Positions 1 to 64,000 of a stretch of 64,000 nucleotides of DNA are shown here, in pieces (positions within the stretch are counted from its first letter, which is position 1; each line of letters starts with the position of its first letter). The DNA is taken from positions 72,108 through 136,107 of the forward strand of contig JAKFXX010000007.1 of NCBI GenBank assembly GCA_021731145.1, in the 5' to 3' direction. The DNA is from Gammaproteobacteria bacterium (GTDB taxonomy: Bacteria > Pseudomonadota > Gammaproteobacteria > Ga0077554 > Ga007554). A model generated the notes under the pieces. It did no database searches. It saw nothing but the letters and a program-made list of their open reading frames with translations, and was not told the DNA's origin. The position numbers and the translations under genes are program-made.

Positions 1-2
1 CC

Positions 3-602
3 GGTTATAACATGGGTTTTGGGCCGGATGCGTTGCTGACGAGTTTTCTGGGTGGCACTGCATCCGCAAACTTTTCCAATCTGCGCTGGAACGTGGCAGC
101 GGTTGATTCCAGCGGCCGTGACCGCGTGCTGGTTACTTCTAGAGATGGGTTGCCCCTGCCCATTAATGCTGACTTCAGAAAATGGTCACAGAATGGTGGG
201 GACGCCTTCCTTGGCGCAGTGAATGTGTTGCCTGGGCATGTGGGTGGTGTGGGTGTAAACGGCTCAAGTATTGCCACGCTTGCGGATGGCAGCGCGCTGG
301 CCAGCAAATCTTGGGGTGATAATTTTGGTGCGCGATCGGGTGCAATGAATGTTGCCGGAAACATCGGCGAAAAACTCAATTTTTATCTGCTTGCCGAAAA
401 TGGCACGGGTACTGTTACCACAGTCTTGAATCACCAGTATGTCAATGCTGTTGATCCCACGCAGTCGGCCTTCTGGCAGTTGGGCAACGATGGCACATTG
501 ACGTATCAAGTGGCCGCCGTGCCTGAGGCGGAGACCTGGGCGATGATGGCGGCAGGCTTGCTGATGATCGGCGCGGTTGCCCGTCGCCGCATGTCGGCCT
601 GA
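3..602 (+). CDS. PEP-CTERM sorting-domain secreted protein (5' end cut by window edge)
   Basis: The reading frame is open to the window start, and the first residues do not look like a signal peptide. The C-terminus VPEAETWAMMAAGLLMIGAVARRRMSA shows a PEP motif, a hydrophobic helix and an Arg cluster. Confidence 0.8.
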   Translation, partial: GYNMGFGPDALLTSFLGGTASANFSNLRWNVAAVDSSGRDRVLVTSRDGLPLPINADFRKWSQNGGDAFLGAVNVLPGHVGGVGVNGSSIATLADGSALASKSWGDNFGARSGAMNVAGNIGEKLNFYLLAENGTGTVTTVLNHQYVNAVDPTQSAFWQLGNDGTLTYQVAAVPEAETWAMMAAGLLMIGAVARRRMSA

Positions 603-609
603 TGTATTC

Positions 610-764
610 CACTCTGGCCGCCGTATCGCAGGGGGCCAGAGTCAATGCTGTTCACTTAACACACTTCCGTTCGCCCTGAGCTTGTCGAAGGGCTCTGGGT
701 GAGTGACTGGTGGTTCGACAAGCTCACCACGAACGGTTAAGTGAACAGTATTGGGGCCAGAGTG
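610..764. repeat. Nested inverted-repeat (REP/MITE-like) element
   Basis: Outer arms ccactctggcc (610-620) and ggccagagtgg (754-764). Middle arms ctgttcacttaac / gttaagtgaacag. Inner palindrome cgttcg..gagcttgtcgaa...ttcgacaagctc..cgaacg. Confidence 0.7.
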
Positions 765-821
765 GGCTTAAATGGTTTTTGATGTTTGGTTTTTTGTTTC
801 CACATTAAGAGGAACAGAGTA

Positions 822-2348
822 ATGAAATTGAATAAGCTTAATGTTGCATGCGCCCTGGCACTGACGGGTGTTTCTGGCCAGGCGCTGGCGCTGGGTGCGT
901 ATGATGCCCAGACCATCGGTTTGGTCAATGGCAAGGATTATGTGTATCTGTCGGGTGCTTCGGCCCCGCAAAATTTCCTGGGCACACTGGCTGGCCAGCT
1001 ATTTGAGACGGGCTATATCACCTATTACGACAACAACGGCACCGCCAGTGACTTCACCGATGATGGCAAGCTGTACCGTGCCTACTTCGGTCAGGTCAAA
1101 AATGATTCCAGCATCCCCGCCGCGTTCGCTGCTTTGAAGGGCAAAACCGTGCGCTTGCTGGATCGTGCCAAGGGTGGTTCGGTATGGGGTGTGAACCCCG
1201 TGGCGCGTGCCGAGGCCGTGGCCACGCTGAAGATGGATGCCGCCAGTTGCGTGCTGAACGCCGGTATATACCGTTGCGCCGAGGCGGGTGTGGATCCGGG
1301 TACGGCGGCTGACCCCACCAATCCCTTGTCTAATGCCAGTTACAACAAGGTGCCTGACGCTGGTGTCTCTGACGTGGCTCCTAACATGTTTAAAGGCCCC
1401 TTTAACGTGGAGTTTGGTTTTTCCGAGTTAAGCAGCGGGGAGGCCGCCAAGCTCACTTCGTTCCCCGTCAACACGCTGATGATGGGCCTGGCGGTAACCA
1501 ATGCCGTGCCAAACACCACCCATCTGAGCCGCGCCGCCTATGGCGGGATGTTGTCCGGACTGGTTCAGGATTGGACGCAGGTCAAGTCCAGCCTGGCGCC
1601 TGCCGCCGGCCCCCAGGTGGTGGTGTGCCGCCGGGTGCCCGGTTCGGGCACCCAGTCCAGCTATAACTGGTTCTTTAACAACTTCCCCTGCACCACGGAA
1701 TCTAAGGCAGGCAGCGGCGATACCGCGCCGGCACGCATGAGCGACAGCGCAAGCGGTGTTGTGAGCGGTTCAGGCACGGCGGCGGATCCTTTTGTGATCG
1801 ACCCCGCTGCGGGTTATACCGTGATCGAAAACTCCACTTCCGGCAACGTGCGTGATTGCTTGCAGAAGGCAAGCATCGGTGGCGTGCATACCTTTAAGGA
1901 TGAAGAAGGCAAGTTCTATAAGGTCGATTTCGGCGCGGGCGGTTACGGTGCGGTGGGCGTGCTGTCGTTAGACAGTTTTGGCAAGGAGTCGGGCTGGAGC
2001 TTCCGCAATATGGATGGCGCGGGTGACTATAAGCTGGTGTCTGGCAGCCCTGTCGTTACCGGCACGGGTGTCGCCCCCAGCAAGGCCAACCTGGTCGAAG
2101 GCAATTATGATTTTGCGGCGGAGCTCTCCATGCAATACCGTAATGCCACCGTCAACGGGGTTCCTGCATTGTCTGGTAATGCCAAGCTCTTTATGGACCT
2201 GTTCATTCAGCGCGGCGGTCATCCTGACTTCAACACCTCGGCCTGGACGGCGGCGCTGCCACCGACCTATAACCCTGCCACCAGCCCCAATGTCAGCAAG
2301 GCGACACGCGGTGGCAATATGTGCCAACCGCTGCAGCGCTTCTTCTAA
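822..2348 (+). CDS. Secreted protein of unknown function with a periplasmic-binding-protein-like (PstS/PBP-like) region
   Basis: ATG at 822 follows an aagagga RBS. Signal peptide MKLNKLNVACALALTGVSGQALA. SGASAPQNFL and RRVPGSGTQSSYNWFF resemble PstS-type binding-protein motifs. The functional call is weak. Confidence 0.6.
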   Translation: MKLNKLNVACALALTGVSGQALALGAYDAQTIGLVNGKDYVYLSGASAPQNFLGTLAGQLFETGYITYYDNNGTASDFTDDGKLYRAYFGQVKNDSSIPAAFAALKGKTVRLLDRAKGGSVWGVNPVARAEAVATLKMDAASCVLNAGIYRCAEAGVDPGTAADPTNPLSNASYNKVPDAGVSDVAPNMFKGPFNVEFGFSELSSGEAAKLTSFPVNTLMMGLAVTNAVPNTTHLSRAAYGGMLSGLVQDWTQVKSSLAPAAGPQVVVCRRVPGSGTQSSYNWFFNNFPCTTESKAGSGDTAPARMSDSASGVVSGSGTAADPFVIDPAAGYTVIENSTSGNVRDCLQKASIGGVHTFKDEEGKFYKVDFGAGGYGAVGVLSLDSFGKESGWSFRNMDGAGDYKLVSGSPVVTGTGVAPSKANLVEGNYDFAAELSMQYRNATVNGVPALSGNAKLFMDLFIQRGGHPDFNTSAWTAALPPTYNPATSPNVSKATRGGNMCQPLQRFF

Positions 2349-2427
2349 AAACGGGTATTCAGTGCCTGCGTAGTGGTGAATGTGCTGCACTCTGACGCAA
2401 TGTCAGTGTGTTGTATGATGTAAATGG

Positions 2428-2462
2428 CCGGCTCTTTTCGCAATGAGAAGAGCCGGTTTTTA
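2428..2462 (+). terminator. Rho-independent terminator
   Basis: Stem ccggctctt (2428-2436) pairs with aagagccgg (2448-2456) and is followed by a ttttt run, 80 bp after the stop at 2348. Confidence 0.7.
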
Positions 2463-2575
2463 TTTGGGTGTAGTGCGGGCCTTTTAAGCTCAGCGCCCTT
2501 TATTTTTCCTTTTAACTCATTTGTAACATTACCGTGTGAAAATCCCACCTTTAAATAAAACCAGAATATTACTCA

Positions 2576-4186
2576 ATGAAGCGTATTTTTTGTGCGGTGT
2601 TGTACGCCAGTTTTTTTTTCTGGTTTCCGGCGATGGCGCAAGAACAGGCCCCGGCCCCGGCAGAAGAGCAGCCGGTGGTGTTCGATGTGATGGAATACCG
2701 TGTGGAGGGCAACACGGTGTTGCCTGCCATAGTGATCGAGAAGGTGCTTTATCCGCATTTGGGCACGGCAAAAAAGATCGAGGACGTGGAAAAGGCGCGC
2801 GTTGATCTGGAGAAGGCCTACCGCGATGAAGGTTATCCCACCGTGCTGGTGGATATCCCCGAGCAGGATGTGAACAACCGGATGGTGCGCTTGCGCGTGA
2901 CGGAGAGCAAGGTCGAGAAGGTGCGTGTTGTCGGCTCCCGTTACTATTCGCAGGGGCGGATCCTGGAAAAATTCCCGGCGCTGACGCAGGGCGGTGTGCT
3001 GTATCTGCCGGATGTGCAGAAAGGCTTGAGCCGAGTCAACCGCAGCGCGGACCGGCGCGTGACGCCGATACTCAGGCCGGGCAAGACGCCAGGCACCGTG
3101 GAGGTTGATTTCAAGGTTGAAGACAAGCTGCCGCTGCATGCAAGCCTGGAATTGAATGACCGTTACAGCGGCAATACCAGCCCATTGCGGATGATCGGCA
3201 TGGTGCGCTATGACAATCTGTGGCAGCGAGAGCACAGCTTGAGTGTGCAATATCAGACCGCGCCGGAAAAGACCAGCGAAGTCAGTGTATTTTCCGCGTC
3301 TTATTTGTTGCCGGTGCCGGATTCCGACAGGTTGATCGCGATGTACGCCGTGCGTTCACGCAGCGATGTGGCGGCGGTGGGGAATATATCGGTGCTGGGT
3401 CAGGGTGATATTTTCGGCGTGCGCGCCATCCTGCCGCTGCCGCAGCGTGATCGCTTTTTTCATTCCTTGTCATTGGGCTTCGATTACAAGGATTTCAAGG
3501 AAAACGTGACACTGCTTGGCGCGGATTCCATCCGTACCCCGATCAGCTATTTGCCATTTACAGTGCAGTATAACTCGACTTTGCAGGGTGATAGCGGCGT
3601 GACGCAGGCGGATGTGGGGCTGAATTTTTCTGTCCGCGGCCTCGCCGACAACAGGATTGACTGTTTCGGGCAGCACGTTAACGAATTCGAATGCAAGCGC
3701 TATAACGCCAAGCCCAGTTATCTGTATCTGAAGGCCGGTTTGCAGCGCGTGCAACAGTTGCCGCTGGGTCTGCGGCTGATCGCGAGGATCGACGGTCAAT
3801 TGACGGGCCAGCCCCTGATCAGCAATGAGCAATTCGGCGCAGGCGGTGTTGAAAGCGTGCGCGGTTATCTGGAGTATGAGCGATTGGCGGATAACGGCGT
3901 GCGTGGCAGCGTGGAATTGCGCAGCCCCTCGGTTGCCGCGAAGTTGTCAAAGAAATTCGACGACCTGTATTTTCTCGGATTTGCGGAGGGCGCAAAGCTG
4001 CGTGTTAGTGAGCCCCTGCCGGGCCAGGTGTCACGTTTCAGTTTGTCCAGCGCGGGTGTTGGCGTGCGCTTTAAAGGTTGGCGTTACTGGAATGCGTCGC
4101 TCAATGTGGCGGTGCCGTTCGAGAATGCAGCCTTCACAAAGGCCGGGGATGTACGGGTGCATTTCCGGATGGCGTATGAATTTTAG
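2576..4186 (+). CDS. TpsB transporter (ShlB/FhaC/HecB-family outer-membrane hemolysin activation/secretion protein)
   Basis: Signal peptide MKRIFCAVLYASFFFWFPAMA. POTRA-type start VFDVMEYRVEGNTVL. Size 536 aa. Beta-barrel-like C-terminus ending in YEF. Lies immediately upstream of a TPS-domain exoprotein. Confidence 0.9.
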   Translation: MKRIFCAVLYASFFFWFPAMAQEQAPAPAEEQPVVFDVMEYRVEGNTVLPAIVIEKVLYPHLGTAKKIEDVEKARVDLEKAYRDEGYPTVLVDIPEQDVNNRMVRLRVTESKVEKVRVVGSRYYSQGRILEKFPALTQGGVLYLPDVQKGLSRVNRSADRRVTPILRPGKTPGTVEVDFKVEDKLPLHASLELNDRYSGNTSPLRMIGMVRYDNLWQREHSLSVQYQTAPEKTSEVSVFSASYLLPVPDSDRLIAMYAVRSRSDVAAVGNISVLGQGDIFGVRAILPLPQRDRFFHSLSLGFDYKDFKENVTLLGADSIRTPISYLPFTVQYNSTLQGDSGVTQADVGLNFSVRGLADNRIDCFGQHVNEFECKRYNAKPSYLYLKAGLQRVQQLPLGLRLIARIDGQLTGQPLISNEQFGAGGVESVRGYLEYERLADNGVRGSVELRSPSVAAKLSKKFDDLYFLGFAEGAKLRVSEPLPGQVSRFSLSSAGVGVRFKGWRYWNASLNVAVPFENAAFTKAGDVRVHFRMAYEF

Positions 4187-4209
4187 CCAGTGCTGAATCA
4201 ATAGTGGAT

Positions 4210-4262
4210 TGTAGGGTGCGTCCTACGCACCACAATCATTGGTGCGTAGGACGCACCCTACA
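4210..4262. repeat. Perfect 22-bp-stem REP-type hairpin (tgtagggtgcg family)
   Basis: tgtagggtgcgtcctacgcacc (4210-4231), loop acaatcatt, then ggtgcgtaggacgcaccctaca (4241-4262). Each arm is itself internally palindromic. Confidence 0.85.
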
Positions 4263-4283
4263 TAGAGCTGGGTTCAGTGCCAT

Positions 4284-4315
4284 TGTTGGGTCCGCTTCGC
4301 TTGACCCAACCTACA
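4284..4315. repeat. Second REP-type hairpin (tgttgggtc...gacccaacctaca family)
   Basis: gttgggtc (4285-4292) and gacccaac (4303-4310) form a perfect 8-bp inverted repeat around cgcttcgctt. Confidence 0.6.
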
Positions 4316-4346
4316 TTTTCTACTCTATTTTTCGGGGTATCACCAC

Positions 4347-7300
4347 ATGAATGCAAACTTGTTCCGGTTGGTTTTCAGTGCGCGGCTTGGCGCGCTGGTG
4401 CCGGCGTGGGAGGGCGCGCGGGCGCGTCGTGCGGGCAAGGGTGGGCAGCGTGGCCGGGCCGGCAAGCATGCCGCGTTGTTTGCAGGGGCGGCGGGTGTTT
4501 TGTTGTGCGTATTTCCAGTCCATGCAGAGTTGCCGATGCCGTGTGGCGGTGGTGCATGCGGTACGAATCCGATCAATACCCTGCCGTTTGCGAGCAGTGG
4601 CCGCGCCGATTTTTCCAGCAACGGCGTCAGTGCGATTATCAATCAGCTTGACCAAAGAGTCGTGCTGAACTGGCAAAGTTTCAATATCGGGGCCGGTAAC
4701 AGTGTTGAATTCAGGCAGCCGGATGCCGGTTCGGCGGCGCTGAACCGTATATGGCAGGGGTCGCCGAGCGAAATTCTTGGCAACCTGAAAGCCAATGGTC
4801 AGCTTTATCTGATCAATCAGAACGGTATTATTTTCGGCAAGGATGCTCAGGTGAATGCCAGCTCGCTGGTGGCATCGGCGCTGAATATCAGCGACGATGT
4901 TTTCAAAAATGGCGGTATTTACGGCGAGTCGTCGGGCGCAAACCCTGTGTTTACCTGGGAAGATGGCAGCGGGGTGGAATATTCCGCCAGCTTCATCCGG
5001 GTGGATAACGGCGCGAAAATCGCGTCCGCGTCCGGTGGCGTGGTCATGATGCTGGCACCCAAGGTGGAAAATCATGGCAGCATCTCCGCGCCGGGAGGGC
5101 AGGCGGTGCTTGCCGCCGGCGCCAAGGTGTACCTGAGCCTGTTGTCCGACAATGAGGTCAATGGCCTCCCCGCAGGTTCATCGCTGCGTGGCTTTGCCGG
5201 GTTGCTGGTGGAGGTTGACCCGCATGCCTCGGGGCTGGGCGGTGAAGTGACCAATATTGGCCAGATTGTCGCCGAGCGCGGCAATATTACCTTGGCTGGG
5301 CTGGCGGTAAACCAGATGGGGCGGGTTACCGCCACGACGTCGCTGCGGCAAAAGGGTTCGATCATGCTGCTGGCCGCCGATACCAAGGCGGGCGGTGACA
5401 AGACAAAGATTCCTGTCGGGCAGCGCACCGGTGCATTGGTGCTGGGCAAGGACAGCGTAACCGAGGTGTTGCCGGAGACGAATGATGCCACTACCAATTT
5501 CGACGGGCAGGGATTCAGTCCGTCCACGGTGGATCTGGCGGGCAAGAGTATTGAGATGCGGGAGAACGCCGCGATTGTCGCACCGGGCGGAAAAGTCAGT
5601 CTTGTTGCCCGTGAGGATCAGCGGTTACCCGTGCCCAGTGAAAGCAAGATTTATATGGCGCCCGGCAGCCGTATTGATGTATCCGGTACGAAAGATGTCG
5701 ATGTGCCCATGGAGCGCAACTTCATTGAGGTGGAGCTGCGTGGTAACGAGCTGAAGGATTCACCGCTGCAGCGCGATGGCGCGTTGCGCGGCAAAAAAGT
5801 GTGGATTGATATTCGCAAAGGCACACCGCTTGCAGATGTCTCCGGTTATACCGCCCAGGTGGGGAGAACGGTCGCGGAGCGTACCGCGGAAGGTGGTGAG
5901 GTGTCGCTGGTGTCCGCAGGCGATATCGTGATGCGTGAAAATGCTGTGATCGATGTCTCCGCGGGCGGGTTGCGTTATCGTGATGGGCAAGGCAAAACGA
6001 CGCAGTTGGTGTCGCAGGGCAGGGTGTATGACATAGGCGATGCGCCGGCCGATGTCATTTACGATGGCATTGCCAGTTTCACCAAGGAATCAAGAAAGTG
6101 GGGGATTACATCCACCTGGAGTGCCTTTGGTGGAGATGGCTCGCTGAGCCGGTTTGAGCAGGGCTATTACGAAGGCAAGAATGCAGGGTCGGTGACGTTT
6201 CTTGCGAGTGGGCTGGCACTGGATGGCACCTTGACGGGCAAGGCAGCCGCGGGCGTGCATCAGCGCGGCAGTGGCGTGCTGCCCCTGGGCGGGAAGTTTA
6301 CGCTAGGCGATGTCAGTCAGGCCGGGGCGTCTACGCCTGATTTCAGGATTCCGGATGTGCTCTTTTCCGCACAAAAAAATCCGTTGCCTGATGATTTTAC
6401 TTTCGATGAACTCAAGGCGAAGGGTTTGCCTGAAAGTTTCAGGAATCGCGTGACACTCTCCACCGGCGTGTTGCAAGCAGGGGGATTCAACCGTATTGGC
6501 GTATACAGCAACGGGCGCATCGAGGTGCCTAAAGGCGTGTCGATCAGTCTCGCGCCCGGCAGTTGGCTCGGAAAGGACGAGGAGGGGAAGGACAAGATAT
6601 ACACCGCCTCGCTGACACTGACCGGCAGAAAGCTGGATATCCTGGGCGATATCGATGTGCCGGCGGGCAAGATTACGCTGGCGAGCAAGAGAACGCTCGG
6701 CTCCGAGCTACTACAACAGGCGGAAGATTTTCGCGTCAATGTGGGCGCGGACGCCGGCATCACTGCCCGTGGTTTGTGGGTGAATGACTCGCGCTGGGTT
6801 ACGCCGGTAACGGGTGCGGACCCGTTGCTGATCAACGGCGGGTCGATTTCAGTAAGCGCCTTTTCAGATGTCGCACTGAGTTCCGGCAGCGTGCTGGATG
6901 TTTCCGGTGGGGGATGGGTGAAGCCCAATAACCGGCTACAGGTGGGCAACGCCGGTACCCTCAGTTTGGCAAGCGGCTCTTTTGTAAATATAAATAGACC
7001 TGATCGATTTGAATCAACACTCTATCTCGATGGCGAGCTCTACGGCTACGCACTGAGCAGCGGTAACACCGTGGGTAAGGGTGGCACGCTCTCGCTCAGC
7101 ACCTCCAGCGTAAAGATTGGCGGCACGCCTTCCCCTGTCCCCGGCGTATTATCACTTGCCACTGGCGTGTTTCAATCCGGCGGTTTCAAGGACTACACCA
7201 TTACCGGCATGGAGGGCGTTACCGTGAGCCGTGGCGCGCAAGTCGCTCCGCTTGCCGAGAGCCGGGTGCTGACGCCGGATTTTGTGACACGCCGCAGCGG

Positions 7301-10300
7301 TGCGGATATTGGCGGCTTCAGCCGGCGCCAGGTGTTGCTGCCAGAGCAGCGTGCGCCCGGCACCATCACCTTTGCCGCCGGAAGTTCCTTGTGGGGAGCT
7401 ATTTCGGTTGAGGAAGGCGCGCAGGTGCGCACCGATCCAGGGGGAACGATTACGCTCAGTGCAGGCAGCCAGATCAGCCTTTTTGGCGCGCTGGAAGCGC
7501 CCGCCGGGAAGATTTTGCTGGATATAAAAGGCTATGCCGTGAACGGGACATTCGAGCCTAACCGTTTCGTTTGGCTGGGGGGCAACAGCCGCTTATTGGC
7601 GCAGGGTTTCGCCAGAACCCAGACCAATAACCAGGGGCTGCTTCAGGGCGAGGTTCTGGCTGGCGGTGAGATTAACGTCAGCGCCCCGCAAGATACATAT
7701 CTTGTCGCCGAGGCGGGTTCGGTGATGGATGTTTCAGGGGTCAGCGCCACGCTGGATATTCCTCAGCAAAACAATGCCGGCGTGAGCTATCGCCGTGACA
7801 CGATTGCCGGGGATGCGGGCGTTGTTAATCTTGCCATGTCCAACATGTTGCTTGACGGCACATTAAAGGGTGCGGCCGCCGGGGAGCATGCGCGTGGTGG
7901 TTCGCTTATTCTGTCATCCCCCGTGATGGTGGTGAAAGAGGATGGCGCGTCGTTGCCGCAGGGTTTGACGCCCGGCCAGAATATCGCTGCCAAAATGCTT
8001 GAGCCTGCGGCAAGCGCCCTCCAGGGGAAGTCTTTCGTTACGGCAAAGTCGGTGCGTGATGGCGGCTTTGATCAGATCACCTTGACGAGCCTGAACACCA
8101 TTGAATTTGATGGCGATGTCAGCCTTGCGCTGCGGCGCAGCATCACGCTCGATGCGCCAACGATTGCGGCAAAGGAGAATGCCAAGGTTGATCTCGCGGC
8201 CAGTTATGTGTCTGTGGGCAATAGCTCGATTGTGAAGTCGGCATCATCGGGTGGCGGTGGAACGTTAGACGTCGATGCGCGCCTGATTGATCTGGAAGGT
8301 AATGTTGCGCTACAGGGTTTTGGCAATGTTAATTTGGCCAGCACCGGTGATATCCGGCTCAAGGGCGTGTTGCAGGGCAGCGATTTTCTTGCACGCACGC
8401 TGGAAGGCTCGCTTGTCACCGGCGGCAACCTGACGCTACAGGCTGACCAGATTTATCCCACCACCTTGAGTCAATTCCGGCTGGCCGTTGAAAATAATCC
8501 AACGGGCAGCGTGACGATCCTCGGTGGAGGCGCGCCCAGCCCGGTGTTGTCGGCGGGCGGCAAACTTACCGTGAATGCGCCAAACATTGTGCAGCAAGGG
8601 GTACTCAAGGCGCCGCTGGGTGACATCACGCTGGCAGCGGAAGATACGCTGACCTTGGGCGATGGCAGTATCACGTCGGTTTCGGCGGAGGGGCAGATCA
8701 TTCCCTTCGGCAAGACCGATCTGAACGGCAGCGATTATCTCTACCCGCTGGCAGCCGTCGATCTTCGGCTGGATGCGCCGCCTGAAAAGCGTATCCGGTT
8801 GAATGGCAAGGCGATCACGGTTTCAGAAAATGCCGTAGTGGATATCTCCGGCGGGGGCGATCTTTACGCCTATGAATTCATTCCGGGGCCGGGTGGATCC
8901 AGGGATGTGCTTGATGCGGCGAATGCGGGTGATGTTTTCGCCATTCTGCCGGGACGTGCATCTGAATTTGCACCCTATGACAGCCATTATTATCAGGGTA
9001 ACAAGGGAATCAAGCCGGGCGATAGTGTTTATCTATCCGGCGTGGAGGGCTTGCCGGCAGGTTTTTATGCCATGATGCCTGCCCGTTATGCCTTGTTGCC
9101 CGGCGCCTTTCTGGTGAAACCGGTCTCAGGGTATCAGGATATGTCGCCTGGCCAGGCTGTGAAATTGACCGATGGCGCAACCATTGTGTCAGGCTACCAC
9201 GCGGCCGTGGGCCTGGACGGCAGCATCCTGCGTGATGCCAGAACATCGGGTTTTGCCGTGCGCCCTGGCGCATCTGCGCGCACCCAATCGGAGTATCTGG
9301 ATAGCACCGCGAGCGGATTCTTCGCCAACAGCCCGGGCACCCAGCTATCGGGCGATGCAGGCAATCTCTCCATCGCCGCTACCCAGTCCTTAACGCTGAA
9401 TGGTGTGCTGAAAGGTGATCATGCCGCTGGGCGTAACGGCTCGGAAGTGGACATTACCGCCGACCGGCTGGCCATCGTAGGCGCAGGGGCAGACACGTCT
9501 GGTCTGGAGGGCTTCATGCAGCTTGATGCCGCCAGCCTGAACAAATTCAGCGCGTCCAGCCTGTTGTTGGGCGGTACCCGCAAGCGCACTGAAAAAGGCA
9601 TGGAAATCCGCATGGATGCACGGCAGGTTGTGGTCGCCAACACGGCATCCAGCGCGCTGCGTGGCCCTGAGGTTTTATTGGCCGCCAAGGATGAGGTCAG
9701 GGTAAAGGCGGGCAGCGTAGTGGAAGGCAAGGGCGCCGCTTCCGGCAAGCCCCAGGATATTGCCATCGGGTTCACGATCAGGGATACCGACAACGACGGC
9801 GTTATCGGCAAGGCGGACACCAATCGCGGTGATGTGAATCATGATGGCGTGATTGATGGGCAGGACAATGTGGACGGCAATGGCGCGCTGTTGCGCGTGG
9901 CGTCCGGTGAAGCGGTGGCGATAACGCGCGAGAGCGTTGATCGCAGCCAGGGTGATCTGGTGGTGGAGGCCGGCGCGGTGTTGCGGGCAGACAAGTCCAT
10001 GATATTGGACGCTACGCGTGACAACCGTTCAGAGGGCACGCTTGCATTGGGCGAAGGGGGCGCTTTGAGCGTGGGCGCGCAGCGCATCAGCCTGGGCGAG
10101 GCGGGCGATGTGCGGGAAGGGTTGGTGTTTTCCAATGCGCAGCTTGCCGCGCTGAATAACCTTGGCAGCCTGACACTGCGCAGTTATAGCGCGGTGGATA
10201 TTTATGGCGGGGGCGATTTCGGCAGCAAGGCACTGAAGAACCTTTCTATCGAAGCGGCGGGTTTCGGAGGTTATCAAAACGCAGGACAAACAGCGACGCT

Positions 10301-13300
10301 GCGCGCGGAAACGGTTTCGCTGTCAAAACCGAACAACGCGGTCTCTGACGTGGCCGTGCCCGTGGGCACCGGCAAGCTGAATATCGACGCGCAACGGGTG
10401 ATGCTGGGCAAGGGCAAAACCGCACAGAGCAGTGACAACACGGAAGCGGGTTTTGCTGACGTCAAAGGTTTTACCATCAAAGGCTTTGATGGTGGCGTGA
10501 AGCTCGCTGCCGCGCAGGAGATCGTCGCCCAGGGACGCGGCAAACTCGATGTCGATGGCGATCTTGCCCTGGAGTCCTCCCGCATTACGGCGGCGGGCGG
10601 CGCCCGGCAGGCAATAACGGCCACTGGCGCAGTGAATATCACCCAACCCACGGTCGTGGCGAATCTTGGACAAGCCACCGCCCTGGCCGGGCGCCTGGAT
10701 TTCGTGGGCAAAAGCATCAATCATCAAGGCCGGATCGACCTCCCCACGGGCGTGGTGACAATGACCGCCAAGGGCGCGGATGCAACAGACAGCGTTACCC
10801 TTGCGGCAGGTTCGCAAATCAATGCGCCTGGATTCGTCAAGCGTTTCGACGACGTCGCCGCGTATGCGGCCGGGGGCAGCGTCACGCTGGTCTCGGAGCA
10901 CGGTGATGTGAATGTCAATTCAGGCGCATTGGTGGATGTGTCAGGCACGGCGCAGAGCGATGCGGGCCGTTTGACGCTCCGTGCGGCGCAAGGGCGGGCG
11001 AATATTGAAGGGAGCCTGAAGGGAGCCGCAGGCAGCACCTCACGCAAGGGTACTTTCACGCTGGATGCGGGTAAGATTTCTGACTTTAGCGCGCTGAACA
11101 ATACCCTGAACGCCGCCGAATTTGGCGAGGCGCGCAACATCCGCGTGCGCGGTGGCGACATCGCCGTGGCTGAGGGTGACACCATCAAGGCGCACCAGGT
11201 CAGCCTCGTCGCGGATGATGGCAGGATAGACGTGAAAGGCACAGTGGATGCCTCTGGCGACACCGGCGGAAGAATCGGGCTGTATGCGCAAAAAGACGTA
11301 ATGCTGCATAAAGGCGGCAGGCTTGATGCCCGCGCCATGGCTGCGGACAAAAAGGGCGGCAGTGTCACGCTGGCAACCAGCGCGGGCGAGATCGACCTGG
11401 AGTCGGGTGCGAGCATCGATGTTTCCGGCGGGGGCAAAGACAAAGGCGGCACAGTGCTGCTACGCGCGCCGCGCATCGACACTGACAATGACCAGAAAGA
11501 TGATAATGTCGCTATTAACCGCAAAGCAGGCACGGAGATCGCCATTCCCAGCGCATCCAGTGTTGTTATCGAAGGGGTTAAGGTGTACGACGCCACTACC
11601 ATTGCCGCGACAGGGGCCAAGGTGGCCACCGCTGCGGCAGCAAGCAATAAGTTGTACAGCGACACCAAGGGCTTCGCGCAGAACGCTGATGCCATCAAGG
11701 CGGGCCTCGGCAAAGGCGGTGATGCTAGCGTCCATGTGCGTGCGGGTGTGGAAATCCGCAGCCCCGGCGATTTGACCCTTGCTGCGGACTGGGATCTTTT
11801 TAATTGGCGTTTCAATGGTGAGCCTGGCGTACTTACCCTGCGCGCGCAAGGTGACCTGAAGCTTGATAAATCGATCAGTGATGGTTTTGCTTTTGCTTTT
11901 ACCAAGACGGGGGTCGATAAAGAGAAATCGCTGCTGCAAGCGGGAGACTCCTGGTCTTATCGTCTGGTGGCAGGGGCGGATCAAGGCAGTGCGGACCCCC
12001 TGGCCTTGCAGCTTCCGGGAGACGATACGGTGGGTGATGTTTTGCTTGCCGGCAAAACCATTGTTCGCACAGGCAACGGGACGATAGATATTGCCGCCGC
12101 GCGCGATGTTACCTTGGTCAGCGCGGAGTCGGTGATCTACACGGCGGGTGTGCCTGGGGGTCCTTTGAGTGATTTCACCCCTCCCCGTATGGGAGCGGAT
12201 GCTGCGGCAGTTACCGCTGCGTATCCCACGGCGGGCGGCGATATTCGCATCACCGCGCAAGGCAACATCGAGGCCAAGCAGCCGTCTCCCCAGCTCATCA
12301 CGGATTGGCTGTTCCGCCAAGGCAGCCTCAATGCCGACGGCACATTGGCGTCAAACTCATCTGTAAACGCCAATCACAAACAACCGGCCTGGCGGCCGGT
12401 GTTTAGCCAGTTCAAGCAGGGGATAGGCGCGCTGGGTGGCGGTGATATTTCCATTACAGCCGACGGTGATATTGACAACCTTTCGGCGGTCATCCCCACC
12501 AATGGCCGGCTGGGGGGAGCCAATGGCTCGATCCCCGATCCATCCAAACTGGTAGTGCAGGGTGGCGGCAATCTGAGCGTGACGGCGGGCGGCGATATTC
12601 GCAGCGGTATTTTCTATGTCGGCAAGGGCGTGGGCGACATCAAGGCCGGTGGTGCGCTGGGTTCGGCGCGTTCCGCGGATGGCAAGCCCTTATATACCTT
12701 GCTGGCGCTGGGCGAGGGCAGCTATAACGTCGCCTCTGGCGGTGAGTTGGCAGTGCAGCATGTGTTTAACCCTACCGTCGTGGCGCAAGCGGGTGGAAAT
12801 TTGAGTGGCACATCGAAGGATAAAAAATCTCAATTCTTTACCTATGACGCCGATAGCAAGGTGGCAATGACCTCGCTTTCCGGCGATGTGCGCTTTATCA
12901 ATGATTCGGCAAGCACGAAGAGTGTCTTTGGCAAAAATTCCGAGGGTATGTTTAACATCTATCCAGGCACGTTGTCCGCGTCGGCCTTGCAGGGAGGCAT
13001 TAGCTTGCATGGGCCTTTGGCGTTGTTCCCTGCGCCGCAAGGTAACTTGACCTTGCTTGCGGAAAAGTCGATCGATCTGAGCAGTAACACAGCGACGATC
13101 AATATGTCGGATGTGGCGCCTTCACGTTTGCCAAGCCCGCTTCATCCGCAGTCTGCTGACACTCTTGGGTTATATAAAGATGGGAACATCACAGCGCTGG
13201 TTTCAGCGGCGGACCTGGAAGGGCTCGATTATCACGACCCCGCCATCCTGCATCGTAACGACGCAGAGCCGGTGCGAATCTATGCGCAAACCGGGAGTAT

Positions 13301-14711
13301 CACCGGTGGCAACGCTCAGCGTTTTGCCATTCTACCCAAGCGGGCGTTACTCAGCGCCGGTGTGGACATTAAAAATGTTTCGCTCGCCGGGCAAAACCTG
13401 CGTGATACGGACGTGACCCGCCTTCAGGCCGGGCGCGATGTCATATTCCAGATCCAGCGTAATGATTCAGATGGTAAAATTATTTTTAGCCCAGGCCTCG
13501 AAGATCTCCCCATGAGCGGCCCCGGACGGGTGGAGGTGATTGCCGGGCGCGATGTGGATCTGGGCAGTTCCAGCGGCATCGTCACCAAGGGCAACCTCTA
13601 CAACCCCTTTCTCCCGGAACAGGGCGCCTCAGTGCTGGTATACGCGGGGGCGTCCGCGCCGGCGGATTACGCCGCATTCACCGCGCGCTACATCGAGCCG
13701 CGCGGCGCGGCAACAGGCGGGCGTGACTATATCCCCGAGCTTGCCAGTTACATGCGTGGCCAGAGTGGCGATTTGGGTCTCACTGAGGATGCGGCACTCG
13801 CTCAATTCAAGGCCTTGCCGCAAGAATCGCAGGCCGCGTTCATCAACCGTGTGTTCTTCGCCGAACTCAGATCCTCCGGCCGCGCCGCAGCCGATGTAAA
13901 AGGCCCGGAATACCGTAACTACAGCCATGGCAGAGCGCTCATTGCCACCCTGTTCCCAGCCGTCGAGGGTTCCGCAGGCCAGCCTGAAGGGGACATCAGG
14001 CTATATTTCAGCCAGATCAAAACCGAACAAGGCGGAGATATTGATTTGCTCGCGCCCCATGGTTTGGTCAATGCGGGGCTTGCCACTGCCAAGGGTGTAA
14101 ACAAAACAGCCGCAAACCTCGGTATCGTCAGCGTGCGTGGCGGCAATATAAACGCTTTTGTGCGCGACGATTTTCTGGTCAACCAGTCACGGGTGTTTAC
14201 CATGGCGGGTGGCGATATTCTGATCTGGTCCGACAAGGGCGATATCGACGCCGGCAAAGGCTCAAAAACCGCCAGCGCCACACCGCCGCCACGGCTGAGA
14301 TTGAACAAGGATGGTAGACTCTTTTTTGATATCACCGACTCGGTGACGGGCAGCGGCATCGGCACATTGCTCAGCAAGGAAGGCGTCAGGCCGGGCGATG
14401 TCGATTTGATAGCGCCCGCAGGCGTGGTGAACGCGGGTGATGCGGGCATCCGTGCCAAGGGTGACATCTTCATCCCTGGTTTGGTAGTGGGTGGGGATAA
14501 TATCCGGGCGGGGGGTACCATCACCGGCGTACCCGTCAGCGATAGTGGCGCATTCGCCGGTGCCCTGAGCGGCGTCAGCAACCTTGGCGCCGACACCAGC
14601 AAAATTGCCGAAAAGGCCACCCAGGATCTCTCCGCGTCGGCCGCCAATCCAGTGAAAAACACCTTCCGGCCTTCATTCCTGACGGTGGAGGTGATCGGAT
14701 TCGGTGATTGA
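4347..14711 (+). CDS. Giant TpsA exoprotein, filamentous-hemagglutinin family (3454 aa)
   Basis: ESPR-like extended signal peptide MNANLFRLVFSARLGALVPAWEGA...VFPVHA. TPS/hemagglutination-activity domain NWQSFNIGAGNSVEFRQP...LNRI...GNLKANGQLYLINQNGIIFG. Long Gly/Ala/Val/Asp-rich beta-helix-like repeats. FHA-family C-terminal region ending FLTVEVIGFGD. Paired with TpsB. Confidence 0.95.
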   Translation: MNANLFRLVFSARLGALVPAWEGARARRAGKGGQRGRAGKHAALFAGAAGVLLCVFPVHAELPMPCGGGACGTNPINTLPFASSGRADFSSNGVSAIINQLDQRVVLNWQSFNIGAGNSVEFRQPDAGSAALNRIWQGSPSEILGNLKANGQLYLINQNGIIFGKDAQVNASSLVASALNISDDVFKNGGIYGESSGANPVFTWEDGSGVEYSASFIRVDNGAKIASASGGVVMMLAPKVENHGSISAPGGQAVLAAGAKVYLSLLSDNEVNGLPAGSSLRGFAGLLVEVDPHASGLGGEVTNIGQIVAERGNITLAGLAVNQMGRVTATTSLRQKGSIMLLAADTKAGGDKTKIPVGQRTGALVLGKDSVTEVLPETNDATTNFDGQGFSPSTVDLAGKSIEMRENAAIVAPGGKVSLVAREDQRLPVPSESKIYMAPGSRIDVSGTKDVDVPMERNFIEVELRGNELKDSPLQRDGALRGKKVWIDIRKGTPLADVSGYTAQVGRTVAERTAEGGEVSLVSAGDIVMRENAVIDVSAGGLRYRDGQGKTTQLVSQGRVYDIGDAPADVIYDGIASFTKESRKWGITSTWSAFGGDGSLSRFEQGYYEGKNAGSVTFLASGLALDGTLTGKAAAGVHQRGSGVLPLGGKFTLGDVSQAGASTPDFRIPDVLFSAQKNPLPDDFTFDELKAKGLPESFRNRVTLSTGVLQAGGFNRIGVYSNGRIEVPKGVSISLAPGSWLGKDEEGKDKIYTASLTLTGRKLDILGDIDVPAGKITLASKRTLGSELLQQAEDFRVNVGADAGITARGLWVNDSRWVTPVTGADPLLINGGSISVSAFSDVALSSGSVLDVSGGGWVKPNNRLQVGNAGTLSLASGSFVNINRPDRFESTLYLDGELYGYALSSGNTVGKGGTLSLSTSSVKIGGTPSPVPGVLSLATGVFQSGGFKDYTITGMEGVTVSRGAQVAPLAESRVLTPDFVTRRSGADIGGFSRRQVLLPEQRAPGTITFAAGSSLWGAISVEEGAQVRTDPGGTITLSAGSQISLFGALEAPAGKILLDIKGYAVNGTFEPNRFVWLGGNSRLLAQGFARTQTNNQGLLQGEVLAGGEINVSAPQDTYLVAEAGSVMDVSGVSATLDIPQQNNAGVSYRRDTIAGDAGVVNLAMSNMLLDGTLKGAAAGEHARGGSLILSSPVMVVKEDGASLPQGLTPGQNIAAKMLEPAASALQGKSFVTAKSVRDGGFDQITLTSLNTIEFDGDVSLALRRSITLDAPTIAAKENAKVDLAASYVSVGNSSIVKSASSGGGGTLDVDARLIDLEGNVALQGFGNVNLASTGDIRLKGVLQGSDFLARTLEGSLVTGGNLTLQADQIYPTTLSQFRLAVENNPTGSVTILGGGAPSPVLSAGGKLTVNAPNIVQQGVLKAPLGDITLAAEDTLTLGDGSITSVSAEGQIIPFGKTDLNGSDYLYPLAAVDLRLDAPPEKRIRLNGKAITVSENAVVDISGGGDLYAYEFIPGPGGSRDVLDAANAGDVFAILPGRASEFAPYDSHYYQGNKGIKPGDSVYLSGVEGLPAGFYAMMPARYALLPGAFLVKPVSGYQDMSPGQAVKLTDGATIVSGYHAAVGLDGSILRDARTSGFAVRPGASARTQSEYLDSTASGFFANSPGTQLSGDAGNLSIAATQSLTLNGVLKGDHAAGRNGSEVDITADRLAIVGAGADTSGLEGFMQLDAASLNKFSASSLLLGGTRKRTEKGMEIRMDARQVVVANTASSALRGPEVLLAAKDEVRVKAGSVVEGKGAASGKPQDIAIGFTIRDTDNDGVIGKADTNRGDVNHDGVIDGQDNVDGNGALLRVASGEAVAITRESVDRSQGDLVVEAGAVLRADKSMILDATRDNRSEGTLALGEGGALSVGAQRISLGEAGDVREGLVFSNAQLAALNNLGSLTLRSYSAVDIYGGGDFGSKALKNLSIEAAGFGGYQNAGQTATLRAETVSLSKPNNAVSDVAVPVGTGKLNIDAQRVMLGKGKTAQSSDNTEAGFADVKGFTIKGFDGGVKLAAAQEIVAQGRGKLDVDGDLALESSRITAAGGARQAITATGAVNITQPTVVANLGQATALAGRLDFVGKSINHQGRIDLPTGVVTMTAKGADATDSVTLAAGSQINAPGFVKRFDDVAAYAAGGSVTLVSEHGDVNVNSGALVDVSGTAQSDAGRLTLRAAQGRANIEGSLKGAAGSTSRKGTFTLDAGKISDFSALNNTLNAAEFGEARNIRVRGGDIAVAEGDTIKAHQVSLVADDGRIDVKGTVDASGDTGGRIGLYAQKDVMLHKGGRLDARAMAADKKGGSVTLATSAGEIDLESGASIDVSGGGKDKGGTVLLRAPRIDTDNDQKDDNVAINRKAGTEIAIPSASSVVIEGVKVYDATTIAATGAKVATAAAASNKLYSDTKGFAQNADAIKAGLGKGGDASVHVRAGVEIRSPGDLTLAADWDLFNWRFNGEPGVLTLRAQGDLKLDKSISDGFAFAFTKTGVDKEKSLLQAGDSWSYRLVAGADQGSADPLALQLPGDDTVGDVLLAGKTIVRTGNGTIDIAAARDVTLVSAESVIYTAGVPGGPLSDFTPPRMGADAAAVTAAYPTAGGDIRITAQGNIEAKQPSPQLITDWLFRQGSLNADGTLASNSSVNANHKQPAWRPVFSQFKQGIGALGGGDISITADGDIDNLSAVIPTNGRLGGANGSIPDPSKLVVQGGGNLSVTAGGDIRSGIFYVGKGVGDIKAGGALGSARSADGKPLYTLLALGEGSYNVASGGELAVQHVFNPTVVAQAGGNLSGTSKDKKSQFFTYDADSKVAMTSLSGDVRFINDSASTKSVFGKNSEGMFNIYPGTLSASALQGGISLHGPLALFPAPQGNLTLLAEKSIDLSSNTATINMSDVAPSRLPSPLHPQSADTLGLYKDGNITALVSAADLEGLDYHDPAILHRNDAEPVRIYAQTGSITGGNAQRFAILPKRALLSAGVDIKNVSLAGQNLRDTDVTRLQAGRDVIFQIQRNDSDGKIIFSPGLEDLPMSGPGRVEVIAGRDVDLGSSSGIVTKGNLYNPFLPEQGASVLVYAGASAPADYAAFTARYIEPRGAATGGRDYIPELASYMRGQSGDLGLTEDAALAQFKALPQESQAAFINRVFFAELRSSGRAAADVKGPEYRNYSHGRALIATLFPAVEGSAGQPEGDIRLYFSQIKTEQGGDIDLLAPHGLVNAGLATAKGVNKTAANLGIVSVRGGNINAFVRDDFLVNQSRVFTMAGGDILIWSDKGDIDAGKGSKTASATPPPRLRLNKDGRLFFDITDSVTGSGIGTLLSKEGVRPGDVDLIAPAGVVNAGDAGIRAKGDIFIPGLVVGGDNIRAGGTITGVPVSDSGAFAGALSGVSNLGADTSKIAEKATQDLSASAANPVKNTFRPSFLTVEVIGFGD

Positions 14712-14949
14712 TTATCTTTGAATGTATGCGCTGTGCCCATGAAGGGGGCAATGTGCGCACCGGAGCAAGCAGCCTGGGCGACGTGGAACGGAATCCAGGC
14801 TGCGCACTTCATTTGATCAAACTGTCTGCTATTAACAATTCTGCAACATTTGGCGGGTAAAGTACCCCCTTCCTAAGCAAGCTCATCCCGTTGATGGGGT
14901 GGACGACAGCATATTCCTTCGATCAACCGGATTCACGAATAAAAACGTC

Positions 14950-16743
14950 ATGAAATTGCAATCCAACAAAAAGATATCGCGCATTTTTTTATTACTGGCG
15001 GGTTTGATGACGCTTGTCCCAGGTGTTTCCCACGCCTGGTGGAGTGACGATTGGTCGTATCGCAAAAAGATAACCCTCAATACCACGGAAAGTGGAGCAA
15101 GTATCAAGGAGAGTTTGGCGTCCGTGCCGGTCTTGGTGCGTCTGCACAGCGGCAATTTCGATTTTTTGAGCAGCAAGGAAGACGGATCGGACCTGCGTTT
15201 TGTCAGTGGCGATGACAAAACACCGCTCAAATATCACATCGAAAAATTCGATGGGCTGAATGAGCTTGCCGTGATCTGGGTACAGGTGCCGGCGCTGTCG
15301 GCACAATCCAGCGCCGACGCAATGTGGCTGTATTACGGCAATGAAAAGGCGGCCGCAGGCGATGACGCCAAAGGCACTTACGACGTTAATCAGGTGGTTG
15401 CCTATCATTTTGGCGGCCAGGGCGCACCCAAGGATCAAACCGCCTATGCCAACAGTGCAGCACAGTCCACGGCGAGCGAAGCCGCTGCATCATTGATCGG
15501 CGCAGGCGCAATATTCAATGCTACAAGCACCATAACCATACCGGCATCACCTTCACTCAACTTTACCGCAGAGAAGGGCTTCACGTTTTCCGCATGGATC
15601 AAGACTGCTGCGACGCAGGCGAATGCCGTAATTTTTTCCCAGCAGGAGGGCGCGGCGTCGCTGGTTATCGGCATGGATCAAGCGGGGGTGTATGCCCGCA
15701 TGCCCGGTGCGGAAACAAAACGTGTCGCGTTGGCGCCAGGCGCATGGCACCACGTGGCGGTAAGCGCCGGTAAGCGCCTGGTTGTTTATGTCGATGGCGT
15801 TGAGGCAGCAGCGGCGGATGCCGCCCTGCCGCCGCTGGGTGGGAATATCACGCTGGGCACCTCATTTACCGGTGAGATGGATGAGGTGCAGATATCAAAC
15901 GTTGCCCGTTCCGCGGACTGGATTAAAGCAGCGGCGCAAGGGGAAGGCGTTGATGCGAAGTTGATCGCCTACGGCGCGGATGAACAAACAGAGGGCGGCG
16001 ACTCATCTTATTTTAAGACTATCCTGCAATCCGTTACGCTCGATGGCTGGGTGGTGATCGCGATTTTGATGGTGATGGCCGTCATAAGCTGGATCGTGAT
16101 GGTGAACAAGGCTGTCGTCATCGGCAGAATGACCAGGGATAATGAAAAATTTATCACGTCTTTCCAGAAAGTCGCGGCTGATCCAGGCGTGCTGGACAGG
16201 GATGATGATCAGGATGATAACGCCAATAAAGAGACGCCTTTTGCCGCAGCATTGTTCGGGCGGCACGATCATTACCAAAGCTCGCCGATTTACCGCATCT
16301 ATCATGTTGGTGTGCAGGAAATCAAACACCGCTTTGGCAACACCGATCCCAAACTTGTAGGCAAGGCGCTCTCGCCGCAAGCCATCGGTGCGATTCGTGC
16401 CAGCCTCGATGGGGCATTGGTCAGGGAAAATCAGAAGCTCTCCAGCCAGATGGTGTTGCTCACCATCGCCATCAGTGGTGGGCCGTTCCTTGGTTTGCTC
16501 GGCACCGTGGTGGGCGTGATGATCACCTTCGCCGCGATTGCCGCCAGTGGTGACGTCAACGTCAATGCCATTGCGCCCGGTATTGCCGCAGCGCTGGTGG
16601 CTACCGTGGCGGGTCTGGCCGTGGCGATTCCAGCACTGTTTGGCTACAACTACCTGATCAGTAAAATCAAGAATATCACTGCGGATATGCATGTATTCGT
16701 CGATGAGTTTGTTCACAAGCTGGCTGAGAACTACGGAACTTAG
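14950..16743 (+). CDS. DUF2341/LamG-domain fusion to a MotA/TolQ/ExbB proton channel
   Basis: Signal peptide MKLQSNKKISRIFLLLAGLMTLVPGVSHA. WWSDDWSYRKKITLNT...VIWVQVP...WLYYGN (DUF2341-like). FTFSAWIKT...GAWHHVAVS...VVYVDG (LamG/concanavalin-like). Then three TM helices with an ExbB-type C-terminal pair (GGPFLGLLGTVVGVM / ALVATVAGLAVAIPALFGYN). Confidence 0.85.
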   Translation: MKLQSNKKISRIFLLLAGLMTLVPGVSHAWWSDDWSYRKKITLNTTESGASIKESLASVPVLVRLHSGNFDFLSSKEDGSDLRFVSGDDKTPLKYHIEKFDGLNELAVIWVQVPALSAQSSADAMWLYYGNEKAAAGDDAKGTYDVNQVVAYHFGGQGAPKDQTAYANSAAQSTASEAAASLIGAGAIFNATSTITIPASPSLNFTAEKGFTFSAWIKTAATQANAVIFSQQEGAASLVIGMDQAGVYARMPGAETKRVALAPGAWHHVAVSAGKRLVVYVDGVEAAAADAALPPLGGNITLGTSFTGEMDEVQISNVARSADWIKAAAQGEGVDAKLIAYGADEQTEGGDSSYFKTILQSVTLDGWVVIAILMVMAVISWIVMVNKAVVIGRMTRDNEKFITSFQKVAADPGVLDRDDDQDDNANKETPFAAALFGRHDHYQSSPIYRIYHVGVQEIKHRFGNTDPKLVGKALSPQAIGAIRASLDGALVRENQKLSSQMVLLTIAISGGPFLGLLGTVVGVMITFAAIAASGDVNVNAIAPGIAAALVATVAGLAVAIPALFGYNYLISKIKNITADMHVFVDEFVHKLAENYGT

Positions 16744-16783
16744 TACATGAACACATAAATTGTGCAGCGTAATGCCGCACGAT

Positions 16784-16831
16784 TGTAGGTCGGCCTTCAG
16801 GCCGACATATCCGGCTAAAGCCAGACCTACA
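16784..16831. repeat. REP-type element (tgtaggtcggccttcaggccgaca family)
   Basis: tgtaggtc...gacctaca termini with an internal ggccttcaggcc hairpin, located between the exbB-like gene and exbD. Confidence 0.6.
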
Positions 16832-16892
16832 TGGGGTTCGGATCATGTTTCGTAATTTATAATTTCATGTGCTAGGACTGGAGGATAAAACG

Positions 16893-17297
16893 ATGCAAGT
16901 GCAGTCCGAAGATAAACCGTACGATGACATCAACGTCACGCCCATGCTCGATCTGGCGTATGTGTTGCTGGTAATTTTCATCATCATGACCACCGCTTCG
17001 GTACAGGGTATCAAGGTCAATCTGCCCAAGGCCAGCGCCACACCAAGCCTGGCTAAACCGACCACCAAGGCGATTACGATCACCGATGCCGGGCAAATAT
17101 TTCTCGACACCTATCCGGTGACGATGTCGGAGCTGGAAACACAGTTGCGCAGTTACAAGGCAGCCAACCCAAGTTTTCCCGTGGTCATCAAGGGCGACGC
17201 CAAGGTTCAGTATGAAAAGGTGATTGACGTGCTGGACTTGATGGGCAAGCTCGATATTACGCAATTGGGTTTGGTTACACAGAAAATTGTCAAATAA
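16893..17297 (+). CDS. exbD: ExbD/TolR-family biopolymer transport protein
   Basis: A ggagga RBS lies 8 nt upstream of ATG 16893. N-terminus DDINVTPMLDLAYVLLVIFIIM is the typical ExbD TM segment. Size 134 aa. Confidence 0.9.
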   Translation: MQVQSEDKPYDDINVTPMLDLAYVLLVIFIIMTTASVQGIKVNLPKASATPSLAKPTTKAITITDAGQIFLDTYPVTMSELETQLRSYKAANPSFPVVIKGDAKVQYEKVIDVLDLMGKLDITQLGLVTQKIVK

Positions 17298-17336
17298 GAG
17301 CGCTATGCCAGGCTCGATTTTGTTGGGATGTAACGT

Positions 17337-18032
17337 GTGAGTGCCGACAAGCAGTTTCTGTTCCGCTGGGCGCCCAGGCTGATAGTGGTGGCGTTCCTCC
17401 TGCTGTTTCTTGTGGCGGCGGTCTATTTTCTGAGAGATATCATCTTTGCTGATGATAGCCACAAAAAAAATGTGATCCATGAGATCTCGCTGATAAAGCC
17501 GCCGCCGCCTCCCAAGCCAGAGGAAAAACCACCGGAGCCGGAGGTGAAAAAAGAAGAGGTAAAAATCCCCGAGCCGGAAACGCCGCCTCCTCCTGCTGAT
17601 CAGCCTGATAATGCCAAGCAAGACGAACCACCGCCCGCAAACGACTTGGGGCTGGATGCTGATGGTCAGGCGGGTTCTGATTCCTTTGGCTTGGGTGCCA
17701 ACAAAGGGGGAAGAAGCATCATCGGAGGGGGGGGCGGTAACGGCGGTGGTGGAAATCGCTACGGCTGGTATGCGGGAATGATTGAAAAGGGAATTCAGGA
17801 TGTTTTGGACAAGAATAAAGAGCTTGCCAAAGATAACTATAAGGTTGTCATAAAAGTCTGGGTCAACAAGGACGGGAGCGTCGAGCGCTTTGATCTTGGC
17901 GGTTCTTCCGGGAATCCAGAGACGGATAAGGCGATAAGGACGGCACTGAAAGAAATGACACGGGTGAAAGAACCGCCTCCAGACGGAATGCCGCAACCTG
18001 TAAAGCTGCGCATCACTTCGCGTTTGTTGTAA
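17337..18032 (+). CDS. tonB: TonB-family energy transducer
   Basis: GTG start. N-terminal TM LIVVAFLLLFLVAAVYFL. Pro/Glu/Lys-rich spacer KPPPPPKPEEKPPEPEVKKEEVKIPEPETPPPP. C-terminal TonB-like domain VIKVWVNKDGSVERFDL...PVKLRITSR. Confidence 0.8.
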   Translation: MSADKQFLFRWAPRLIVVAFLLLFLVAAVYFLRDIIFADDSHKKNVIHEISLIKPPPPPKPEEKPPEPEVKKEEVKIPEPETPPPPADQPDNAKQDEPPPANDLGLDADGQAGSDSFGLGANKGGRSIIGGGGGNGGGGNRYGWYAGMIEKGIQDVLDKNKELAKDNYKVVIKVWVNKDGSVERFDLGGSSGNPETDKAIRTALKEMTRVKEPPPDGMPQPVKLRITSRLL

Positions 18033-18037
18033 GTCGG

Positions 18038-18058
18038 CAGGTAATGCCGGATTACCTG
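18038..18058 (+). terminator. Small hairpin after tonB (weak terminator candidate)
   Basis: caggtaat / attacctg forms a perfect 8-bp stem with a 5-nt loop. No clean T-run follows. Confidence 0.3.
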
Positions 18059-18121
18059 ATGATTTTCATCCCTCTGGGGTGAGGATTGAGATGAAAAATT
18101 CACAGTGAGAAGAACCTGGAA

Positions 18122-19660
18122 ATGGCAATTAAGAAATTAGGTGTTACCGTCTTATCTCTCGCATTGTTCAATCCATCCGCGTGGGCTGGAGAAAAAGAAG
18201 ATCTTGAAAAACTGCGCGGAACTACCAAAGGACTGATTCAAATTCTGGTGGAGCAGGGCGCGATTACCAAGGAAAAGGCCGGGGAGTTAATACGCGAGAT
18301 CGAGAAATCTCCCACGGAAACGGAAACACCGGAAGAAGAAGTAGATAAGAAAACCGTGCGCGTGCCTTACGTGTCTGAAACGGTCAAGCAGGAAATGACG
18401 GAGCAGATCCGGATGGATGTGCTGGCACAAGCCAAGCGGGAACAGTGGGGCAAGCCCGGCGCAATCCCTGAGTGGGCACAGAAAATAAGGTGGGAAGGCG
18501 ATTTTCGCTTGCGTTCACAGAGCGATATGTTTCAGAGCGACAACTTTAACCTCCTGCCAAACTATCTGGAGATTAACCGGGTTGGCGGTCCGGCGAATAC
18601 GGATAATCCCTTTCTGAATACTACTAATGACCGGGAGCGTTTACGGTTGCGGGCAAGGCTGAGCATGCTCGCCGAAGTCACGCAAGGGGTCACGGCGGCA
18701 TTCCGTCTGGCCACCGGTAGTGCCAATGATCCTGTTTCGACCAACCAGACATTGGGCAATATGGGCAATCGTTTTAATTTTATGCTTGATCAAGCCTACA
18801 TCAAGCTGGAGCCTTATCAATGGTTGACGCTGGTGGGTGGCAAGATACCCAATCCCTGGTTTGGCACCGACCTGGTGTGGGACGAGGATCTTAACTTCGA
18901 TGGCGCCGCCGTGCAATTCAAACCGCGCATCGGCAACGAACTGGTATGGTTCTCAACGCTGGGTGCTTTTCCGTTGCAGGAAATCGAGCTGTCGAAAAAG
19001 GACAAATGGCTATACGGTGCGCAGACCGGTGTCGATTGGAATCGAAGCCAGTTCAGGGCGAGATTTGGCGTGGCTTATTATGACTACCAGAATATCACCG
19101 GGCAAAGAAAAGCGCCCAATGATCCTTCTCAGGATTTTACCGCGCCGCAGTTTATGCAGAAAGGTAATACCTTGTTTGATATTTCACAAACTCAAAACAG
19201 TGGCAGGTACGCGCTTGCATCTGAATACAAAGAATTGAACATAACCGCCAACCTCGATATATACACATTTTCCCCGGTACACATCACGCTGACAGGCGAT
19301 TATGTCAAGAATATTGGGTTTAAAAAAGAAGACATAGTGCAGCGTACCGGGAGAGATGTCGACCAGCAGAATCAGGCATATTTGGGCAGGGTTGCTGTCG
19401 GCATGCCGAGGATCAAGCATCGCCACGACTGGCAGGTGTTCGGTGGTTATAAACACCTGGAAAGCGACGCCGTATTGGATGCCTTCACAGATTCCGATTT
19501 CCATCTGGGGGGCACCAATGCCAAAGGCTGGATCGCGGGCGGTAGCTATGGTGTTGCCACCGATACCTGGCTGACACTGCGCTGGTTGAGCGCGGATCAG
19601 ATAGTTGGGCCGCCGCTTGCCATCGACGTTATGCAACTTGATTTGAACGTGAGATTTTGA
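18122..19660 (+). CDS. Putative porin-like outer-membrane beta-barrel with an N-terminal charged/coiled segment
   Basis: Signal peptide ...LFNPSAWA. About 90 aa of Glu/Lys-rich helix. Alternating beta-strand-like sequence follows. The terminal LDLNVRF carries an OMP-type C-terminal Phe. Confidence 0.65.
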   Translation: MAIKKLGVTVLSLALFNPSAWAGEKEDLEKLRGTTKGLIQILVEQGAITKEKAGELIREIEKSPTETETPEEEVDKKTVRVPYVSETVKQEMTEQIRMDVLAQAKREQWGKPGAIPEWAQKIRWEGDFRLRSQSDMFQSDNFNLLPNYLEINRVGGPANTDNPFLNTTNDRERLRLRARLSMLAEVTQGVTAAFRLATGSANDPVSTNQTLGNMGNRFNFMLDQAYIKLEPYQWLTLVGGKIPNPWFGTDLVWDEDLNFDGAAVQFKPRIGNELVWFSTLGAFPLQEIELSKKDKWLYGAQTGVDWNRSQFRARFGVAYYDYQNITGQRKAPNDPSQDFTAPQFMQKGNTLFDISQTQNSGRYALASEYKELNITANLDIYTFSPVHITLTGDYVKNIGFKKEDIVQRTGRDVDQQNQAYLGRVAVGMPRIKHRHDWQVFGGYKHLESDAVLDAFTDSDFHLGGTNAKGWIAGGSYGVATDTWLTLRWLSADQIVGPPLAIDVMQLDLNVRF

Positions 19661-19717
19661 CCTGTGTATTTTTTAGAGTCACGGAACACGGCCGGGACCA
19701 GACAGGAGGTGAATGTC

Positions 19718-20416
19718 ATGATCCGTCATAAAGGATGGCTTCTGCTTGTAATGTTCACTCTAGGGTTGGCCGGAAATGCCGCTGCGGATTCCGGTGACAA
19801 AAAAGAACGCGAGGCGCTAAGAAAAATGCGCCTCATGATACAGACGTTTGAACAGGAAAAATCGGCGCTGCAGCAGGAAAACAATAGCCTGAACGAGAAA
19901 GTGAAGGCACTGGGTAGCCAGGTCGGTGACATCAAAAGCGCTTCCACAGGCCAGATCAGGAAAAAAGATGCTCGTTTGGGCGAGGTTGAAAAGGAACTGG
20001 TTGCTGTCAAACAGGAAAATCAGTTTCTGGTAGCCAAGCTGCAAAGTACCCAGCAGAGTCTGGAAGAATTGACGCTGAAGCACAAGGAGGTTGTTCAGGC
20101 CGCGCAAAACAGTCTTCAGGACGGCGTCAAGCAAGGCGAGGAGTATAACAATAAGATAAAAGAGGCTGAAGTCAAAATTTCTCAGCAGTCTCAAGCTATT
20201 GACATGTGCGAGAAGAAGAATCTGGCGCTTTACAATCTCAATATGGAGATTCTGGAGAAATACAAGAGTAAGGGTGTTTGGGGATCATTTATTCAGGCTG
20301 AGCCCTTTACGCAAATAAAGCGCGTTGAAATTGAGAATACACTGCAAGAATATAAGGACAAGCTTGACAGCCAAAAAATGGAAAAATCTGGACCCGGCAC
20401 CGGCAAGGGAGGATAG
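19718..20416 (+). CDS. Secreted/periplasmic coiled-coil protein
   Basis: An aggagg RBS precedes ATG 19718. Signal peptide MIRHKGWLLLVMFTLGLAGNAAA. The remainder is heptad-like and rich in Glu/Lys/Gln/Leu. Confidence 0.7.
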   Translation: MIRHKGWLLLVMFTLGLAGNAAADSGDKKEREALRKMRLMIQTFEQEKSALQQENNSLNEKVKALGSQVGDIKSASTGQIRKKDARLGEVEKELVAVKQENQFLVAKLQSTQQSLEELTLKHKEVVQAAQNSLQDGVKQGEEYNNKIKEAEVKISQQSQAIDMCEKKNLALYNLNMEILEKYKSKGVWGSFIQAEPFTQIKRVEIENTLQEYKDKLDSQKMEKSGPGTGKGG

Positions 20417-20472
20417 GAAACGCTGGGGGTAAGTGGCATAATCCCTTGCCGCTACTCTAATAAAATGCATCC

Positions 20473-21162
20473 ATGAGTCCAATTTCACGCCCTGCCTTTA
20501 GCCGTATTTTCCCCTTTGCGATTTATATTGCCTTTTTGGCCATTGCCTCCGGCATGTCCACCTTGCAGGATATGGGCTATATCAAAGACTGGGATTTGCG
20601 CTGGCTCTATCCTGTCAAGGTGGGTTTGGTGTTGCTGGCGCTGCTAGGGTTATGGCGCCATTATTCTGAACTTTCCAGGCCAGCCAATGTAAAGGCGGGG
20701 GACTGGATCGTTGCCGGGATCACGGGTGTTGTGGTTTTTGTGATCTGGATTAACCTGGACCAGGCGTGGGCGACAATGGGCAGCGAGTCACGCGGCTTCA
20801 GTCCGGTATCAGAAGGGGGCGAAATTGACTGGATACTGGTGGCATTCCGTCTGATAGGCGCGGCTATGATAGTGCCTGTCATGGAGGAGTTGTTCTGGCG
20901 TTCGTTTGTGATGCGCTGGATAGATAACCCGGATTTTCTTCGCATCAATCCAGCTCAAATCAGCATTAAGTCGTTTGTTATAGCTTCGGTACTTTTTGGT
21001 ATCGAACACAATCTGTGGCTGGCGGGCATCATTGCCGGGATTGCCTATGGTTGGCTATACAAGCGCAGTGCCAATCTTTGGGTTCCTGTATTTTCACATG
21101 CCGTCACCAACGGCCTGCTTGGCATCTGGGTGATCTATTCCGGAAATTGGCAGTTCTGGTGA
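20473..21162 (+). CDS. CPBP (CAAX-type) intramembrane metalloprotease, resembling the PEP-CTERM-associated subfamily
   Basis: Multi-TM protein with the motifs EELFWRSF, FGIEH and HAVTN. Confidence 0.85.
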   Translation: MSPISRPAFSRIFPFAIYIAFLAIASGMSTLQDMGYIKDWDLRWLYPVKVGLVLLALLGLWRHYSELSRPANVKAGDWIVAGITGVVVFVIWINLDQAWATMGSESRGFSPVSEGGEIDWILVAFRLIGAAMIVPVMEELFWRSFVMRWIDNPDFLRINPAQISIKSFVIASVLFGIEHNLWLAGIIAGIAYGWLYKRSANLWVPVFSHAVTNGLLGIWVIYSGNWQFW

Positions 21163-21359
21163 AACATCCTTAGCAGTCCTTCCTCTCGGGAAAGCCGCGC
21201 CTTTTTACCCCCTCCTCCTTTGGCTGATAGCCCATAAATTATTCGGCCGCTGTACGTAATCAGATTGTCATATTGACGGACTATTATTGCCCCCAGGTTA
21301 CATAGCTTTTAACGCCAGCGCATCCTTAATAACCGGCACTGCATTCTACGGAGATTAAC

Positions 21360-22133
21360 TTGAGAAAAATATTGTGTCTCATGGCGTGCGCCATTCTTGC
21401 TGCGTGCTCGGTAAATCCGCCAGCACATACCGGCAATGAAGAAATTCTCAATAAACTTGGGGAAATGAGCAAGCAGATCACTACGCTGAGTGATGATGTC
21501 AGCGTGATCAAGAAAGCGTTGGCCGTTGCGATGGGCGGCGCACCTGAGCAGCCGAAACCACCCGTTATTACTACGATTGATCTCGATGACGCCTCCCCTG
21601 TGAGGGGTGATGAAAATGCCACGGTGGCAATTGTTGAGTTTTCAGATTACCAGTGCCCATTTTGCGGCCGCTTTCATGCGCAGGTTCTACCCAGCCTGAA
21701 GAAAGCATATATAGATGCCGGGAAAGTCCGGCATATTTTTCGTGATTTTCCGCTTGATTTTCACCCTCAAGCAAAGGATGCGAGCATTGCTGCGAACTGT
21801 GTTGGTGAGCAGAAGGCCTATTGGGAGATGCACGACAGTTTGTTTGCAAATCAAAATCGCCTTGGCGCCGCTTTATATGAAGAGCTTGCTAAAAAGATGA
21901 ATCTTGATATGGCCTCTTTTCAAGCATGCCTGAAGAATGCGAAGCAGGCGGAAAAAATTGAGAAAGACCTGTCTTATGGGCAAAGCCTTGGGATAGACGG
22001 AACCCCCAGCTTTTTCATTGGACGCATTGAAGGCAAGAAGCTTGTGGATGTTAAGCAGATAGTAGGCGCACAGCCCCCGGCAGTGTTTGCCCAGGCAATT
22101 GAGGCTGCCTTGGGGGGCGCGCCTAAAAATTGA
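21360..22133 (+). CDS. DsbA-family thiol:disulfide oxidoreductase lipoprotein
   Basis: Lipobox LAACS (TTG start 21360; alternative ATG 21381). Thioredoxin active site YQCPFCGRF. Confidence 0.85.
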   Translation: MRKILCLMACAILAACSVNPPAHTGNEEILNKLGEMSKQITTLSDDVSVIKKALAVAMGGAPEQPKPPVITTIDLDDASPVRGDENATVAIVEFSDYQCPFCGRFHAQVLPSLKKAYIDAGKVRHIFRDFPLDFHPQAKDASIAANCVGEQKAYWEMHDSLFANQNRLGAALYEELAKKMNLDMASFQACLKNAKQAEKIEKDLSYGQSLGIDGTPSFFIGRIEGKKLVDVKQIVGAQPPAVFAQAIEAALGGAPKN

Positions 22134-22185
22134 TGGCTGTTTTACTTACGAGATGAGTCCTCAGAGTAAGTGATATTTGATTTGT

Positions 22186-23382
22186 ATGCCCATTTACCAT
22201 TATAGCGCCTTGACAGAACGCGGCGTTTTGGCCGCAGGCGAGGGGGTTGCCACCTCGAGCGAAGCTTTACGCCAGGAATTGGTGGCGAAGGGTCTGCTGG
22301 TACAAGACATCCGTCAAAAAAACTCTGGATTGGGCTTGCGCCTAAAGCGCATCAAAGCGGAGGAATTTCTGCTGTTTAACCAGGAGTTTGTGGCACTCAT
22401 ACGCGCGGGTTTGACAATACCCGACGCCTTGAAAATAGCGGCGGATCGTCCTGATAGCCCGATGTTGGCCAGCCTCCTGCGGCACGTGAATGAAGAGGTG
22501 CATGGTGGTGCGTTACTTTCCGAAGCCTGCTCCAGGCACCCCGAGGTATTCGATGGTCTTTACGTCTCTGCGATAAAAACCGGCGAAAAGACCGGCGTGC
22601 TGGCGACGGTTCTGGAGAAATATCAAGCCTACCTCAAACGCCGGGTTGGTTTGCAGAAAACCATTTCACATGCGCTGACCTATCCGGTGTTTTTGTTGCT
22701 GGTGTTAGGCACGGTGCTGGGTGTGCTGTTTTTGTTTGTCATGCCGCGTTTTGTTGCGATGTATACCGATTTTGGCGCTGAACTGCCGCTACCCACACAA
22801 ATTCTCGTTACCTTGGTAAATAATTTGCCTTTTTATTTACCCGTGGTGTTATTGCTGGGCACGCTCGGATGGTTCGCCATCCAAGCCTGGGTAAAGACCG
22901 ATGCAGGGCGTCTGCGGGCAGATCATTTGAAGGGACGGCTGCCGATACTGGGGAAGGTCTATCAGGATATTGCCATCGTGCAACTGGTGCGGACGCTTGC
23001 CACCCTGCTCTCCGGTGGTACGCCCTTGGTCGAGGCCATGCGCATCACGCAGGATTCACTTACCAATCGCGCCAAGGCGCGTGCGTTGGCTCAGGCCGAA
23101 AACCTGGTGATGGGGGGGCAAAGCCTGGCGTCTGCCATGCGCAATACGCAACTCATGCCGGGAACGGCAATAAAGATGATTGAGGTGGGCGAGGCGTCGG
23201 GTGGGCTTGATGCCATGCTGGAGGAAATCGCCCAGTTCTATGAGGAAGTACTGACTAATAAACTTGCACGCATGACAGCATTGATTGAGCCTTTATTGAT
23301 GCTGATCATGGGCGTCATGATAGGCGGCACGATCATCGTGATGTATTTGCCGATCTTTCAGATTGCGGACATCGTCAAATGA
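22186..23382 (+). CDS. gspF: Type II secretion / type IV pilus platform protein (GspF/PilC family)
   Basis: About 400 aa with a duplicated T2SS-F architecture and three TM segments. Its stop overlaps the next start (ATGA). Confidence 0.9.
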   Translation: MPIYHYSALTERGVLAAGEGVATSSEALRQELVAKGLLVQDIRQKNSGLGLRLKRIKAEEFLLFNQEFVALIRAGLTIPDALKIAADRPDSPMLASLLRHVNEEVHGGALLSEACSRHPEVFDGLYVSAIKTGEKTGVLATVLEKYQAYLKRRVGLQKTISHALTYPVFLLLVLGTVLGVLFLFVMPRFVAMYTDFGAELPLPTQILVTLVNNLPFYLPVVLLLGTLGWFAIQAWVKTDAGRLRADHLKGRLPILGKVYQDIAIVQLVRTLATLLSGGTPLVEAMRITQDSLTNRAKARALAQAENLVMGGQSLASAMRNTQLMPGTAIKMIEVGEASGGLDAMLEEIAQFYEEVLTNKLARMTALIEPLLMLIMGVMIGGTIIVMYLPIFQIADIVK

Positions 23383-25097
23383 GCCATCCCTTCAGTTACC
23401 GGAGGTTAGGAGAAATCCTGCTGGGCAAGCAGTATGTCAGCCATCATCAGATAGATGCCGTCCTGACAGGCAAAAAGGGCCGGCTGGGCGAGGTGTTGCT
23501 TGATGAAGGCCGCATTACGCCAGCGCAGTTGGCCGAGGCTCTGGCAGAACAGTGCGGCTTACCCTATGTTGACCTGGAGGGATTTGTTATTTCGCCAGAG
23601 TTGTACAGCTTGATATCTGCAACGCACGCCTATCAGTATGGGGTTGTTCCCTACCAGAGAGACGGAGAAGTGTTGATCGTTGTTGTTTCTCCCCCCTGCG
23701 ATATTACTTTGGCCGACCGCCTGGAATGTTTGAGCGGTTTACAGGTGCGCCTATTTGCCAGCAGTCCACAAGCGATTGCAGCGGTGTTGAAGCGCAGCGA
23801 AGGGAATTCCGAGGTACTGAAAGGCGTCTCCGAGGATTTCAAGCTTGCCATCGTCAAGGAGAATGACGATGGCAAGGAGCAATACGTGTCATTGGATGCG
23901 GCCAATGAAGATGCCGCAAGCCCGGTTATAAAGCTCATTAACAGCATGCTGTCGGCGGCCATTCAAAAGCGTGTCAGTGACGTACATATAGAGACCTACG
24001 AAAAAGGCATCTCGGTCAATTACCGTATCGATGGTGTTTTATACCCCGCGACCGATACGCTCGACCGGCGCCATCAGAGCGCGTTGGTGTCGCGCCTCAA
24101 GGTGATGGCGGAGTTGGATATCGCCGAAAAAAGGGTACCCCAGGATGGACGATTCAAGTTGCGCTTTGGTTCGCGTGACATAGATTTCAGGGTATCCATC
24201 CTGCCCAGTGTGTTCGGTGAAGATGTGGTTATCCGGATTCTGGACAAATCATCCATCACCGATGGGATGAAGAATCTACGTCTGGAAAGCTTGGGAATGG
24301 CACCTGAAATCCTGAAAAAATTTCGCAAGAGTATCCATGAACCCTATGGCATGGTGCTGATTACCGGCCCCACGGGCAGTGGAAAAACGACCACGCTGTA
24401 TGCGGCGCTCAGCGAATTGAATACCGGTGATGAAAAGATCATTACCATCGAAGATCCGGTCGAATATCAATTGCACGGCATCGTGCAAATCGCGGTAAAC
24501 GAGAAAAAAAATCTTACCTTTGCCAAGGGGCTGCGTTCCATACTGCGGCATGATCCTGACAAGATCATGGTAGGTGAAATACGCGATGGAGAAACAGCGC
24601 AGATTGCCGTTCAATCGGCGCTGACGGGGCATCTGGTGTTCACAACGGTGCATGCTAATAGTGCTTTCGATGTGCTCGGGCGCTTCAGCCATATGGGAGT
24701 GGATACGTATAACTTTGTTTCGGCGCTCAATTGCGTCATGGCACAACGCCTGGTTCGAATCATTTGCCCGAAATGCAAGCGTCAAACCGCGGTTGATGAT
24801 GACATTCTGGAGCTGTCCGGGCTCGATCCTGCACAATATCAAGATCAAGCATGGTACGAAGGCGCCGGCTGTGATTACTGCCACGGCACGGGTTATCGCG
24901 GCCGTGCCGCCGTTACCGAGTTTCTCGCTTTGTCGCCATCCATCCGCCAGATGATCATAGAACGGCGTCCGATCAATGAGATGCAGGCGGCGGCGGTGCA
25001 GAATGGGATGGTCACATTACGTCAATCCGCACTGGCGCTGGTGCTTTCAGGCCAGGCGACGCTGAAAGAGATTAATCGTGTCACTTTCGTTGAATAA
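23379..25097 (+). CDS. gspE: Type II secretion / type IV pilus assembly ATPase (GspE/PilB family)
   Basis: N-terminal T2SS-E N-domain (LGEVLLDEGRITPAQLAEALAEQ). Walker A GPTGSGKTTT. Tetracysteine CPKC...CDYC. Confidence 0.95.
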   Translation: MSHPFSYRRLGEILLGKQYVSHHQIDAVLTGKKGRLGEVLLDEGRITPAQLAEALAEQCGLPYVDLEGFVISPELYSLISATHAYQYGVVPYQRDGEVLIVVVSPPCDITLADRLECLSGLQVRLFASSPQAIAAVLKRSEGNSEVLKGVSEDFKLAIVKENDDGKEQYVSLDAANEDAASPVIKLINSMLSAAIQKRVSDVHIETYEKGISVNYRIDGVLYPATDTLDRRHQSALVSRLKVMAELDIAEKRVPQDGRFKLRFGSRDIDFRVSILPSVFGEDVVIRILDKSSITDGMKNLRLESLGMAPEILKKFRKSIHEPYGMVLITGPTGSGKTTTLYAALSELNTGDEKIITIEDPVEYQLHGIVQIAVNEKKNLTFAKGLRSILRHDPDKIMVGEIRDGETAQIAVQSALTGHLVFTTVHANSAFDVLGRFSHMGVDTYNFVSALNCVMAQRLVRIICPKCKRQTAVDDDILELSGLDPAQYQDQAWYEGAGCDYCHGTGYRGRAAVTEFLALSPSIRQMIIERRPINEMQAAAVQNGMVTLRQSALALVLSGQATLKEINRVTFVE

Positions 25098-26034
25098 TCT
25101 GTTTGACAGTATTGCACCGCGCTCTAAAGCCGTTTTTGGAATCGGCATCGGCAGGGATCGTCTTTCTGCCGCGCATGTTGTTACTACAAAACAGGCGAGA
25201 CATATCGAACGGATCAGGCAGATAAATCTGCCTTTCACACTATTCAGTGGCACCCCTACGCCCGAGATAGGTCATGGGCTTTCATCCTTGTTGGGCGAGT
25301 TATGCGGTGAAGTCAAAAGGTCGCATATTCCCATTCAGATCGCATTGCCTGACCCGGTGGTGAGCTTGCGTGTCTTCGAGTTGGGTGCCATTCCTAAAAC
25401 CAGAAAAGAGCAACTGGCGCTTGTCCACTGGCGGTTCAACAAGGAGTTGAATTTGGGGGGGCGCGCCATTGAATGCAGTTGCCAGCCTTTGGGCGTGGAT
25501 AACGACAAACATCTCTTGTTGGCGATGGCTATCGATCAGGCTTGGTTGGATTGCCTGAAGGAGGCGTGCCGGGACGCGGGTGTGATCAGTACGGTCATCG
25601 ACATGGCGGCGTGTTATCGCTCTAACCGTTTTTACGAACGCTTCTCTTGCGATGGCGCCGATGTAGTTGTTATTTCATTGGATGACGACGCCTGGACAGT
25701 GTCCATTTCGGACGCGCAAGGCCGTTTACGCTTTGTCCGCTCGCGTTGGCGTGAAACCATGCCGGAGCGGGAGAGGGAATATCAGGAAATAGCCGCCGAG
25801 TCAGAAAAGATGGTGCGCCTCTATGCGCATGCCGCCCCTGGCCGGAGCATAAAAAACATACACGCAATAGGTGATGCCAAGGATGTCTCTGGGGTCGCGG
25901 ATTTATTGGATCAACGCATGGCGGGGAAATGTATCAGGGTGGCCGGAGGAGTCGAGTTTATATCTAAGCAAGGCGTGTCCGGAAATACTGTAGACAGTAT
26001 GGTGTCAACCCTGTCGGCAACGGTGTTGCGATGA
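25078..26034 (+). CDS. PilM/GspL-like cytoplasmic assembly protein (actin-like fold inferred)
   Basis: Position and size fit. N-terminus AVFGIGIGRDRLSAAHVV resembles the PilM phosphate-1 strand. GTG start overlaps the gspE end. Confidence 0.45.
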   Translation: MSLSLNNLFDSIAPRSKAVFGIGIGRDRLSAAHVVTTKQARHIERIRQINLPFTLFSGTPTPEIGHGLSSLLGELCGEVKRSHIPIQIALPDPVVSLRVFELGAIPKTRKEQLALVHWRFNKELNLGGRAIECSCQPLGVDNDKHLLLAMAIDQAWLDCLKEACRDAGVISTVIDMAACYRSNRFYERFSCDGADVVVISLDDDAWTVSISDAQGRLRFVRSRWRETMPEREREYQEIAAESEKMVRLYAHAAPGRSIKNIHAIGDAKDVSGVADLLDQRMAGKCIRVAGGVEFISKQGVSGNTVDSMVSTLSATVLR

Positions 26035-26573
26035 AAATCATAACGAATTTTTCGACGTCATCCGCTGGCATGGCGCCGCGGATCATGATGATATTGTGGG
26101 CAACGGCGTTGCTGGCCGCGCTGTTAGCCGCTGGGATGGCTATGCAAACATCCCAATTGAAACAGACGAAGCTGGACTTGGAGCGTCAATTGTCAAAACT
26201 CCAAAACAGGCACGTCGCTGGGATCCCGAAAGTATTTCCCCGTCATGAAGAGCTTGTCACGTTAAAGAAGCGCATAGACGCTGTTTCATCCATATCAAAT
26301 AGTGGGGAAGGGTCACTATCCGCGTTCCTGAGAAAAATAGAGCTGCTATTGCCTGACGAAGCCTATCTTGTGACACTTCACTACAAGGGAGATACCAGGG
26401 AGGCTCAGATTACGGCTGAGGCAGGCAGCGCAAAAATACTTACCGGTTTTTTGCGTGATCTTGAAAAAGAGAAAAGCTTCCTTGAAGTTTTGCTGACAAA
26501 ACAGTCGCAGCGCACATTGAACGATAAGCAGATTGTTCAGTTCGATCTGCGTATAAAGGAGCGTCTTTCATGA
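26031..26573 (+). CDS. PilN/GspL-C-like bitopic inner-membrane assembly protein
   Basis: Single TM IMMILWATALLAALLAAGMA followed by a coiled segment and a ferredoxin-like-sized periplasmic domain. 4-bp overlap with neighbours on both sides. Confidence 0.5.
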   Translation: MKIITNFSTSSAGMAPRIMMILWATALLAALLAAGMAMQTSQLKQTKLDLERQLSKLQNRHVAGIPKVFPRHEELVTLKKRIDAVSSISNSGEGSLSAFLRKIELLLPDEAYLVTLHYKGDTREAQITAEAGSAKILTGFLRDLEKEKSFLEVLLTKQSQRTLNDKQIVQFDLRIKERLS

Positions 26574-27139
26574 AGGCGACGCATCCTTTTGCGGAAAACA
26601 TATGGTATTCGCTACGCCATCCCCTGATCAAGGCGGGGATGGCGGCTAGCGGGGCCGCCATAACCCTGGCCATTGTAGTCTGTTTTGGATATTGGATGCC
26701 CGTGCGTAACGATATCAACAGCCTCTCTGAATCGGTTAATCTCGAACGTAAGCGGATTGTTGATGATACGCGTTCCGTGCAAATTTATAACGCATATTTG
26801 AGCGCTATAAAACAGCTTTCGGCCATTGATAAAAAAATTAACAGCCCTGCCGGTCATGCAGATCTTGTGAATAATATTGATAGTATCGCAATACAAAGAA
26901 AAGTAACGATTATTTCTGAATCCTACGATGAGGGTAAAGAAAGGAATGGTTACACGTCGCTGTATATGGAGTTGGCATTACAGGGAGACTATCAGGGGCT
27001 GAATGAATTTCTTGTTGATATTCGTGGCCTGCCAACCTGGACTGTTGTTGGGGAAGGGTCGATAAGCCGCTTGGCAGGACAGCAGGATTTGGTTAAGGCG
27101 CAATTGCGTTTAATAACTTATCACAAGACGGGAATATGA
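26570..27139 (+). CDS. PilO/GspM-like bitopic inner-membrane assembly protein
   Basis: Single TM AASGAAITLAIVVCFGYW, a coiled segment and a periplasmic domain. Translationally coupled to neighbours. Confidence 0.5.
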   Translation: MKATHPFAENIWYSLRHPLIKAGMAASGAAITLAIVVCFGYWMPVRNDINSLSESVNLERKRIVDDTRSVQIYNAYLSAIKQLSAIDKKINSPAGHADLVNNIDSIAIQRKVTIISESYDEGKERNGYTSLYMELALQGDYQGLNEFLVDIRGLPTWTVVGEGSISRLAGQQDLVKAQLRLITYHKTGI

Positions 27140-27768
27140 AAAGTTACAAGGAAGTAGCCATCAGACATCGCAATGCAATATTGCTGGTGATGGCTTTTGT
27201 CTTGATGGCCGCCAACGTATTGAATTGGGGCGCATGGGGTCAGGTCAATTCTCGGGAAGCGCCTGGAAGGGGATCAACGGCAGGGGGGTTCCAGGTTTCT
27301 GATTTTCAGATAAAAAATATGAATGTGCCTGAGGAGAAAGATAGCGCGATTGGCCGTGACTTGTTCTATCCTGTTTTTGAAGAATATTCAGAACCTGTTA
27401 AAGAAATAACATCCATTGCGGAGGATAATGAAAATATTAAACAAATAACTGATGCCGAGATACCTCCTCCCCTTCCGCAAAAAACTCCTGAACAACTTGA
27501 AGAGGAGATCGCACGGTCCGATGCCGCTAATTTTAAATATATTGGTACGATTTGGCGTGGAGGACAAGGCCAGGCGCTTTTGGTGAACACGGACAAGCGT
27601 TATTTCGTCTTTTCTGGAGACAAGGCAGGCAGCCGATTCGTTGTTGAAATGATAACGAACGACGCGGTCTCTCTAAGAGACCCTGTCACAAACGTGACGG
27701 CTCAAGTACTAATATCGGGAGGACCCGCATTAAAAGCGGCTCAAGAGACAAGTGACATTGAAAGATAG
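27136..27768 (+). CDS. PilP/GspC-HR-like protein
   Basis: N-terminal TM AILLVMAFVLMAANVL. C-terminal beta-sandwich-like FKYIGTIWRGGQGQALLVN...GDKAGSRFVVEMITNDAVSLRD. Lies immediately upstream of the secretin. Confidence 0.45.
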   Translation: MKSYKEVAIRHRNAILLVMAFVLMAANVLNWGAWGQVNSREAPGRGSTAGGFQVSDFQIKNMNVPEEKDSAIGRDLFYPVFEEYSEPVKEITSIAEDNENIKQITDAEIPPPLPQKTPEQLEEEIARSDAANFKYIGTIWRGGQGQALLVNTDKRYFVFSGDKAGSRFVVEMITNDAVSLRDPVTNVTAQVLISGGPALKAAQETSDIER

Positions 27769-27774
27769 CGTAAA

Positions 27775-30057
27775 ATGAAACCGATAAAAAAAATAATATG
27801 TTATTTCATGGTGGTAGTGTTGTGCCTGTTGGTTGCATCTTGTGCCGGTCCGATTCGAAAGGCGGAAAACTATGAGGATAAACAGGAATGGATAAATGCG
27901 GTAATTGAGTACCGAAAGGCCTATAACGATGAGCCAAGGAACGTGGAATATAAGTCACGTCTGAAGCATGCCGAATTCAAGGCGGCCGACTATTATTACC
28001 ATCAAGGTATGCTACTTTTGGAGCGGGAAAAAATCGATGAAGCCATAGTTCAACTCCAGCAGGGCTTGACTGCAATGCCCGGTGATGAGCGGCTAATGCA
28101 GGCGATGAACAAAGCGCTTTCAAAAAGAGAGGCCAACAATCTTTATCAAGAAGGAGTTCTGATAGAAGGCGCGGGCAATGCCGACGAAGCGAAGCGCATA
28201 TTCCAAAGGGCCGTAAATGTCTATCCTGATCACAAAGCGGCATCAGAGGCCCTTGCCAATCTTGAAAATAAAAAAATCAAGGAGCGTGATACCGAGAAAT
28301 TCTCGTTGACTTCAGCATCCCCCATTTCGCTGAATTTCCGTCAAGCCGATATGCGCTCAGTTTTTGAGTTCGTTGCCAAATCATTTGGCATAAATATCAT
28401 ATTTGATGAGGCCATCAAGACCATATCCCCCGTCACGGTATTTGCCAAGGATGTTTCCTTCGAGCAAGCTTTGGCCCTGATTAATGTGGCAACCAAAACC
28501 TTCTATAAGAAAATCAGCAAAAATACCATCATAATTGTGCCGGATTCAAAGGACAAGCGTGGTCAATATGAAGATCATATGATGCGTACCTTTTATTTGA
28601 GCACTGTCCGGGCCAAGGAGGCGGCGGATATCCTGAGAGGTGTGATGACAATAAGGAAAATGATCGTCAACGAACCGTTAAATACGCTGGTTGTCCGTGA
28701 TACCGAGGAAGTTATCAGGCAGGTGGAAAAGATTATTGATGTAAACGACAGAAAGCCCGCTGAAATAGTTCTGGAAGTTGAGATCCTGGAGATGAATCGC
28801 ACCAAGGCAGAGCGTCTTGGCCTTGATCTTGGGTCGTATCAAATCAGCGCTGCGGTTCCGTCAGCCATCGCCCTGAGTGGATCCATTAGCGGCGCGATTG
28901 AGAAGGCTTCGCTACTTACGCTTCCTTCGGCGACCTTCAGGTTTTTTAAGCAGGATGTAGATGCCAGGACGCTTGCCAATCCCAAGGTAAGGGTTGTGAA
29001 CGGAAAATCCGCAAAAATCCATATTGGCGACCGTGTGCCGTTACGTGTTTCCACGATCATCAATACGACGGGGCAGGTGAACACAACTTATGATTACAAA
29101 GACATTGGTATAAAGCTTAGCGTTGAACCAACCATAAATCTGGACAATTCATCATCAGTAAAGCTTGGTTTGGAAGTGAGCTCCCTGGGGGCTAATCTGG
29201 GAACGGCGACAGAGCCGGCATTCCTTATCGGTAGCCGAAATGCTGAAACTTTTATGCTGTTGCGTGATGGTGAAACAGCGATTCTGGGCGGTCTTATTCG
29301 TGATGAGGATCGCAAGACGGTAGTAAGGGTTCCATTACTGGGAGACATTCCTGCCGCAGGTTCTCTATTTAGTTCTTACGATATGTCGAAGGGGCGCACC
29401 GACGTGTTGTTGACCATCACGCCTCGTGTTGTGCGAGGCTGGGATCTGCCCGCCAAGGAAGTCCGCCAGTTTTATTCTGGCACCGAAGATAAATATCTTG
29501 ATCAAGCGCCCTTTCAGAGCCTCGCTTCTCCATCATCGGCTGCGGTAAAGGAGGATGCCGGGATTCAGGAGTCCCCGCAGGCACCTGTTAACGAAAGTCC
29601 GGCGGCACCCCCATTGCCAGGCCAGTCGATTGCGCCAGGTATTGGGGGGAATGTTATCCAGTCTCCCGCGCTCGGCTTTTCTAAGCCAGCTTATATGGTC
29701 ATCAATCAAGATGAGGTGGATGTTCAGATTCTTTTTGACAACCTCGCAAAAAACAGGGAGATCGCCACGGAAATACAATTCAATTCAAAGGTGCTGGAAT
29801 TTGTCGGGGGTGATGCGGGCGAATTCAAAGTTGGTTTTTTTCAGGCCGACAAAAATGAGGCAGGAGATGCTGTACGTCTAAGCGCCGGGCTTGCAAATGA
29901 TGCCGTCTCGAAAGAGAAAGGTATTCTGGCAACCCTCCGGTTCCGTGCCTTGAAGCCAGGTGTTTCTGCTCTCACGTATGGTGCCTCATCGGTCAAAAAT
30001 GCGGCGGGTGACATCATTAATCCACAGTCAAATATCTCACGTGTCATTGTACGCTAG
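27775..30057 (+). CDS. gspD: Secretin (GspD/PilQ family) lipoprotein with N-terminal TPR module and C-terminal cohesin-like domain
   Basis: Lipobox LLVASCAG. TPR-like repeats (YRKAYNDEPRN..., AKRIFQRAVNVYPDHKAA). N-domain ISLNFRQADMRSVFEFVAKSFGINIIFDE. Secretin core RVPLLGDIPAAGSLFS. Pro-rich linker. C-terminus EIQFNSKVLEFVGGDAGEF...GILATLRFRALKPGVSAL. Confidence 0.9.
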   Translation: MKPIKKIICYFMVVVLCLLVASCAGPIRKAENYEDKQEWINAVIEYRKAYNDEPRNVEYKSRLKHAEFKAADYYYHQGMLLLEREKIDEAIVQLQQGLTAMPGDERLMQAMNKALSKREANNLYQEGVLIEGAGNADEAKRIFQRAVNVYPDHKAASEALANLENKKIKERDTEKFSLTSASPISLNFRQADMRSVFEFVAKSFGINIIFDEAIKTISPVTVFAKDVSFEQALALINVATKTFYKKISKNTIIIVPDSKDKRGQYEDHMMRTFYLSTVRAKEAADILRGVMTIRKMIVNEPLNTLVVRDTEEVIRQVEKIIDVNDRKPAEIVLEVEILEMNRTKAERLGLDLGSYQISAAVPSAIALSGSISGAIEKASLLTLPSATFRFFKQDVDARTLANPKVRVVNGKSAKIHIGDRVPLRVSTIINTTGQVNTTYDYKDIGIKLSVEPTINLDNSSSVKLGLEVSSLGANLGTATEPAFLIGSRNAETFMLLRDGETAILGGLIRDEDRKTVVRVPLLGDIPAAGSLFSSYDMSKGRTDVLLTITPRVVRGWDLPAKEVRQFYSGTEDKYLDQAPFQSLASPSSAAVKEDAGIQESPQAPVNESPAAPPLPGQSIAPGIGGNVIQSPALGFSKPAYMVINQDEVDVQILFDNLAKNREIATEIQFNSKVLEFVGGDAGEFKVGFFQADKNEAGDAVRLSAGLANDAVSKEKGILATLRFRALKPGVSALTYGASSVKNAAGDIINPQSNISRVIVR

Positions 30058-30538
30058 GAAATACAAACTCCTGGGAGTCACCTTCGTCGAGTTGCTGGTG
30101 ACGCTGGTGATTCTTTCGATTCTCGCGGCGGTTGCATTGCCTTATGCAGAAATTACGGTGCGCCGCAATAAGGAGATTGAATTGCGCCAGGCACTGCGTG
30201 ATATGCGCAGTGCCATTGACCGTTTTCATCTGGACTGGGAAACGGCAAAAATATCGAAATTGGATAATGATGTTAGCGAAAATGGTTACCCAAAAAAATT
30301 GCAAGTATTGGTTGAAGGAGTGGGGTCTGCCCAGGCCAAAGGGACAAAGATTAAATACTTGCGCCGAATTCCTGCCGACCCGTTCTCCGGCCCTGACAAG
30401 CCGTCACTGGAGCACTGGGTGCTGCGCGGTTATCAGGATGCGTCCGATGCCACCTCGTGGGGAGGAACGGATGTTTACGATGTACGGTCATTAAGCCGTC
30501 GCAAGGCGATTGACGGCAGCTTCTACAAGGATTGGTGA
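30041..30538 (+). CDS. GspG-like pseudopilin 1
   Basis: Prepilin motif KLLG/VTFVELLVTLVILSILAAVALP with Glu at +5. GTG at 30041 gives a 12-aa leader; the ATG at 29960 would give an implausible 39-aa leader inside the secretin gene. GspG-like YPKKL...RRIPADPFSG. Confidence 0.7.
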   Translation: MSLYARKYKLLGVTFVELLVTLVILSILAAVALPYAEITVRRNKEIELRQALRDMRSAIDRFHLDWETAKISKLDNDVSENGYPKKLQVLVEGVGSAQAKGTKIKYLRRIPADPFSGPDKPSLEHWVLRGYQDASDATSWGGTDVYDVRSLSRRKAIDGSFYKDW

Positions 30539-30539
30539 C

Positions 30540-30917
30540 ATGCGCCGCAGTATTGTCCACAAGGCGCGCGGCTTTACCTTGGTGGAGCTGATGGTGGTGC
30601 TGGTTTTGATTGTTATACTTGCCAGTCTCGCAGCACCCTTGGTAACCAGCTCAATACAGCGCGGCCGTGAAGCTGTGCTCAAGGAAGATTTATTAGTGAT
30701 GCGTAAAGCAATTGATGATTACTATGCGGATACGGGAAATTATCCGGAGGATATCAAGCAACTGATGGAAAAACGTTATCTGAGGAAAATTCCTGTTGAT
30801 CCTTTAACTGAACGCAGTGATACGTGGCGTGAGGTTCGTGATGATGCGGGGATTGTTGATATAAAAAGTGGAGCGGATGGAAAATCCGCCAATGATGAGT
30901 CATACAGCGAATGGTAG
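30540..30917 (+). CDS. GspG-like pseudopilin 2
   Basis: Leader MRRSIVHKARG/FTLVELMVVLVLIVILASLAAP with Glu at +5. AIDDYYADTGNYPEDIKQL...RKIPVDPLT. Confidence 0.85.
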   Translation: MRRSIVHKARGFTLVELMVVLVLIVILASLAAPLVTSSIQRGREAVLKEDLLVMRKAIDDYYADTGNYPEDIKQLMEKRYLRKIPVDPLTERSDTWREVRDDAGIVDIKSGADGKSANDESYSEW

Positions 30918-30957
30918 TTTATTGTCTTAATCTTAATTTGATGTGAGAGGCTGGTCT

Positions 30958-31392
30958 ATGAAAAAGAGCATGAGATGGTCTTCGGGTTTTACCATGATGG
31001 AGTTGCTGATTGTTCTGGTTATTATCGGATTGTTAGCGGCTTTGGTGGGTCCTGCATTGTTCCAGCGCATCAATCCGGCAAAACAATCGGCGGCGCGCAG
31101 TCAGATTGAAAATTTCATGACAGCTCTCGACACCTATTTTGTAGATAACGGACACTTTCCAACGACACAACAGGGTTTTTTGGCGCTTCGTGTTAAACCG
31201 GAAGGTGATGAAAAGTGGGCGGGGCCTTATCTTAAAAAAGACGTGCCAAACGATCCATGGGGAAATCCATACCAATACCGCGCTCCTGGACACAATGGTG
31301 GCTACGATATTTTATCTCTGGGCGCGGATGGTAAAGAGGGTGGCGAAAATGAAAATATGGATATCAATAGCTGGGAGATCGACAAGAAATAA
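30958..31392 (+). CDS. gspG: Type II secretion major pseudopilin GspG
   Basis: A gagagg RBS precedes the start. MKKSMRWSSG/FTMMELLIVLVIIGLLAALVGP. Canonical GspG body ARSQIENFMTALDTYFVDNGHFPT...GPYLKK..PNDPWGNPYQYRAPGHNGGYDILSLGADGKEGG. Confidence 0.95.
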   Translation: MKKSMRWSSGFTMMELLIVLVIIGLLAALVGPALFQRINPAKQSAARSQIENFMTALDTYFVDNGHFPTTQQGFLALRVKPEGDEKWAGPYLKKDVPNDPWGNPYQYRAPGHNGGYDILSLGADGKEGGENENMDINSWEIDKK

Positions 31393-31897
31393 TCATGATG
31401 GATTTACCTATATCATGGTGCTGGTCGCGGTTGTAATAACCGGCCTGATGGCAGGTGTTGCAGCCACCATCGCATCGCGGGTTATGCAGGCCGAGAGAGA
31501 GAAGGAATTGCTTTTCCGTGGCATGGCTTATCAGAATGCGATAAAAAGCTATTATCAGGCTGGCGCGCAACTTAATACGTTTATCTTTCCGCGCTCGTTA
31601 AACGATTTGCTGAATGACCCGCGCTTTCCCGGCAAACATCATATTCGTGCTCTGTATGTGGACCCAATGGGGAAAGGACGGCGGGAGTGGCGCGTGATCC
31701 GTTCAATTGATGGCGGTATCGCCGGCGTTGTCAGCTCAAGCAAACAAAAATCTTTAAAGACCGCCAACTTCCCCGCTGGACTGGAATCTCTGGCGGGCAA
31801 GAAGTCCTATGCGGAATGGGTTTTTCAGTACAACGCTCCCGCAGCAATCCAAACTCCACGTTCCGTCATGCCACGTGTACCTGTGCAGCAGAAATAG
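31349..31897 (+). CDS. Atypical pseudopilin lacking Glu5
   Basis: Candidate leader MKIWISIAGRSTRNNHDG/FTYIMVLVAVVITGLMAGVAA has Met, not Glu, at +5. GspG-like AIKSYYQAG...LNDPRFPG. The start is uncertain and overlaps the gspG end. Confidence 0.6.
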   Translation: MKIWISIAGRSTRNNHDGFTYIMVLVAVVITGLMAGVAATIASRVMQAEREKELLFRGMAYQNAIKSYYQAGAQLNTFIFPRSLNDLLNDPRFPGKHHIRALYVDPMGKGRREWRVIRSIDGGIAGVVSSSKQKSLKTANFPAGLESLAGKKSYAEWVFQYNAPAAIQTPRSVMPRVPVQQK

Positions 31898-31899
31898 AT

Positions 31900-34236
31900 T
31901 CAAGATTCCGCCGCCTCTCCCGCCTCTCCCGCCTCTCCCGCCTCTCCCGCCTCATACGGTTCGGCATAGCCACATTCCTTTTGCGGACAGACCTTTTCCG
32001 TGCCACGACGCTTGGTGGTTTTGATGGTCATCACCGGCCATTGGCATTTTGGGCAAGGCTCGCTGAGGGGCTCATTCCACACCGCGTAGTTGCAATCCGG
32101 ATAGGTTGCACAGGAGTAGAAGATCTTGCCGTAGCGTGACTTGCGCTTGAGCAGGGTGCCCTTGTGACACTGCGGGCAGTCCACGCCGGTGTCGGCGGGC
32201 TTCTCCAGGGGTTCTATGTGTTTGCAGGCAGGGTAATTGCTGCAACCGATGAACTTGCCGTAGCGGCCCTGGCGGAAGATAAGCGGAGATTCACACTTGG
32301 GGCAGGTGCGGCCTTCCACGACTTCGGGCTCTGTCGCAGCGCCCGCTTCCTCATTGAGGTTGCGGGTGTAATCGCACTCCGGGTAGGTGGTGCAGCCGAT
32401 GAACCGTCCGCGTTTTCCGAGGCGGATCGAGAGCGGTTTGCCGCATTTGGGGCAGGCTTCGTCCAACGCCTCCTGGGTGACATCCTGGCGCTTAACGTTC
32501 TCTTCGGTAGTGTCGACCTGAGTCTTGAAGGGCGTCCAGAAATCGCGCAGGAGCGGAACCCAGTCTTTTTCACCGCGCGACACCGCATCGAGCTCGTCTT
32601 CGAGATGGGCGGTGAAGTCGTAATCCACATAACGCGTGAAATATTCGGTGAGGAACTTGTTGACAATGCGTCCCACGTCGGTGGGTTTGAAGCGCCGCTT
32701 GTCCAGCTCTACATACTCACGCTGCTGGAGCGTGGAGATGATGCTCGCATAGGTGGAGGGGCGGCCGATGCCGTGTTCTTCGAGCGCCTTGATCAGGCTG
32801 GCTTCGCCATAACGCGGGGGTGGCTCGGTGAAATGCTGTTCGGGCTGGATGCCAAGGAGGTCAATTTTTTCCCCTGCCAGCAGCACGGGCAGGCGGCGTT
32901 CATCCTCGCCTTCTTTACCTTCTTCTTTGCTGTCGTCCACGCTTTCCTGGTACACCGCCATGAAGCCGGGGTGGACTATGGTGGAGCCGTTGGCGCGGAA
33001 CAGATTGCCTTCGCCGGCGCTCATGTCGACGCTCACGGTGTCGAGGGTGGCGTGGATCATCTGGCAGGCGATGGTGCGCTTCCAGATCAGGTCATACAGC
33101 TTGTACTGGTCAGCGGTCAGACTGTCCTTGATAGACTCCGGTGCGCGTTCCGCAGCAGTGGGGCGTATCGCCTCGTGGGCCTCCTGGGCATTTTTGGATT
33201 TTGTTTTGTAAACATGCGGTTGCTCGGGCACGTTGTCGCTGCCGAAACGGGTGGCAATGAGGCTACGGATATCGTCCAGCGCCTCGTTTGCCAGGCTCAC
33301 CGAGTCGGTACGCATATAGCTGATCAAACCCACTGCGCCACCGCCGATGTCGATACCCTCATAGAGCTGCTGGGCGAGGCGCATGGTGCGCTGAGCGGTA
33401 AAGCCCAGTTTGCGCGATGCCTCCTGTTGCAGTGTCGAGGTGGTAAACGGCGGTGAAGGATTGCGTTTACGCTGCTTCTTGTCCACCTTGGCGACCACCA
33501 GGGCGCCCGCTGCGGCGCGCAGCAATTCCTCCTCGATTTTGGCGGCCTGCTCGCCATCGGTGACGCTGAACTGGCTGACTTTTTCACCTTGATACTGGAT
33601 GAGTTTGGCGCTGAAGCGGTCGCCTTTTTTGGCGAGGTTGGAGAGTATCGTCCAGTATTCGCGCGTTACGAATTTTTCGATCTCTTCCTCGCGCTCGACG
33701 ATCATGCGCAGCGCCGGGCTTTGCACGCGCCCGGCGGAGAGGCCACGGCGGATTTTTTTCCACAGCAGCGGGGAGAGGTTGAAGCCCACCAGGTAATCCA
33801 GCGCGCGGCGCGCCTGCTGGGCGTTGACCAGCTCCATGGATACCTCGCGCGGATTCGCCACGGCCTCGTTCACGGCGCGTTTGGTGATCTCGTAGAACAC
33901 CACGCGATGCACGGGCTTGTCCTTGAGGAGCTTCTTTTCCTTGAGTATTTCCAGGAGATGCCAGGAGATGGCCTCGCCTTCACGGTCCGGATCGGTTGCC
34001 AGATAGAGCACATCGGCCTTTTTCATGGCGCTGACGATGGCGTCGACGTGCTTTTCATTCCTTTCAATAGTCTGGTACTTCATGGCGAAGCTGTGCTCTG
34101 TATCGACAGCGCCCTCTTTGGGCAGCAGGTCACGCACATGGCCGTAGGAGGCGAGGATGTCGAAGTCCTTGCCCAGGTATTTTTTCAAGGTCTTGGCCTT
34201 GGCGGGCGATTCAACGATAAGGAGATTTTTGGTCAC
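31900..34236 (-). CDS. topA: DNA topoisomerase I
   Basis: Toprim start LLIVESPAKAKTLKKYLG. Active-site region ISYMRTDS. Four C-terminal CxxC zinc-ribbon repeats. Size 778 aa. Confidence 0.97.
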   Translation of the reverse strand: MTKNLLIVESPAKAKTLKKYLGKDFDILASYGHVRDLLPKEGAVDTEHSFAMKYQTIERNEKHVDAIVSAMKKADVLYLATDPDREGEAISWHLLEILKEKKLLKDKPVHRVVFYEITKRAVNEAVANPREVSMELVNAQQARRALDYLVGFNLSPLLWKKIRRGLSAGRVQSPALRMIVEREEEIEKFVTREYWTILSNLAKKGDRFSAKLIQYQGEKVSQFSVTDGEQAAKIEEELLRAAAGALVVAKVDKKQRKRNPSPPFTTSTLQQEASRKLGFTAQRTMRLAQQLYEGIDIGGGAVGLISYMRTDSVSLANEALDDIRSLIATRFGSDNVPEQPHVYKTKSKNAQEAHEAIRPTAAERAPESIKDSLTADQYKLYDLIWKRTIACQMIHATLDTVSVDMSAGEGNLFRANGSTIVHPGFMAVYQESVDDSKEEGKEGEDERRLPVLLAGEKIDLLGIQPEQHFTEPPPRYGEASLIKALEEHGIGRPSTYASIISTLQQREYVELDKRRFKPTDVGRIVNKFLTEYFTRYVDYDFTAHLEDELDAVSRGEKDWVPLLRDFWTPFKTQVDTTEENVKRQDVTQEALDEACPKCGKPLSIRLGKRGRFIGCTTYPECDYTRNLNEEAGAATEPEVVEGRTCPKCESPLIFRQGRYGKFIGCSNYPACKHIEPLEKPADTGVDCPQCHKGTLLKRKSRYGKIFYSCATYPDCNYAVWNEPLSEPCPKCQWPVMTIKTTKRRGTEKVCPQKECGYAEPYEAGEAGEAGEAGEAAES
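31909..31953. repeat. 9-bp tandem repeat (cgcctctcc, about 4.5 copies) inside the 3' end of topA
   Basis: Read directly from the sequence. On the minus strand it encodes the C-terminal EAGEAGEAGEAGEA tail of TopA. Confidence 0.9.
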
Positions 34237-34341
34237 TTGTGCCCTTCAGGGTATAAGTTATGTAGCTATAGAAAACAGCCGCAAAAAGCCACAGGCAGCA
34301 AGCGATGGCCGAAAGCCGCACTTGCTGCCTGCAACGCGCTA

Positions 34342-34821
34342 TTAATGTAAATTGTTGGGCATCTCGTCGAACACGAGGTCTTCCATCCAGGCGAAAGCCG
34401 CTTCCTGGCCGGGCTGATTGAACAGCACCATGAGGATCACCCACTTGAGCTGGGCGAGATCAATTTCCTCGCTCTCCAGGGCCATGATGCGGTCGATCAC
34501 GAGTTCGCGGTTGGCCGGATCAAGCACGCCGAGCTGTTCCAGGAACATCAGAAAGCCGCGGCACTCCAGATCGAGCCGGTTCGTCTCCTGATGGGTGAAG
34601 ACACGAATCGAGTGGCTGGTGGTGAGCATGATCGGCGCGGCGTTTTCCCGCATCTGCGCCATGCCTTCCAGCCAGGTGAAGGCCTTGTCGATCTCGCCGT
34701 AGTGAAAGCCGGCCTCAATGAGTTCTTTCCTCAGCGCCTCCTGGTCAGGGGTAGTTTCCAGCTCGCCGTCGAGGTAGTTCTCGAACAGGTACATCAGGAC
34801 ATCCAACACATTTTCTTTCAT
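34342..34821 (-). CDS. smg: Smg (DUF494) protein
   Basis: MKENVLDVLMYLFENYLD... is the typical Smg N-terminus. Conserved position between dprA and topA. Confidence 0.9.
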   Translation of the reverse strand: MKENVLDVLMYLFENYLDGELETTPDQEALRKELIEAGFHYGEIDKAFTWLEGMAQMRENAAPIMLTTSHSIRVFTHQETNRLDLECRGFLMFLEQLGVLDPANRELVIDRIMALESEEIDLAQLKWVILMVLFNQPGQEAAFAWMEDLVFDEMPNNLH

Positions 34822-34838
34822 TTCAGGACCTCCTGCGC

Positions 34839-35993
34839 TTAGCCTTTAACCCGGCGGGTATAGCATCCGCCCGATGCCGATTCAACTATATTATGCAATT
34901 CCAATACCAAAAGCATGGAGGAAACCTGCTCCGGCGTCAATCCACTGCGTTCCACCAATGTGTCTATGGAAGTGGGGGAGAAGTCGACGCAATCAAGCAA
35001 TTTCAATGAGTTATCGTCAAGATTAAGTCCAATGCCAGAGTTTTCACCGGAACATAATACAGTGTTATACGCCACGTCCGATACCATTGGGCCGAGTTCT
35101 TCAAGGATATCCTGGACATTTTCGACCAGTTTTGCCCCTAGTCGAATCAGGGAATGACAGCCGCGCGCCAGGGGATTATGGATGGAGCCGGGAATGGCGA
35201 AGACCTCGCGGCCTTGCTCCGCCGCCAGACGTGCGGTGATCAGTGAGCCGCTGGCGAGTGCGGCCTCCACTACCAGCGTACCCAGGCTCAGGCCGCTGAT
35301 AATTCGATTGCGGCGCGGGAAGTGTTCGGCCAGCGGCGGGGTGCCGGGCACAAATTCAGAGACCAGTGCGCCGCGTTGGGCAATGCGGTGCGCCAAATCA
35401 CGGTGCCGGGCTGGATAGACGCGGTCCAGGCCAGTGCCCGTGACGGCGATGGTGAGACCCTCTCCATCAAGCGCCCCCTGGTGGCTGGCGGCGTCGACGC
35501 CCAGCGCCAGACCACTGGTGACGGTTAATCCCGCGCCGCACAGATGTCTTGCAAAGTCGTGAGCGGTCTCCCGTCCGGCGGCAGAGGGGTTGCGGCTGCC
35601 CACCAGCGCCAATTGCGGGGTTGCCAACACAGCCGGGTTGCCATGTACGAACAGGAGCGGCGGCGGATCAGCGATTTCGCGCAGTTGTGCCGGGTAGGCA
35701 GGATCATGGAGCGCGAGTATGTGGTTGCCGGGCAGCGCCCCCCAGGCAAGGTCTTTTTCCACGGCGGCCCAATCGGGTTTGCGCAGATAAGCGGCGAGCG
35801 CCGCCGCACCGCGCATGCCGGATGATGCCACTTGCTCCGGGGTGGCCTCGAAAATGGCGCGGGGCGTCGCATAATGATCGAGCAACGCCATGAATGTGAC
35901 GGGGCCTACGCCCGGCGCCCTCAGCAGGGCCAGCCAATAGCCTAGATCGTTTTTGTCGCTGGGATAAGTCATTGGCTGGTAGTCACTTGTCAT
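34839..35993 (-). CDS. dprA: DNA-processing protein DprA (Smf)
   Basis: Rossmann-like core ALVGSRNPSAAG...TVTSGLALGVDAASHQGAL...AVTGTGLDRVYP...FPRRNRIISGLS...VVEAALASGSLITA. Confidence 0.95.
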   Translation of the reverse strand: MTSDYQPMTYPSDKNDLGYWLALLRAPGVGPVTFMALLDHYATPRAIFEATPEQVASSGMRGAAALAAYLRKPDWAAVEKDLAWGALPGNHILALHDPAYPAQLREIADPPPLLFVHGNPAVLATPQLALVGSRNPSAAGRETAHDFARHLCGAGLTVTSGLALGVDAASHQGALDGEGLTIAVTGTGLDRVYPARHRDLAHRIAQRGALVSEFVPGTPPLAEHFPRRNRIISGLSLGTLVVEAALASGSLITARLAAEQGREVFAIPGSIHNPLARGCHSLIRLGAKLVENVQDILEELGPMVSDVAYNTVLCSGENSGIGLNLDDNSLKLLDCVDFSPTSIDTLVERSGLTPEQVSSMLLVLELHNIVESASGGCYTRRVKG

Positions 35994-36036
35994 TTGTTGC
36001 CAGGGTCAGAGCAAGTCCACCATCACCGGGTTATGG

Positions 36037-37107
36037 CTACGGATTTTTCACCATATCATACAGCCGGATATCCCGTTCCGCCTGCATGACCAGTGCATAG
36101 CTCACGCGCTCGAAGGTGCGAAACACCATGAGCAGACCGGCGCGCTCATCAGGCAGCTTTACCATATTGTTCGCGCCAGGATTGATCGTGTCGCGCACGG
36201 TGGTGCCGGACTGAAGGACGGCCAGCACATGGCCCGGCTCCATGCCATTCTGCGTGCCCAGGTTGAGCGCTACCACCTGATTCCGGCCGATTTTGGAGAC
36301 GCCGTCGGCTACCGCAATGATATTGCCAGAGGTTGCCTTTTCCGGTGCATGAGGGAAAAAATCCCGGCTGGCATCCTTTTCCTCTTGCGGGAACAGGTTA
36401 TCGCCAATCAAGGTCTCACGATAGGCGTTGGTGATGCGTAATGTTGTGGGATCGCCCGCGCGCTCCACGCTGGCATCGGCGACCTGGATGGTCTCATAGC
36501 CCAGGATGTCTTCTTTTTTGGCGCCGGGGTTGCGGTACGCCTTGCCGCGGTGAAATACGCCAAAGCGGGGGGTAATCGCGTCCGCCATCTTGCGCGCATA
36601 TATCTTGCTCCCGGTGCCGACTGCCTGGCGGCCTTCCTCAAATGCAACGACATAAGGCGCATTTTCGATCTCGCTCGCACTGACCACGCGTGCGCGCAAC
36701 AGGAAGGGTTCGATGGCATCCATGGCGATGGCGGGGATGGCACTGTTCAGGCCGGAAACGCGGATCTGGGGAGACAGCTTTACCGTCGGCAGGTTTGATG
36801 TGGACTGCGCGGTGCGTTCGATTTGCAGTACCGGCTTGCCGTCCTGCACACCCAGCACAATCACATCGCCCGGATAGATCAGGTGCGGGTTTTTGATCTC
36901 TGGGTTGATATGCCATACATCCGGCCAGCGCCAGGGGTCACGCAGGAAGCGCGCGGAGATGTCCCACAGCGTGTCGCCCTTGACCACCTTGTGGCGGTTG
37001 GGATGATCAGGGTTGAGTGCTACGGTATCCGCCAGCGCGGCTGACACGGTGGCGGCGCTGGCCAGAAGCGCGAAACACAGGCCCACCAAGGTCTTTTTGG
37101 TCAACAT
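36037..37107 (-). CDS. LysM-domain peptidoglycan-binding protein
   Basis: Signal peptide, then LysM HKVVKGDTLWDISARFLRDPWRWPDVWHINPEIKNPHLIYPGDVI. Conserved neighbour of dprA/def. Confidence 0.85.
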   Translation of the reverse strand: MLTKKTLVGLCFALLASAATVSAALADTVALNPDHPNRHKVVKGDTLWDISARFLRDPWRWPDVWHINPEIKNPHLIYPGDVIVLGVQDGKPVLQIERTAQSTSNLPTVKLSPQIRVSGLNSAIPAIAMDAIEPFLLRARVVSASEIENAPYVVAFEEGRQAVGTGSKIYARKMADAITPRFGVFHRGKAYRNPGAKKEDILGYETIQVADASVERAGDPTTLRITNAYRETLIGDNLFPQEEKDASRDFFPHAPEKATSGNIIAVADGVSKIGRNQVVALNLGTQNGMEPGHVLAVLQSGTTVRDTINPGANNMVKLPDERAGLLMVFRTFERVSYALVMQAERDIRLYDMVKNP

Positions 37108-37200
37108 AATCGTCCTTATTGCATGTGGCGCCGGGAGCGCCTATCTATTATGATCATTCCTTATATCGGACTCACATCGCATTAAGTTAACGGTTATCTG

Positions 37201-37704
37201 ATGGCTATTCTTCCAATTTTGCATTATCCCGACCCGCGGTTGCGCAACAAGGCTGCTCCAGTCGCCAAGGTTGATGGTAAACTCCGCGCCCTGATCGACG
37301 ATATGTTCGAGACCATGTATCAGGCGCCGGGCATCGGCCTGGCGGCGCCCCAGGTTGATGTTGCCCTGCGTGTGCTCGTTATTGATATCTCGGAGCAGCG
37401 CAATGCGCCATTATGCCTGATTAATCCGGAAATCCTGCACATGGAAGGCGTAGAGCAGATGGAGGAAGGCTGTCTCTCGGTGCCGGGAATTTACGAGCCG
37501 GTGCAGCGTGCCAAGTATATCAAGGTGCGTGCGCTGGACCGCAATGGCGCATCATTTGATCTGGATGCCGACGATCTGCTGGCCGTGTGCATCCAGCACG
37601 AGATGGATCACCTGGACGGCAAGTTGTTTGTCGATTATTTGTCTGAATTAAAACGGCAGCGCCTCCGCAAAAAGCTGGAAAAAGTGCGCCGCCAGACCTT
37701 ATAA
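37201..37704 (+). CDS. def: Peptide deformylase
   Basis: Motifs [17 protein letters not shown] and QHEMDHLDG. Confidence 0.97.
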
Positions 37705-37721
37705 ATAAAAAGTAGAAAATC

Positions 37722-38711
37722 TTGAAATCCAGTCTCAATATCATCTTTGCCGGCACACCCGAATTCGCCGTCGCGCCGCTGCGGGCATTGCTCGCGACGG
37801 AACATACCGTGTGCGCGGTCTATACCCAGCCGGATCGCCCGGCAGGCAGGGGCCGCAAGCTCACTGCCAGCCCGGTCAAGTGTGTGGCGCTTGAACACGG
37901 CATCCCGGTGTATCAGCCGGTCAGTCTCAAGTCCGCGGAAGAGCAGGCGCGGCTACAGGCATTGCAGGCTGATCTGATGGTGGTGGTTGCCTATGGCCTG
38001 ATACTGCCGTCCCCGGTGCTGGAGGCGCCGCGCCTGGGCTGCGTGAATATTCACGCCTCGCTGCTGCCGCGCTGGCGCGGCGCCGCGCCGCTCCAGCGCG
38101 CCATCCTGGCGGGTGATACCGAGACAGGTATTACCATCATGCAAATGGATGTGGGTCTGGATACCGGCGCCATGCTGGTGCGTGCATCCTGCCCCATCCT
38201 GCCGGATGACACCACGCAAACCCTGCACGACCGGCTGGCGGCGCTGGGCGCGCAAACGCTGCTGCCAGTGCTGGAACAGCTTGACAATGGCACGGCGCAC
38301 GCCACCCCGCAGGATGACAGCCTGGCTTGTTACGCCGCCAAGATTGACAAGACTGAGGCGGTGATAGATTGGTCACGGCCTGCCGTGGAGCTGGAACGCA
38401 AGGTGCGCGCATTCAATCCCTGGCCGGTGGCGCGTACACTTTTGGGTGAGACACCGCTGCATGTCTGGGGGGCACAGGTGGTGGCAGGCGATGCGGGCCA
38501 GCCGCCGGGGACCATCCTGTCTGCCGGAAAGGAAGGCATTGATGTCGCCACAGGCAGCGGCATTCTGCGCCTGCTGCAACTCCAGGTGCCGGGCGGCCGT
38601 CCCATGTCGACCGCCGATTTTTTGAACGCCCATCGTAATTTGGTGACTATAGGCATCACGCTTACCCTGAAGGACAGCGCGCAGCCTCCCCTCCGGGGGA
38701 CAAGCAAATGA
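37722..38711 (+). CDS. fmt: Methionyl-tRNA formyltransferase
   Basis: TTG start. IIFAGTPEFA, NIHASLLPRWRGAAPLQRAI. Follows def. Confidence 0.95.
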   Translation: MKSSLNIIFAGTPEFAVAPLRALLATEHTVCAVYTQPDRPAGRGRKLTASPVKCVALEHGIPVYQPVSLKSAEEQARLQALQADLMVVVAYGLILPSPVLEAPRLGCVNIHASLLPRWRGAAPLQRAILAGDTETGITIMQMDVGLDTGAMLVRASCPILPDDTTQTLHDRLAALGAQTLLPVLEQLDNGTAHATPQDDSLACYAAKIDKTEAVIDWSRPAVELERKVRAFNPWPVARTLLGETPLHVWGAQVVAGDAGQPPGTILSAGKEGIDVATGSGILRLLQLQVPGGRPMSTADFLNAHRNLVTIGITLTLKDSAQPPLRGTSK

Positions 38712-40147
38712 AATCAAGAACCGCCGCCGCGAAGGTATTGGCTCAGGTAGTGGGCAAAGGGCGTTCGCTGGGCGGGATTCTTGCGCCCACGCTTGCTCAG
38801 TTGCGTAAGGACGGGGATCGGGCATTGGCGCAGGAGTTGTGTTACGGCGTGCTGCGCTGGTATCCACGGTTGGCCGCGCTATTGGAGCGGTTGTTGAGCA
38901 AACCGCTGAAAGAGCGCGATGAGGATGTGCGCGGCCTGTTGCTGCTGGGCTTGTATCAAATTATCTACATGCGCGTGCCGGATCATGCCGCAGTGGGCGA
39001 GACGGTGGCAGCGGCCAGGGACTTGGGTAAGCCGTGGGCGGGTGGGCTGGTGAATGCCGTTTTGCGCAATTATTTGCGCGATAGCGCCCATTTGCTGGAA
39101 GAGGTGGATCAAAACGAGGCGGCGGCGCTGGCCCATCCCGCATGGTTGCTGGAATTGCTCAAGAACGCCTGGCCGGGTGACTGGCAGGCTATCGTCACGG
39201 CCAATAACCAGCGCCCGCCGATGGCGCTGCGCGTCAACGCCCGGCATATGGAGCGCGACGCCTATCTGCGCATGCTGGTAGGTGACGGGATCGCCGCGCA
39301 TCCGGCGCCGCATACCACGCACGGGGTCATTCTGGAACAGCCCACCGATGTTGAACGCCTGCCCGGATTCAACGAGGGGTGGGTGTCGGTGCAGGATAGC
39401 GCGGCCCAGCTCGCGGCAACGTTGCTCGATGTCCAGCCCGGCCAGCGCGTGCTCGACGCCTGCGCGGCACCCGGCGGCAAGGCGGCGCATATCCTGGAGT
39501 CACAGCCCGGCGTTGATCTGACGGCGCTGGATAACGATGCCGCACGCCTGAAGCGTGTGGACGGGAATTTGCGGCGCTTGCGACCGCCAGGGATGGCGGC
39601 CGTTCCTGCGCATCCGGCAACTGCTCCCCGCGTTGCTCTACCTCCGGCATCCATGCCGTCGCCTGCGCCCACGGCACTTGTGCATCCCTGCACGGCGGAA
39701 GTACTGGAAAGGCAGGAGCAGTTTCCAGTGCAGGTTCGCCTGATCGAGGGTGATGCCGCCCAGCCTGCCGCGTGGTGGGATGGCGTCATGTACGATCGCA
39801 TCCTGCTTGATGCGCCGTGCTCGGCGACCGGTGTGATACGCCGCCACCCCGATATCAAAATCCTGCGCAGGCCAGGCGATATTGCCGCGCTGGCGGAGCT
39901 GCAAGGGCGTATGCTGCAGGCGCTATGGCCCTTGCTGAAGCCGGGGGGGGTGTTTTTGTACGCCACCTGCTCCATACTGCCACAGGAAAATGAGCAGCAG
40001 GTAACGCGCTTTCTGGCGGCGCAAACGGACGCCTGCGAAAAGGTTATCGATGCTTCATGGGGAAATCCAAGGGAGGCGGGGCGGCAGATCCTGCCTGGCG
40101 AGAACGGCATGGACGGGTTTTATTATGCGTGTTTGCAAAAAACATAG
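38708..40147 (+). CDS. rsmB: 16S rRNA (cytosine967-C5)-methyltransferase RsmB, carrying an internal Pro/Ala-rich insertion
   Basis: NusB-like N-domain. SAM motif VLDACAAPGGKAAHI. Catalytic DAPCSATGVIRRHPDIK and YATCSILPQENE. Confidence 0.93.
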   Translation: MKSRTAAAKVLAQVVGKGRSLGGILAPTLAQLRKDGDRALAQELCYGVLRWYPRLAALLERLLSKPLKERDEDVRGLLLLGLYQIIYMRVPDHAAVGETVAAARDLGKPWAGGLVNAVLRNYLRDSAHLLEEVDQNEAAALAHPAWLLELLKNAWPGDWQAIVTANNQRPPMALRVNARHMERDAYLRMLVGDGIAAHPAPHTTHGVILEQPTDVERLPGFNEGWVSVQDSAAQLAATLLDVQPGQRVLDACAAPGGKAAHILESQPGVDLTALDNDAARLKRVDGNLRRLRPPGMAAVPAHPATAPRVALPPASMPSPAPTALVHPCTAEVLERQEQFPVQVRLIEGDAAQPAAWWDGVMYDRILLDAPCSATGVIRRHPDIKILRRPGDIAALAELQGRMLQALWPLLKPGGVFLYATCSILPQENEQQVTRFLAAQTDACEKVIDASWGNPREAGRQILPGENGMDGFYYACLQKT

Positions 40148-40168
40148 GGCTTCGTTGCTAAAAGCCTT

Positions 40169-40753
40169 ATGAGAAACCGGAACGGCAACGCGTTCTTATC
40201 AACACTGGCCATGTTCATGGCCGGCCTGATGTGTTTCGGCACTGCCTGGGGTGAAAACTCAAATGGCGAATTTACCGTGCGCGGCGTGGAGACAGAGCTG
40301 GTCGACAAGGTGTACCGGCTTGACGCGCGCATCGACTATCAGCTCAGCGACCGGATGCTGGATGCGTTGCATAAAGGCATACCGCTGACCATCGCGATGG
40401 ACATCGAGGTGTGGCGCAAGCGGCAATATCTCTGGAACGAGCAACTCGCCGCAGTAACGCAACGCTATCAGCTTTCCTATCACGCGCTGACGCGTCAATA
40501 CCAGATCAAAAACCTCAATACCGGCATACAAAATGGTTTTCCAACGCTGCATGCGGCCTTGGAGATGCTGGGCACGGTTGATGATTTTCCGATGCTGGAC
40601 CAGCAATTGCTGCGGGCGGGTGAAACATACGAGGCGCGCTTGCGTACTCGTCTGGATATCGAGGCGCTGCCGGTGCCGATCCGTTTGTTGGCCTATATCT
40701 ACGCCGGATGGCGCGTAAGCAGCGAGTGGCATACATGGTCATTGCGGCTCTAA
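40169..40753 (+). CDS. DUF4390-domain periplasmic protein
   Basis: Signal peptide. Conserved position between rsmB and ntrY. The family assignment is from recall of this synteny. Confidence 0.6.
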   Translation: MRNRNGNAFLSTLAMFMAGLMCFGTAWGENSNGEFTVRGVETELVDKVYRLDARIDYQLSDRMLDALHKGIPLTIAMDIEVWRKRQYLWNEQLAAVTQRYQLSYHALTRQYQIKNLNTGIQNGFPTLHAALEMLGTVDDFPMLDQQLLRAGETYEARLRTRLDIEALPVPIRLLAYIYAGWRVSSEWHTWSLRL

Positions 40754-42924
40754 AACGCACCGGCTCGGGCATTGCGCCGGTGGTAGTGCTGTTTGTGCTG
40801 CTGCTGGCGTCGCTCTACATGATGAGCAGCGCGACGCAAAATTCAGCGGAGTTTGGCCGCCTCTATTCTGTCCTGCTGGTGGTCAACATCCTGGAGCTGG
40901 TGCTTCTGGTGGGCCTGATTACCGCCAATCTTTATCGCCTGGTGCGCCAGTACCGGGCCGGCGTGGTGGGGTCACGGCTCACCGCGCGGCTGGTGGTCAT
41001 ATTCGTGATCCTCTCAGTGGTGCCGGTATCGCTGGTGTATTATTTCTCGCTGGATTTTTTGCGGCGCGGGATTGATAGCTGGTTTGACGTGCGCATCGAA
41101 AAGGCGCTGGGTGACGCGCTGGAATTGAGCCGCACCGCACTTGATGCGCGCATGCGCGACCTGCTGCGGCAAACCGAGTTGATGGCGCGGGAGATGGAAG
41201 ACATCCCCAATGGCCAGGTCATCTTTGATATGGACAAATTGCGCCAGCGTAGCGGGGCCTCTGATCTTACCTTGCTGACCCCGCAAGGCCACATTCTCGC
41301 CATTAGCAGCGATGACCCCACCATGGCCTCCCCTACCCAGCCCAGTGAGGCGATATTGCAACGGGTGCGGCAGGGGATCACCTATGTCGGGCTTGATCCG
41401 ATCCGCGACACAGGCCTCTATGTGCGGACGGTGGTCACAGTGCCTGGCCTCGATCCCGGCAGTCCGCCGCGCCTGCTGCAGGGGCTGTTCCCGGTCGCGG
41501 GGCGCATGAGTGAGCTGGCCGAGGGGGTGCAATCCGTTTATGCCCGGTACCAGGAGTTGGGCTATATGCGCGAGCCGCTCAAGCTCAGTTTTACCCTGAC
41601 CTTGTCGCTGGTGTTGTGGCTCAGCGTGCTGATGGCGGTATGGGCCGCGTTTTTTTCGGCGCGGCGTTTGACGGAGCCGGTGCGGGTGCTGGCGCTGGGT
41701 ACGCGTGCGGTGGCGGCAGGCGACTATGACCAGCGGCTGCCGTTGCTGCCCAGCCATGACGAGCTGGGCTTTCTGGTACAGTCATTCAACGATATGACGC
41801 GCAAGATATCGCTCGCCCGCGACGAGGCCCAACGCAGCCATCAACAGGCCGAAACTCAGCGCGCCTATCTGGAAGCGGTGCTGGACCGGCTGTCTTCCGG
41901 TGTACTGACATTGGATGGGCAACACATTCCGCGCACGGCAAACATCGCCGCAAGCCAGATTCTTGGCGCGGATCTCGATAATAATATTATTGGCGAACCT
42001 CTCGATCAGCTTGGCGGCGTCTATCCTCATCTTAGCGGTTTTGCCAAGGCTCTTGCGCCGCATTTGACGGGCGCGCCGCGGGAATGGCGCGAGGAAGTGG
42101 TTTTGTTTGGCGCGGGCGGACGGCAGGTATTGATGTGCCGTGGTGCACCGCTGTCCGACACGGCAGGCGAGACGGGAGGACATGTGGTCGTGTTCGATGA
42201 CATCACAAACCTGATCCAGGCGCAGCGTGATGCGGCGTGGGGCGAGGTGGCCCGGCGTCTGGCGCACGAGATCAAGAACCCGCTCACACCTATCCAGCTT
42301 TCCGCCGAGCGTCTGCGGCATAAATACCTCAAAACCATGAACGCAGAGGACGCGGACGTACTGGACCGCTCCACCCATACCATCATCCAGCAGGTGCAGA
42401 CCATGCAGGAAATGGTCAAGGCCTTTTCCGATTATGCGCGCGCGCCGAAGCTGATGCTGCATCCGCTGGATCTGAATCGCCTGATCAACGAGGTGCTGGA
42501 TCTCTATCGCGGAGATGCAAGGGTGCGGACCAAGGCGCGCCTCGATCCGCAACTGCCGCGCATCGAGGCCGATGCAGGGCGCTTCCGGCAATTGCTGCAC
42601 AACCTCATCAAAAACGCCCTTGATGCCATTGGTGAAAACGCCGGGTGTTGCGTTACCATCACCACACAATGGCTACACGAACCGGATTTTCAGAGCATCG
42701 AACTGCGCGTGCAGGACAATGGCCCAGGCATCACGCCGGAGATTCTTGCCCGCCTTTTTGAGCCCGGCGTCAGCAGCAAAGCCAAGGGCGGCGGGCTGGG
42801 GCTGGCGATTGTGAAAAAGATCGTTGAAGAACACGGCGGCGTGGTGTGGGCGGAAAATGTCCCCGGCGACGGCGCCTGTATCGTGGTGCGTCTCCCGCTG
42901 CAAAGCGCTGGAGCAGCCGCGTGA
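40735..42924 (+). CDS. ntrY: NtrY-like PAS/HAMP sensor histidine kinase
   Basis: N-terminal TM bundle. HAMP LTEPVRVLALGTRAVAAGDY. H-box LAHEIKNPLTPIQLSAERL. N/G boxes LHNLIKNALDA, GGGLGLAIVKKIVEEHGG. The alternative ATG at 40708 has no RBS. Confidence 0.85.
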   Translation: MVIAALKRTGSGIAPVVVLFVLLLASLYMMSSATQNSAEFGRLYSVLLVVNILELVLLVGLITANLYRLVRQYRAGVVGSRLTARLVVIFVILSVVPVSLVYYFSLDFLRRGIDSWFDVRIEKALGDALELSRTALDARMRDLLRQTELMAREMEDIPNGQVIFDMDKLRQRSGASDLTLLTPQGHILAISSDDPTMASPTQPSEAILQRVRQGITYVGLDPIRDTGLYVRTVVTVPGLDPGSPPRLLQGLFPVAGRMSELAEGVQSVYARYQELGYMREPLKLSFTLTLSLVLWLSVLMAVWAAFFSARRLTEPVRVLALGTRAVAAGDYDQRLPLLPSHDELGFLVQSFNDMTRKISLARDEAQRSHQQAETQRAYLEAVLDRLSSGVLTLDGQHIPRTANIAASQILGADLDNNIIGEPLDQLGGVYPHLSGFAKALAPHLTGAPREWREEVVLFGAGGRQVLMCRGAPLSDTAGETGGHVVVFDDITNLIQAQRDAAWGEVARRLAHEIKNPLTPIQLSAERLRHKYLKTMNAEDADVLDRSTHTIIQQVQTMQEMVKAFSDYARAPKLMLHPLDLNRLINEVLDLYRGDARVRTKARLDPQLPRIEADAGRFRQLLHNLIKNALDAIGENAGCCVTITTQWLHEPDFQSIELRVQDNGPGITPEILARLFEPGVSSKAKGGGLGLAIVKKIVEEHGGVVWAENVPGDGACIVVRLPLQSAGAAA

Positions 42925-42962
42925 GCGCATCCATCGGACATTTGTACAAAGGATAACAGCGC

Positions 42963-44333
42963 ATGAGCATGGCCTATATTCTGGTGGTGGACGACGAGCG
43001 CGACATCCGCGAACTGGTCAAGGAAATCCTGGTTGACGAGGGATACGAGGTCGCTATCGCGGAGAACGGTGAGGCGGCGCAGCGCGCGCGGCGCGAACGC
43101 CGTCCTGATCTGGTGCTGCTGGATATCTGGATGCCGGACATCGACGGTATCTCGCTGCTCAAGGAGTGGGGGGCCGAAGAGGGCGATGCGTTGCCGCCGG
43201 TCATCATGATGTCCGGACACGGCACTGTGGAAACTGCGGTGGAGGCCACCCGTTTAGGCGCCTACGACTTTCTGGAAAAACCCTTGTCCATGGCCAAGCT
43301 GCTGTTGACCATCAAACGCGCGCTGGAGGCCGACCGGCTGCGCCGGGAAAACCTCGGGTTGCGGCGCCACGATCAGACGGTAACGGAACCCGTGGGCCAC
43401 GGCACGGTAATGCACCATCTGCGCGAACAGGCCAGGCGCATCGCCCAGCACGACGCCTGGGTTCTGATCACTGGCGAGCCGGGCAGCGGCAAGGAGTTGT
43501 TTGCCCGTTATCTGCACGCCAACAGTGCGCGTCGCAATGGTCCGTTTATTGATGCCGGTATTCCGCAGGGCAATCCGGCTATCGAATTGTTTGGCAGTGA
43601 AGAAAGCGGAAAGATTCATTACGGGCGCTTTGAGCAAGCCAACGGCGGCACCCTGTTCCTGGATGAGATCGGCGATATGGATGCCGCGTTGCAGGCGCGC
43701 CTGCTACGCGCCCTGCAAAGCCGCTCCTTCACGAGGGTGGGCGGCAGCGAGCCGGTGAAGCTCGACGCGCGCGTTCTCGCAGCCACGCATCACGATCTGG
43801 CGCAGGATGTCCAGGCCAAGCGCTTCCGTGAAGACCTTTATTATCAGTTAAACGTAGTGCCGCTACGCGTACCCCCGTTACGCGAACATTGCGAAGACGT
43901 TCCCGAATTGCTCAACTATTACATGAACGTTTTCGTCAATCAGGACAACATGCCCTACCGCCGCTTCAGCATGGCGGCGCAAAACCGCCTGCGCAATTAT
44001 CCATGGCCGGGCAACGTCCGCGAATTGAAAAACCTGGTGCAGCGCCTGCTGATTCTCGGGACAGGCGCCGAAATCGGCGTCGATGAAGTGGAGGCCGCGT
44101 TGGGCGAGGCGCCCGCCAGCGTAACTGCGACATCAACACTGGGCTTTGATTTACCCTTGCGCGAGGCGCGCGACCGTTTTGAAAAGGCCTATCTGGAATA
44201 TCAATTGCGCGAGACGGGCGGCAACATTACCAAGGTGGCCAAGCTGGCGGGCATGGAACGCACCCATTTGTACCGCAAAATGCGGGCTTTGGGCATAAGC
44301 ATCGGCGATGTACAAGAAACAGCGGATCAGTGA
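42963..44333 (+). CDS. ntrX: NtrX-like response regulator (receiver + AAA+ + Fis HTH) lacking the GAFTGA loop
   Basis: Receiver ILVVDDE...DLVLLDIWMPD. Walker A GEPGSGKE. C-terminal HTH NITKVAKLAGMERTHLYRKM. ELFGSEESGKIHYGRFE sits where GAFTGA is expected. Confidence 0.85.
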   Translation: MSMAYILVVDDERDIRELVKEILVDEGYEVAIAENGEAAQRARRERRPDLVLLDIWMPDIDGISLLKEWGAEEGDALPPVIMMSGHGTVETAVEATRLGAYDFLEKPLSMAKLLLTIKRALEADRLRRENLGLRRHDQTVTEPVGHGTVMHHLREQARRIAQHDAWVLITGEPGSGKELFARYLHANSARRNGPFIDAGIPQGNPAIELFGSEESGKIHYGRFEQANGGTLFLDEIGDMDAALQARLLRALQSRSFTRVGGSEPVKLDARVLAATHHDLAQDVQAKRFREDLYYQLNVVPLRVPPLREHCEDVPELLNYYMNVFVNQDNMPYRRFSMAAQNRLRNYPWPGNVRELKNLVQRLLILGTGAEIGVDEVEAALGEAPASVTATSTLGFDLPLREARDRFEKAYLEYQLRETGGNITKVAKLAGMERTHLYRKMRALGISIGDVQETADQ

Positions 44334-44369
44334 TAAGATTGCCGCCCTTGTTTTGGATTGTGAACTGAC

Positions 44370-45743
44370 ATGAAGATCATCATCCTCGGCGCAGGCCAGG
44401 TAGGTTCGTCGGTAGCCGCCAATCTGGTCAGCGAGGCCAACGATATCACGGTGGTGGATACCAACCAGGATCTCCTGCAAAATCTCCAGGACCGTTTCGA
44501 CCTGCGCACCGTGTGCGGCGAGGCCTCCCATCCCGAGGTGCTGCGGCGCGCCGGAGCAGAGGATGCGGACATGATCCTCGCCGTCACCAACAGTGATGAA
44601 ACCAACATGGTAGCGTGCCAGGTAGCGTACACGCTGTTTCACACCCCCACCAAAATCGCGCGCGTGCGTTCCAACGAATATCTTAGCCATCCCCAGCTAT
44701 TCACCAATGATGCGCTCCCTGTCGATTTTCTGATCAGTCCCGATCAGGCAGTGACAGATTATATCCAGCGCCTTATAGAATACCCCGGCGCGCTCCAGGT
44801 GCTCGATTTTGCTCATGGCAAGGTGCGGCTGGTGGCGGTGCGTGCCTATCATGACGGACCACTGGTAGGGCGTGAACTGCGCGCCCTGCGCGAGCACATG
44901 CCGGGTGTTCAGACGCGCGTTGCCGCCATCTTCCGCCGTGATGCGCCTATCGTTCCCGAGGGCAATACCGTCATCGAAGTGGATGACGAAGTATTTTTCA
45001 TTGCCGCCAGCAAAGACATCCGCGCGGTGATGGGAGAGCTGAGGCGGCTGGACAGCCCCATCAAGCGCGTGATGATCGCGGGCGGCGGCAACATCGGAAA
45101 ACGTCTGGCCAAGGCGCTGGAAAATGACTACCAGATCAAGGTTATCGAACACAACCAGAAGCGTGCGCGCGCCCTGTCGGAAGAGCTGAAAAAGGCCATC
45201 GTCCTGCTGGGCGATGCCACCGATGAAGATCTATTGCGCGAAGAAAATATCGAGGCCACTGATATATTCTGCGCGCTGACCAATGACGACGAAGATAATA
45301 TCCTCTCCGCGATGCTTGCCAAGCGCCTTGGCGCACGCAAGGTGATGGCGTTGATCAATCGCTCTGCCTATGTCGATCTGGTGGAGAGCGGCACGATAGA
45401 CATCGCAATATCCCCCCACCAGGCGATGATCGGCAGCCTGTTGGCTCATGTGCGGCGTGGTGATGTTGCGGCAGTTCACTCGTTGCGGCGCGGCGCAGCG
45501 GAAGCACTGGAGGCGGTGGCGCACGGCGACCGCAAATCATCAAAAGTGGTGGGGCGCGCCATCCAGGACATCAAACTGCCGCCGGGCGCCAGCATTGGCG
45601 CCATGTTGCGTGGCGATGAGGTCATAATCGCCCATCACGATACCGTGATCGAAGCGGAGGATCACGTCATCCTGTTTCTGGTCGACAAAACCCGTATCCG
45701 CGACGTGGAACGCCTGTTTCAGGTGAGCGCGACGTTTCTTTAA
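44370..45743 (+). CDS. trkA: Trk potassium uptake protein TrkA
   Basis: Two Rossmann folds: [16 protein letters not shown] and [14 protein letters not shown]. Size 457 aa. Confidence 0.95.
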
Positions 45744-45827
45744 AAGTAACAATAATCAAAAATGAAGAGGCATGGTATGGCGTTCCACCGGTTTTCTGAC
45801 TTACTGCTCGTTTCCTGCTGCTGAAAA

Positions 45828-47279
45828 ATGCAACTCTCCGCCATACAACGCATACTCGGTCTTCTGTTGATGCTGTTCAGTATCACCATGCTGCCGCCGG
45901 TAGCGGTGTCCTTTTGGTACGACGACCACACCGCACAATCCTTTCTTCTGGGCTTTGTGTTGACGCTGTTGGCAGGTTTTCTGTGTTGGCTGCCGGTGCG
46001 CGCGTATCGCAAGGAGTTACGCCTGCGCGACGGCTTTCTGATCGTGGTGATTTTCTGGACCGCGTTGAGTATGGTCAGCGCTCTGCCGTTCATGCTCGCC
46101 GAGCATCCGCACATGTCGTTCACAGACTCGGTTTTTGAGTCGGTGTCGGGCTTCACCACCACCGGCGCAACGGTGATGGTCGGCCTCGATCACATGCCGC
46201 AATCCATCCTCTACTACCGGCAGCAACTGCAATTCCTCGGTGGCATGGGAATCGTGGTTCTGGCGGTGGCCATTTTCCCCATGCTCGGCATCGGCGGTAT
46301 GCAGCTCTATCGTGCCGAGACGCCGGGGCCGATGAAAGACAACAAACTTACCCCCCGCATTACCGAAACAGCGCGGGCCTTGTGGTACATCTACCTGGGT
46401 TTGACGGTGGCCTGCGCGCTGGCCTACTGGCTGGCCGGGATGAGCCTGTTCGACGCCATCGGTCACAGCTTTTCCACCATCTCCACCGGCGGTTTTTCCA
46501 CGCATGACGCCAGCCTTGGTCACTTCAACAGCGCACTCATCGACGCTATTGCTACCGTGTTCATGCTGCTTGGCGGGTTCAGCTTCGCGGTGCATTTCAT
46601 GGCATGGCGGGAGAGGGACATCCGCCACTATTGGCGCGACGCGGAGGCGCTCGCCTTCATCGGTATCGTCGCCGCGATAATAGCGATTGTCGTCGTGGTG
46701 CTGATGGTCACGCAAAAGTATCCGGACTTTTGGAGCGCATTGCGCTATGGCTCTCTCCAGGTAGTCACCATGATTACCAGTACCGGTTTCCTGACGGCGG
46801 ACTTCGCATCCTGGCCGCTGTTCCTGCCCGCATTGCTGATTGCCATCGGCTTCATCGGCGGCTGCGCCGGTTCAACTGCAGGCGGCATGAAAGTAGTGCG
46901 TATCCTGCTACTCTACAAGCAGGGCACCCGCGAGATCATGCGCCTGATCCATCCCAGCGCCATTATTCCCGTCAAAATCGGCGAGCGTTCGCTGCCGGAC
47001 CGTATCGTTGAAGCCGTGTGGGGATTCTCCGTCCTTTACATCACCAGCTTTGTTGTTCTGTCGCTGGCTTTGATGGGCACCGGGTTGGACATAGTCACCG
47101 CCTTCTCCGGCGTCGCCACCTGCCTCAACCTCGGTGGCCCTGGCCTCGGTGCAGTGACGATGAATTTTACCATCGTCAATGATGTTGGCATCTGGATACT
47201 GAGCTTCGCCATGCTCCTGGGGCGCCTTGAGGTGTTCACGCTACTGGTGCTGCTGACCCCGGCGTTTTGGCGGAAGTAA
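45828..47279 (+). CDS. trkH: TrkH-family potassium transporter
   Basis: Polytopic membrane protein with SGFTTTGATV, STGGFSTHD, TSTGFLTAD and GCAGSTAGGMKV selectivity-filter-like repeats. Confidence 0.95.
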   Translation: MQLSAIQRILGLLLMLFSITMLPPVAVSFWYDDHTAQSFLLGFVLTLLAGFLCWLPVRAYRKELRLRDGFLIVVIFWTALSMVSALPFMLAEHPHMSFTDSVFESVSGFTTTGATVMVGLDHMPQSILYYRQQLQFLGGMGIVVLAVAIFPMLGIGGMQLYRAETPGPMKDNKLTPRITETARALWYIYLGLTVACALAYWLAGMSLFDAIGHSFSTISTGGFSTHDASLGHFNSALIDAIATVFMLLGGFSFAVHFMAWRERDIRHYWRDAEALAFIGIVAAIIAIVVVVLMVTQKYPDFWSALRYGSLQVVTMITSTGFLTADFASWPLFLPALLIAIGFIGGCAGSTAGGMKVVRILLLYKQGTREIMRLIHPSAIIPVKIGERSLPDRIVEAVWGFSVLYITSFVVLSLALMGTGLDIVTAFSGVATCLNLGGPGLGAVTMNFTIVNDVGIWILSFAMLLGRLEVFTLLVLLTPAFWRK

Positions 47280-47450
47280 TGGCGTTGGTGAGTTGGGATT
47301 TGCTCTGATGTGAATTATCCCGAGTACTTTCGGGAGTGGAAGATGAATATTCTTGCAGGTTAATGCACAAGATATGGTGTTTTTGGCTGGCGTAGCCAAG
47401 CGAGTGCATCTTGCTGAATATTAATGCGTTTTCTAGTGTCAACCATTTTT

Positions 47451-47467
47451 AATGATATTATATCATT
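47451..47467. promoter_or_regulatory. 17-bp perfect AT-rich palindrome upstream of the nrdJ promoter
   Basis: aatgatat-t-atatcatt, read directly from the sequence. Function unknown. Confidence 0.3.
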
Positions 47468-47514
47468 GTTTTTTATACATTAAAAAATATAACCCCATGC
47501 ATGCCCCATGCCTG

Positions 47515-47543
47515 TTGACACAGGCTGGGGTGGGCGTTAATCT
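47515..47543 (+). promoter_or_regulatory. Sigma70-type promoter of nrdJ
   Basis: TTGACA (47515-47520), 17-bp spacer, TAATCT (47538-47543). Confidence 0.5.
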
Positions 47544-47554
47544 TCCCATCACAG

Positions 47555-47568
47555 CACAATATATTGTG
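47555..47568. promoter_or_regulatory. NrdR box
   Basis: Perfect palindrome cacaatatattgtg matches the NrdR operator core (acaCwAtATaTwGtgt). It lies just downstream of the -10 and about 100 bp upstream of the nrdJ ATG. Confidence 0.7.
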
Positions 47569-47668
47569 TTTGTCCGAATTCAACCAAACAAGCCATAGTC
47601 AAACAACCCCATGCGCAATGTGGTTGCCGTGACGTGCGAAAAACAAACGACAAAGGGAGCATGCGTCC

Positions 47669-49822
47669 ATGAAGGTTACCCATCTCAAGGCTGTCTCGAA
47701 TGCCGATACCATCATCGAGCTTCAGCCCGCATCTTTTGACATCTGGGATAAAAAGTACCGCCTGAAGAAGAAAGACGGCACCGTCATCGACGAAACCCTC
47801 GATCACACCTACCGGCGCGTCGCCCGTGCCGTGGCCGATGTGGAAGATACCGAAGAGAAGCGCGCCGAGTGGTATGACAAGTTTCTGTGGGCGCTGCGCC
47901 GTGGCGCGATTCCTGCCGGCCGTATCGTTTCCAACGCCGGTGCCCAGGCCTACAAGCCCGCAACCTCCACGATCAACTGCACGGTGTCCGGCACCATTCA
48001 AGACTCCATGGACAACATCCTGGGGAAGGTGCACGAGGCGGGTCTTACCCTGAAGGCTGGTTGCGGTATTGGTTATGAATTTTCCACCCTGCGCCCCAGG
48101 GGCGCGTTCGTCGCCGGTGCTGGTGCGTACACCTCCGGTCCGCTGTCGTTCATGGATATCTACGACAAGATGTGTTTCACCGTCTCCTCCGCTGGTGGTC
48201 GTCGCGGCGCGCAGATGGCGACTTTTGACGTAAGCCACCCGGACGTGCTCGATTTCATCCGCGCCAAGCGCGAAAACGGACGCCTGCGTCAGTTCAATCT
48301 GTCGCTGCTGGTGACGCGGGAATACATGGAGGCCGTCAAGAATGACACGGACTGGCCGCTGGTGTTCCCGCTCGACGCCAAGGAAGTCGAGAGCGACGGC
48401 ATCGACGTCAACGACCCCAAGCAGGTAGTTTGGCGCGAATGGCCCACCAAGGATAAATACCTGTCCAACGACCAGGGCCTGGTCGCATGCAAGATCTATC
48501 GCACCATCCGCGCGCGCCGCTTGTGGGACGCGATCATGACCTCCACCTATGACTTCGCCGAGCCGGGCTTCATCCTGATCGACAACGTCAACGAGATGAA
48601 CAATAACTGGTTCTGCGAAAGCATCCGCGCTACCAATCCCTGTGGTGAGCAGCCACTTCCCCCCTACGGCGCCTGTCTGCTGGGCTCGATCAACCTGACC
48701 AATTTCGTGCGCAATGCGTTCACGTCCAAGGCCAGCTTTGATTGGGACGAATACCGTCGCGCCGTGGCGATCTTCACCCGTATGCTGGATAACGTGGTGG
48801 AGATCAGCGGCCTGCCCCTGGAGCAGCAGCGCGAAGAGATCAAGAGCAAGCGCCGTCACGGCATGGGTTATCTGGGCTTGGGCTCCGCCATAACCATGCA
48901 GTGCATGCGTTACGGCTCGAAAGAGTCGCTGGAATTCACCGAACAGGTCACCCGCGAAATGGCGCTGGTGGGCTGGCAGGTGGGCGCCGAACTGGCCCAG
49001 GAAAAAGGCGCGGCCCCGGTGTTGAATCAGGAGTTCACGGTAACGGGCGAGATGCTGCGCAAGCGGCCGGAAATGGCGAAAGACGGCTTCAAGATAGGCG
49101 ATAAGGTGCCGGGCAAGGTGCTGCTGGCCAAATACAGCCACTACATGCAGCGCATAGCCGGGATTGCCCCCGAACTGGTGGACGCCATCGCCGAACACGG
49201 CGCGCGCTTCACCCATCACAGCTCCATCGCCCCCACCGGAACCATCTCGTTGTCGTTGGCCAATAACGCCAGTAACGGTATCGAGCCCAGCTTCGCGCAC
49301 CACTATGCGCGTAACGTGATCCGTGAAGGCAAGAAGTCCAAAGAGAAGGTCGACGTTTATTCCTATGAACTGCTGGCCTACCGCTCCTTGATCAACGACA
49401 AGGCCATGCCTTACTCCGACAAGGAAGACGAGCAACTGCCGGAGTATTTTATCACCGCCGATGACGTTACGCCGAAAGAACATGTAGACGTGCAGGCCGC
49501 CGCGCAGAAATGGATCGACTCGTCCATCTCCAAAACCGCCAACGTGCCGACGGATTATCCCTACGACGATTTCAAGGGCATCTACCTCTACGCCTACGAG
49601 CAAGGCCTGAAGGGTTGCACCACCTTCCGTTTCAATCCCGAAGCGTTCCAGGGCGTGCTGGTGAAAGAGAGTGATCTGGAGAGCACCACCTACCGCTTCA
49701 CCCTGGAAGACGGCACCGTGCTGGAGGTCAAGGGTAACGAGGAGATTGAATACGACGGAGAAATCCACACCGCCGCCAACCTGTTCGATGCCCTGAAAGA
49801 AGGCTACTACGGCAAGTTCTAA
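47669..49822 (+). CDS. nrdJ: Class II (adenosylcobalamin-dependent) ribonucleotide reductase, large N-terminal part (NrdJa)
   Basis: NCTVSG, ATNPCGEQPLPPYGACLLGSINL, SIAPTGTISL, SISKTANVP. Confidence 0.93.
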   Translation: MKVTHLKAVSNADTIIELQPASFDIWDKKYRLKKKDGTVIDETLDHTYRRVARAVADVEDTEEKRAEWYDKFLWALRRGAIPAGRIVSNAGAQAYKPATSTINCTVSGTIQDSMDNILGKVHEAGLTLKAGCGIGYEFSTLRPRGAFVAGAGAYTSGPLSFMDIYDKMCFTVSSAGGRRGAQMATFDVSHPDVLDFIRAKRENGRLRQFNLSLLVTREYMEAVKNDTDWPLVFPLDAKEVESDGIDVNDPKQVVWREWPTKDKYLSNDQGLVACKIYRTIRARRLWDAIMTSTYDFAEPGFILIDNVNEMNNNWFCESIRATNPCGEQPLPPYGACLLGSINLTNFVRNAFTSKASFDWDEYRRAVAIFTRMLDNVVEISGLPLEQQREEIKSKRRHGMGYLGLGSAITMQCMRYGSKESLEFTEQVTREMALVGWQVGAELAQEKGAAPVLNQEFTVTGEMLRKRPEMAKDGFKIGDKVPGKVLLAKYSHYMQRIAGIAPELVDAIAEHGARFTHHSSIAPTGTISLSLANNASNGIEPSFAHHYARNVIREGKKSKEKVDVYSYELLAYRSLINDKAMPYSDKEDEQLPEYFITADDVTPKEHVDVQAAAQKWIDSSISKTANVPTDYPYDDFKGIYLYAYEQGLKGCTTFRFNPEAFQGVLVKESDLESTTYRFTLEDGTVLEVKGNEEIEYDGEIHTAANLFDALKEGYYGKF

Positions 49823-49879
49823 ACTATATTACGGGACGGGTGCAGCCCGCTGGGGTATCCCCGTCACTGGAGAAACAAC

Positions 49880-50572
49880 ATGGCTATCAAGATAGAAAAG
49901 AAGATTGTGAAGTACAGCGTGGTCAAGGATGAGGAGAAGGCTGCTGCCGCCCCTGCCGAGGAATCCACCGTTGCCAAGGTAGTGCAGATGCACGAAAAGC
50001 TTGAGCGGCCCGAGGTGCTGATCGGCTCCACCTACAAGATCAAAACCCCGCTCACCGAGCATGCCCTGTATGTCACCGTCAATGATGTCGTGCTCAACCC
50101 CGGCACCGACGACGAGTTGCGCCGCCCCTTCGAAGTCTTCATTAACTCGAAGAACATGGACCACTTCCAGTGGATCGTCGCCCTCACCCGCATCATCTCC
50201 GCCGTGTTCCGCAAGGGTGGTGATGTCACCTTCCTGGTGGAAGAGCTGCGTTCCGTGTTCGACCCGCGCGGCGGCTACTTCAAGAAGGGTGGCAAATACA
50301 TGCCTTCACTGGTCGCCGAGATCGGTGACGTGATCGAGCGCCATATGCGCATGATAGGCCTGCTGAAAGACGACACCCTCGACGAGCACCAGAAAAAACT
50401 GATCAACGAAAAACGCGCCGAGTTCGAATCCATGCTGCACAGGGCCGAAGATAGCGAAAGCGGCAGCTTCCCCACCGGCGCCCAGCTCTGTGCCAAATGC
50501 AACACCAAGGCCATGATCAAAATGGATAATTGCATGACTTGCTTGAATTGTGGCGATTCAAAGTGTGGCTAA
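49880..50572 (+). CDS. Class II ribonucleotide reductase C-terminal part (NrdJb)
   Basis: Follows nrdJa after 57 bp. Contains GSTYKIKTP...LYVTVND...PFEVFINSKN and the C-terminal Cys cluster CAKCNTKAMIKMDNCMTCLNCGDSKCG. The same split is known in Pseudomonas aeruginosa. Confidence 0.8.
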   Translation: MAIKIEKKIVKYSVVKDEEKAAAAPAEESTVAKVVQMHEKLERPEVLIGSTYKIKTPLTEHALYVTVNDVVLNPGTDDELRRPFEVFINSKNMDHFQWIVALTRIISAVFRKGGDVTFLVEELRSVFDPRGGYFKKGGKYMPSLVAEIGDVIERHMRMIGLLKDDTLDEHQKKLINEKRAEFESMLHRAEDSESGSFPTGAQLCAKCNTKAMIKMDNCMTCLNCGDSKCG

Positions 50573-50777
50573 AGGGCGTGTGACGCCTTCCCCGCCGGGT
50601 AGAGGGGAAGCGCGAACGCAGTGAGAAGTAGGGTTCTGGCGCAGTGATGATTTAACGTTGGACTTGACTGGAAGTGCGTAGCGCCGTCCAGGCGGACGAA
50701 TCGCTTGCTTTGCATGGCGAGTTCCAAGCCCATCACCGGCAATCATCAACCCACCACACTGGAATCCTCAAGTCCAA

Positions 50778-50877
50778 TGTAGGGTGGACACGCTTTTTGT
50801 GTCCACCAGGCGTTGCGCAGCAACACAATGCCCAATTCCATTCGGCGCAATGCGCTGTCGCTTATTGGCGCCCTACA
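50778..50877. repeat. Composite REP element (tgtagggtggacac...ccaccaggcgttgcgcagcaacacaat...ggcgccctaca)
   Basis: Internal hairpin ggtggacacgctttttgtgtccacc. Shares the ccaccaRgcgttgcgYagcaacacaat core with 56191-56246. Confidence 0.65.
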
Positions 50878-51117
50878 TAGTGCGCGTTACCGCGTTGATG
50901 GGTATCAGACAGGAAGCAGTCGTAGAATTTGAATCAAAGCTATCGGCTTATCAGGCAGCAGTCTGCCACGATCTTCTAGTCGCGCCGCACCTTTGGTTTT
51001 TCCAATAGCGGTCGCTCTGGCAGAAAAATCATAGATTGATCTTGCGCGTGCCAAGTCAGTTATTCATCCTTCGGTTTATCATAACGCCAAATAGAGATTT
51101 CGTTAGAAAGCGCTATA

Positions 51118-51494
51118 TGAAAATAATATCACTGCAATTGTCTAACATTCTGAGCTTCAGATACTTCGACAACGTTGGAAATGCCGAGAGCATCAGTTTT
51201 GATGATGATCTCAATATCATTATCGGGGAAAACGGATCAGGTAAATCAACGGCTCTGGAGGTCGTAAACTTCCTGTTCAGGCGCGTACTCTATAAACAGT
51301 ACAACCTCAATCAAGACCTATACACTCAGCGGAACAGTATCAACACTGATCAGCGCAAACAAATTCTCCTACCTGAGCATGTCGGCTGGCGGGTTTCATC
51401 AGAACATGCAAACCAGCAGTGGCAGGTAAGGCATCGCATATCGAGAAAAAAGCAATGTCAGAGCATGTGCGCGTGTCATGGGGCGGCTATTTAA
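51118..51494 (+). pseudogene. Truncated N-terminal fragment of an SMC/OLD/ABC-like P-loop ATPase
   Basis: MKIISLQLSNILSFRYF...LNIIIGENGSGKSTALEVVNF (Walker A). Recognisable sequence stops after about 90 aa near 51380. The rest of the ORF is unrelated read-through and collides with a convergent gene. Confidence 0.55.
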
Positions 51495-52503
51495 CAGCTA
51501 AAGCACGAACTATCATTTGCTGTACTTCTGTTGTGGCGTGAAGTGGGTTCAATTCAACCTCTGGGTGCGATGAAGCGAACACCCTAAAAATTTCGTCAGC
51601 AAAAGCTTGGCCGATTTCTTCCACTCCAGTGAAATCCAGAACTACAGTCTTGAATTTCTCAAAGCGAGATACCAGACGCTTTGCCTGTGAGCGTGAAACA
51701 AGCTTCTCACCTTCATGGCGAGCCAATCGAACCGGAACAATAGTTTTGCTGAAAGTAAATTCGTCTGGTTCAGAAAACTGTGCGTAGACCGAATTAAGCG
51801 TACGCTGGCTATCGTTATCCAGCTTCAATAACACGCGCGTCCCCGGAATATCCCTGTCGCCATCTATTAGCCAGTCACCCTGCTCTGCCATGTGCGAGAA
51901 ATTAAGCGTACGCGACATAATTACGAATGAATCAAAAGCCCGAGAGGTAAAAAATATACCCTCACCAGAATGGTTGGCTGGATCTGTTGTGAACTTTCCT
52001 TTTGCCAGTTCCAGGATCGCCTCTCTAGCATCGTAAAGTTTTGCTAGCCGTTGAATACGATAAAAAATGCCTTCCCCGTCATCGTTAATCCAAATCTCTA
52101 CATCGAGCGCGGTGCGTTCGAAGTGAACCGTAAGCATAGTCCCTTCGGAATGATCTATGGCATTATTGATCATCTCCGTGACGCCGTAATGCCACATATT
52201 GCGCACATTTTCTGGCAGGTCGGCCAGGAGTGGCGCCAGCTTTTCAAGCCAAACTATATCCTCCCTCAAGCCAGCCAAGGGGAATTCCCAAGATTTCTCA
52301 ATTAATGGGATAAGCCATGAAGCCTTTATGTTTCCTTTGCCAGAAGAACTAATCAACTTTTCGCTCTCAAGAGCGTGAAGATGACGGCTTGCGGCTTGCT
52401 TTGAAATGCCAAAATGCCGTGCTGTTTCAGAAGCAACATTGCGCGCCTTGTTTCGGCACATTTTCAGCATGAATTGTCTAATTTCGGATGTTTTCGTTCT
52501 CAT
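51487..52503 (-). CDS. wHTH + GHKL (SpoIIAB-like) ATPase + STAS-like DUF4325 fusion protein
   Basis: N-terminal HTH ARHFGISKQAASRHLHALESEKLI. N-box EMINNAIDHSEG. G-box-like HSGEGIFF. C-terminus VVLDFTGVEEIGQAFADEIFRVF is typical of DUF4325. Confidence 0.7.
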   Translation of the reverse strand: MRTKTSEIRQFMLKMCRNKARNVASETARHFGISKQAASRHLHALESEKLISSSGKGNIKASWLIPLIEKSWEFPLAGLREDIVWLEKLAPLLADLPENVRNMWHYGVTEMINNAIDHSEGTMLTVHFERTALDVEIWINDDGEGIFYRIQRLAKLYDAREAILELAKGKFTTDPANHSGEGIFFTSRAFDSFVIMSRTLNFSHMAEQGDWLIDGDRDIPGTRVLLKLDNDSQRTLNSVYAQFSEPDEFTFSKTIVPVRLARHEGEKLVSRSQAKRLVSRFEKFKTVVLDFTGVEEIGQAFADEIFRVFASSHPEVELNPLHATTEVQQMIVRALAVK

Positions 52504-52563
52504 GGCTCGTCAACAAGATATGTATCCTCCGGCAAAGCCGGGAGGCTCCGCAAATGAACACTA

Positions 52564-52616
52564 TCGACAACAATTTTACACTATATCGACAACATTAGAA
52601 GAATTTTTCGACAACA
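52564..52616. promoter_or_regulatory. Three direct repeats of tcgacaaca at exact 22-bp spacing
   Basis: Copies at 52564-52572, 52586-52594 and 52608-52616, lying 60-115 bp upstream of the minus-strand start at 52503. Confidence 0.5.
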
Positions 52617-52717
52617 TTTGAAGTCCCGTAGAAATTTGGCGTCAAACCGCCCAATCTCTTGGTAAAGCTGTTCTCTGAAATAAAGCTGGATCTTCTATTG
52701 TGAGAATGTAACGCCAG

Positions 52718-53485
52718 TCATGATTTTCCGCCAAAATAACCCAACCGTGCGGAGAGCCGCTTTCCGGCGGTAATCGTCACTGCTATCCATTCGTCGCTGC
52801 GCCGCGCGATGGGTGCGGAGACCGATAGGCCTGCGACCATTTTGCCGCTGGCGTCCAGCACCGGAACGCCGATACAGCCGACGCCGGTTTCGGCTTCTTC
52901 GTTATCCAGCGCGTAGCCTTGTTCCAATGAGTGTTTTGCTTCATTCCATAGCTGCTCGGGCTGGGTGAGGGTGGTGGGGGTGTAGGCGGGCAGGCGGGTG
53001 CGCCGGGCATAGGCAAGGCAGTCTGTTTTTCCGTCAAATGCAAGAAACAGCTTGCCCACCGCCGTGACGTGCAGCGGGGCATGGCCGCCGATGACTTGTT
53101 CGACCCGGATCATCTTGTGGCTGGAGACCCGTTCCACGTAGACCACCTCATCGCCGTCGCGCACGGTGAGGTTCACTGTTTCACCCAGTTCGCTGCGCAG
53201 CCATTCCATAATCGGTAATGCCTCGCGTTTGAGATCCACCCGCTGCTCCACCCGGCTGGCAAGGCCGAGCAATTTGATGCCCAACCGGTAATGGCCGGCC
53301 TCGGTGCGCTCCACCAGTCCATGCTCGCCTAATGCCGCCAGTATGCGGTGCGCTGTGGAGGGGTGCAGACCGGTCTCGGCGGAGAGAATCTTCAGACTGA
53401 CGGGGCCGTGGCCTTGGGCGATGGCGTCCAGTAGCTGGGCCATGCGGTCTATGACTTGAATGGAGCTGGTAGTTTTTTCTTTCAT
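52718..53485 (-). CDS. IclR-family transcriptional regulator
   Basis: N-terminal wHTH IQVIDRMAQLLDAIA...LKILSAETGLHPSTAHRILAAL. C-terminal IclR effector domain. Size 255 aa. Confidence 0.92.
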   Translation of the reverse strand: MKEKTTSSIQVIDRMAQLLDAIAQGHGPVSLKILSAETGLHPSTAHRILAALGEHGLVERTEAGHYRLGIKLLGLASRVEQRVDLKREALPIMEWLRSELGETVNLTVRDGDEVVYVERVSSHKMIRVEQVIGGHAPLHVTAVGKLFLAFDGKTDCLAYARRTRLPAYTPTTLTQPEQLWNEAKHSLEQGYALDNEEAETGVGCIGVPVLDASGKMVAGLSVSAPIARRSDEWIAVTITAGKRLSARLGYFGGKS

Positions 53486-53507
53486 TTCACATTATGAAAA
53501 CTATTAC

Positions 53508-53550
53508 ATATTGCGAAATAATATACAGAAGGATAATATCTTTGCAATAT
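53508..53550. promoter_or_regulatory. Imperfect inverted repeat in the divergent IclR/transketolase-like promoter region (candidate IclR operator)
   Basis: atattgc (53508-53514) and gcaatat (53544-53550), with partially symmetric AT-rich flanks. Confidence 0.3.
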
Positions 53551-53577
53551 TCTTTTGTATAACTTAGGAGCGTCGCC

Positions 53578-55785
53578 ATGGATATCCCAACCGCAACCAG
53601 CACCCCGGCTTTCTGTGAAGGCATTCAATATTTCGCGGAAGCCCTGCCCGGTTCCGATGAATATGCCACACAGCCAGCCATCGCCGCAGGACAGAACGCC
53701 GTGGCTGATCCCAGTGATTCGCGCGCGGTATTCCAAACCCTGCTGGGGGCGGATGCGTTGCGCTACCTCACCCTGCAAATGACGGGCGCCAAGGCCTCCG
53801 GCCATCCGGGCGGGTTTGCCAGCAGCGCCGAGGCCTACGCCTCGCTGGTGATGCTGGGACACACCAACATCGTCACCGAAGTGGGACACCATGCCCCCGG
53901 TTTTTACAGCGCCATGTTCATGGATTCCTCGCTGGAGGAGATGGGCATCAACACGGTGCAAGACCTGCGTGCGCGCTTCCGTGAGAAGCACGGTTTGCTG
54001 GGCCACCTCTCTGGCGCCATCCCCGGCATTCTCGCTCCTGCGGGGCCGCTGGGGCAGGGCCAGCATTTCGCCATGGCGGGTGCGATGCTGCACCCCGGCA
54101 CGTTGTTCCCCTTCACGCTCGGTGATGGCGGCATGGGCGAGCCGTATATCCTGAATGCCATGATGCACTTCCATGTTGCTTTTCCCACCATCACCAACTT
54201 CCTGCCGGTGCTGATCTGGAATGGCTATAGCCAGGAACATCACGCAATGGTCTCTTTGTTCACCGACGAGGAGATGATTGCTTACTGGAAGGGACACGGC
54301 TTTGAATCCGTATATCTGGTGGACGCCAAGAATTTTGATGACGCGGGCCAGAGTGGTGCGTTTGTGGACAGCACCCGTTTCTCGATGGGTAATCGTCTGG
54401 CCTTCACGCGCGCCATGCTGGAAACCATGAACGAGGCGGCGCAGTCCGCGCTGGGCGGCAAGCTCACAGCCTTTATAGTCAAGCAGCTCAAGGGTTCGGG
54501 TGTGCATGCGCTGGGTGCGAAATCACACAATCTTTATCCCCAGCACACTCTTGAAAACGTCGATGTTGTGGAAGGCCTCAAGCGCCGCGCGCTCGCCCCG
54601 CAGGCGTGGCAGATTGTGCGTGACAACTTCAGCCGCGCCGGTGGTGGCCCTGCCGCGCGCACCGTAGTGACAGAATCGGTGTTGGCGCTGACGCCTATTA
54701 CCAATCTGCCTGTGCAGGAGTTTGCGCTGGGTGAGAACAAGCCGCCGACCACGGCGATGGGTGCGATGGTGGGTGCGGTGGGCAAGCAGGACGCGCGCTT
54801 TCTGGTGACCAACGCCGATGGCAACGAGGCCTCCGGCATCGGCAACATCAATGAGGCGCTGAAGATTCGTCACCCCACGGAAGATGCGCTGTATCACCAG
54901 ACGCCTAACGGTCAGGTATACGAGCCGCTCAATGAAGACGCCTGTGCAGGTCTGGCGGTGGGGTTGGCGCTGTTCGGCAGCCGCAGCCTGTGGTGCTCGT
55001 ATGAGAGTTTTGCCATCAACGGCCTGCCGATTCTTCAGACCGTGACCCAGGCCATGGCCGAACTGCGCCGCAAGACGCCCAGCGTTGTCACGCTGTTCAC
55101 CGCCGGCGCGCTGGAGCAGGGCCGTAACGGCTGGACGCATCAGCGTCCGGAGATCGAGGCCTATTTCGCCGCCATGATGCGCAACGGCAACCTGTTCCCG
55201 GTGTTTCCGGTGGACGCCAACATGATCCAGGCCGCCTACGCCTGGGCGCTGGACAGCTATAACAAGGGCATCATCATCACTGCGTCGAAGAGTCCGTTGC
55301 CGATCCGCACCACGCTGGAACAAAGTCGCCGTGCATTGGCGGACGGTGCCATTACTCTGTTTGATCACCCTGGCGCGAAGACCGTGGTGTTCGCGGTGGT
55401 GGGCGACATGATCCTGCTGCCTGTGTTCGAGGCGGCGGAAAAATTGAAGGCTGCGGGCTTTGGCGTGAAGATCGTCGCCGTGGTCAACCCGCGCCGCCTC
55501 TATCGCCCCACCGATGTGGCCTGGGACACCTGCTCGGAGCCGGACAATCTGTTCCTTGACGACGATCATTTCAACGCACTGTTCGATGGCGATGTGCTGT
55601 TGGGCGTGAGCGGCGGACCCAGTGGCACGCTGGAGCCTGTCATGCTGCGCACCCGTGCGCCGAAGCGCGATGTGTTCGCCTGGAAGCGCGGCGAGACTAC
55701 TGCCTCGCCCGCCGAGATTATGAGCTTTAACGGTCTGTCGGGCGATAATCTGGCGCAACGGGCGCGGGAGTTGGCAGGGGTTTGA
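53578..55785 (+). CDS. Divergent thiamine-diphosphate enzyme of the transketolase superfamily (735 aa)
   Basis: ASGHPGGFASSAE, GPLGQGQHFAMAGA and GDGGMGEP align by eye with transketolase SGHPG / GPLGQG / GDG(x)MxEG motifs. It does not show the phosphoketolase or canonical TktA sequence elsewhere. Confidence 0.6.
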   Translation: MDIPTATSTPAFCEGIQYFAEALPGSDEYATQPAIAAGQNAVADPSDSRAVFQTLLGADALRYLTLQMTGAKASGHPGGFASSAEAYASLVMLGHTNIVTEVGHHAPGFYSAMFMDSSLEEMGINTVQDLRARFREKHGLLGHLSGAIPGILAPAGPLGQGQHFAMAGAMLHPGTLFPFTLGDGGMGEPYILNAMMHFHVAFPTITNFLPVLIWNGYSQEHHAMVSLFTDEEMIAYWKGHGFESVYLVDAKNFDDAGQSGAFVDSTRFSMGNRLAFTRAMLETMNEAAQSALGGKLTAFIVKQLKGSGVHALGAKSHNLYPQHTLENVDVVEGLKRRALAPQAWQIVRDNFSRAGGGPAARTVVTESVLALTPITNLPVQEFALGENKPPTTAMGAMVGAVGKQDARFLVTNADGNEASGIGNINEALKIRHPTEDALYHQTPNGQVYEPLNEDACAGLAVGLALFGSRSLWCSYESFAINGLPILQTVTQAMAELRRKTPSVVTLFTAGALEQGRNGWTHQRPEIEAYFAAMMRNGNLFPVFPVDANMIQAAYAWALDSYNKGIIITASKSPLPIRTTLEQSRRALADGAITLFDHPGAKTVVFAVVGDMILLPVFEAAEKLKAAGFGVKIVAVVNPRRLYRPTDVAWDTCSEPDNLFLDDDHFNALFDGDVLLGVSGGPSGTLEPVMLRTRAPKRDVFAWKRGETTASPAEIMSFNGLSGDNLAQRARELAGV

Positions 55786-55832
55786 TGTAGGGTATAAAGT
55801 ATCAGGCGCAGGCTCCGTGCGCTGCGCCTGAT
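55786..55832. repeat. REP-like hairpin after the transketolase-like gene
   Basis: tgtagggt head, then stem atcaggcgcag (55801-55811) pairing with ctgcgcctgat (55822-55832). No T-run follows. Confidence 0.5.
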
Positions 55833-55867
55833 ATATCACTCCATCAACGTCTACGAAAGGAAATCAA

Positions 55868-56167
55868 ATGAAAAAATTATTTTCCGCACTCGTGTTCTCT
55901 GCGCTGGCCGTCCTCAGCGTTAATGTTTCTTTTGCCGCTGATGCGGCCAAGCCCGCTTCCGTCCAGGCAACCACCACGGAAAAGCTCGACATCAACACGG
56001 CCACCGAACAGCAGTTGACTACCTTGTCCGGCGTAGGTGAAGCCAGGGCCAAGGACATTATTAAGGGGCGCCCTTACAAGGCCAAGGATGATCTGGTGAA
56101 AAACAAAATCATTCCCCAATCAGTCTATGACAAGATCAAAGAAAAAATTATCGCCAAGCAGAAATGA
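55868..56167 (+). CDS. ComEA-like periplasmic helix-hairpin-helix DNA-binding protein
   Basis: Signal peptide. LDINTATEQQLTTLSGVGEARAKDIIKGRPYKAKDDL. Confidence 0.85.
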   Translation: MKKLFSALVFSALAVLSVNVSFAADAAKPASVQATTTEKLDINTATEQQLTTLSGVGEARAKDIIKGRPYKAKDDLVKNKIIPQSVYDKIKEKIIAKQK

Positions 56168-56190
56168 TTCGGCAATAAAGCAGCCAAATG

Positions 56191-56246
56191 TGGTGGTTTC
56201 GCGCTTTTTGCGCAACCCACCAAGCGTTGCGTAGCAACACAATAGC
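56191..56246. repeat. REP element, same family as 50778-50877
   Basis: tggtggtttcgcgctttttgcgcaacccaccaagcgttgcgtagcaacacaat. Confidence 0.6.
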
Positions 56247-56268
56247 TTGAGTTTCCAAAGGCCGCGCA

Positions 56269-57576
56269 ATGACCACAACCAAAATCATCGTCCTTGACGA
56301 CGACCCCACCGGTTCACAGACAGTTCACGGTTGCCTGTTGCTTACGCGTTGGGATGTCGATGCCCTCAAAGAGGCGCTGGCCGATGCCGCGCCGCTGTTC
56401 TTCGTGCTTACCAACACGCGAGGCATGAGTGCCGAGCGTGCTGCGCAAGTGACGCGTGATGTGTGCCGCAATCTGAAAATAGCGTTGGATGGAACGGGTA
56501 TCAACCCGGTGCTGGTGAGCCGCTCCGATTCAACGCTGCGCGGACACTACCCGGTCGAAACCGATGTGATCGCCGCAGAACTCGGGCCATTCGACGCGCA
56601 TTTTCTTGTGCCTGCTTTCTTTGAGGGCGGGCGCGTTACCCGCGACAGCATTCATTACCTCAAAGTGAATGGCGTGGATGTCCCCGTGCATGAAACCGAG
56701 TTTGCACGCGACTCGGTGTTCGGCTACCGCCACAGCTACCTGCCCGATTATGTGGAAGAGAAGACGGGCGGCCGTATTTTCGCAGGCGAAGTTGAGCGTT
56801 TTCTGCTGGCGGATATCCGTCATGGCGTACTTGACAGGTTGCTGGCCCTGGAAGGCAATCGTTGTGGCGTGGTGGATGCCGAGAATTACGACGACCTGGC
56901 GCGCTTCACGGCGGATGTGCGCGTGGCGGCAGGTCAGGGCAAGCGATTCCTGTTCCGTAGCGCGGCGAGTCTGGTGAAGGCGCTGGCTGATTTGCCGCCC
57001 CAGCCTGTGGCTGCCGAGGCGATGAGCCGTTTCACGCGCAACCATCGTCCTGGTGCCGTGATTGTTGGCTCACACGTAGACAAGAGCAGCCGCCAGTTGG
57101 CACGGCTGTTGGAAGAGACCGGCGTGAGAGGTGTTGAGGTCGATGTGCGCCGCATTCCCCATGAGAGCGCGGCAGTACTGCAAGATGCGCTGCGTGAGGC
57201 CGAGGCCGCCTTCGTTACCGGTAAGACAGCGGTGATTTACACCCGTCGCGGCGAGGTGCAATTCCCCGGTCAGGCCGCGCGCCTGGCCTTCGGCGAGGCC
57301 GTATCAGCGCTGTTAATGGACGTGATACGCAACCTGCCACAAGATCTGGGTTTCCTGATCGGCAAGGGCGGCATCACCTCCAACGACATGCTGAGCACCG
57401 GCCTCGCATTACGCGCTGCTCGCGTGCTCGGCCAGGTCGCGCCCGGTGTTTCGGTGGTGCGCTGCCCTGCCGATCATCCACGTTTTCCGGATATGCCGGT
57501 GGTGATTTTTCCGGGGAATGTGGGGGATGACGATACGCTGGCGCTGGTGTGTCGGCGGTTTATGTTGCCCGGCTAA
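56269..57576 (+). CDS. Four-carbon acid sugar kinase family protein (DUF1537)
   Basis: N-terminal IIVLDDDPTGSQTVHG (DD-x-TG motif). About 430 aa. C-terminal nucleotide-binding-like LIGKGGITSND. Confidence 0.65.
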   Translation: MTTTKIIVLDDDPTGSQTVHGCLLLTRWDVDALKEALADAAPLFFVLTNTRGMSAERAAQVTRDVCRNLKIALDGTGINPVLVSRSDSTLRGHYPVETDVIAAELGPFDAHFLVPAFFEGGRVTRDSIHYLKVNGVDVPVHETEFARDSVFGYRHSYLPDYVEEKTGGRIFAGEVERFLLADIRHGVLDRLLALEGNRCGVVDAENYDDLARFTADVRVAAGQGKRFLFRSAASLVKALADLPPQPVAAEAMSRFTRNHRPGAVIVGSHVDKSSRQLARLLEETGVRGVEVDVRRIPHESAAVLQDALREAEAAFVTGKTAVIYTRRGEVQFPGQAARLAFGEAVSALLMDVIRNLPQDLGFLIGKGGITSNDMLSTGLALRAARVLGQVAPGVSVVRCPADHPRFPDMPVVIFPGNVGDDDTLALVCRRFMLPG

Positions 57577-59045
57577 TGAAAACATTGGCGTCAGATACTC
57601 AGGCATTAATCACTGCCTTGCACCGCATCCTGCCTTCCAGTGCCGTTTTGTCCGACGCGGAAGATCTGCGCCCTTACGAATGTGACGGTCTATCCGCTTA
57701 CCGTGAACTGCCGCTGGCGGTGTGCCTGCCGGAGACGGTGGAGCAGGTGCGCGCGGTGTTGCGTGTATGCCATGACATGAACGTGCCTGTGGTGGCGCGC
57801 GGTGCGGGCACGGGTTTGTCGGGCGGGGCGCTGCCGCTGGCCAATGGCGTGGTGTTGAGCCTGGCTAAATTCATGCGCATTCTTGAAGTTGACCCTGCAA
57901 ACCGCATTGCCCGCGTACAGCCGGGAGTGAGGAATCTCGCCATCTCGCAAGCCGCCGCGCCCTATGGATTGTATTACGCACCCGACCCTTCCTCGCAAAT
58001 CGCCTGCACCATTGGTGGCAATGTGGCGGAAAATTCCGGCGGGGTGCATTGCCTGAAATACGGCCTCACAGTGCATAACGTGCTGGGGTTGAAGGTGCTG
58101 ACCATGGACGGCGAGTTGCTGGAAATCGGCGGTGCCGCACTGGATGCCCCAGGCTACGATCTGCTTGCGCTGATGACCGGTTCAGAAGGGCTGTTGGGGG
58201 TGATCGTGGAAGTCACCGTGAAGTTGTTGCCCAAGCCCGAGCGTGCCCAGGTGGTGCTGGCGGCCTTCGACGATGTGGTGAAGGCGGGCGAGGCGGTGGG
58301 CAGCATCATTGGTGCGGGCATCGTCCCTGGCGGCCTGGAGATGATGGACAATCTGGCGATCCGTGCCGCTGAAGACTTCATTCACGCAGGCTATCCGGTG
58401 GACGCCGCCGCGATTCTGTTGTGCGAGGTGGACGGCGCGAACGAAGAAGTGTCCGATCAGATACTCAAGGTGCGCGAGATATTGAAGCAGGCGGGCGCGA
58501 CCGAGGTGCGTACTGCGCGCGGTGAGGCCGAGCGCCTCAAGTTCTGGGCGGGGCGCAAGGCCGCGTTTCCGGCAGTGGGGCGCATCTCGCCTGATTATTA
58601 CTGCATGGATGGCACTATCCCGCGCAAGCGTCTTTCCGAGGTGCTCTCGCGTATCGCCGAACTCTCGAAAGAATACGGCCTGCCGGTTGCCAATGTCTTT
58701 CACGCCGGAGACGGCAATTTGCACCCATTGATCCTGTATGACGCCAACAAGCCCGGCGAGCTGGAGCGCACCGAAGAATTCGGCGGCAAGATCCTCGACC
58801 TGTGCGTTGCAGTGGGCGGCACCATTACCGGCGAGCATGGCGTGGGCATGGAGAAGATCGGCCAGATGTGCCATCAATTCGCGCCCGCCGAGCTAACCCA
58901 GTTTCACGCAGTCAAACATGCGTTTGATCCGCAAGGTTTGCTCAACCCAGGCAAGGCTGTGCCCACCCTGCACCGCTGTGCCGAGTTCGGTGCCATGCAC
59001 GTGCATGGCGGCAAATTGTCTCATCCTGAATTGGAGCGGTTTTGA
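57576..59045 (+). CDS. glcD: Glycolate oxidase FAD-linked subunit GlcD
   Basis: The ATG overlaps the preceding TAA (TAATG). FAD-binding VVARGAGTGLSGGA. C-terminal GTITGEHGVG. Confidence 0.9.
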   Translation: MKTLASDTQALITALHRILPSSAVLSDAEDLRPYECDGLSAYRELPLAVCLPETVEQVRAVLRVCHDMNVPVVARGAGTGLSGGALPLANGVVLSLAKFMRILEVDPANRIARVQPGVRNLAISQAAAPYGLYYAPDPSSQIACTIGGNVAENSGGVHCLKYGLTVHNVLGLKVLTMDGELLEIGGAALDAPGYDLLALMTGSEGLLGVIVEVTVKLLPKPERAQVVLAAFDDVVKAGEAVGSIIGAGIVPGGLEMMDNLAIRAAEDFIHAGYPVDAAAILLCEVDGANEEVSDQILKVREILKQAGATEVRTARGEAERLKFWAGRKAAFPAVGRISPDYYCMDGTIPRKRLSEVLSRIAELSKEYGLPVANVFHAGDGNLHPLILYDANKPGELERTEEFGGKILDLCVAVGGTITGEHGVGMEKIGQMCHQFAPAELTQFHAVKHAFDPQGLLNPGKAVPTLHRCAEFGAMHVHGGKLSHPELERF

Positions 59046-59046
59046 C

Positions 59047-60114
59047 ATGACGCCTGATACCGACATCAGTGCCGCGCTCCAGGCCAATCTGCTGGAGGCC
59101 ATTGCACAAGGCAGCCCCGTGCAGATTGTGAGCGGCGGCAGCAAGACCTTTTATGGCCGCGCGCCACAGGGTGAACCTCTGTCCGTGACAGGGCACCGAG
59201 GCGTGATCAGCTATGAGCCGACCGAGTTGGTCATCACCGCCCGTGCGGGCACCCGGCTCGCCGATGTCGAGGCCTTGCTCGCCGAGCACAACCAGATGCT
59301 GCCTTTCGAGCCGCCCCATTTCACAGGTAACGCTACTTTGGGTGGCGCCATTGCCACCGGCCTGTCCGGCCCACGTCGGCCCTATGCAGGCAGTGCGCGC
59401 GATTTCGTGTTGGGTATCAAGGTGCTGACCGGCAAGGGCGAGATCCTGAGTTTCGGTGGACAAGTGATGAAAAATGTCGCGGGTTTTGATGTGTCGCGCT
59501 TCATGGCGGGTAGCCTGGGCACACTGGGCATTTTGCTGGAGATTTCTCTTAAAGTCCTGCCGCGTCCTGAGTCTGAACAGACCCTGCTATTCGAATGCTC
59601 AGCCCTTGAGGCTATCCAGCGCATGAACGCCTGGGCAGGCCAGCCGCTGCCTCTCTCCGGCGCGGTGTTTGATGGCGGGAGGCTGTATTTGCGCCTTTCA
59701 GGAAGCACGGCGGCGCTGAATGCCGCGCGTGAAAAGCTGGGGGGGGAATTATTTGCCGATGGTCCTGCCTTTTGGCGTGATGCGCGAGATCACACATGCA
59801 CCTTCTTTCAGGGCGATGCCCCGTTGTGGCGAGTATCGGTGCCCGCCGCAACACCGCCGCTCGACCTGCCTGGAGAATGGCTGATAGACTGGGGTGGCGC
59901 TCAGCGCTGGCTCAAGACAAGCTGCGCACCCGCGACGATCCGTGAGCTCACCGCCAAGGCAGGCGGCCATGCCACGCTGTTTCGTGGTGGCGACCGCCAG
60001 GGGGCAGTGTTTCACCCCTTGCCCCCGGCTTTAATGGCCCTGCACCGGCGGCTCAAGGCGGCGTTCGATCCTCACGGGATTCTCAACTTGGGTAGGATGT
60101 ATTCGGATTTGTGA
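59047..60114 (+). CDS. glcE: Glycolate oxidase FAD-binding subunit GlcE
   Basis: ATG lies 1 bp after the glcD stop. VSGGSKTFYG, GNATLGGAIATGLSGPRRP, VKNVAGFDVSR. Confidence 0.88.
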   Translation: MTPDTDISAALQANLLEAIAQGSPVQIVSGGSKTFYGRAPQGEPLSVTGHRGVISYEPTELVITARAGTRLADVEALLAEHNQMLPFEPPHFTGNATLGGAIATGLSGPRRPYAGSARDFVLGIKVLTGKGEILSFGGQVMKNVAGFDVSRFMAGSLGTLGILLEISLKVLPRPESEQTLLFECSALEAIQRMNAWAGQPLPLSGAVFDGGRLYLRLSGSTAALNAAREKLGGELFADGPAFWRDARDHTCTFFQGDAPLWRVSVPAATPPLDLPGEWLIDWGGAQRWLKTSCAPATIRELTAKAGGHATLFRGGDRQGAVFHPLPPALMALHRRLKAAFDPHGILNLGRMYSDL

Positions 60115-60147
60115 TCCAGTCATCAACGGTAAGCAAGGAGGTTGTGT

Positions 60148-60801
60148 ATGAGTGAACTGACTCTTGTTATCGGCAACAAAAACTATTCGTCCTGGTCACT
60201 GCGTCCCTGGTTGCTGTTGAGTCACGCCGGCATTCCTTTTAAGGAAATAAGAATCCCTTTGTATGTCGGGGACTGGCAGGCGGAAATGCTCAAATATTCG
60301 CCATCGGGCAAGGTGCCCGCCTTGCGGGATGGTGGCCTGACAGTATGGGATTCGCTGGCGATCTGTGAATACATTGCAGAGCAGCTTCCCGAACACCTGC
60401 TTTGGCCAAAGGACAAGGAAGCGCGCGCGGTGGCACGTTCGGTGAGTGCGGAGATGCACTCCGGCTTTGCCAACCTGCGCCAGAATATGACCATGAATTG
60501 CCGGAAACACTATCCTGGAAAGGGCCGTGCGCCCGGCGTGCAGGAGGACATCGACCGCATTACGGCCATTTGGAATGACTGCCGCGCCCGTTTCGGCACT
60601 GGCGGGGATTTTCTGTTCGGTCAATTCAGTATCGCCGACGCCATGTTCGCGCCGGTGACCACGCGCTTTATTACCTACGACGTGCCGCTCGATCCGGTAA
60701 GCGCCGCGTATGTCAAAGCGGTGCAGGCCTTGCCCGCCATGCAGGAGTGGTATGCCGCAGCACGCGATGAAACTGAAGTGATTGAGCAATACGAGCACTA
60801 A
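60148..60801 (+). CDS. Glutathione S-transferase family protein
   Basis: LVIGNKNYSSWSLRPWLLL...GKVPAL...VWDSLAICEYI (GST N-domain) plus a helical C-domain. Confidence 0.85.
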   Translation: MSELTLVIGNKNYSSWSLRPWLLLSHAGIPFKEIRIPLYVGDWQAEMLKYSPSGKVPALRDGGLTVWDSLAICEYIAEQLPEHLLWPKDKEARAVARSVSAEMHSGFANLRQNMTMNCRKHYPGKGRAPGVQEDIDRITAIWNDCRARFGTGGDFLFGQFSIADAMFAPVTTRFITYDVPLDPVSAAYVKAVQALPAMQEWYAAARDETEVIEQYEH

Positions 60802-60836
60802 ATTAGTAGATCGCAAGCAGGCAAATAAAATACCCC

Positions 60837-60893
60837 GTAGGGTGCGCCGTGCGCACCAATCTGCAAATACTGGTGCGCACGGCGCACCCTACA
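60837..60893. repeat. REP-type hairpin of the tgtagggtgcg family
   Basis: gtagggtgcgccgtgcgcacca ... tggtgcgcacggcgcaccctac. Related to 4210-4262. Confidence 0.8.
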
Positions 60894-60948
60894 TCTGACC
60901 CTCGCCCCTCTTGAGCAAAGAGGGGCATACGATTTTTGTGAACCATTC

Positions 60949-62172
60949 ATGCAAACCCAGCTTAGCGATTCCATCAAAAATACCCCACAAGGCCAGGAGG
61001 CCGACAGCATTCTGCGCGCCTGCGTGCATTGCGGTTTCTGCACGGCCACTTGTCCCACGTACCAATTGCTGGGCGATGAGCTGGATGGCCCGCGCGGCCG
61101 CATCTATCTCATCAAGGGGATGCTGGAAGGCGAGACGGTCAGCCGCAAGACCCAGCTCCATCTTGACCGCTGCCTGACCTGCCGCGCCTGCGAGACCACA
61201 TGTCCCTCGGGTGTGCAGTATGGCCGGTTGGTGGATATAGGGCGGGCCGTGGCAGAAGAGCGCGTGGCTCGCCCATGGCGGGAGCGCGTCACGCGCCGTT
61301 TGCTGCGTGCGGTGATTCCTTATTCCAGCCGTTTCGCTCCGCTTTTGAGGTTGGGTCAGGTGGTGCGGCCGTTGTTGCCGACAGCTATGCGCGCTTCCAT
61401 ACCGTCGCGTCAGCCCTCTACCCTCTGGCCCGCGCCTCGCCACACCCGGAAAATGATGGTGCTGGATGGCTGTGCGCAACCTGCCATCGCTCCCAACATC
61501 AACGCCGCCGCAGCGCGCGTGCTGGATCGTCTGGGCATCTCACTGCTACGCGCCGATAGGGCAGTCTGCTGTGGAGCGGTGAGTCATCATCTCAATGCTC
61601 ACGAAGAAGGCATGGATTTCATGCGCCGCAACATCGACGCCTGGTGGCCGCATGTCGAAGCGGGCGCGGAGGCCATAGTCATGACTGCCAGCGGCTGTGG
61701 CGCCCTGGTAAAGGAATACGGCCACATCCTGCGCCATGATCCGGCCTATGCCGAAAAAGCCGCGCGTGTTTCTACGCTTACCCGGGATATTTCCGAGATA
61801 CTGCTGGCTGAAAAGGACAGCCTGGCAAAACACTTCAGCAACTCTAAGAGCCAGAGGCTCGCTTTTCATTCGCCCTGCACCTTGCAGCATGGCCAAAAAC
61901 TGCCCGGCGTTGTGGAGGATATCCTGCAAACCTGTGGCTACCAGCTCACCCCCGTGCCTGACGCGCATCTGTGCTGCGGTTCGGCGGGCACCTATTCCAT
62001 CTTGCAAAAAGAGCTTTCCCAGCAACTGCTGCAAAATAAACTCACCGCGTTGCAGTCCGGCGCGCCCGCAGTCATCACCACTGCCAACATCGGTTGCCTG
62101 ACCCATTTGCAAAGCCGGTCGGATGTGCCGGTCAGGCATTGGGTTGAGTTATTGGACACTGGCGCAGAATAA
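60949..62172 (+). CDS. glcF: Glycolate oxidase iron-sulfur subunit GlcF
   Basis: Two ferredoxin clusters, CVHCGFCTATCP and CLTCRACETTCP, plus two CCG-type Cys-rich domains. Confidence 0.92.
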   Translation: MQTQLSDSIKNTPQGQEADSILRACVHCGFCTATCPTYQLLGDELDGPRGRIYLIKGMLEGETVSRKTQLHLDRCLTCRACETTCPSGVQYGRLVDIGRAVAEERVARPWRERVTRRLLRAVIPYSSRFAPLLRLGQVVRPLLPTAMRASIPSRQPSTLWPAPRHTRKMMVLDGCAQPAIAPNINAAAARVLDRLGISLLRADRAVCCGAVSHHLNAHEEGMDFMRRNIDAWWPHVEAGAEAIVMTASGCGALVKEYGHILRHDPAYAEKAARVSTLTRDISEILLAEKDSLAKHFSNSKSQRLAFHSPCTLQHGQKLPGVVEDILQTCGYQLTPVPDAHLCCGSAGTYSILQKELSQQLLQNKLTALQSGAPAVITTANIGCLTHLQSRSDVPVRHWVELLDTGAE

Positions 62173-62195
62173 CGATATTTCTTTTTGAGGCGTTT

Positions 62196-62238
62196 CCCAT
62201 TCAGCTTCGGTTCAGCTTGACCGAGGTAATCTGTACCC
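62196..62238 (+). promoter_or_regulatory. Shared promoter motif copy A (TTCAGC-N5-TTCAGC + TAATCT)
   Basis: cccATTCAGCttcgGTTCAGCttgaccgaggTAATCTgta. TTCAGC at 62200 and 62211. Lies about 120-160 bp upstream of the cytochrome c ATG. Confidence 0.5.
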
Positions 62239-62357
62239 AAGCTGGAAGAAAATCCAGCCAAGCTGAAGGAGCAATGAGCGTAGGCCAGCTCTCTATACGG
62301 TCGGTGAATACGTTGGGTCACCGGTATGTTACTCGGTAATTTGATTAGGAGAAGATA

Positions 62358-62690
62358 ATGAAAGTTCAAGCGCTTGTTCTGGGTGCCGCTCTGTCGGTTG
62401 CTGCGTTGCCGTCTTTTGCTGCTGAAGGCCTGGATCTGGCCAAGGCCAGTGGTTGCCTGGCGTGCCACAGCGTAGAGAAGAAAGTTGTTGGTCCTGCCTG
62501 GCAGGATGTTGCCAACAAGTACAAAGGTGATGCAGGCGCCAAGGCTGCCCTGATCGCCAAGGTTAAGGCTGGCGGCAAGGGCAACTGGACTGCCGTAACT
62601 GGCGGTGTACCAATGCCTCCCTACTCCCCTCGCGTTGCCGATGCGGATATCGAGAAGCTGGTAACCTTCGTGTTGGGTCTGGCCAAGTAA
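62358..62690 (+). CDS. Class I c-type cytochrome (c-551/c-552 family)
   Basis: Signal peptide. Heme site CLACH. GPAWQDVANKY...GNWTAVTGGVPMPP with Met as the sixth ligand. Confidence 0.93.
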   Translation: MKVQALVLGAALSVAALPSFAAEGLDLAKASGCLACHSVEKKVVGPAWQDVANKYKGDAGAKAALIAKVKAGGKGNWTAVTGGVPMPPYSPRVADADIEKLVTFVLGLAK

Positions 62691-62706
62691 TAGCCGGATA
62701 ACACCG

Positions 62707-62756
62707 CCTCCCTCGCGTAGCGCCTTTTCGGGCGCTGCGCGAGGGAGGTTTTTTTA
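62707..62756 (+). terminator. Rho-independent terminator
   Basis: Long GC stem cctccctcgcgtagcgcc / ggcgctgcgcgagggagg followed by ttttttta. Confidence 0.85.
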
Positions 62757-62825
62757 TGGCTGATGAAAAGGCCGACTGTTTATTATTTTCAATATCTTAC
62801 GATCAATTCACGGCTCCTTTTTGGC

Positions 62826-62868
62826 CCCATTCAGCCTCTGTTCAGCCTCGATGAGATAGCCTGTAATC
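62826..62868 (+). promoter_or_regulatory. Shared promoter motif copy B (TTCAGC-N5-TTCAGC + TAGCCT)
   Basis: cccATTCAGCctctGTTCAGCctcgatgagaTAGCCTgta. TTCAGC at 62830 and 62841. Lies about 45-85 bp upstream of the ATG at 62911. Confidence 0.5.
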
Positions 62869-62910
62869 GCCTGCAATAATCAGGCGTGCCAACTACCGGA
62901 GGAGATAACA

Positions 62911-63519
62911 ATGAAGCCCTCAATGCTTGTTCTAGGTCTGGCCTTATCATCCCTTGCCGTTTCGTCTAATGCCGTCGCCGGCGATGATAATGACCGCTAT
63001 GATCGTTCCTATGGCAGGGGCTATCATAATGGCGATTATGGGCGCCATGAGCGTCACGGCCATCATGGTCGTCGCTCTGATGATTTTGCCAGAGTGATTG
63101 ATGTCGATCCCATCATCGAAATTTCGCGCACGCCGTACAATCGGCAGCAATGTTGGGATGAGCAGGTAACTTATTCCGGACGCAGCCGCCATGATGCTGC
63201 GGGTGCGATGATTCTTGGCGGCATAGTGGGTGGCGTGGTTGGCAATCAGGTGGGCGAAGGGCGTGGCAGGGATGTCGCCACATTGCTTGGGACGCTGGTG
63301 GGCGCCTCCATCGGCCATGACATGAGCGGGAGAAACGCGCCCCCCACTCCCGTAGTGAACCAGCGCTGCCGCAACATCACCCAGTATGATGAAAGCGAGC
63401 GTGTTGCTGGTTACCGCGTGACGTACTCTTATAGGGGGCAAACCTATGTAACGCGCACCGACAGTCATCCCGGCTCGATGATCAGAGTCAGTTCGGCGGT
63501 TACGTCGTATGACGATTGA
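62911..63519 (+). CDS. Glycine-zipper (17-kDa-antigen/YMGG-like) secreted protein with a His/Arg/Asp-rich N-terminal region
   Basis: Signal peptide. GDDNDRYDRSYGRGYHNGDYGRHERHGHHGRRSDD. Glycine zipper GAMILGGIVGGVVGNQVGEG...LLGTLVGASIG. Confidence 0.8.
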   Translation: MKPSMLVLGLALSSLAVSSNAVAGDDNDRYDRSYGRGYHNGDYGRHERHGHHGRRSDDFARVIDVDPIIEISRTPYNRQQCWDEQVTYSGRSRHDAAGAMILGGIVGGVVGNQVGEGRGRDVATLLGTLVGASIGHDMSGRNAPPTPVVNQRCRNITQYDESERVAGYRVTYSYRGQTYVTRTDSHPGSMIRVSSAVTSYDD

Positions 63520-63808
63520 GATTTCGAGGTGGATTGCCCGTATATTACAAGGTGGTGTGCTGGCAGCACTATTGGTAGTGTGGGTAATGCCCGCCCACGC
63601 CGCCCTCCGGGTCGCGGATCATCAACGGCGGCAATTGACGCTCGATGATGCCGTCGCCGAGGTGCGTCAGGCAACGGCGGGGCGGGTGGTGTCGGCGGAT
63701 GCGGCGGAGATACAGGGACGAGCGATGTTTCGTATCAAGGTGCTCACCACCTCCGGGCAGGTGCGTATCTTCATGGTCGAGCCGGAGGGCGGTAAACGGT
63801 TTGAATAA
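63509..63808 (+). CDS. PepSY-domain protein
   Basis: The start overlaps the upstream stop. Signal/TM GVLAALLVVWVMPAHA. LDDAVAEVRQATAGRVVSADAAEIQGRAMFRIKVLTTSGQVRIFMV. Confidence 0.75.
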   Translation: MTIEISRWIARILQGGVLAALLVVWVMPAHAALRVADHQRRQLTLDDAVAEVRQATAGRVVSADAAEIQGRAMFRIKVLTTSGQVRIFMVEPEGGKRFE

Positions 63809-63828
63809 ACCTAAAAACCTCAGATGTA

Positions 63829-63960
63829 AGCCACAGAGTTCACAGAGAACACAGAGGTGATACGGGTTCTGCGTGTTTATTCTGATCACCGGGCGGGTGA
63901 GGAAAAAATCCACCGTAACTCATGAGTTTTTCTTCTGTGAACTCTGTGTTCTCTGTGGCT
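63829..63960. repeat. MITE/REP-like element with cacagag-module inverted termini
   Basis: Left agccacagag-ttcacagag-aacacagag (63829-63857). Right ttctgtgaa-ctctgtgtt-ctctgtggct (63933-63960). About 75-bp core. Confidence 0.65.
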
Positions 63961-64000
63961 AACCGCTTTTTTTAGAATAACGAGCGAAGGGTGGGCGATG

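Follow-up and report, generated by a model that had tools for sequence, protein, structure and literature searches.

The secretin HxcQ of the Hxc type II secretion system (T2SS) of Pseudomonas aeruginosa is a liposecretin, which is self-piloted by its lipid anchor and has no separate pilotin (cited in PMC12475490). TPR lipoprotein pilotins promote the multimerisation and the insertion of secretins (PMC10653833, PMC10499894). Tgl, PilF and PilW are outer membrane lipoproteins with six TPRs, and it has been suggested that they bind the beta-lip in its unfolded state (PMC10653833); TadD is a lipoprotein with five TPRs which binds the C-terminus of RcpA (PMC10499894). [quoted passage not shown] How secretin pores get to the outer membrane and into it is still an open question, as is the recognition of cargo by type II systems.

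Here we describe a secretin encoded by one uninterrupted ORF of 760 aa (27775..30057, plus strand) in a 64,000-nucleotide stretch of gammaproteobacterial DNA, which we call the window. Its modules are, in order, a lipobox signal peptide, a TPR-like domain, an N0 domain, one N1-type domain, the secretin barrel, a linker and a cohesin-fold tail. The product is the outer membrane secretin of an unstudied machine that resembles type II secretion systems and is conserved but non-canonical. The modular design is genuine and recurs widely among uncultured bacteria, and the exact domain architecture and the operon are kept across hundreds of sequences from several phyla. The genomes with matches are metagenome-assembled in every case. 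The original prediction, which read the ORF as a four-part fusion, is borne out for every module by HMMs and predicted structure: the TPR, Secretin_N, Secretin and Cohesin models all matched above their cutoffs, and the fusion is kept in essentially all homologues. Conservation was assessed in an alignment of 65 homologous sequences (A1) and in a wider set of 120 homologues.

Like HxcQ, the secretin of the window is predicted to be made as a lipoprotein, and its lipobox is conserved. HxcQ has a simple linker after the cysteine and the usual GspD N-domains, and we know of no TPR domain or cohesin in it. The window secretin has both. It resembles PilF, PilW, Tgl and TadD in having a lipobox and TPRs at the same membrane-proximal position, but these pilotins are separate proteins with five to six TPRs, whereas about three to four repeats are fused in cis here. 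With GspD and PilQ it has in common the barrel, the N0 domain, an N1-type domain and the partners GspE, GspF, GspG and PilMNO(P). It differs from them in the lack of an AMIN domain (many PilQ proteins have such domains at the N-terminus, and none was found in the ORF with Pfam), in a segment of about 30 aa after the barrel instead of a full S-domain, and in the additional TPR and cohesin modules. Furthermore, GspD possesses three ring domains after N0 and the window secretin only one. Its scores stay below the cutoffs of both the GspD equivalog model TIGR02517 (163.2 bits, cutoff 351.35) and the PilQ model TIGR02515 (150.7 bits, cutoff 284.35).

The original prediction also pointed to the OxpG/PulQ cluster, an atypical T2SS of Geobacter, and to a lipoprotein secretin as its putative pore; no Geobacter proteins are among the matches of our homology searches. 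In Geobacter sulfurreducens PulQ and PulE are secretion-system proteins and OxpG is a T2SS pseudopilin (PMC6013743, PMC7894505). For an atypical T2SS, Mehta et al. 2006 is the source cited there (PMC6013743, PMC7894505).

Lipobox and TPR-like domain

The protein begins with MKPIKK and a hydrophobic stretch, followed by L-V-A-S-C23-A-G-P, which fits the lipobox consensus [LVI][ASTVI][GAS]C (signal peptide and lipobox at aa 1-23, 27775..27843, plus strand). The features of a liposecretin signal are all present, namely a type II signal peptide, a lipobox cysteine and, at position +2, an alanine and no inner-membrane retention residue; the protein is therefore predicted to be without an inner-membrane retention signal. 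The predicted lipobox holds, with Cys23 in a consensus context and invariant in the 65 sequences of A1, and nearly all of the 120 homologues have the lipobox cysteine.

The TPR-like helical repeat domain begins about three residues after Cys23 and covers aa 26-174 (27850..28296, plus strand), as seen with Pfam, in the AF2 model and by profile comparison with the PDB. AF2 predicts seven helices in about three to four repeats, with a pLDDT of about 88-96, and Pfam recognises two TPR motifs (aa 71-103 and 123-163). When aa 1-180 are scanned alone, TPR_2 (34.4 bits, cutoff 27), TPR_6 (28.2 bits, cutoff 26.3) and TPR_14 (28.0 bits, cutoff 23.5) are matched. TPR-like repeats had been expected over about 170 aa; they are indeed found, in a domain that is shorter in the AF2 model (about 150 aa). 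Polar TPR residues that are invariant in A1 are W39, E45, R47, E58, E67, D72, Y74, Y75 and Q95. Such a large number of invariant polar residues points to a predicted conserved binding surface.

A specific homology of this domain to PilF, PilW or Tgl was considered and is rejected, as the profile comparison with the PDB and NCBIfam reveal generic TPR similarity only. A designed consensus TPR (1.6e-11), OGT and CpoB come far ahead of PilF (5e-4), and the PilF structures, with E-values from 5e-4 to 1e-3, rank behind dozens of unrelated TPR proteins. With the NCBIfam PilW model TIGR02521 the score is 13.6 bits (cutoff 154). Since the TPR is generic and has about three to four repeats rather than six, its description as the equivalent of the pilotin module is an analogy and not a homology.

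Secretin core, linker and cohesin-fold tail

The N0 domain is found at aa 184-256 (28324..28542, plus strand) with Pfam, PDB entry 4ar0 and the AF2 secondary structure. Pfam reports FecR_C (25.5 bits), GspD N0 (21.5 bits) and STN within aa 186-254, and the PilQ fragment 4ar0 is matched with an E-value of 3e-4. A single ring domain of the N1/N3 type follows at aa 270-341 (28582..28797, plus strand); it is visible in the AF2 secondary structure and matches Secretin_N (PF03958) at aa 270-329 with 37.3 bits (cutoff 28.2, E 3.3e-9). The secretin beta-barrel core lies at aa 385-554 (28927..29436, plus strand) and contains VPLLGDIPAAGSLFS. It matches the Pfam Secretin family (PF00263) at aa 392-554 with 126.8 bits (cutoff 27.5, E 8.6e-37) and PilQ and GspD structures in the PDB with E-values from 1e-27 to 1e-18; InvG structures are matched too. 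Pfam, PDB matches and AF2 secondary structure thus agree with the predicted order of N-domains and secretin core. Both marks of the Secretin superfamily are present, a barrel above the gathering score and an N0 domain with at least one Secretin_N ring domain.

Directly after the barrel we observed a conserved segment of about 30 aa (aa 555-582, 29437..29520, plus strand), which is absent from the original prediction. It was recognised by its conservation in A1, where W556, F566, S568, G569, Y574 and F580 are invariant. Several GspD alignments reach aa 572-577 and one secretin chain (8jvb) reaches aa 596. The segment has low AF2 confidence in the monomer model, and it is possibly a short S-domain-like remnant.

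The Pro/Ala/Ser-rich linker was also foreseen correctly. AF2 and the comparison of homologues place it at about aa 583-628 (29521..29658, plus strand), with a pLDDT below 50, and in the homologues it is P/A-rich and 40-105 aa long. The tail behind it (aa 632-760 and the stop codon, 29668..30057, plus strand) adopts a cohesin fold according to Pfam, AF2 and Foldseek. Scanned alone, it matches Pfam Cohesin (PF00963) with 26.1-26.3 bits (cutoff 24.1), a match that is missing when the whole 760-aa protein is scanned with Pfam. The same family is matched by 23 of 31 homologous tails (best E 9e-8). The AF2 model of the tail (pLDDT 92, pTM 0.86) is a nine-strand beta jelly roll, and the top 50 Foldseek matches listed from the PDB are all cohesins (TM 0.66-0.83, E down to 5e-9). 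A cohesin-like beta-sandwich of roughly 130 aa had been proposed, and at about 128 aa, above the Pfam cutoff and with a cohesin fold, the domain agrees well with this; 119 of the 120 homologues have kept it. Known cellulosomal and non-cellulosomal cohesins, such as those of Archaeoglobus fulgidus (2xdh) and C. perfringens NagJ (2jh2), share the jelly roll with a TM of about 0.8. The tail differs from them in its sequence (12-20% identity), in its place, C-terminal in the secretin of a didermic bacterium, and in that a dockerin partner was not found in the window or in the related loci L001-L047.

Solved secretin structures show the chain coming out of the barrel towards the periplasm, on the side to which S-domains and pilotins bind. 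By analogy the tail is therefore most likely periplasmic. The original prediction had allowed for exposure at the surface or in the periplasm, and it is the periplasm that the solved secretins favour and the surface that they speak against. Its suggestion that the tail binds a partner found no backing in the form of a dockerin-like protein, be it in the window, in L001-L047 or in the Pfam records of the complete giant neighbours described below. The search for such a partner covered these three sets and the operon proteins. Six-frame regex scans, which covered the window and L001-L047 (47 of the 50 related loci), gave no pairs of dockerin Ca-loops; the only matches are single, unpaired motifs within the TpsA gene (nt 9831) and within a giant gene of L023. 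Likewise, no Dockerin Pfam match is found in the operon proteins or in the neighbouring giant proteins, including the complete ones of L049 and L050. A search of the open-access literature for the combination of a secretin with a cohesin returned nothing relevant.

The conserved operon and its neighbourhood

The secretin gene is always part of one conserved 11-gene operon, found in Gammaproteobacteria, Betaproteobacteria, Goldiibacteriota and FCPU426. The order of the genes is GspF, GspE, PilM, PilN, PilO, a PilP/GspC-like protein, the secretin and four pseudopilins including GspG. In the window all of them are on the plus strand. The operon starts with a GspF/PilC-type platform protein (22177..23382; Pfam T2SSF 2.7e-53, NCBIfam GspF 8e-88 but below cutoff) and a GspE/PilB-type ATPase whose N-terminus carries a c-di-GMP-binding motif of the MshE type (23379..25097; T2SSE 3e-130, MshEN 8e-16, and NF053729 with 43 bits against a cutoff of 38). 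The 318-aa protein at the PilM position (25078..26034) has no Pfam or NCBIfam match and is assigned by its conserved position and its homology across loci. It is followed by a PilN-like protein (26031..26573; Pfam PilN 5.7e-8), a PilO-like protein (26570..27139; Pfam PilO 2.5e-4) and a PilP/GspC-HR-like protein with an N-terminal transmembrane helix (27136..27768). The profile of the latter matches the PilP structures 2ivw and 4av2 with an E-value of about 0.006, and five of nine of its homologues match Pfam T2SSC.

Four pseudopilin genes complete the operon. Pseudopilin 1 (29999..30538, start codon uncertain) has the prepilin motif LLG|VTFVE, a Pfam N_methyl match and weak GspG similarity, and is kept in the operon with 52-94% identity across loci. 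Pseudopilin 2 (30540..30917) has the motif G|FTLVE, matches N_methyl (5.5e-8) and is GspG-like (1e-15, below cutoff). The third is the major pseudopilin GspG (30958..31392; Pfam T2SSG 5.9e-39, TIGR01710 165 bits, cutoff 88.85). The fourth, pseudopilin-like protein (31349..31897, start uncertain) has the motif DG|FTYIM without Glu5 and clusters with pseudopilins across loci; in L047-L050 its position is occupied by a gene of about 160 aa.

The operon contains GspG, GspE, GspF and a secretin, as expected of a T2SS, and lacks the GspC/L/M platform and the minor pseudopilins GspH/I/J/K. The positions of GspC/L/M are taken by PilM/N/O-type and PilP/GspC-HR-like proteins, and the three other pseudopilins are GspG-like or without family. 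A separate pilotin-type gene is not found in the conserved 11-gene operon; in about 35 loci, and in Goldiibacteriota and FCPU426, the operon includes neither a separate pilotin nor a stand-alone TPR gene.

In Omnitrophota a conserved locus with gspD, gspE and gspF lies directly upstream of giant extracellular proteins, and giant proteins of the dockerin type are preceded by T2SS-like loci (bioRxiv 10.1101/2023.11.21.568195). A similar arrangement is seen in relatives of our operon, at least 14 of which are followed by a giant Rhs/Tc/teneurin-like gene, but the phylum and the gene set differ, and the 64,000-nt window has no giant gene downstream of the operon. About half of the loci encode such YD-shell proteins (Rhs, Tc-toxin B/C-like and teneurin-like, 2.4 to more than 3.7 kaa) immediately after the operon. 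By BLAST the downstream giant proteins form several unrelated families, and therefore no module that is common to all of them and could be recognised by the cohesin is visible. A giant TpsA encoded upstream was set aside as cargo, since a TpsB partner of its own is encoded at 2576-4186.

Proposed assembly and function of the pore

The TPR-secretin-cohesin family builds helper functions, the lipid anchor and the TPR, into the pore subunit and adds a tethered domain of a classic protein-docking type. We suggest that the protein is anchored by its lipid, piloted in cis by its TPR, docked through N0 and equipped with a tethered periplasmic cohesin that captures a partner, and on balance we consider this proposal as a whole to be probable. 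After Sec export and lipidation at Cys23, the Lol system would deliver the monomer to the outer membrane, into its inner leaflet, as has been shown for HxcQ. There, the membrane-proximal TPR could do in cis the job that separate TPR lipoproteins (PilF/PilW/Tgl, TadD) do in trans, and might hold or order a part of the secretin while the latter multimerises and inserts; afterwards it would probably stay in place, forming an outer collar at the periplasmic face. N0 may dock the PilP/GspC-like protein of the inner-membrane platform. The C-terminal cohesin would exit the barrel on the periplasmic side, on its tether of 40-105 residues, and 12-15 copies per pore could capture a partner, either a cargo or a component of the machine.

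Piloting by the TPR in cis would explain an operon without a pilotin gene and a secretin without a full S-domain. Self-piloting had been proposed from the beginning. With the fusion conserved and a pilotin gene missing from the operon it is a reasonable reading, made plausible by an HxcQ-like anchor joined to a TPR, whereas the PilF/PilW-like nature of the TPR that went with it did not hold. If the roles are as suggested, the protein would be a natural single-chain secretin-pilotin system.

The cohesin might instead be a structural part of the pore that replaces the ring of S-domains or pilotins and packs on the barrel or on the TPR of a neighbour, thereby stapling the multimer. In the TPR-secretin-cohesin family TPR and cohesin always accompany the lipobox, the secretin is without a full S-domain, the scans of the window and L001-L047 gave no external partner, and the TPR grooves of pilotins bind C-terminal segments of secretins, as TadD does with RcpA (PMC10499894). 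We nevertheless consider this reading unlikely. A hypervariable, disordered tether would be unusual for a domain packed at a fixed place, and the cohesin has diverged more quickly than either the TPR or the core, with mean pairwise identities of 80% for the core, 59% for the TPR, 53% for the cohesin and 25% for the linker. Moreover, AF2 shows no confident inter-domain packing; the full-length monomer model has a pTM of 0.31, and inter-domain contacts are therefore not readable from it.

A more specific version of partner capture, which we put forward as a speculation with rather low expectation, is that the operon represents an undescribed T2SS subtype which exports or holds the downstream giant YD-shell proteins, with the tethered periplasmic cohesins as cargo receptor or holdfast. 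If this were true, a T2SS would have both a cargo that is defined genetically and a defined module that recognises it. Where only one giant Rhs/Tc/teneurin-like gene comes after the operon, it would offer one obvious candidate cargo and the cohesin one candidate receptor domain, a pairing that would make a convenient model for cargo recognition.

It is also questionable, and in our view quite improbable, that targeting to the outer membrane is achieved by the lipid anchor alone and that the TPR is an adaptor, be it for cargo, for peptidoglycan or for the platform in the inner membrane. A lipid anchor is sufficient for HxcQ (cited in PMC12475490), the module is shorter than the pilotins of type IV pilus and Tad systems, and its sequence is generic, with periplasmic TPRs of the CpoB/YbgF type as best bacterial matches. 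[quoted passage not shown]

Very improbable is a cell-surface docking site at the pore mouth, in a Gram negative variant of cellulosome-like display for dockerin-bearing or other secreted proteins: the genuine cohesin fold, the multi-cohesin scaffoldin-like proteins that are its nearest non-secretin relatives (three of them ending in dockerin-like repeats), the giant secreted proteins after the operon in many loci and the Omnitrophota loci would fit, but the C-terminus and S-domain of solved secretins are periplasmic, the channel lumen would be the sole exit for 12-15 tails, and neither a paired dockerin-like motif in the window or L001-L047 nor a recorded Dockerin Pfam match in the complete giant proteins of L049 and L050 was found.

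A point against the proposed mechanism is that the cohesin of the clade to which the window belongs is unusually divergent, being 31% identical to the other members of the family compared to 53% within it. With this family, the envelope biology of the sulfur- and iron-oxidising Proteobacteria, a group known mainly through metagenomes, gains a machine that is as yet uncharacterised.

Domain architecture and conservation of the secretin

The uninterrupted ORF at 27775-30057 on the forward strand encodes a protein of 760 aa that is very likely the secretin of a T2SS-like operon, equipped with a lipoprotein signal, a TPR domain and a cohesin fold. Its N-terminus runs from a basic n-region through a hydrophobic core to a standard lipobox, L-V-A-S-C23-A, with Ala at +2. 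Pfam scans of the whole protein gave Secretin (aa 392-554, E 8.6e-37), Secretin_N (aa 270-329, E 3.3e-9), N0/STN/FecR_C-type matches (aa 186-254) and several TPR models (aa 71-163). TPR_2 (34.4 bits), TPR_6 and TPR_14 exceed their cutoffs when the first 180 residues are scanned alone, as does Cohesin with the last 139 residues (26.1 bits, cutoff 24.1). The full-length AlphaFold2 model, built from a 65-sequence alignment, consists of seven confident helices (aa 26-174), N0 (aa 184-256), one N1-type domain (aa 280-341), the barrel (aa 385-553) and, beyond a disordered region (aa 555-628), an all-beta domain (aa 632-759). This tail, modelled by itself, reaches pLDDT 92 and pTM 0.86, and the top 50 PDB matches listed by Foldseek are all cohesins (TM up to 0.83), the best of those listed being 2xdh, a non-cellulosomal cohesin of Archaeoglobus fulgidus. 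The original prediction was thus right that a lipobox, TPR, N-domains, secretin core, linker and cohesin-like tail are all present, essentially where it had put them.

Although a member of the secretin superfamily, the protein does not reach the curated cutoffs for GspD, PilQ, MshL, HofQ or SctC. The longest solved-structure alignment to the barrel and post-barrel segment is with the 502-aa T2SS secretin of Acidithiobacillus caldus, PDB 8jvb / 9wfd (query aa 371-596, E 1e-23), for which we found no paper in the open-access literature searched.

The architecture is that of a conserved family and not an accidental fusion. A first homology search gave 1215 matches, and the best 120 of these are about 740-810 aa long at 50-93% identity. 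Nearly all of the 120 carry the lipobox Cys, the exceptions being N-terminally truncated or having a slightly different lipobox, and Cys23 is invariant in the 65-sequence alignment. The tail ends exactly at the C-terminus in 119 of the 120, the lone exception being truncated, and 23 of 31 homologous tails match Pfam Cohesin by themselves. Linker length ranges between 40 and 105 residues, with a Pro/Ala-rich composition throughout. Mean pairwise identity is 0.80 for the barrel, 0.77 for N0, 0.70 for N1, 0.59 for the TPR, 0.53 for the cohesin and 0.25 for the linker. Searching the tail profile against 1.84 billion representative proteins found 477 relatives of two kinds, lipobox/TPR secretins with a single C-terminal copy and multi-cohesin scaffoldin-like proteins, so the tail is a true member of the cohesin family. 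Dockerin-like repeats terminate three of the six scaffoldin-like relatives inspected. The cohesin of the window's own clade (29668-30054) is unusually divergent, with 0.31 identity to the remaining family against the family average of 0.53; for example, the family's NPQLLxFV and GISYLVYR are NSKVLEFV and GVSALTYG in this clade.

The surrounding operon and its distribution

The secretin gene is the seventh of eleven closely packed, often overlapping genes. Upstream lie GspF (22177-23382, Pfam T2SSF), GspE (23379-25097), a protein in the PilM position without a family match (25078-26034), PilN (26031-26573) and PilO (26570-27139), each of the last two matching its Pfam family, and a PilP/GspC-HR-like protein with a transmembrane helix (27136-27768), which aligns to PilP structures at E ~0.006 and whose homologues match T2SSC in five of nine cases. 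N0 domains are bound by PilP and GspC HR domains. Four prepilin-like proteins follow the secretin (~29999-31897), the third being a genuine GspG (165 bits, cutoff 88.85). We conclude that the operon encodes a T2SS-like machine of the type IV filament class, built on a PilMNOP-style platform and distinct from both canonical Gsp systems and T4a pili. The MshEN domain of GspE, with an N-terminal MshE-type c-di-GMP-binding motif (NF053729, 43 bits, cutoff 38), suggests that the machine is controlled by c-di-GMP; the ATPases of four related loci (L047-L050) have recorded MshEN matches as well.

A scan of one-genome-per-species GTDB contigs with two peptide patterns, which is not exhaustive, gave 46 related loci (L001-L046) and no cultured isolate among the 46 genome matches. 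The gene order is repeated in about 35 of them, and their hosts are Acidiferrobacterales, Sulfurifustaceae, Gallionellaceae, Thiobacillus, Thiohalophilus, Thioalkalispiraceae, Ca. Thiodiazotropha and FCPU426. The order is identical in L047, L049 and L050, found by exact protein look-up, and in L048; L049 comes from Candidatus Goldiibacteriota. Every genome record with the operon is a MAG or bin. Database labels of family members are generic ('general secretion pathway protein D', 'secretin N-terminal domain-containing protein', 'tetratricopeptide repeat protein').

Proposed self-piloting and the tethered cohesin

Lol carries lipoproteins to the outer membrane if they lack a signal for retention in the inner membrane. 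The TPR begins only three residues past Cys23, and the lipid anchor with the adjoining TPR would serve as an integral pilotin or as an assembly collar. No separate pilotin or TPR lipoprotein gene occurs in the operons of the compared loci. Residues W39, E45, R47, E58, E67, D72, Y74, Y75 and Q95 of the TPR are invariant in the 65-sequence alignment, a pattern of polar positions that would be consistent with a conserved binding surface. HxcQ is described, in work cited in PMC12475490, as self-piloting via its lipid anchor, and TPR lipoproteins of the PilF/PilW/Tgl and TadD types promote secretin assembly (PMC10653833, PMC10499894); their target on the secretin is either its unfolded beta-lip (PMC10653833) or the tip of its C-terminus (PMC10499894). 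S-domains, also at the secretin C-terminus, are pilotin-binding elements (PMC10499894, PMC10653833). The present protein appears to be a liposecretin like HxcQ and has a TPR lipoprotein module as in PilF/TadD-dependent systems, but unites both features in one chain and adds a cohesin; its TPR has about 3-4 repeats, compared with six in Tgl and five in TadD. Neither a cohesin on a secretin nor a TPR-secretin fusion was found described in the open-access papers searched.

The original prediction read the TPR as a PilF/PilW-equivalent module fused in cis. Specific kinship to PilF/PilW is rejected: a designed consensus TPR (1.6e-11), OGT and CpoB/YbgF rank far ahead of PilF (5e-4 to 1e-3) when the TPR profile is compared with the PDB, and the secretin scores far under the cutoffs of the NCBIfam PilW, Tgl and GltE models.

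The chain exits the barrel on the periplasmic side in solved secretin structures, and for this reason the surface exposure that had been suggested as one option for the tail is unlikely, leaving the periplasm as its probable location. Each pore would have 12-15 cohesins hanging there from flexible tethers, and these would bind a putative partner. A dockerin was not found: the operon proteins have no Dockerin Pfam matches, and all six frames of the window and of 47 loci (L001-L047) are free of paired dockerin Ca-loop motifs. On balance we lean towards a mechanism that combines self-piloting with a periplasmic tethered binding module. The observation itself is confirmed and its interpretation partly supported.

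Giant neighbouring genes and the wider window

In at least 14 of about 30 related loci with enough downstream DNA (L012, L015, L021, L023, L027, L028, L029, L031, L035, L036, L040, L047, L049 and L050), a large to giant ORF lies directly 3' of the fourth pseudopilin gene. The smallest, in L015, is complete at 1341 aa and the largest exceed 3700 aa; a signal peptide is present wherever the N-terminus was inspected. One family combines F5/8-type-C, SpvB, FG-GAP and TcdB_midN domains, as in Tc toxin B/C components; others have RHS repeats, DUF6531, a transglutaminase core and TEN_YD-shell domains, and further ones teneurin-like TTR/NHL/FN-plug domains or CARDB repeats. Records of the complete giant neighbours in L049 and L050, of 3769 aa and 3582 aa, list no Dockerin. 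The adjacency spans phyla, Goldiibacteriota (L049) included, and similar T2SS-like loci precede giant genes in Omnitrophota (bioRxiv 10.1101/2023.11.21.568195). This gene adjacency makes the giant proteins candidate cargo of the secretion system. Routine annotation shows the domain matches of the secretin, and the finding is therefore not astonishing; it is worth pursuing for its conserved architecture, its spread among uncultured lithotrophs and its association with giant YD-shell proteins.

The stretch directly upstream of the operon (14899-22133) codes for an ExbB/MotA channel of 614 aa with fused DUF2341 and LamG domains, ExbD, TonB, a Porin_5 porin, a 250-aa ORF without assignment, a Rce1-like protease of the CPBP family and a thioredoxin resembling DsbA. 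As a set these genes are limited to the window and its nearest relatives. ExbD, TonB, the porin and the 250-aa ORF are shared only with L001 and/or L002, and CPBP only with L002; DsbA is shared with L001, L002 and L013, and in L022 it is found downstream of the operon on the other strand. No match to ExbB was recovered in any related locus. From exbD/tonB to the last pseudopilin gene (16000-32000), G+C is 46-53%, against 55-64% in most of the flanking DNA, and this compositionally distinct block was possibly acquired horizontally. Further upstream is a two-partner secretion pair (2576-14711) of TpsB (2576-4186, POTRA_2/ShlB) and the 3454-aa TpsA (ESPR, TPS, DUF3739), in which a lone dockerin/TSP3-like Ca-loop motif, GDVNHDGVIDGQD, occurs at nt 9831.

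The window, like the rest of its divergent-cohesin clade, has no giant gene 3' of the operon; topA (minus strand, 31900-34236) comes next. The 3' end of topA (31900-31960, minus strand) encodes the terminal short tandem repeat of Topoisomerase I, GEAGEAGEAGEA, and the opposite strand reads PPLPPLPPLPPLPP within a spurious ORF.

Follow-up and report, generated by a model that had tools for sequence, protein, structure and literature searches.

The AT-rich segment between nrdJb and iclR is best explained, with moderate confidence, as a patch of foreign DNA in which the dead 5' stub of an OLD-type nuclease gene lies beside an autonomous, autoregulated one-gene cassette, the product of which would act as a nucleotide-state switch within one polypeptide chain. 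All coordinates (Table 1) refer to the window, i.e. the whole 64-kb stretch of DNA that was analysed.

Table 1. Features of the islet downstream of nrdJb, in window coordinates
Feature	Position	Strand	Basis
Spacer after nrdJb, end of synteny	50573..50880	.	Synteny break; 9-bp hairpin and ~60-nt repeated element inside
AT-rich leader upstream of the OLD stub, within the foreign patch	50881..51116	+	Composition
Dead 5' stub of an OLD-family ABC-type ATPase-TOPRIM nuclease gene, codons 1 to ~111	51117..51449	+	Pfam, PADLOC, tblastn, alignment
Walker A (P-loop) GENGSGKST of the stub	51225..51251	+	Sequence; columns invariant in alignment with relatives
Intact 338-aa gene, predicted wHTH + SpoIIAB-like GHKL + STAS-like (DUF4325)	51487..52503	-	Pfam, model, Foldseek; start MRxxTxEIR common to relatives
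Winged HTH, residues 1-75; recognition helix residues 35-47, SKQAASRHLHALE	52279..52503	-	Model, weak Pfam matches, co-variation with repeats
GHKL (Bergerat-fold) ATP-binding domain, residues 81-243	51775..52263	-	Invariant motifs, Foldseek
N-box TEMINNAIDHSEG of the GHKL domain	52141-52179	-	
G1 box DDGEG of the GHKL domain	52069-52083	-	
G2-like HSGEGIFF of the GHKL domain	51949-51972	-	
Minimal STAS-like module, residues 251-338	51490..51753	-	DUF4325 match at residues 273-327; Foldseek with sub-model
Three direct 10-bp repeats (gene strand ATGTTGTCGA, ATGTTGTCGA, TTGTTGTCGA), putative operator array	52608-52617, 52586-52595, 52564-52573 (span 52564..52617)	-	22-bp spacing
-10-like hexamer TAAAAT between repeats 2 and 3	52573..52578	-	Upstream regions aligned by repeats
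GC-rich hairpin of ~36 bp, CCTCCGGCAAAGCCGGGAGG, in the 5' leader	52526..52561	-	Gap in blastn alignments to L005, L012, L156

The islet is a horizontally acquired patch of about 1.85 kb with two unrelated items, located at a variable spot directly after nrdJb. The segment is regarded as foreign because its composition deviates and because synteny stops at the nrdJb stop codon. The GC content of positions 50881-52717 is 0.456 versus a window mean of 0.561 (z = -2.4 in 1.8-kb windows), with values of 0.43-0.47 in all 400-bp windows from 50.8 to 52.8 kb and of 0.55-0.63 in both flanks, and the islet is one of only two such troughs within the 64 kb. Nucleotide synteny to the related loci L159, L160 and L163, which is about 91% identical, ends exactly at the stop codon of nrdJb (50574/50575), and the islet is absent from related genomes that share the trkAH-nrdJab block. 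The original prediction of a horizontally acquired segment that is AT-richer than its flanks is thus well founded. The insertion boundaries can be fixed only at 50575, because all contigs with an identical NrdJb, which come from one study, have the islet, and because more distant relatives have other genes downstream of nrdJb. A cluster of REP elements had been proposed for 50.58-50.88 kb; what the spacer contains is one perfect 9-bp hairpin (50783-50807) and one element of about 60 nt (50777-50832) with a second copy at 56190-56247, i.e. two copies in 64 kb. A transposon-like architecture could not be recognized, as there is no inverted copy of the repeats at the far end of the cassette and no notable duplication of a flanking target. 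There is also no tRNA near the islet, and no Rfam match was obtained.

As judged from its sequence, the ATPase gene is a non-functional stub, i.e. a pseudogene of a class-1-like OLD-family ATPase-TOPRIM nuclease gene, and not a system. The ORF 51117-51494 matches Pfam AAA_15 (4.5e-10) and AAA_23 (9e-10) as well as the PADLOC models of AriA, PtuA and GajA (about 1e-10), but tblastn with relatives and the alignment confine the similarity to 51117-51449; beyond this point the frame stays open and free of homology until the stop at 51494. The stub thus keeps about 111 of about 620 codons, or some 18% of the gene, and the C-terminal ATPase/TOPRIM parts of two relatives found no match in the 64-kb window (tblastn). 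With OLD-family nucleases (P2 Old, class 1 OLD, Gabija GajA, PARIS AriA, Septu PtuA) it shares the N-terminal ABC-type ATPase head with Walker A, whereas Walker B, the signature motif and TOPRIM are missing, and so is an AriB, GajB or PtuB partner: the islet has no ORF for such an effector, the only neighbour being the unrelated fusion gene. The decayed SMC/OLD/ABC-like ATPase that had been noticed earlier is therewith borne out, and its homology ends at about codon 111. Its relatives are solitary OLD-family genes with AAA_21 and an OLD-like TOPRIM domain, and they have no DUF4325 neighbour. As a side observation, a stretch of 22 nt within the stub (51165-51186) shares 82% identity with the outermost repeat upstream of the fusion gene and its flank.

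The convergent gene is intact, and the predicted fusion of a winged HTH, a SpoIIAB-like GHKL domain and a STAS-like DUF4325 domain in one chain of 338 residues is real according to Pfam, AlphaFold and Foldseek. The public annotation of the same locus begins the gene 75 codons too late (263 aa) and thereby omits the DNA-binding domain. In the AlphaFold model (pLDDT 79), residues 1-64 adopt the three-helix plus beta-hairpin topology of winged HTH domains with a pLDDT of 84-95 (H2-18, H23-31, H35-47, E51-54, E61-64), and the respective sequence matches are weak and below cut-offs (HTH_20 4e-4, HTH_5 1.4e-3, MarR_2 within 4e-4 to 6e-3, NCBIfam HTH_metalloreg 4e-5). In case of the GHKL domain, none of the ATP-binding motifs varies among 51 relatives (E110, N113, N114, D117, D141, G143, G145, G180, G182), and HATPase_c_2 matches with 1.5e-5 and 25.4 bits at a Pfam cut-off of 27.4, which many relatives pass. 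The five best Foldseek matches in the PDB are all SpoIIAB (including 1til, 1l0o, 1th8 and 1tid), with target TM-scores of 0.71-0.75. At the C-terminus, DUF4325 (“STAS-like”) is matched above the Pfam cut-off (9.7e-16), and an invariant linker K-T-x-V-P...G-E-x-L-x-S-R-S-Q-A precedes this match. Model confidence is lowest in the linker and the STAS module (pLDDT 49-79). When the C-terminal module was modelled alone, the first Foldseek matches were the STAS domains of RsbS, prestin, stressosome, SLC26 and YchM proteins (probability 0.96-1.0, query TM-scores around 0.6), among which RsbS 6jhk reached a modest E-value of 4.8e-3 at a probability of 1.0 and a query TM-score of 0.62, the other E-values being weaker. 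PDB sequence searches with the family gave nothing significant; the best profile match, the (HhH)2 domain of Hef (E 0.023), was dropped, as model and Foldseek show an alpha/beta STAS fold. A fold search of BFVD returned matches to single domains only.

The family is large and uniform. Clustering at 90% identity yields more than 7,900 clusters, and at 50% identity there are 2,659, 1,774 and 793 clusters at E <= 1e-3, 1e-10 and 1e-30, respectively. The proteins are about 340 aa long, nearly all of the top 150 being full-length matches of 335-360 aa, and they are spread across phyla. There is essentially no literature on the family; DUF4325 is mentioned in three papers, none of which has it as its subject. 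The gene behaves as an autonomous one-gene mobile cassette of about 1.13 kb (51487-52620) that resides alone in prophages or small islets. Its GC content is lower than that of the flanks in 66 of 72 loci, with a mean deficit of 8.5 points, and in Sulfurimicrobium a family member is inserted as a single gene between purM and tauE/ilvA. Full-length relatives are present on 59 viral contigs of IMG/VR, many of them well inside the contig and with neighbours that include terminases, a holin, amidases, integrases, recombinases and CI-like repressors. A tblastn search of deposited sequences (50,697 phage genomes, 72,556 plasmids) found no match, also when the query was restricted to the C-terminal domain and E-values up to 1 were allowed; the link to prophages therefore rests on the IMG/VR predictions.

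The repeats upstream of the gene belong to this cassette. Within 64 kb, the motif has its only clustered matches (no mismatch, or one at the first base) in this array, array and coding sequence are conserved together in L005, L012, L013, L017, L156 and L157, and DNA similarity to relatives covers the coding sequence and the three upstream repeats and nothing else. Phased triplets, defined by at least 7 of 10 identical columns at 21- or 22-bp spacing, lie upstream of 55 of 81 family genes (68%) versus 5 of 760 other genes from the same loci (0.7%); about 30% of the family loci have no clear triplet under this simple scoring. Triplets of exact 6-mers were found in 46 of 86 upstream regions versus 22 of 1,760 random windows. 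Repeat and recognition helix vary together: the helix signature QAA[SA]RH pairs with GTTGTC repeats (7 of 8 loci), Q[SAT][AI][SA][ATV][WRK] with YTTACR repeats (11 of 13 loci) and Q[AG][VI][NHSD][KRQSV][HY] with TTGACA (32 of 42 loci, no phased motif having been called in 9 of the remainder). Because of this co-variation, we infer from the sequences that the repeats are the operator for the wHTH of the same gene, and that the gene is autoregulated. At the position of the -10-like hexamer, relatives have TATAAT, TAGTAT or TAGAAT, and the place is the same in six loci of the clade to which the window belongs. As a sigma70 promoter scan gave counts at chance level, the assignment of the -10 box rests on this positional conservation. 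In the large clade with TTGACA repeats, no convincing -10 box could be placed, and binding could there mean either repression or activation. The operator-like array, the solitary mobile gene and its presence in prophages had not been part of the original prediction.

How could such a cassette work? In the mechanism that we prefer, the protein would bind its own repeat array via the wHTH, and as the repeats are on one helix face, two turns apart, this binding is probably cooperative and oligomeric. As the -10 box lies between repeats 2 and 3, binding would repress transcription of the gene itself. The GHKL domain would bind or hydrolyze ATP, and the STAS-like domain may dock onto it in cis, in analogy to SpoIIAA and SpoIIAB; through this docking, DNA binding or oligomerization would become dependent on the nucleotide state, or on some ligand or partner, and a partner switch would in effect be collapsed into one chain. 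If this mechanism holds, it would represent the most compact partner switch known, with sensing, switching and DNA reading all performed by one chain, and as the operator co-evolves with the protein, the specificity code of the wHTH could be read from sequence alone. With a family of at least 793 clusters (50% identity, E <= 1e-30) and a 1.1-kb cassette that brings its own promoter and operator, the mechanism is easily tested.

The most similar known systems are SpoIIAB-SpoIIAA-sigmaF and RsbW-RsbV-sigmaB, with which the cassette shares a SpoIIAB-like fold with N, G1 and G2 boxes, a STAS-like module and a third component that targets DNA. In contrast to these systems, all three functions are united in one chain, a winged HTH takes the place of the sigma factor as DNA reader, genes for a sigma factor, a phosphatase or a separate antagonist are absent from the vicinity, and the cassette is mobile and solitary and has a repeat array of its own. 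Compared with SpoIIAA and RsbV, the STAS module is of a minimal type that has a single N-terminal strand and lacks beta5-alpha4. The wHTH has weak similarity to ArsR/SmtB and MarR repressors, and the candidate sites overlap the promoter of the gene itself. The operators to which ArsR and MarR dimers bind are inverted repeats. The cassette, in contrast, has three to four direct repeats at 21-22 bp and no inverted repeat, and its protein carries two large extra domains; the reiterated, phased sites are rather reminiscent of iterons. In terms of domain types, natural fusions of partner-switch parts likewise exist in Actinoplanes missouriensis, where an anti-sigma GHKL domain and a STAS antagonist domain are joined in SipA, and a DNA-directed sigma domain and a STAS domain in sigma-SsdA (PMC10733313), but there the parts are divided between two sigma-based proteins, while HTH, GHKL and STAS reside in a single chain here.

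Could the two genes nevertheless be the remains of one defence or stress module, as originally predicted? Their ORFs overlap by 8 bp, the ATPase homology ends about 38 bp before the stop codon of the other gene, and the GC content is equally low on the leader and stub side (50881-51486; 0.459) and in the fusion gene (0.460). The stub moreover resembles the defence ATPases AriA, PtuA and GajA, and its 22-nt similarity to the operator could speak for a common history. Against a decayed two-gene module stands the comparison with 139 further loci that carry the fusion gene (80 genomes and 59 viral contigs): with an HMM of the ATPase N-terminus and phmmer with C-terminal OLD parts, an adjacent relative of the ATPase was found in 0 of 80 genome loci and 0 of 59 viral loci, so that no intact ATPase-DUF4325 pair came to light, and the ATPase relatives for their part are solitary. 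The closest relatives of the fusion gene lie beside an MmeI-type restriction-modification enzyme or between purM and tauE, and the defence-system models of PADLOC, which do match the stub, match the fusion protein at the HTH only. We therefore regard the two-gene module as very improbable; for this genome, the islet is a scar of horizontal transfer in which the OLD nuclease stub is dead and the orphan regulator alive. A role as an ordinary transcription factor of the host for the adjacent genes (iclR and a phosphoketolase-like gene, or nrdJab) would fit the position between these genes, the DNA-binding domain and the annotation of some relatives as “ArsR family regulator”. This reading is extremely improbable, as the neighbours vary at every locus, the operator motif clusters only before the cassette's own gene in the window, related genomes have the trkAH-nrdJab block without the islet, and the GC content of the gene is 10 points under that of the host. 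A conserved neighbour was not detected by clustering or Pfam, any family occurring in at most 3 of 63-70 immediate neighbours, and sigma factors are absent from the islet as well as from the top 25 Pfam families of the 133 immediate and 122 viral neighbours.

With regard to the switch itself, a classical phosphorylation mechanism is conceivable, in which the GHKL domain as Ser/Thr kinase modifies the fused STAS domain or the linker, in cis or between subunits, and thereby sets DNA binding. The best structural match is SpoIIAB, the ATP-binding motifs are invariant, and JGI labels relatives as “anti-sigma regulatory factor (Ser/Thr protein kinase)”. However, Q299 (51607-51609), which is flanked by I297 and G298, is an invariant Gln in the 51 relatives, and by motif register (D290..V294..I297-G298-Q299 versus what we take to be N49..L53..M56-D57-S58 in SpoIIAA) it appears to occupy the canonical STAS phosphoserine position; as hhalign of the family profile with SpoIIAA gave no usable alignment, the equivalence to the phosphoserine of SpoIIAA and RsbV is deduced from this register. 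S270, S272 and T254 are invariant and could be alternative acceptors in the conserved low-confidence linker just before the STAS helix. Classical partner-switch systems include a PP2C-type phosphatase, and no such partner recurs in the neighbourhoods. Phosphorylation is therefore unlikely to be the switch, and of the kinase-plus-substrate fusion that had been proposed, the fusion stands while phosphorylation of the STAS domain is doubtful. As an invariant Gln apparently stands in for the canonical acceptor Ser, the more likely driver would be the nucleotide state, or else a competing partner.

The cellular role is a separate matter, and a function of the cassette in phage-host conflict is a plausible guess. 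As a one-gene determinant of defence, abortive infection or superinfection exclusion, it could, like a toxin-antitoxin system, comprise a GHKL effector, a STAS-like inhibitor and an HTH for tight autorepression. This possibility, to which we give a rather low probability, would agree with the accessory-gene (“moron”) positions in prophages, with an AT-rich and solitary gene that occurs across phyla, and with sporadic neighbours such as type I restriction-modification systems, the MmeI-type enzyme, Fic, JetD, HerA, HsdR, CcdB and HEPN-DUF499, as well as the OLD stub at the window locus. The phage protein family phrog_3364 matches the GHKL part, stand-alone DUF4325 genes have been reported to be coupled to genes of PIN (VapC-like) toxins (PMC5499597), and in an accessory region of a Francisella prophage such a gene lies beside that of a 293-aa hypothetical protein (PMC7924643). 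On the other hand, there is no recognizable killing domain, the immediate neighbours are mostly housekeeping genes, and PADLOC has no model for the protein beyond its HTH. Speculatively, and with the same low probability, the ~340-aa wHTH-GHKL-STAS proteins may constitute a widespread, unrecognized class of self-repressing one-gene modules, borne by prophages and islets, in which one polypeptide comprises all parts of a partner switch, namely the DNA reader, the ATP-dependent anti-factor and the antagonist of the latter. Such a polypeptide would act in the conflict of phage and host, e.g. as a kinase/ATPase that is released by a trigger, or by sensing the nucleotide state and thereby deciding on exclusion or abortive infection.

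A peculiarity of the copy in the window is the GC-rich hairpin between array and start codon, which is lacking in the closest relatives, occurs once in the window, and has a calculated folding energy of -25.1 kcal/mol (z = -2.15).

The 338-aa gene in the AT-rich patch between nrdJb and iclR is a live, autonomous and probably self-repressing wHTH-GHKL-STAS cassette, which belongs to a large uncharacterised family and lies beside a dead stub of an OLD-family ATPase-TOPRIM gene. Pfam, AlphaFold and Foldseek agree on the fusion of a winged HTH, a GHKL domain and a STAS-like DUF4325 module that the original prediction had read from the sequence (AlphaFold model from a 51-sequence alignment, pLDDT 79.3, pTM 0.72). 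The five best PDB matches of the GHKL domain are all SpoIIAB (lowest E-value 2.1e-5, target TM-scores 0.71-0.75), and 51 relatives show no variation in the N-box residues E110, N113, N114 and D117, in the G1 box D141-x-G143-x-G145 or in the G2-like G180-x-G182. Residues 246-338, when modelled alone (pLDDT 79), have their best PDB matches in the STAS domains of RsbS, prestin, the stressosome, SLC26 and YchM. The public gene call at the locus (P0027; L007 705-1496) has only 263 aa and lacks the HTH because it begins at an internal Met, 75 codons too late; the 338-aa start is backed by the relatives and by a conserved MRxxTxEIR.

Features of the patch, its flanks and the split OLD relatives (window coordinates unless residues or another locus are named)
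Feature	Position	Description
nrdJa, nrdJb	one flank	Ribonuc_red and TSCPD domains; relatives named NrdJb by NCBI
Hairpin	50783-50807	perfect, 9 bp, single
Intergenic element, ~60 nt	50777-50832; second copy 56190-56247	...CGCTTTTTG..CCACCA.GCGTTGCG.AGCAACACAAT; both copies downstream of genes
OLD stub ORF	51117-51494 (+)	
338-aa gene	51487-52503 (-)	
Winged HTH	residues 1-75	three helices and beta-hairpin, pLDDT 84-95 (AlphaFold)
GHKL domain	residues 81-243	SpoIIAB-like (Foldseek)
C-terminal module		Pfam DUF4325 at 9.7e-16
GC-rich hairpin, ~36 bp	52526-52561	CCTCCGGCAAAGCCGGGAGG; between array and start codon; window lineage only
Three direct repeats	52608-52617, 52586-52595, 52564-52573	spacing exactly 22 bp
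IclR-family regulator	other flank	
Split OLD genes	L008 1984-3598; L009 6001-7861	N-terminal piece and TOPRIM-bearing piece; split position varies

If D290..V294..I297-G298-Q299 is set against N49..L53..M56-D57-S58, which we take to be the register of SpoIIAA, the canonical phosphoserine position would be occupied by a Gln, Q299, that is invariant in 51 relatives; an hhalign comparison of the family with SpoIIAA neither confirmed nor refuted the D290..Q299 register. With a Gln at this position, a Ser phosphorylation at the canonical site would be excluded, and a non-canonical phosphorylation switch at the invariant S270, S272 and T254 is possible.

Nucleotide similarity to the relatives is limited to the coding stretch (51489-52525) and to a separate 58-bp block at 52561-52619, and this block holds three direct repeats, which on the gene strand read ATGTTGTCGA, ATGTTGTCGA and TTGTTGTCGA and form a cluster that is unique within the 64 kb. 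Exact 6-mer triplets with a spacing of 19-24 bp occur in 46 of 86 family upstream regions compared to 22 of 1,760 random windows, and a mismatch-tolerant score (at least 7 of 10 identical columns, spacing 21 or 22 bp) detects triplets at 55 of 81 family genes compared to 5 of 760 non-family genes of these loci; some family loci have four repeats. The motif varies by clade and follows the recognition helix: helix QAA[SA]RH goes with GTTGTC in 7/8 loci, Q[SAT][AI][SA][ATV][WRK] with YTTACR in 11/13, and Q[AG][VI][NHSD][KRQSV][HY] with TTGACA in 32/42, no phased motif being called in 9 of the rest. The motif tracks the helix, and the neighbourhood contains no further conserved gene; the most parsimonious view is that the repeats would be recognized by the protein's own wHTH. 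The window's clade has a -10 hexamer (TAAAAT in the window; TATAAT, TAGTAT or TAGAAT in five relatives) at an identical position, directly upstream of repeat 3 and 7 nt past repeat 2, and several members have a -35-like TTGnnA just upstream of repeat 2. With such elements by repeats 2 and 3, occupancy should occlude RNA polymerase, which suggests autorepression. In case of the TTGACA clade, no promoter could be placed, and binding may either repress or activate there. The GC-rich hairpin of the leader is also unique in the window (leader fold -25 kcal/mol, z = -2.15) and may affect translation or transcript stability.

In the mechanism that we propose, the wHTH would bind the three-repeat array and thereby repress its own promoter, while the GHKL and STAS-like parts would interact in cis, by analogy to SpoIIAB and SpoIIAA, and this contact would couple DNA binding or oligomerisation to the nucleotide state or to a competing partner. 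We know of no described protein that carries all three partner-switch roles in a single chain, and our literature searches found none. Natural fusions of partner-switch parts do exist in Actinoplanes: an antagonist domain is fused to an anti-sigma domain in SipA and to a sigma domain in sigma-SsdA (PMC10733313).

The ORF next to the cassette starts MKIISLQLSNILSF...GENGSGKST and matches Pfam AAA_15 (4.5e-10), AAA_23 and AAA_21 as well as the PADLOC models AriA, PtuA and GajA (~1e-10), a significant homology that rules out an artefact of ORF calling. As the similarity to its relatives is confined to 51117-51449, and as the C-terminal ATPase/TOPRIM parts of two relatives have no match anywhere in the 64 kb, the fragment is, judged by homology, a dead 5' stub, in line with the predicted decay of the ATPase, of which the N-terminal ~111 codons are retained. 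The 40 relatives of the OLD N-terminus in the database (P0121-P0160) are without exception short ORFs of 75-198 aa. At the three loci where the context is visible, a separate ORF with AAA_15/AAA_21 and an OLD-like TOPRIM domain comes after the fragment, and these loci are split or frameshifted OLD-family nuclease genes of ~620 codons. The short and split relatives may be due to repeated pseudogenisation, to sequencing errors in homopolymers or to a bias of the word-indexed search. A 22-nt stretch within the stub (51165-51186, TTCGACAACGTTGGAAATGCCG) is 82% identical to 52607-52628, i.e. the outermost operator repeat and its flank, in the same orientation, 1,442 bp apart and with the cassette between the two; this likeness could be due to chance, as the stretch encodes a conserved FDNVGNA, or could represent a fourth binding site or a recombination scar.

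Are the stub and the fusion gene the remains of one two-gene module, as originally proposed? The 80 genome loci with relatives of the 338-aa gene (46-78% identity) span Proteobacteria, Cyanobacteria, Chlorobi, Acidobacteria, Nitrospirota, Actinomycetota, Planctomycetota and a CPR lineage, and across these and 59 IMG/VR viral contigs an HMM of the ATPase N-terminus matched only the window's own locus. Neither phmmer with OLD C-terminal parts nor a Walker-A scan detected an adjoining OLD-type ATPase in the collected loci, and the nearest weak OLD-type candidates, in two loci, lie at least 5 kb from the family gene. When the neighbours were clustered, the most widespread family, generic TPR, was present in 12 of 83 loci, and no Pfam family occurs more than 3 times among 133 immediate neighbours. 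Many neighbours are housekeeping genes (tRNA synthetases, PGI, IGPD, Hsp90), and defence- or toxin-type genes (Fic, JetD, HerA, HsdR, CcdB, HEPN-DUF499) are sporadic. By these neighbourhoods, the OLD stub and the fusion gene are not a two-gene module, so that the original prediction fails in its key point but stands with respect to the foreign DNA, the decayed ATPase and the real fusion. In three loci (L041, L042 and one more) a HEPN_Swt1-DUF499 gene, and in two or three (L023, L027) a Fic gene, lies right after the family gene on the same strand, perhaps as an operon-like pair local to a sub-clade.

The distribution of the family is solitary, mobile and prophage-associated. The 338-aa query matches more than 7,900 clusters at 90% identity, and an exhaustive search of 50%-identity clusters gave 2,659, 1,774 and 793 at E <= 1e-3, 1e-10 and 1e-30, respectively, the best 150 of which nearly all have 335-360 aa and match end to end. 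The family gene has a lower GC content than its flanks in 66 of 72 loci (mean difference 8.5 points). In a Sulfurimicrobium MAG, a relative at 85% identity is a single-gene insert with purM on one side and tauE/ilvA on the other; in Chlorobium phaeobacteroides, the gene has IS and reverse-transcriptase genes on one side and a type I restriction-modification system on the other, and in one further locus it comes right after a phage-type integrase. On viral contigs, many copies are deep inside the contig, and among the neighbours are small and large terminases, holin, amidases, tail genes, integrases, serine recombinases and CI-type repressors. The gene was not found in deposited phage and plasmid collections, and BFVD holds no full-length analogue; phrog_3364, a phage family with no assigned function, matches the GHKL part at 3e-7. 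The literature on DUF4325 proteins is almost silent, with a coupling to a PIN/VapC-like group (PMC5499597) and a 112-aa ORF adjoining a hypothetical protein of 293 aa within the accessory region of a prophage of Francisella (PMC7924643). The context makes a role in phage-host conflict plausible, though we consider it rather unlikely. A relative at 88% identity is convergent with an MmeI-type restriction enzyme. In the locus of the closest relative (L156), the last 32 bp of the gene (2737-2768) are duplicated ~450 bp downstream (3187-3218), just before a convergent MmeI-type restriction-modification gene, which may be an insertion scar.

That the patch is foreign follows from its deviant GC content and from a break of synteny at the nrdJb stop codon. 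The computed GC content agrees with the predicted AT-richness, as it is 0.43-0.47 in each 400-bp window of 50.8-52.8 kb versus 0.55-0.63 on either flank, and 0.456 for 50881-52717 versus 0.561 for the whole window (z = -2.4 among 1.8-kb windows); equally low values occur elsewhere only at 18.5-29 kb. The flanking genes were correctly named, as their domain matches show. Relatives with an NrdJb of at least 90% identity have the trkA-trkH-nrdJa-nrdJb block in common (L159, L160, L163), and this synteny, at ~91% nucleotide identity, ends exactly at 50574/50575, beyond which the relatives carry other genes, namely coaE, or a trypsin-like protease together with a PhoQ-type kinase; the region 3' of nrdJb thus is a recurrent variable spot. 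No integrase, tRNA, transposon-like ends or Rfam match were found at the patch. As no empty nrdJb-iclR junction was found among the compared genomes with related nrdJb, more than one history is conceivable: a later insertion or deletion may have truncated an OLD gene that had come first, or both pieces may have arrived jointly in a fragment that had decayed before.

The weakest part of the original observation was a cluster of REP elements next to nrdJb, which reduces to one hairpin and one two-copy element, the latter being the sole real repeat behind it. A second, larger AT-rich region of the window (18500-30000, GC down to 0.44) encodes a porin, a DsbA-like protein, T2SS F, a T2SS E/MshE-type ATPase and a secretin, a content that resembles type II secretion or type IV pilus systems.

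Follow-up and report, generated by a model that had tools for sequence, protein, structure and literature searches.

A clade-specific array of phased direct repeats as a putative autoregulatory operator of the uncharacterised wHTH-GHKL-DUF4325 protein family

Introduction

Three identical 9-bp repeats, evenly spaced at about two turns of the DNA helix, stand upstream of a gene whose predicted product combines a winged helix-turn-helix (wHTH), a GHKL and a DUF4325 domain, raising the question of which protein reads them and with what effect on the gene. The locus lies in a stretch of 64 kb, hereafter the window. An initial sequence-only reading of this stretch had proposed an iteron-like operator array, most simply the autoregulatory site of the wHTH domain of the adjacent protein.

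The question reaches beyond a single locus. Relatives of this protein account for at least 7,990 clusters at 90% identity (7,992 of 8,000 scored candidates at E ≤ 1e-3) and are encoded by at least 587 species-representative genomes. The wHTH-GHKL-DUF4325 architecture is therefore common, yet uncharacterised: our literature search on DUF4325 returned no study of these proteins, the domain being mentioned only in passing. A conserved operator would offer the first concrete and testable molecular handle on the DUF4325 family, comprising defined candidate binding sites, a predicted promoter and transcription start, and natural specificity classes that could serve as a recognition-code series. The array would also open a simple reporter route to the signal sensed by the GHKL and STAS-like domains, and would extend the CapK/CapS logic, where a kinase and a STAS domain control a repressor, to a fused single-gene form.

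Results and discussion

Three phased direct repeats in the window

The 9-mer TCGACAACA (TGTTGTCGA in the orientation of the gene) occurs on the plus strand in three exact copies (52564-52572, 52586-52594 and 52608-52616), with spacings of 22 and 22 bp. These are its only exact copies on both strands of the 64 kb, for an expectation of 0.36, and no inverted copy of the repeat was found anywhere in the window. The array is furthermore the sole exact 9-mer triple with equal spacing (10-40 bp allowed) in the whole window, and none of 300 windows simulated under a first-order Markov null with the same range of spacings contained such a triple. The copy number and the double 22-bp spacing first noticed from the sequence alone were thus confirmed, and the distance to the minus-strand start codon at 52503, announced as 60-115 bp, was measured at 61-113 nt. 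TRF found nothing over the repeat region because only the 9-13 bp core repeats, and Rfam gave no matches at E ≤ 1 between 50500 and 52800. The repeat region is AT-rich, with a GC content of ~42-47%. On the strand opposite to the gene, a 71-aa ORF (52406-52621, +) spans the gene start and all three repeats; it is most likely spurious.

Domain organisation of the encoded protein

The downstream ORF (51487-52503, minus strand) encodes 338 aa, starting at an ATG (52503-52501) that closely follows an in-frame stop; its homologues share the N-terminus MRxKTSEIR. Pfam assigned DUF4325 ('STAS-like') to this product at E=1e-15. HATPase_c_2 scored 25.4 bits, just below its cut-off of 27.4, and the wHTH profiles also remained under their respective cut-offs (in brackets), with HTH_20 at 20.7 (27), HTH_5 at 18.9 (22) and MarR_2 at 17.1 (27). 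Among NCBIfam models, an ArsR subfamily scored 23.3 (cut-off 55) and SdpR also matched, below its curated cut-off. The AlphaFold2 model (pLDDT 80) displays a winged HTH over residues 1-75, followed by the GHKL domain (~81-230) and by a small alpha/beta C-terminal domain, the STAS-like domain (~268-338). Foldseek placed the GHKL domain closest to SpoIIAB, with 1til, 1l0o and 1tid as top PDB entries (probability 1.0, TM 0.71-0.75, best 0.74). The N, G1 and G2 boxes of the Bergerat fold are present and invariant across 52 homologues, through E110, N113, N114, D117 and H118 in the N box, D141, G143 and G145 in G1 (D141xGxG), and G180 and G182 in G2 (G180xG). The HTH-GHKL-DUF4325 architecture anticipated from the translation therefore holds, by the Pfam match to DUF4325 together with the modelled wHTH and SpoIIAB-like GHKL domains.

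Modelled alone, the C-terminal domain (residues 257-338; 51490-51735, minus strand) also reached a pLDDT of 80, with STAS only among the weak matches: comparison of the isolated DUF4325 domain with PDB folds gave no significant match (stressosome at E=0.14, prestin STAS at E ~0.6). Sequence searches for relatives of solved structure returned nothing significant, either for the full protein or for the C-terminal domain. On a manual alignment, the position of the phospho-serine of SpoIIAA and CapS, at the N-terminus of helix 2 of the STAS fold, would be occupied by Gly/Gln in the family (invariant I-G-Q-x-F, IGQAF in the window), with no Ser/Thr; an invariant SRSQA motif lies one helix before this position. 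Finally, PADLOC yielded only generic HTH matches (CasR, Csa3), indicating that the window protein is not a catalogued defence protein.

Promoter layout and a fourth site

Together with the three exact repeats (O1-O3), the upstream region carries predicted promoter hexamers, a degenerate fourth repeat (O4) and a leader insertion (Table 1), none of which figured in the sequence-only reading.

Table 1. Coordinates of the predicted operator, promoter and leader elements upstream of the wHTH-GHKL-DUF4325 gene, given as positions in the window
Feature	Position	Strand	Evidence and context
O1, distal repeat TGTTGTCGA	52608-52616	-	Exact copy; GTTGTC core invariant in the 12-locus alignment A2; a short way upstream of the -35
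Predicted -35, TTCTAA	52595-52600	-	3/6, weak in this genome; positional homologue of TTGATA/TTGAAA/TTGTAA in L007/L001/L006
O2, repeat	52586-52594	-	Exact copy; core invariant in A2; first 9 nt of the 16-nt promoter spacer
Predicted -10, TAAAAT	52573-52578	-	A2 columns T55, A56, A59 and T60 90-100% conserved (TAnnAT)
O3, repeat	52564-52572	-	Exact copy; conserved in A2; directly after the -10, over the predicted TSS (~52566)
Leader insertion of ~35 bp with GC-rich hairpin CCTCCCGGCTTTGCCGGAGG (52526-52545)	52516-52551	-	Missing from 11/11 other clade-A loci in A2
O4, degenerate repeat TGTTGACGA	52507-52515	-	One-mismatch copy; overlaps the ribosome-binding region, 12 nt upstream of the ATG
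338-aa wHTH / SpoIIAB-like GHKL / STAS-like (DUF4325) gene	51487-52503	-	ORF, Pfam, homologues and AlphaFold2; presumed binder of O1-O4

Scanning for promoters called exactly one sigma-70-like promoter on the gene strand of each of three orthologous loci (L007, L001 and L006), with 10-11 of 12 matches. It consists of TTGATA, TTGAAA or TTGTAA, a spacer of 16 nt, then TATAAT or CATAAT, and occupies the homologous place in all three, with O2 within the spacer and O3 abutting the -10. The promoter at the homologous position of the window was not called, because the hexamers there are TTCTAA, which is weak, and TAAAAT; the predicted transcription start, 7 nt past TAAAAT, is placed from the geometry of this -10. 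The sites hence overlap the core promoter of the gene that encodes the wHTH protein, as is seen for operators.

The window departs from its orthologues in the leader. The insertion separates O3 from O4, leaving them 57 bp apart and out of helical phase, versus 22 bp in the orthologues. Its hairpin is unique within the window, and the predicted fold of the 5' leader has a z of -1.8. Given this insertion and the weak -35, the proposed autoregulatory circuit of the window may be altered, retuned or degraded, though the ORF is intact.

Conservation of the array in orthologues

If the repeats serve the adjacent gene, they are expected upstream of its orthologues, where they were indeed found with the same motif. 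TGTTGTCGA recurs at 21-22 bp phasing upstream of orthologues (60-89% protein identity) that belong to a dozen or so distant bacteria, from Sulfurimicrobium, Gallionellaceae, Sulfuricella, Novimethylophilus, Coxiellaceae and Legionella to Chlorobium MAGs (where the motif is TGTTGTCAA), other proteobacterial MAGs and two metagenome contigs. The repeats of these orthologues are located at ~-79/-57/-35 from the ATG, with a fourth degenerate TGTTGACGA-like copy near -12; at L006, they lie at -75/-54/-32/-10, the fourth copy following O3 by 22 bp. The iteron-like array of the sequence-only reading stands for its three exact phased copies, whereas the orthologues have four sites and the likeness to iterons is one of geometry only.

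Alignment A2 (12 loci) revealed that the GTTGTC cores of the three sites are invariant and that the TAnnAT between sites 2 and 3 is nearly so, whereas the DNA upstream of site 1, between the sites and past the stop codon is not conserved among the clade-A loci. Sites conserved along with the gene, in flanking DNA that is not, are what an operator would leave behind.

Viral and metagenome contigs were also scanned for two copies, with the pattern TGTTGTCGA-N12/13-TGTTGTCGA. Among the 184 matches listed, 163 had a 21-nt spacing, most being coding heptad repeats or chance, and only L149 and L256 were true loci, each combining the gene with three copies spaced 22 bp apart. Arrays of TGTTGTCGA with no DUF4325 gene nearby were observed on other metagenome contigs (L156, L193, L199, L237 and L238, as well as L186/L191 and L222); they comprise 3-4 copies at 11-bp phasing in a conserved context, and also non-coding-looking 21-bp arrays.

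Phased arrays and motif classes across the family

The survey was extended to 80 family loci, 79 of them with enough upstream DNA, an array being defined as an 8-mer, with up to one mismatch, that occurs three or more times at intervals of 20-23 bp within 200 bp of the start. Most of these loci are MAG contigs, and start codons in the distant ones were assigned heuristically. Phased arrays were detected at 52 of the 79 loci, compared with 4/790 dinucleotide shuffles and 5/505 other windows of the same loci (~0.5-1%), and 2-3 more degenerate copies are visible at most of the remaining loci.

The operator motif varies by clade, all copies within one locus changing together, and each motif class comes with its own helix 3 and wing. 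Class A, the clade of the window, associates the motif GTTGTCGA with SKQAASRHL...GKGNxK; class B associates CTTTACRWTT, i.e. CTTTAC(G/A)(T/A)TT, with SRQ(A/S)ASAWL...GVGRGV; class C associates TTGACAAT with SRQxxN...G(S/T)T(R/K)AR. Smaller groups (ACTGTCTAT, ATGTTTACTA and TTTACCAT) have helix 3 and wing variants of their own. Covariation of this kind would be the expected signature of a cognate protein-site pair rather than its proof, the classes being clades in which shared descent is a confounder. In addition, all motif classes resemble -35 hexamers (TTGACA, TTTACA, TTGTCR), and part of the repeat conservation could be due to promoter function.

The genes around the locus are not conserved: the largest cluster of neighbours is present at 7 of the 80 loci, and neighbourhoods range from serS/PhdYeFM-PIN to type I RM/transposase regions. 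Nor is there any enrichment of the core 8-mer elsewhere across the 93 kb of flanking DNA from the orthologues. The array and the gene are thus the sole conserved unit, and the absence of any conserved neighbour leaves the gene's own wHTH as the only constant candidate binder.

Several clades display particular arrangements. The repeats of the largest family clade (L017, L022, L029, L031, L035, L037, L049, L061 and others) lie exactly 22 bp apart at ~-60/-38/-16 from the ATG and differ by position: the distal one is CTTTACGTTT, with a -35-like TTTACG, the middle one CTTTACAATTAA, with a -10-like TACAAT, and the proximal one CTTTACGTTTAA. Operator repeats therefore appear to double as promoter hexamers in this clade, with an 18-nt spacer. 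At the class C loci L030, L046, L047, L067 and L071, TTACAAT constitutes the degenerate last repeat, ~8-12 nt before the start codon, which suggests that the mRNAs of this clade have a very short leader or are leaderless. Two paralogous cassettes of a single Desulfarculus MAG (L032 and L044) have identical HTH regions and the same TTGACAAT class of operator, so that cross-regulation between the copies is possible.

A putative operator for negative autoregulation

Taken together, we regard it as likely that the encoded wHTH/GHKL/STAS-like protein represses its own gene through O1-O4, which would make up an operator of tandem direct repeats. Predicted binding by the adjacent wHTH protein, already the simplest proposal in the sequence-only reading, gained support from the orthologue arrays, the overlap with the promoter, the covariation with the HTH and the lack of a conserved neighbour. 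From the repeats, their conservation, their register with the promoter, the covariation and the self-standing unit of gene and array, we infer the identity of the binder, the sign of the regulation, the stoichiometry and the response to a signal. Each site of ~9-13 bp (AWTGTTGTCGAWA) would accommodate a single wHTH of the encoded protein, and protomers placed every 21-22 bp, about two turns, would line up along roughly the same side of the helix. Since the repeats are direct and not inverted, the protomers should be arranged head to tail, an order in which their bulky GHKL and STAS-like portions could touch. Occupation of O2, in the spacer, and of O3, over the -10/+1, would then exclude RNA polymerase and repress the gene. 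If SpoIIAB/SpoIIAA and CapK/CapS are a guide, a signal may act through the ATP-binding GHKL domain and the STAS-like domain to modulate DNA binding or oligomerisation, which makes these two domains candidates for both the lateral contacts and a signal-dependent release. Against this arrangement, SpoIIAB-type GHKL proteins are usually symmetric dimers, and such dimers read inverted repeats more often than direct ones.

A more far-reaching version of this scheme, possible in our opinion and rather doubtful, would make the solitary wHTH/SpoIIAB-like kinase/STAS-like fusion a widespread and self-contained one-gene switch, whose protomers would polymerise in head-to-tail order along 3-4 direct repeats with an exact spacing of 22 bp. 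The repeats of most clades would then be the -35 and -10 hexamers themselves (e.g. CTTTACGTTT / CTTTACAATTAA), operator and promoter forming one reiterated element, and the clade-specific helix and wing variants would amount to a recognition code insulating the cassettes from one another. Such a switch would govern no operon: its output would be the protein itself, a kinase/ATPase released from its own promoter, within a circuit that would sense stress or phage as a fused analogue of CapK plus CapS.

The preferred reading, a negatively autoregulating operator, has to be weighed against other origins for the repeats. Promoter architecture as such, i.e. reiterated -35/-10-like or UP-like elements or tandem promoters with no dedicated repressor, would account for the TTTACG or TTGACA (-35-like) and TACAAT (-10-like) contained in class B/C repeats, for a 22-bp phasing that amounts to a spacer of 17-18 nt, and for the agreement of TTGTCG with TTGACA at 4/6 positions. 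In the clade of the window, however, the -35 and -10 that were called sit outside the repeats, in the stretches between them; the conserved unit of 9-13 bp is clade-specific, longer and more specific than sigma-70 hexamers, and copies stand downstream of the -10 and at the RBS, where they have no promoter role, all of which makes this explanation unlikely. An operator for another host regulator, either the upstream IclR-type protein or a global factor, is suggested by the IclR-family gene that ends at 52718, ~100 bp upstream. The array nonetheless travels with the DUF4325 gene through unrelated neighbourhoods and phyla where no neighbour is conserved, and its motif follows the HTH of that gene from clade to clade; IclR proteins, besides, typically read palindromes. 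We therefore hold a foreign regulator to be quite improbable.

The position of the array near the edge of a ~1.8-kb low-GC island, the integrases and RM genes near some homologues, and a 22-bp phasing typical of plasmid iterons could point instead to replication iterons, a centromere-like partition site, or the recombination or transposition ends of a mobile element. Against such functions, the island is without a Rep, Par, transposase or integrase gene, the window contains no inverted repeat copies, tblastn of the protein against 72,556 plasmids and 50,697 phages found nothing, and at every locus the array keeps the same place with respect to promoter and start codon, so that we consider them very improbable. 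Transposon ends or an att site in particular were ruled out, there being no inverted copies in the window, no tRNA, and no recombinase in the island. As for chance similarity, which the AT-rich composition of the intergenic region (~42-47% GC) might favour, the simulations (0/300) and the conservation of motif, copy number and spacing across orthologues reduce its probability to almost nothing, the comparative data already refuting it.

Relation to known systems

CapK/CapS are the closest described relatives of the window protein. Along with VapKSC, they are kinase-STAS regulators of bacterial immune operons, in which CapK, an HTH-STAS-GHKL kinase resembling SpoIIAB, phosphorylates CapS, a STAS-wHTH repressor that binds its own promoter and that of the immune operon, autoregulates, and, as a dimer, recognises TTAA palindromes (Chambers et al., EMBO J 2026, PMC13373217). 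The window protein has the same blocks (HTH, SpoIIAB-like GHKL, STAS-type) and a comparable predicted autoregulatory logic, and both are found near RM and defence genes. By contrast, it is a single chain whose order, wHTH-GHKL-STAS-like, is not the HTH-STAS-GHKL order of CapK, and its operator would consist of 3-4 direct repeats at 22 bp instead of TTAA palindromes. The canonical STAS phospho-serine position also differs, being Gly/Gln (IGQAF) by manual alignment. Furthermore, capK and capS are two genes upstream of an effector operon, whereas neither a capS nor an operon follows the window gene, the next ORF being a truncated AAA_15 one that converges on it; across the 80 loci, neighbours are not conserved either. 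DUF4325 genes have also been found coupled to a VapC/PIN subgroup (PMC5499597), which is consistent with a kinship of the STAS-like domain.

The separate parts of the protein also have counterparts. Its GHKL domain best matches SpoIIAB (TM 0.74), has the N/G1/G2 boxes and precedes a STAS-like domain, which recalls the SpoIIAB/RsbW-SpoIIAA/RsbV partner-switching modules; here, however, these parts and a DNA-binding domain make up one chain, there is no evident partner among sigma factors, and the isolated STAS-like domain gives only weak, non-significant STAS fold matches. With ArsR/SmtB and MarR regulators the window protein shares an N-terminal wHTH, weak ArsR, HTH_20 and MarR matches, and a candidate operator over its own promoter. 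Its profile scores are nevertheless all below curated cut-offs, the winged-helix topology being present in the model, and these regulators are small one-domain sensors, to which the window protein adds the GHKL and STAS-like domains. ArsR/SmtB and MarR families bind inverted repeats as symmetric dimers.

Direct repeats occur in other systems. Plasmid Rep initiators (RK2 TrfA, pSC101 RepA, F RepE, P1 RepA) bind iterons at ~22 bp through winged-helix domains set head to tail on one face, and iteron arrays are linked to autoregulation of the adjacent rep gene. The array shares this phasing (22/22 in the window, 21-22 bp in the orthologues), but its setting is chromosomal, with no Rep protein, origin features or plasmid context; its conserved core measures only 9-13 bp, against about 17-22 bp for iteron repeats, and its sites alternate with the promoter hexamers in front of the presumed binder's own gene. 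ParR/parC and omega of pSM19035, repressors of plasmid partition or copy control, likewise use phased direct repeats over the promoter of their own operon, with cooperative binding and autorepression. They resemble the present case in having multiple phased direct repeats that span the regulator's own promoter, and differ from it as ribbon-helix-helix proteins with periods of 7-11 bp, whose sites double as centromeres, no par genes being present here. On these grounds, the array would seem to belong among known tandem-repeat autoregulatory operators, within a widespread and uncharacterised protein family.

Genomic surroundings of the window gene

The gene lies within a low-GC (~45%) stretch of ~1.8 kb (~50900-52717) between flanks of ~60% GC, bordered by a class II ribonucleotide reductase pair and by the IclR-family gene. 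Besides the gene, this stretch contains only what is left of the 5' part of an AAA_15 (AriA/PtuA/GajA-like) ATPase gene, an AAA_15/ABC-type ORF (51036-51494, +) that retains the N-terminal ~125 aa, is truncated, and converges on the stop codon of the wHTH-GHKL gene. Its real start is probably the ATG at 51117, its best PADLOC matches are AriA, PtuA and GajA, and it looks like a defence-gene remnant. An exact look-up of the IclR protein, aimed at strains without the low-GC island, returned no match.

A remote fifth site within the remnant, at 51166 (TCGACAACG), was considered and is taken as chance, the core 8-mer being at or below chance both in the window and across the 93 kb that flank the orthologues. 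The surrounding segment (51165-51186, TTCGACAACGTTGGAAATGCCG) matches O1 and its flank (52607-52628, TTCGACAACATTTGAAGTCCCG) at 18 of 22 positions, which is probably a coincidence. Finally, one of the loci (L081), taken from an assembly of a public read set, matches the window at 100% identity and represents the same genome, and a near-identical partial protein is labelled Gallionella sp.

Follow-up and report, generated by a model that had tools for sequence, protein, structure and literature searches.

A predicted PhoP-type promoter element shared by a cytochrome c gene and a glycine-zipper/PepSY two-component operon in an uncultivated proteobacterium

Near the 3' end of the window (the whole stretch of DNA that was analysed, 64,000 nucleotides), two intergenic segments resemble each other closely. 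One precedes a gene for a soluble c-type cytochrome and the other precedes a gene for a glycine-zipper envelope protein. The question that this locus raises is what the shared sequence does and which protein would act on it.

The repeated motif and its two transcription units

The two segments, 62196-62238 (CCCATTCAGCTTCGGTTCAGCTTGACCGAGGTAATCTGTACCC) and 62826-62868 (CCCATTCAGCCTCTGTTCAGCCTCGATGAGATAGCCTGTAATC), align without gaps and are identical at 31 of 43 positions, including 19 of the first 21, as the first-pass annotation had counted by hand. The phasing that it described is also exact. TTCAGC recurs with a period of 11 bp in both copies (62200 and 62211; 62830 and 62841), and a TAnnCT hexamer begins 16 bp past the start of the second repeat (TAATCT at 62227-62232 and TAGCCT at 62857-62862), so that each hexamer lies 11 nt past the second TTCAG. 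Both boxes are intergenic and on the coding strand. The features of the locus are as follows.

62199-62215, + strand: putative PhoP-type box 1 (ATTCAGCTTCGGTTCAG), two RTTCAG half-sites 11 bp apart, 5' of the cytochrome c gene
62227-62232, + strand: -10-like hexamer TAATCT of the candidate cytochrome c promoter, read from the sequence
62358-62690, + strand: cytochrome c551/c552-type gene, monocistronic (110 aa with a signal peptide; Pfam Cytochrom_C, E 9.9e-10)
62706-62756, + strand: intrinsic terminator (20-pair stem and T-run) that closes the cytochrome c unit
62829-62845, + strand: putative PhoP-type box 2 (ATTCAGCCTCTGTTCAG), 5' of the glycine-zipper/PepSY/regulator/kinase operon; putative autoregulatory site
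62857-62862, + strand: -10-like hexamer TAGCCT of the candidate operon promoter, read from the sequence
62911-63519, + strand: YcfJ-like glycine-zipper 2TM protein, first gene of the operon (202 aa with a signal peptide; Rick_17kDa_Anti, E 1.2e-8; PRK11280, 93.8 bits)
63509-63808, + strand: small secreted protein of the PepSY family (99 aa); compare DbfQ
63826-63963, no strand: inserted element of ~138 bp bounded by terminal inverted repeats of 30 nt, in the spacer from the PepSY to the regulator gene and outside the switch proper
63998-64000, + strand: start codon (ATG) of a PhoP-like response regulator gene, which continues past the window end on contig L001

The double repeat is rare. An exact search of both strands found TTCAGC-N5-TTCAGC at only these two sites in 64 kb, each followed by TAnnCT, and the shorter TTCAG-N6-TTCAG is likewise found only at 62200 and 62830. 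With up to two mismatches allowed, the window contains 10 matches against 6.6 expected, which is near chance; thus it is the exact double repeat, and not the loose pattern, that constitutes the signal. A weight matrix trained on 60 independent orthologous loci, from which the window was excluded, scores box 1 at 32.6 bits and box 2 at 27.0 bits. By comparison, no other site in the window exceeds 11.4 bits, and the best score obtained in 30 shuffles was 18.2 bits.

The first box lies 24 nt past the end of glcF (60949-62172; NCBIfam GlcF, 693 bits). The distance from the first T of the box to the start codon is 158 nt for the cytochrome c gene and 81 nt for the glycine-zipper gene, and these two genes are the only targets visible in the available DNA. 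Among solved structures, those closest to this protein are of the c552 and c551 cytochromes (E 9e-21 to 1e-16). The two transcription units are separated by the strong terminator at 62706-62756. In the cytochrome leader, about 50 nt past the box, positions 62260-62268 (CAAGCTGAA) form the reverse complement of the second half-site and its flank (TTCAGCTTG), and at the corresponding position three relatives (L071, L073 and L075) carry TTCAGCC in direct orientation. This sequence may be a third half-site or may have arisen by chance.

The operon begins with the glycine-zipper gene, whose product is rich in Asp, His, Arg and Tyr in its N-terminal region (residues ~24-58). A literature search for a link between ycfJ and PhoP gave no direct result. 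The glycine-zipper gene overlaps the 99-aa open reading frame at 63509-63808. Although the window copy of this protein matches Pfam PepSY below threshold (14.7 bits, E 0.038), PepSY is matched by 22 of 26 orthologues (best E 9.5e-10), which bears out its earlier assignment to that family. In many loci the orthologues sit between the glycine-zipper gene and the regulator gene. The remark in the first-pass annotation that PepSY genes often precede two-component systems agrees with a published enrichment of more than 60-fold of PepSY genes near such systems (PMC12714742).

The spacer between the PepSY and regulator genes (63809-63997) holds the inserted element, followed by a T-run. The insert is absent from three relatives (L072, L073 and L075), which have an 18-bp spacer only, and a fourth (L071) carries an inverted-repeat element of different sequence at the same point. 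By its sequence the insert looks like an element of the MITE/REP type. It could attenuate read-through into the regulator gene and, since it could limit read-through, autoregulation is less certain here than in the insert-free relatives.

The adjacent regulator and the range of the box

The first-pass annotation had supposed that an OmpR-family regulator might be encoded just past the window end, and this is the case. Logan contig L001 (9805 bp) overlaps the window by 5009 bp with 100% identity and continues past its end. It shows that the ATG at 63998 opens a gene for a response regulator of 230 aa (Response_reg and Trans_reg_C), followed by a gene for a PhoQ-like histidine kinase of 465 aa (matches to HAMP_PhoQ, HisKA and HATPase_c). 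The best NCBIfam model of the regulator is PhoP, at 219.7 bits, below the equivalog cut-off of 336. That of the kinase is PhoQ, at 215 bits, below the cut-off of 497 and covering only the cytoplasmic part of the protein (residues 196-460); the next best model is CreC at 110 bits. Full-length alignments with the Pseudomonas aeruginosa proteins give 58% identity to PhoP for the regulator (221 residues, no gaps) and 35% identity to PhoQ for the kinase (450 residues, including the periplasmic domain). The PhoP reference was confirmed by exact look-up ("two-component system response regulator PhoP [Pseudomonas]"). At the recognition helix this regulator has SNVLEVLVGRLRRKL, PhoP has ANVIEVLVGRLRRKL and BqsR/CarR has SNVIEVHVNHLRRKL; the PhoP helix is almost the same and the BqsR helix differs at 3 of 15 residues.

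In the kinase, two transmembrane-like segments flank a periplasmic domain of ~140 aa. The protein lacks both the RExxE motif of BqsS and the acidic cluster seen in enteric PhoQ. Without the acidic cluster the signal need not be Mg2+, and with both motifs missing the analogy to Mg2+ sensing is weak. On the 3' side of the kinase gene, L001 carries (7048-9776) a gene, in opposite orientation, for a secreted trypsin-like protease and an AAA_21/RloB gene pair that resembles a defence pair of the OLD/abortive-infection type. The protease gene adjoins the kinase gene also in L071 and L072.

The range of this arrangement was surveyed with aligned glycine-zipper orthologues (alignment A1) as the query, each species being represented by one genome. 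The 66 loci listed come from Woeseiaceae, Chromatiales, Sedimenticola, Thiodiazotropha, Marinobacterium, Methylophaga, Steroidobacteraceae, Competibacteraceae and many Burkholderiales, and no locus among them exceeds 55% identity. In 57 of the 66, genes for homologues of the regulator (57-86% identity) and of the kinase come after the glycine-zipper gene. The operon architecture is widespread; no description of it was found in the literature searched. An exact TTCAG-N6-TTCAG lies 30-140 nt 5' of the glycine-zipper gene in about 35 of the 66 listed loci, and most of the remainder have a box with one mismatch (usually TTCAT or TTCAC as the second half). Counting box and -10-like hexamer together, the element precedes the glycine-zipper gene in 60 of the 63 listed loci with enough upstream DNA.

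The 60 orthologous sites give the consensus RTTCAG-N5-RTTCA(G/T/C). The purine before the half-site is G in 47 sites at the first half and in 51 at the second; the T, T and A of the half-sites are invariant, and C occupies position 3 in 58 and 57 of the 60, respectively. The hexamer, exactly 11 nt past the second half-site, reads TAnnCT or CAnnCT and has A second and T last in 58 sites each. Matrix matches of at least 18 bits number 76 in the 686 kb of the 66 listed loci against 0-1 in shuffles, a count that, like the 60 of 63, is circular in part since these loci served to train the matrix; the non-circular evidence consists of the exact-pattern counts and the scores in the window. A Pseudomonas-type PhoP box with a fixed, -10-like TAnnCT hexamer is conserved far beyond Pseudomonas, in Woeseiaceae, Chromatiales, Thiodiazotropha, Methylophaga and many Burkholderiales, and the usual first gene of these operons encodes a YcfJ-like glycine-zipper protein, not OprH.

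The cytochrome c unit has a narrower distribution. The order glcF, cytochrome c, glycine-zipper gene, regulator and kinase is kept in seven further contigs (L005, L071, L073, L075, L078, L081 and L082), whose glycine-zipper proteins are 55-87% identical to the window copy. An eighth relative contig (L080) contains the operon promoter only. Both boxes and both hexamers (in L080, those of the operon) are invariant or nearly so in these relatives, which range from close to moderately distant, while the intergenic flanks have diverged. Among the listed loci the box at a c551-type cytochrome gene is confined to the window's own clade, and no linkage of cytochrome and operon was found outside that clade in the 66 listed loci.

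Boxes also occur before other genes. In a Methylophaga sp. MAG (L054, 6508-7914), two further boxes precede genes for a cytochrome c (Cytochrome_CBB3) that differs from that of the window and for a cupredoxin (Copper-bind), both of which sit between the glycine-zipper gene and the regulator gene. Other high-scoring boxes in the loci precede genes for PXPV-repeat proteins, for a glycine-zipper paralogue and for small secreted proteins with a high content of His, Arg, Tyr and Asp. The small secreted proteins (e.g., HGHGHHRPHHRPHHGHH), in which the content of these residues and of Trp is extreme, belong to no Pfam family. Genes of this His-rich type stand behind boxes in L008 (1247-1651), L011 (5439-5828), L025 (5346-5705), L048 (3965-4417) and L012 (8493-8873) and at many loci among L086-L165, and their products share their composition with the N-terminal part of the window glycine-zipper protein. 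A metagenome scan with ATTCAGC-N4-GTTCAGC-N10-TANNCT returned at least 120 contigs, some matches being expected by chance. The glycine-zipper 2TM domain is present in 12 of the 48 distinct downstream proteins listed and many of those listed are His-rich; a cytochrome c appears among the listed matches only in two relatives of the window.

Activator-dependent promoters and the alternatives

Judged from sequence and conservation, both segments are very probably activator-dependent sigma-70 promoters of the OmpR/PhoB class that are bound by the adjacent PhoP-like regulator. No -35-like hexamer was found 17-18 bp 5' of TAATCT (GCTTCG or AGCTTC stands there) or of TAGCCT (GCCTCT or AGCCTC), and GCTTCG and GCCTCT are, as sequences, unlike TTGACA. 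A scan for the sigma-70 consensus called neither TAnnCT promoter, as would be expected because they have no -35 element.

If TAnnCT is the -10 element, the box would span approximately -40 to -24. In that position it would stand in for the missing -35 hexamer and recruit RNA polymerase. The phosphorylated PhoP-like regulator is predicted to bind the two RTTCAG half-sites, one helical turn apart, as a head-to-tail dimer. Bound at box 2, it would drive the glycine-zipper/PepSY/regulator/kinase operon and hence its own synthesis, a positive autoregulation with the same logic as that of Pseudomonas oprH-phoP-phoQ. Box 1 would place the monocistronic c551-type cytochrome under the same signal, leading to co-induction. 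Activation rather than repression, and co-transcription through the inserted element, are steps that we infer.

If PhoQ and DbfS are a guide, the system would sense a shortage of divalent cations or a disturbance of the outer membrane, and the PepSY protein may modulate this signal. It is also conceivable, if rather unlikely, that the operon is not an Mg2+ sensor and instead encodes a PepSY-modulated envelope sensor related to metals or redox, with a regulon of His-rich and glycine-zipper periplasmic proteins to which soluble electron carriers are added in some lineages. If so, envelope cation or metal status would be linked to the choice of periplasmic electron carrier (the c551-type cytochrome here; the cytochrome c and the cupredoxin in the Methylophaga genome).

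The boxes could instead be bound by a paralogous OmpR-family regulator encoded elsewhere (BqsR/CarR-like or PmrA-like), the adjacency of the PhoP-like regulator being a coincidence. The closest solved DNA-binding domain is indeed that of BqsR/CarR (E 9e-23; ~53% identity by hand count), the BqsR box TTAAG(N)6TTAAG is one base off per half-site, and PepSY genes precede bqsRS (PMC12714742) as they do here. However, the base in question is C at position 3 of the half-site in nearly all of the orthologous sites, the recognition helix matches PhoP and departs from BqsR, and the kinase resembles PhoQ and lacks RExxE. The box moreover accompanies this operon in 60 of 63 listed loci from many families, and a regulator encoded elsewhere is improbable.

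The box might also function in another geometry, either at class I distance from a different -10 element (e.g., AATAAT at 62875-62880) or as an operator at which transcription is repressed. The sole + strand call of the sigma-70 scan, ATGAGA-18-AATAAT with a TG extension, falls in the second unit; AATGAT or AATAAT recurs in the loop of a leader hairpin in relatives of the clade, and P. aeruginosa PhoP represses retS from a box 3' of the -10 element (PMC3156716). AATGAT is nonetheless confined to the clade, whereas the TAnnCT hexamer is nearly invariant, at fixed spacing, in 60 loci. In the Burkholderiales orthologues the equivalent hexamer lies only ~34 nt 5' of the ATG, which leaves no space for another promoter, so the hexamer is most probably the -10 element. 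The box lies 5' of the hexamer in both units, not 3' as at retS. There is therefore little to be said for a different geometry.

A relic of a local duplication or a dispersed repeat with no regulatory role, to which the slight extension of identity past half-sites and hexamer (CCC upstream; GTA after the hexamer) might point, is effectively refuted by cross-species conservation: the first-pass annotation took the motif for a promoter element rather than a dispersed repeat, and this is upheld by its presence in 60 of 63 loci, its two copies only in 64 kb, the restriction of conservation to half-sites and hexamer between diverged flanks, and the same architecture before unrelated small envelope-protein genes in metagenomes.

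The leaders of the two predicted transcripts have features of their own. An Rfam search of 62100-64000 with E up to 1 gave no match, thus neither leader is a known riboswitch or small RNA. Stem-loops lie a few nucleotides past the predicted starts at 62241-62258 (GCUGGA..UCCAGC) and 62868-62886 (CGCCUG..CAGGCG), and relatives have a different hairpin (GCGCAAA..UUUGCGC) at the equivalent leader position. Many orthologous leaders (L005-L070) open with CCAGGCUGGC..GCCAG. The folding of the window hairpins is not clearly better than that of shuffled sequences (z = -0.8 and -2.7 for the short segments and -0.4 for the whole cytochrome leader).

With the two segments read as promoters bound by the adjacent PhoP-like regulator, the two-component system of an uncultivated proteobacterium gains a cognate regulator, a predicted binding site and two predicted direct targets. 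The box at the c551-type cytochrome gene suggests, as a lead only, that envelope signalling adjusts periplasmic electron transfer.

Comparison with known systems

The enterobacterial PhoP box, (T/G)GTTTA-N5-(T/G)GTTTA, replaces the -35 element in its promoters. The predicted promoters of the window share with the enterobacterial PhoP/PhoQ system the direct repeats of an OmpR-family regulator, one helical turn apart and in place of the -35 element, and PhoP and PhoQ are the best NCBIfam models of the regulator and kinase. The half-site sequence differs, the kinase has no acidic cluster, and the model of PhoQ reaches only residues 196-460 of it.

In the Fe(II)-responsive bqsPQRST system of P. 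aeruginosa, PepSY genes also lie 5' of the regulator and kinase genes. BqsR recognises TTAAG(N)6TTAAG, a box that lies across the -35 region at mapped transcription starts (PMC4358008). The tandem 5-bp repeat with a 6-bp spacer over the -35 region is common to both, and the bqs operon is autoregulated. In contrast, the half-site is TTCAG in the window, three recognition-helix residues differ, and the window kinase, whose best model is PhoQ, has no RExxE in its ~140-aa periplasmic domain. Membership in BqsRS was rejected by box sequence, recognition helix and the lack of RExxE.

DbfQ of Vibrio cholerae is a small periplasmic PepSY protein encoded 5' of the PhoPQ-like DbfRS; it binds and controls the sensor (PMC12714742, PMC5636140). 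The DbfQRS system is autoregulated, as seen with a PdbfQRS reporter, and responds to perturbation of the outer membrane and of LPS (PMC12714742, PMC5636140). The window operon can be likened to DbfQRS (VC1637-1639) by description, with a small secreted PepSY gene directly 5' of the regulator and kinase genes, although the window PepSY copy is divergent (14.7 bits). A binding motif for DbfR was not found in the literature searched.

The closest counterpart of the box is in Pseudomonas. For the PhoP regulon the primary reference is McPhee et al. (2006). Gel shifts and site-directed mutations support GTTCAGNNNNNRTTCAG as the consensus of the P. aeruginosa PhoP box (PMC3156716). In the window the boxes read ATTCAG-N5-GTTCAG, with half-site and 11-bp spacing unchanged; the first half-site opens with A in the window and not with G. 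As in oprH-phoP-phoQ, an envelope-protein gene comes first and the two-component system follows in the same operon. The differences are that the first gene here encodes a YcfJ-like glycine-zipper protein instead of OprH, that an additional PepSY gene lies 5' of the regulator gene, and that a cytochrome c is among the putative targets. Taken together, the type of box and the kind of switch are well known, and what sets this locus apart, besides the widespread operon architecture, is the apparent recruitment, in one clade, of a soluble cytochrome into the regulon.
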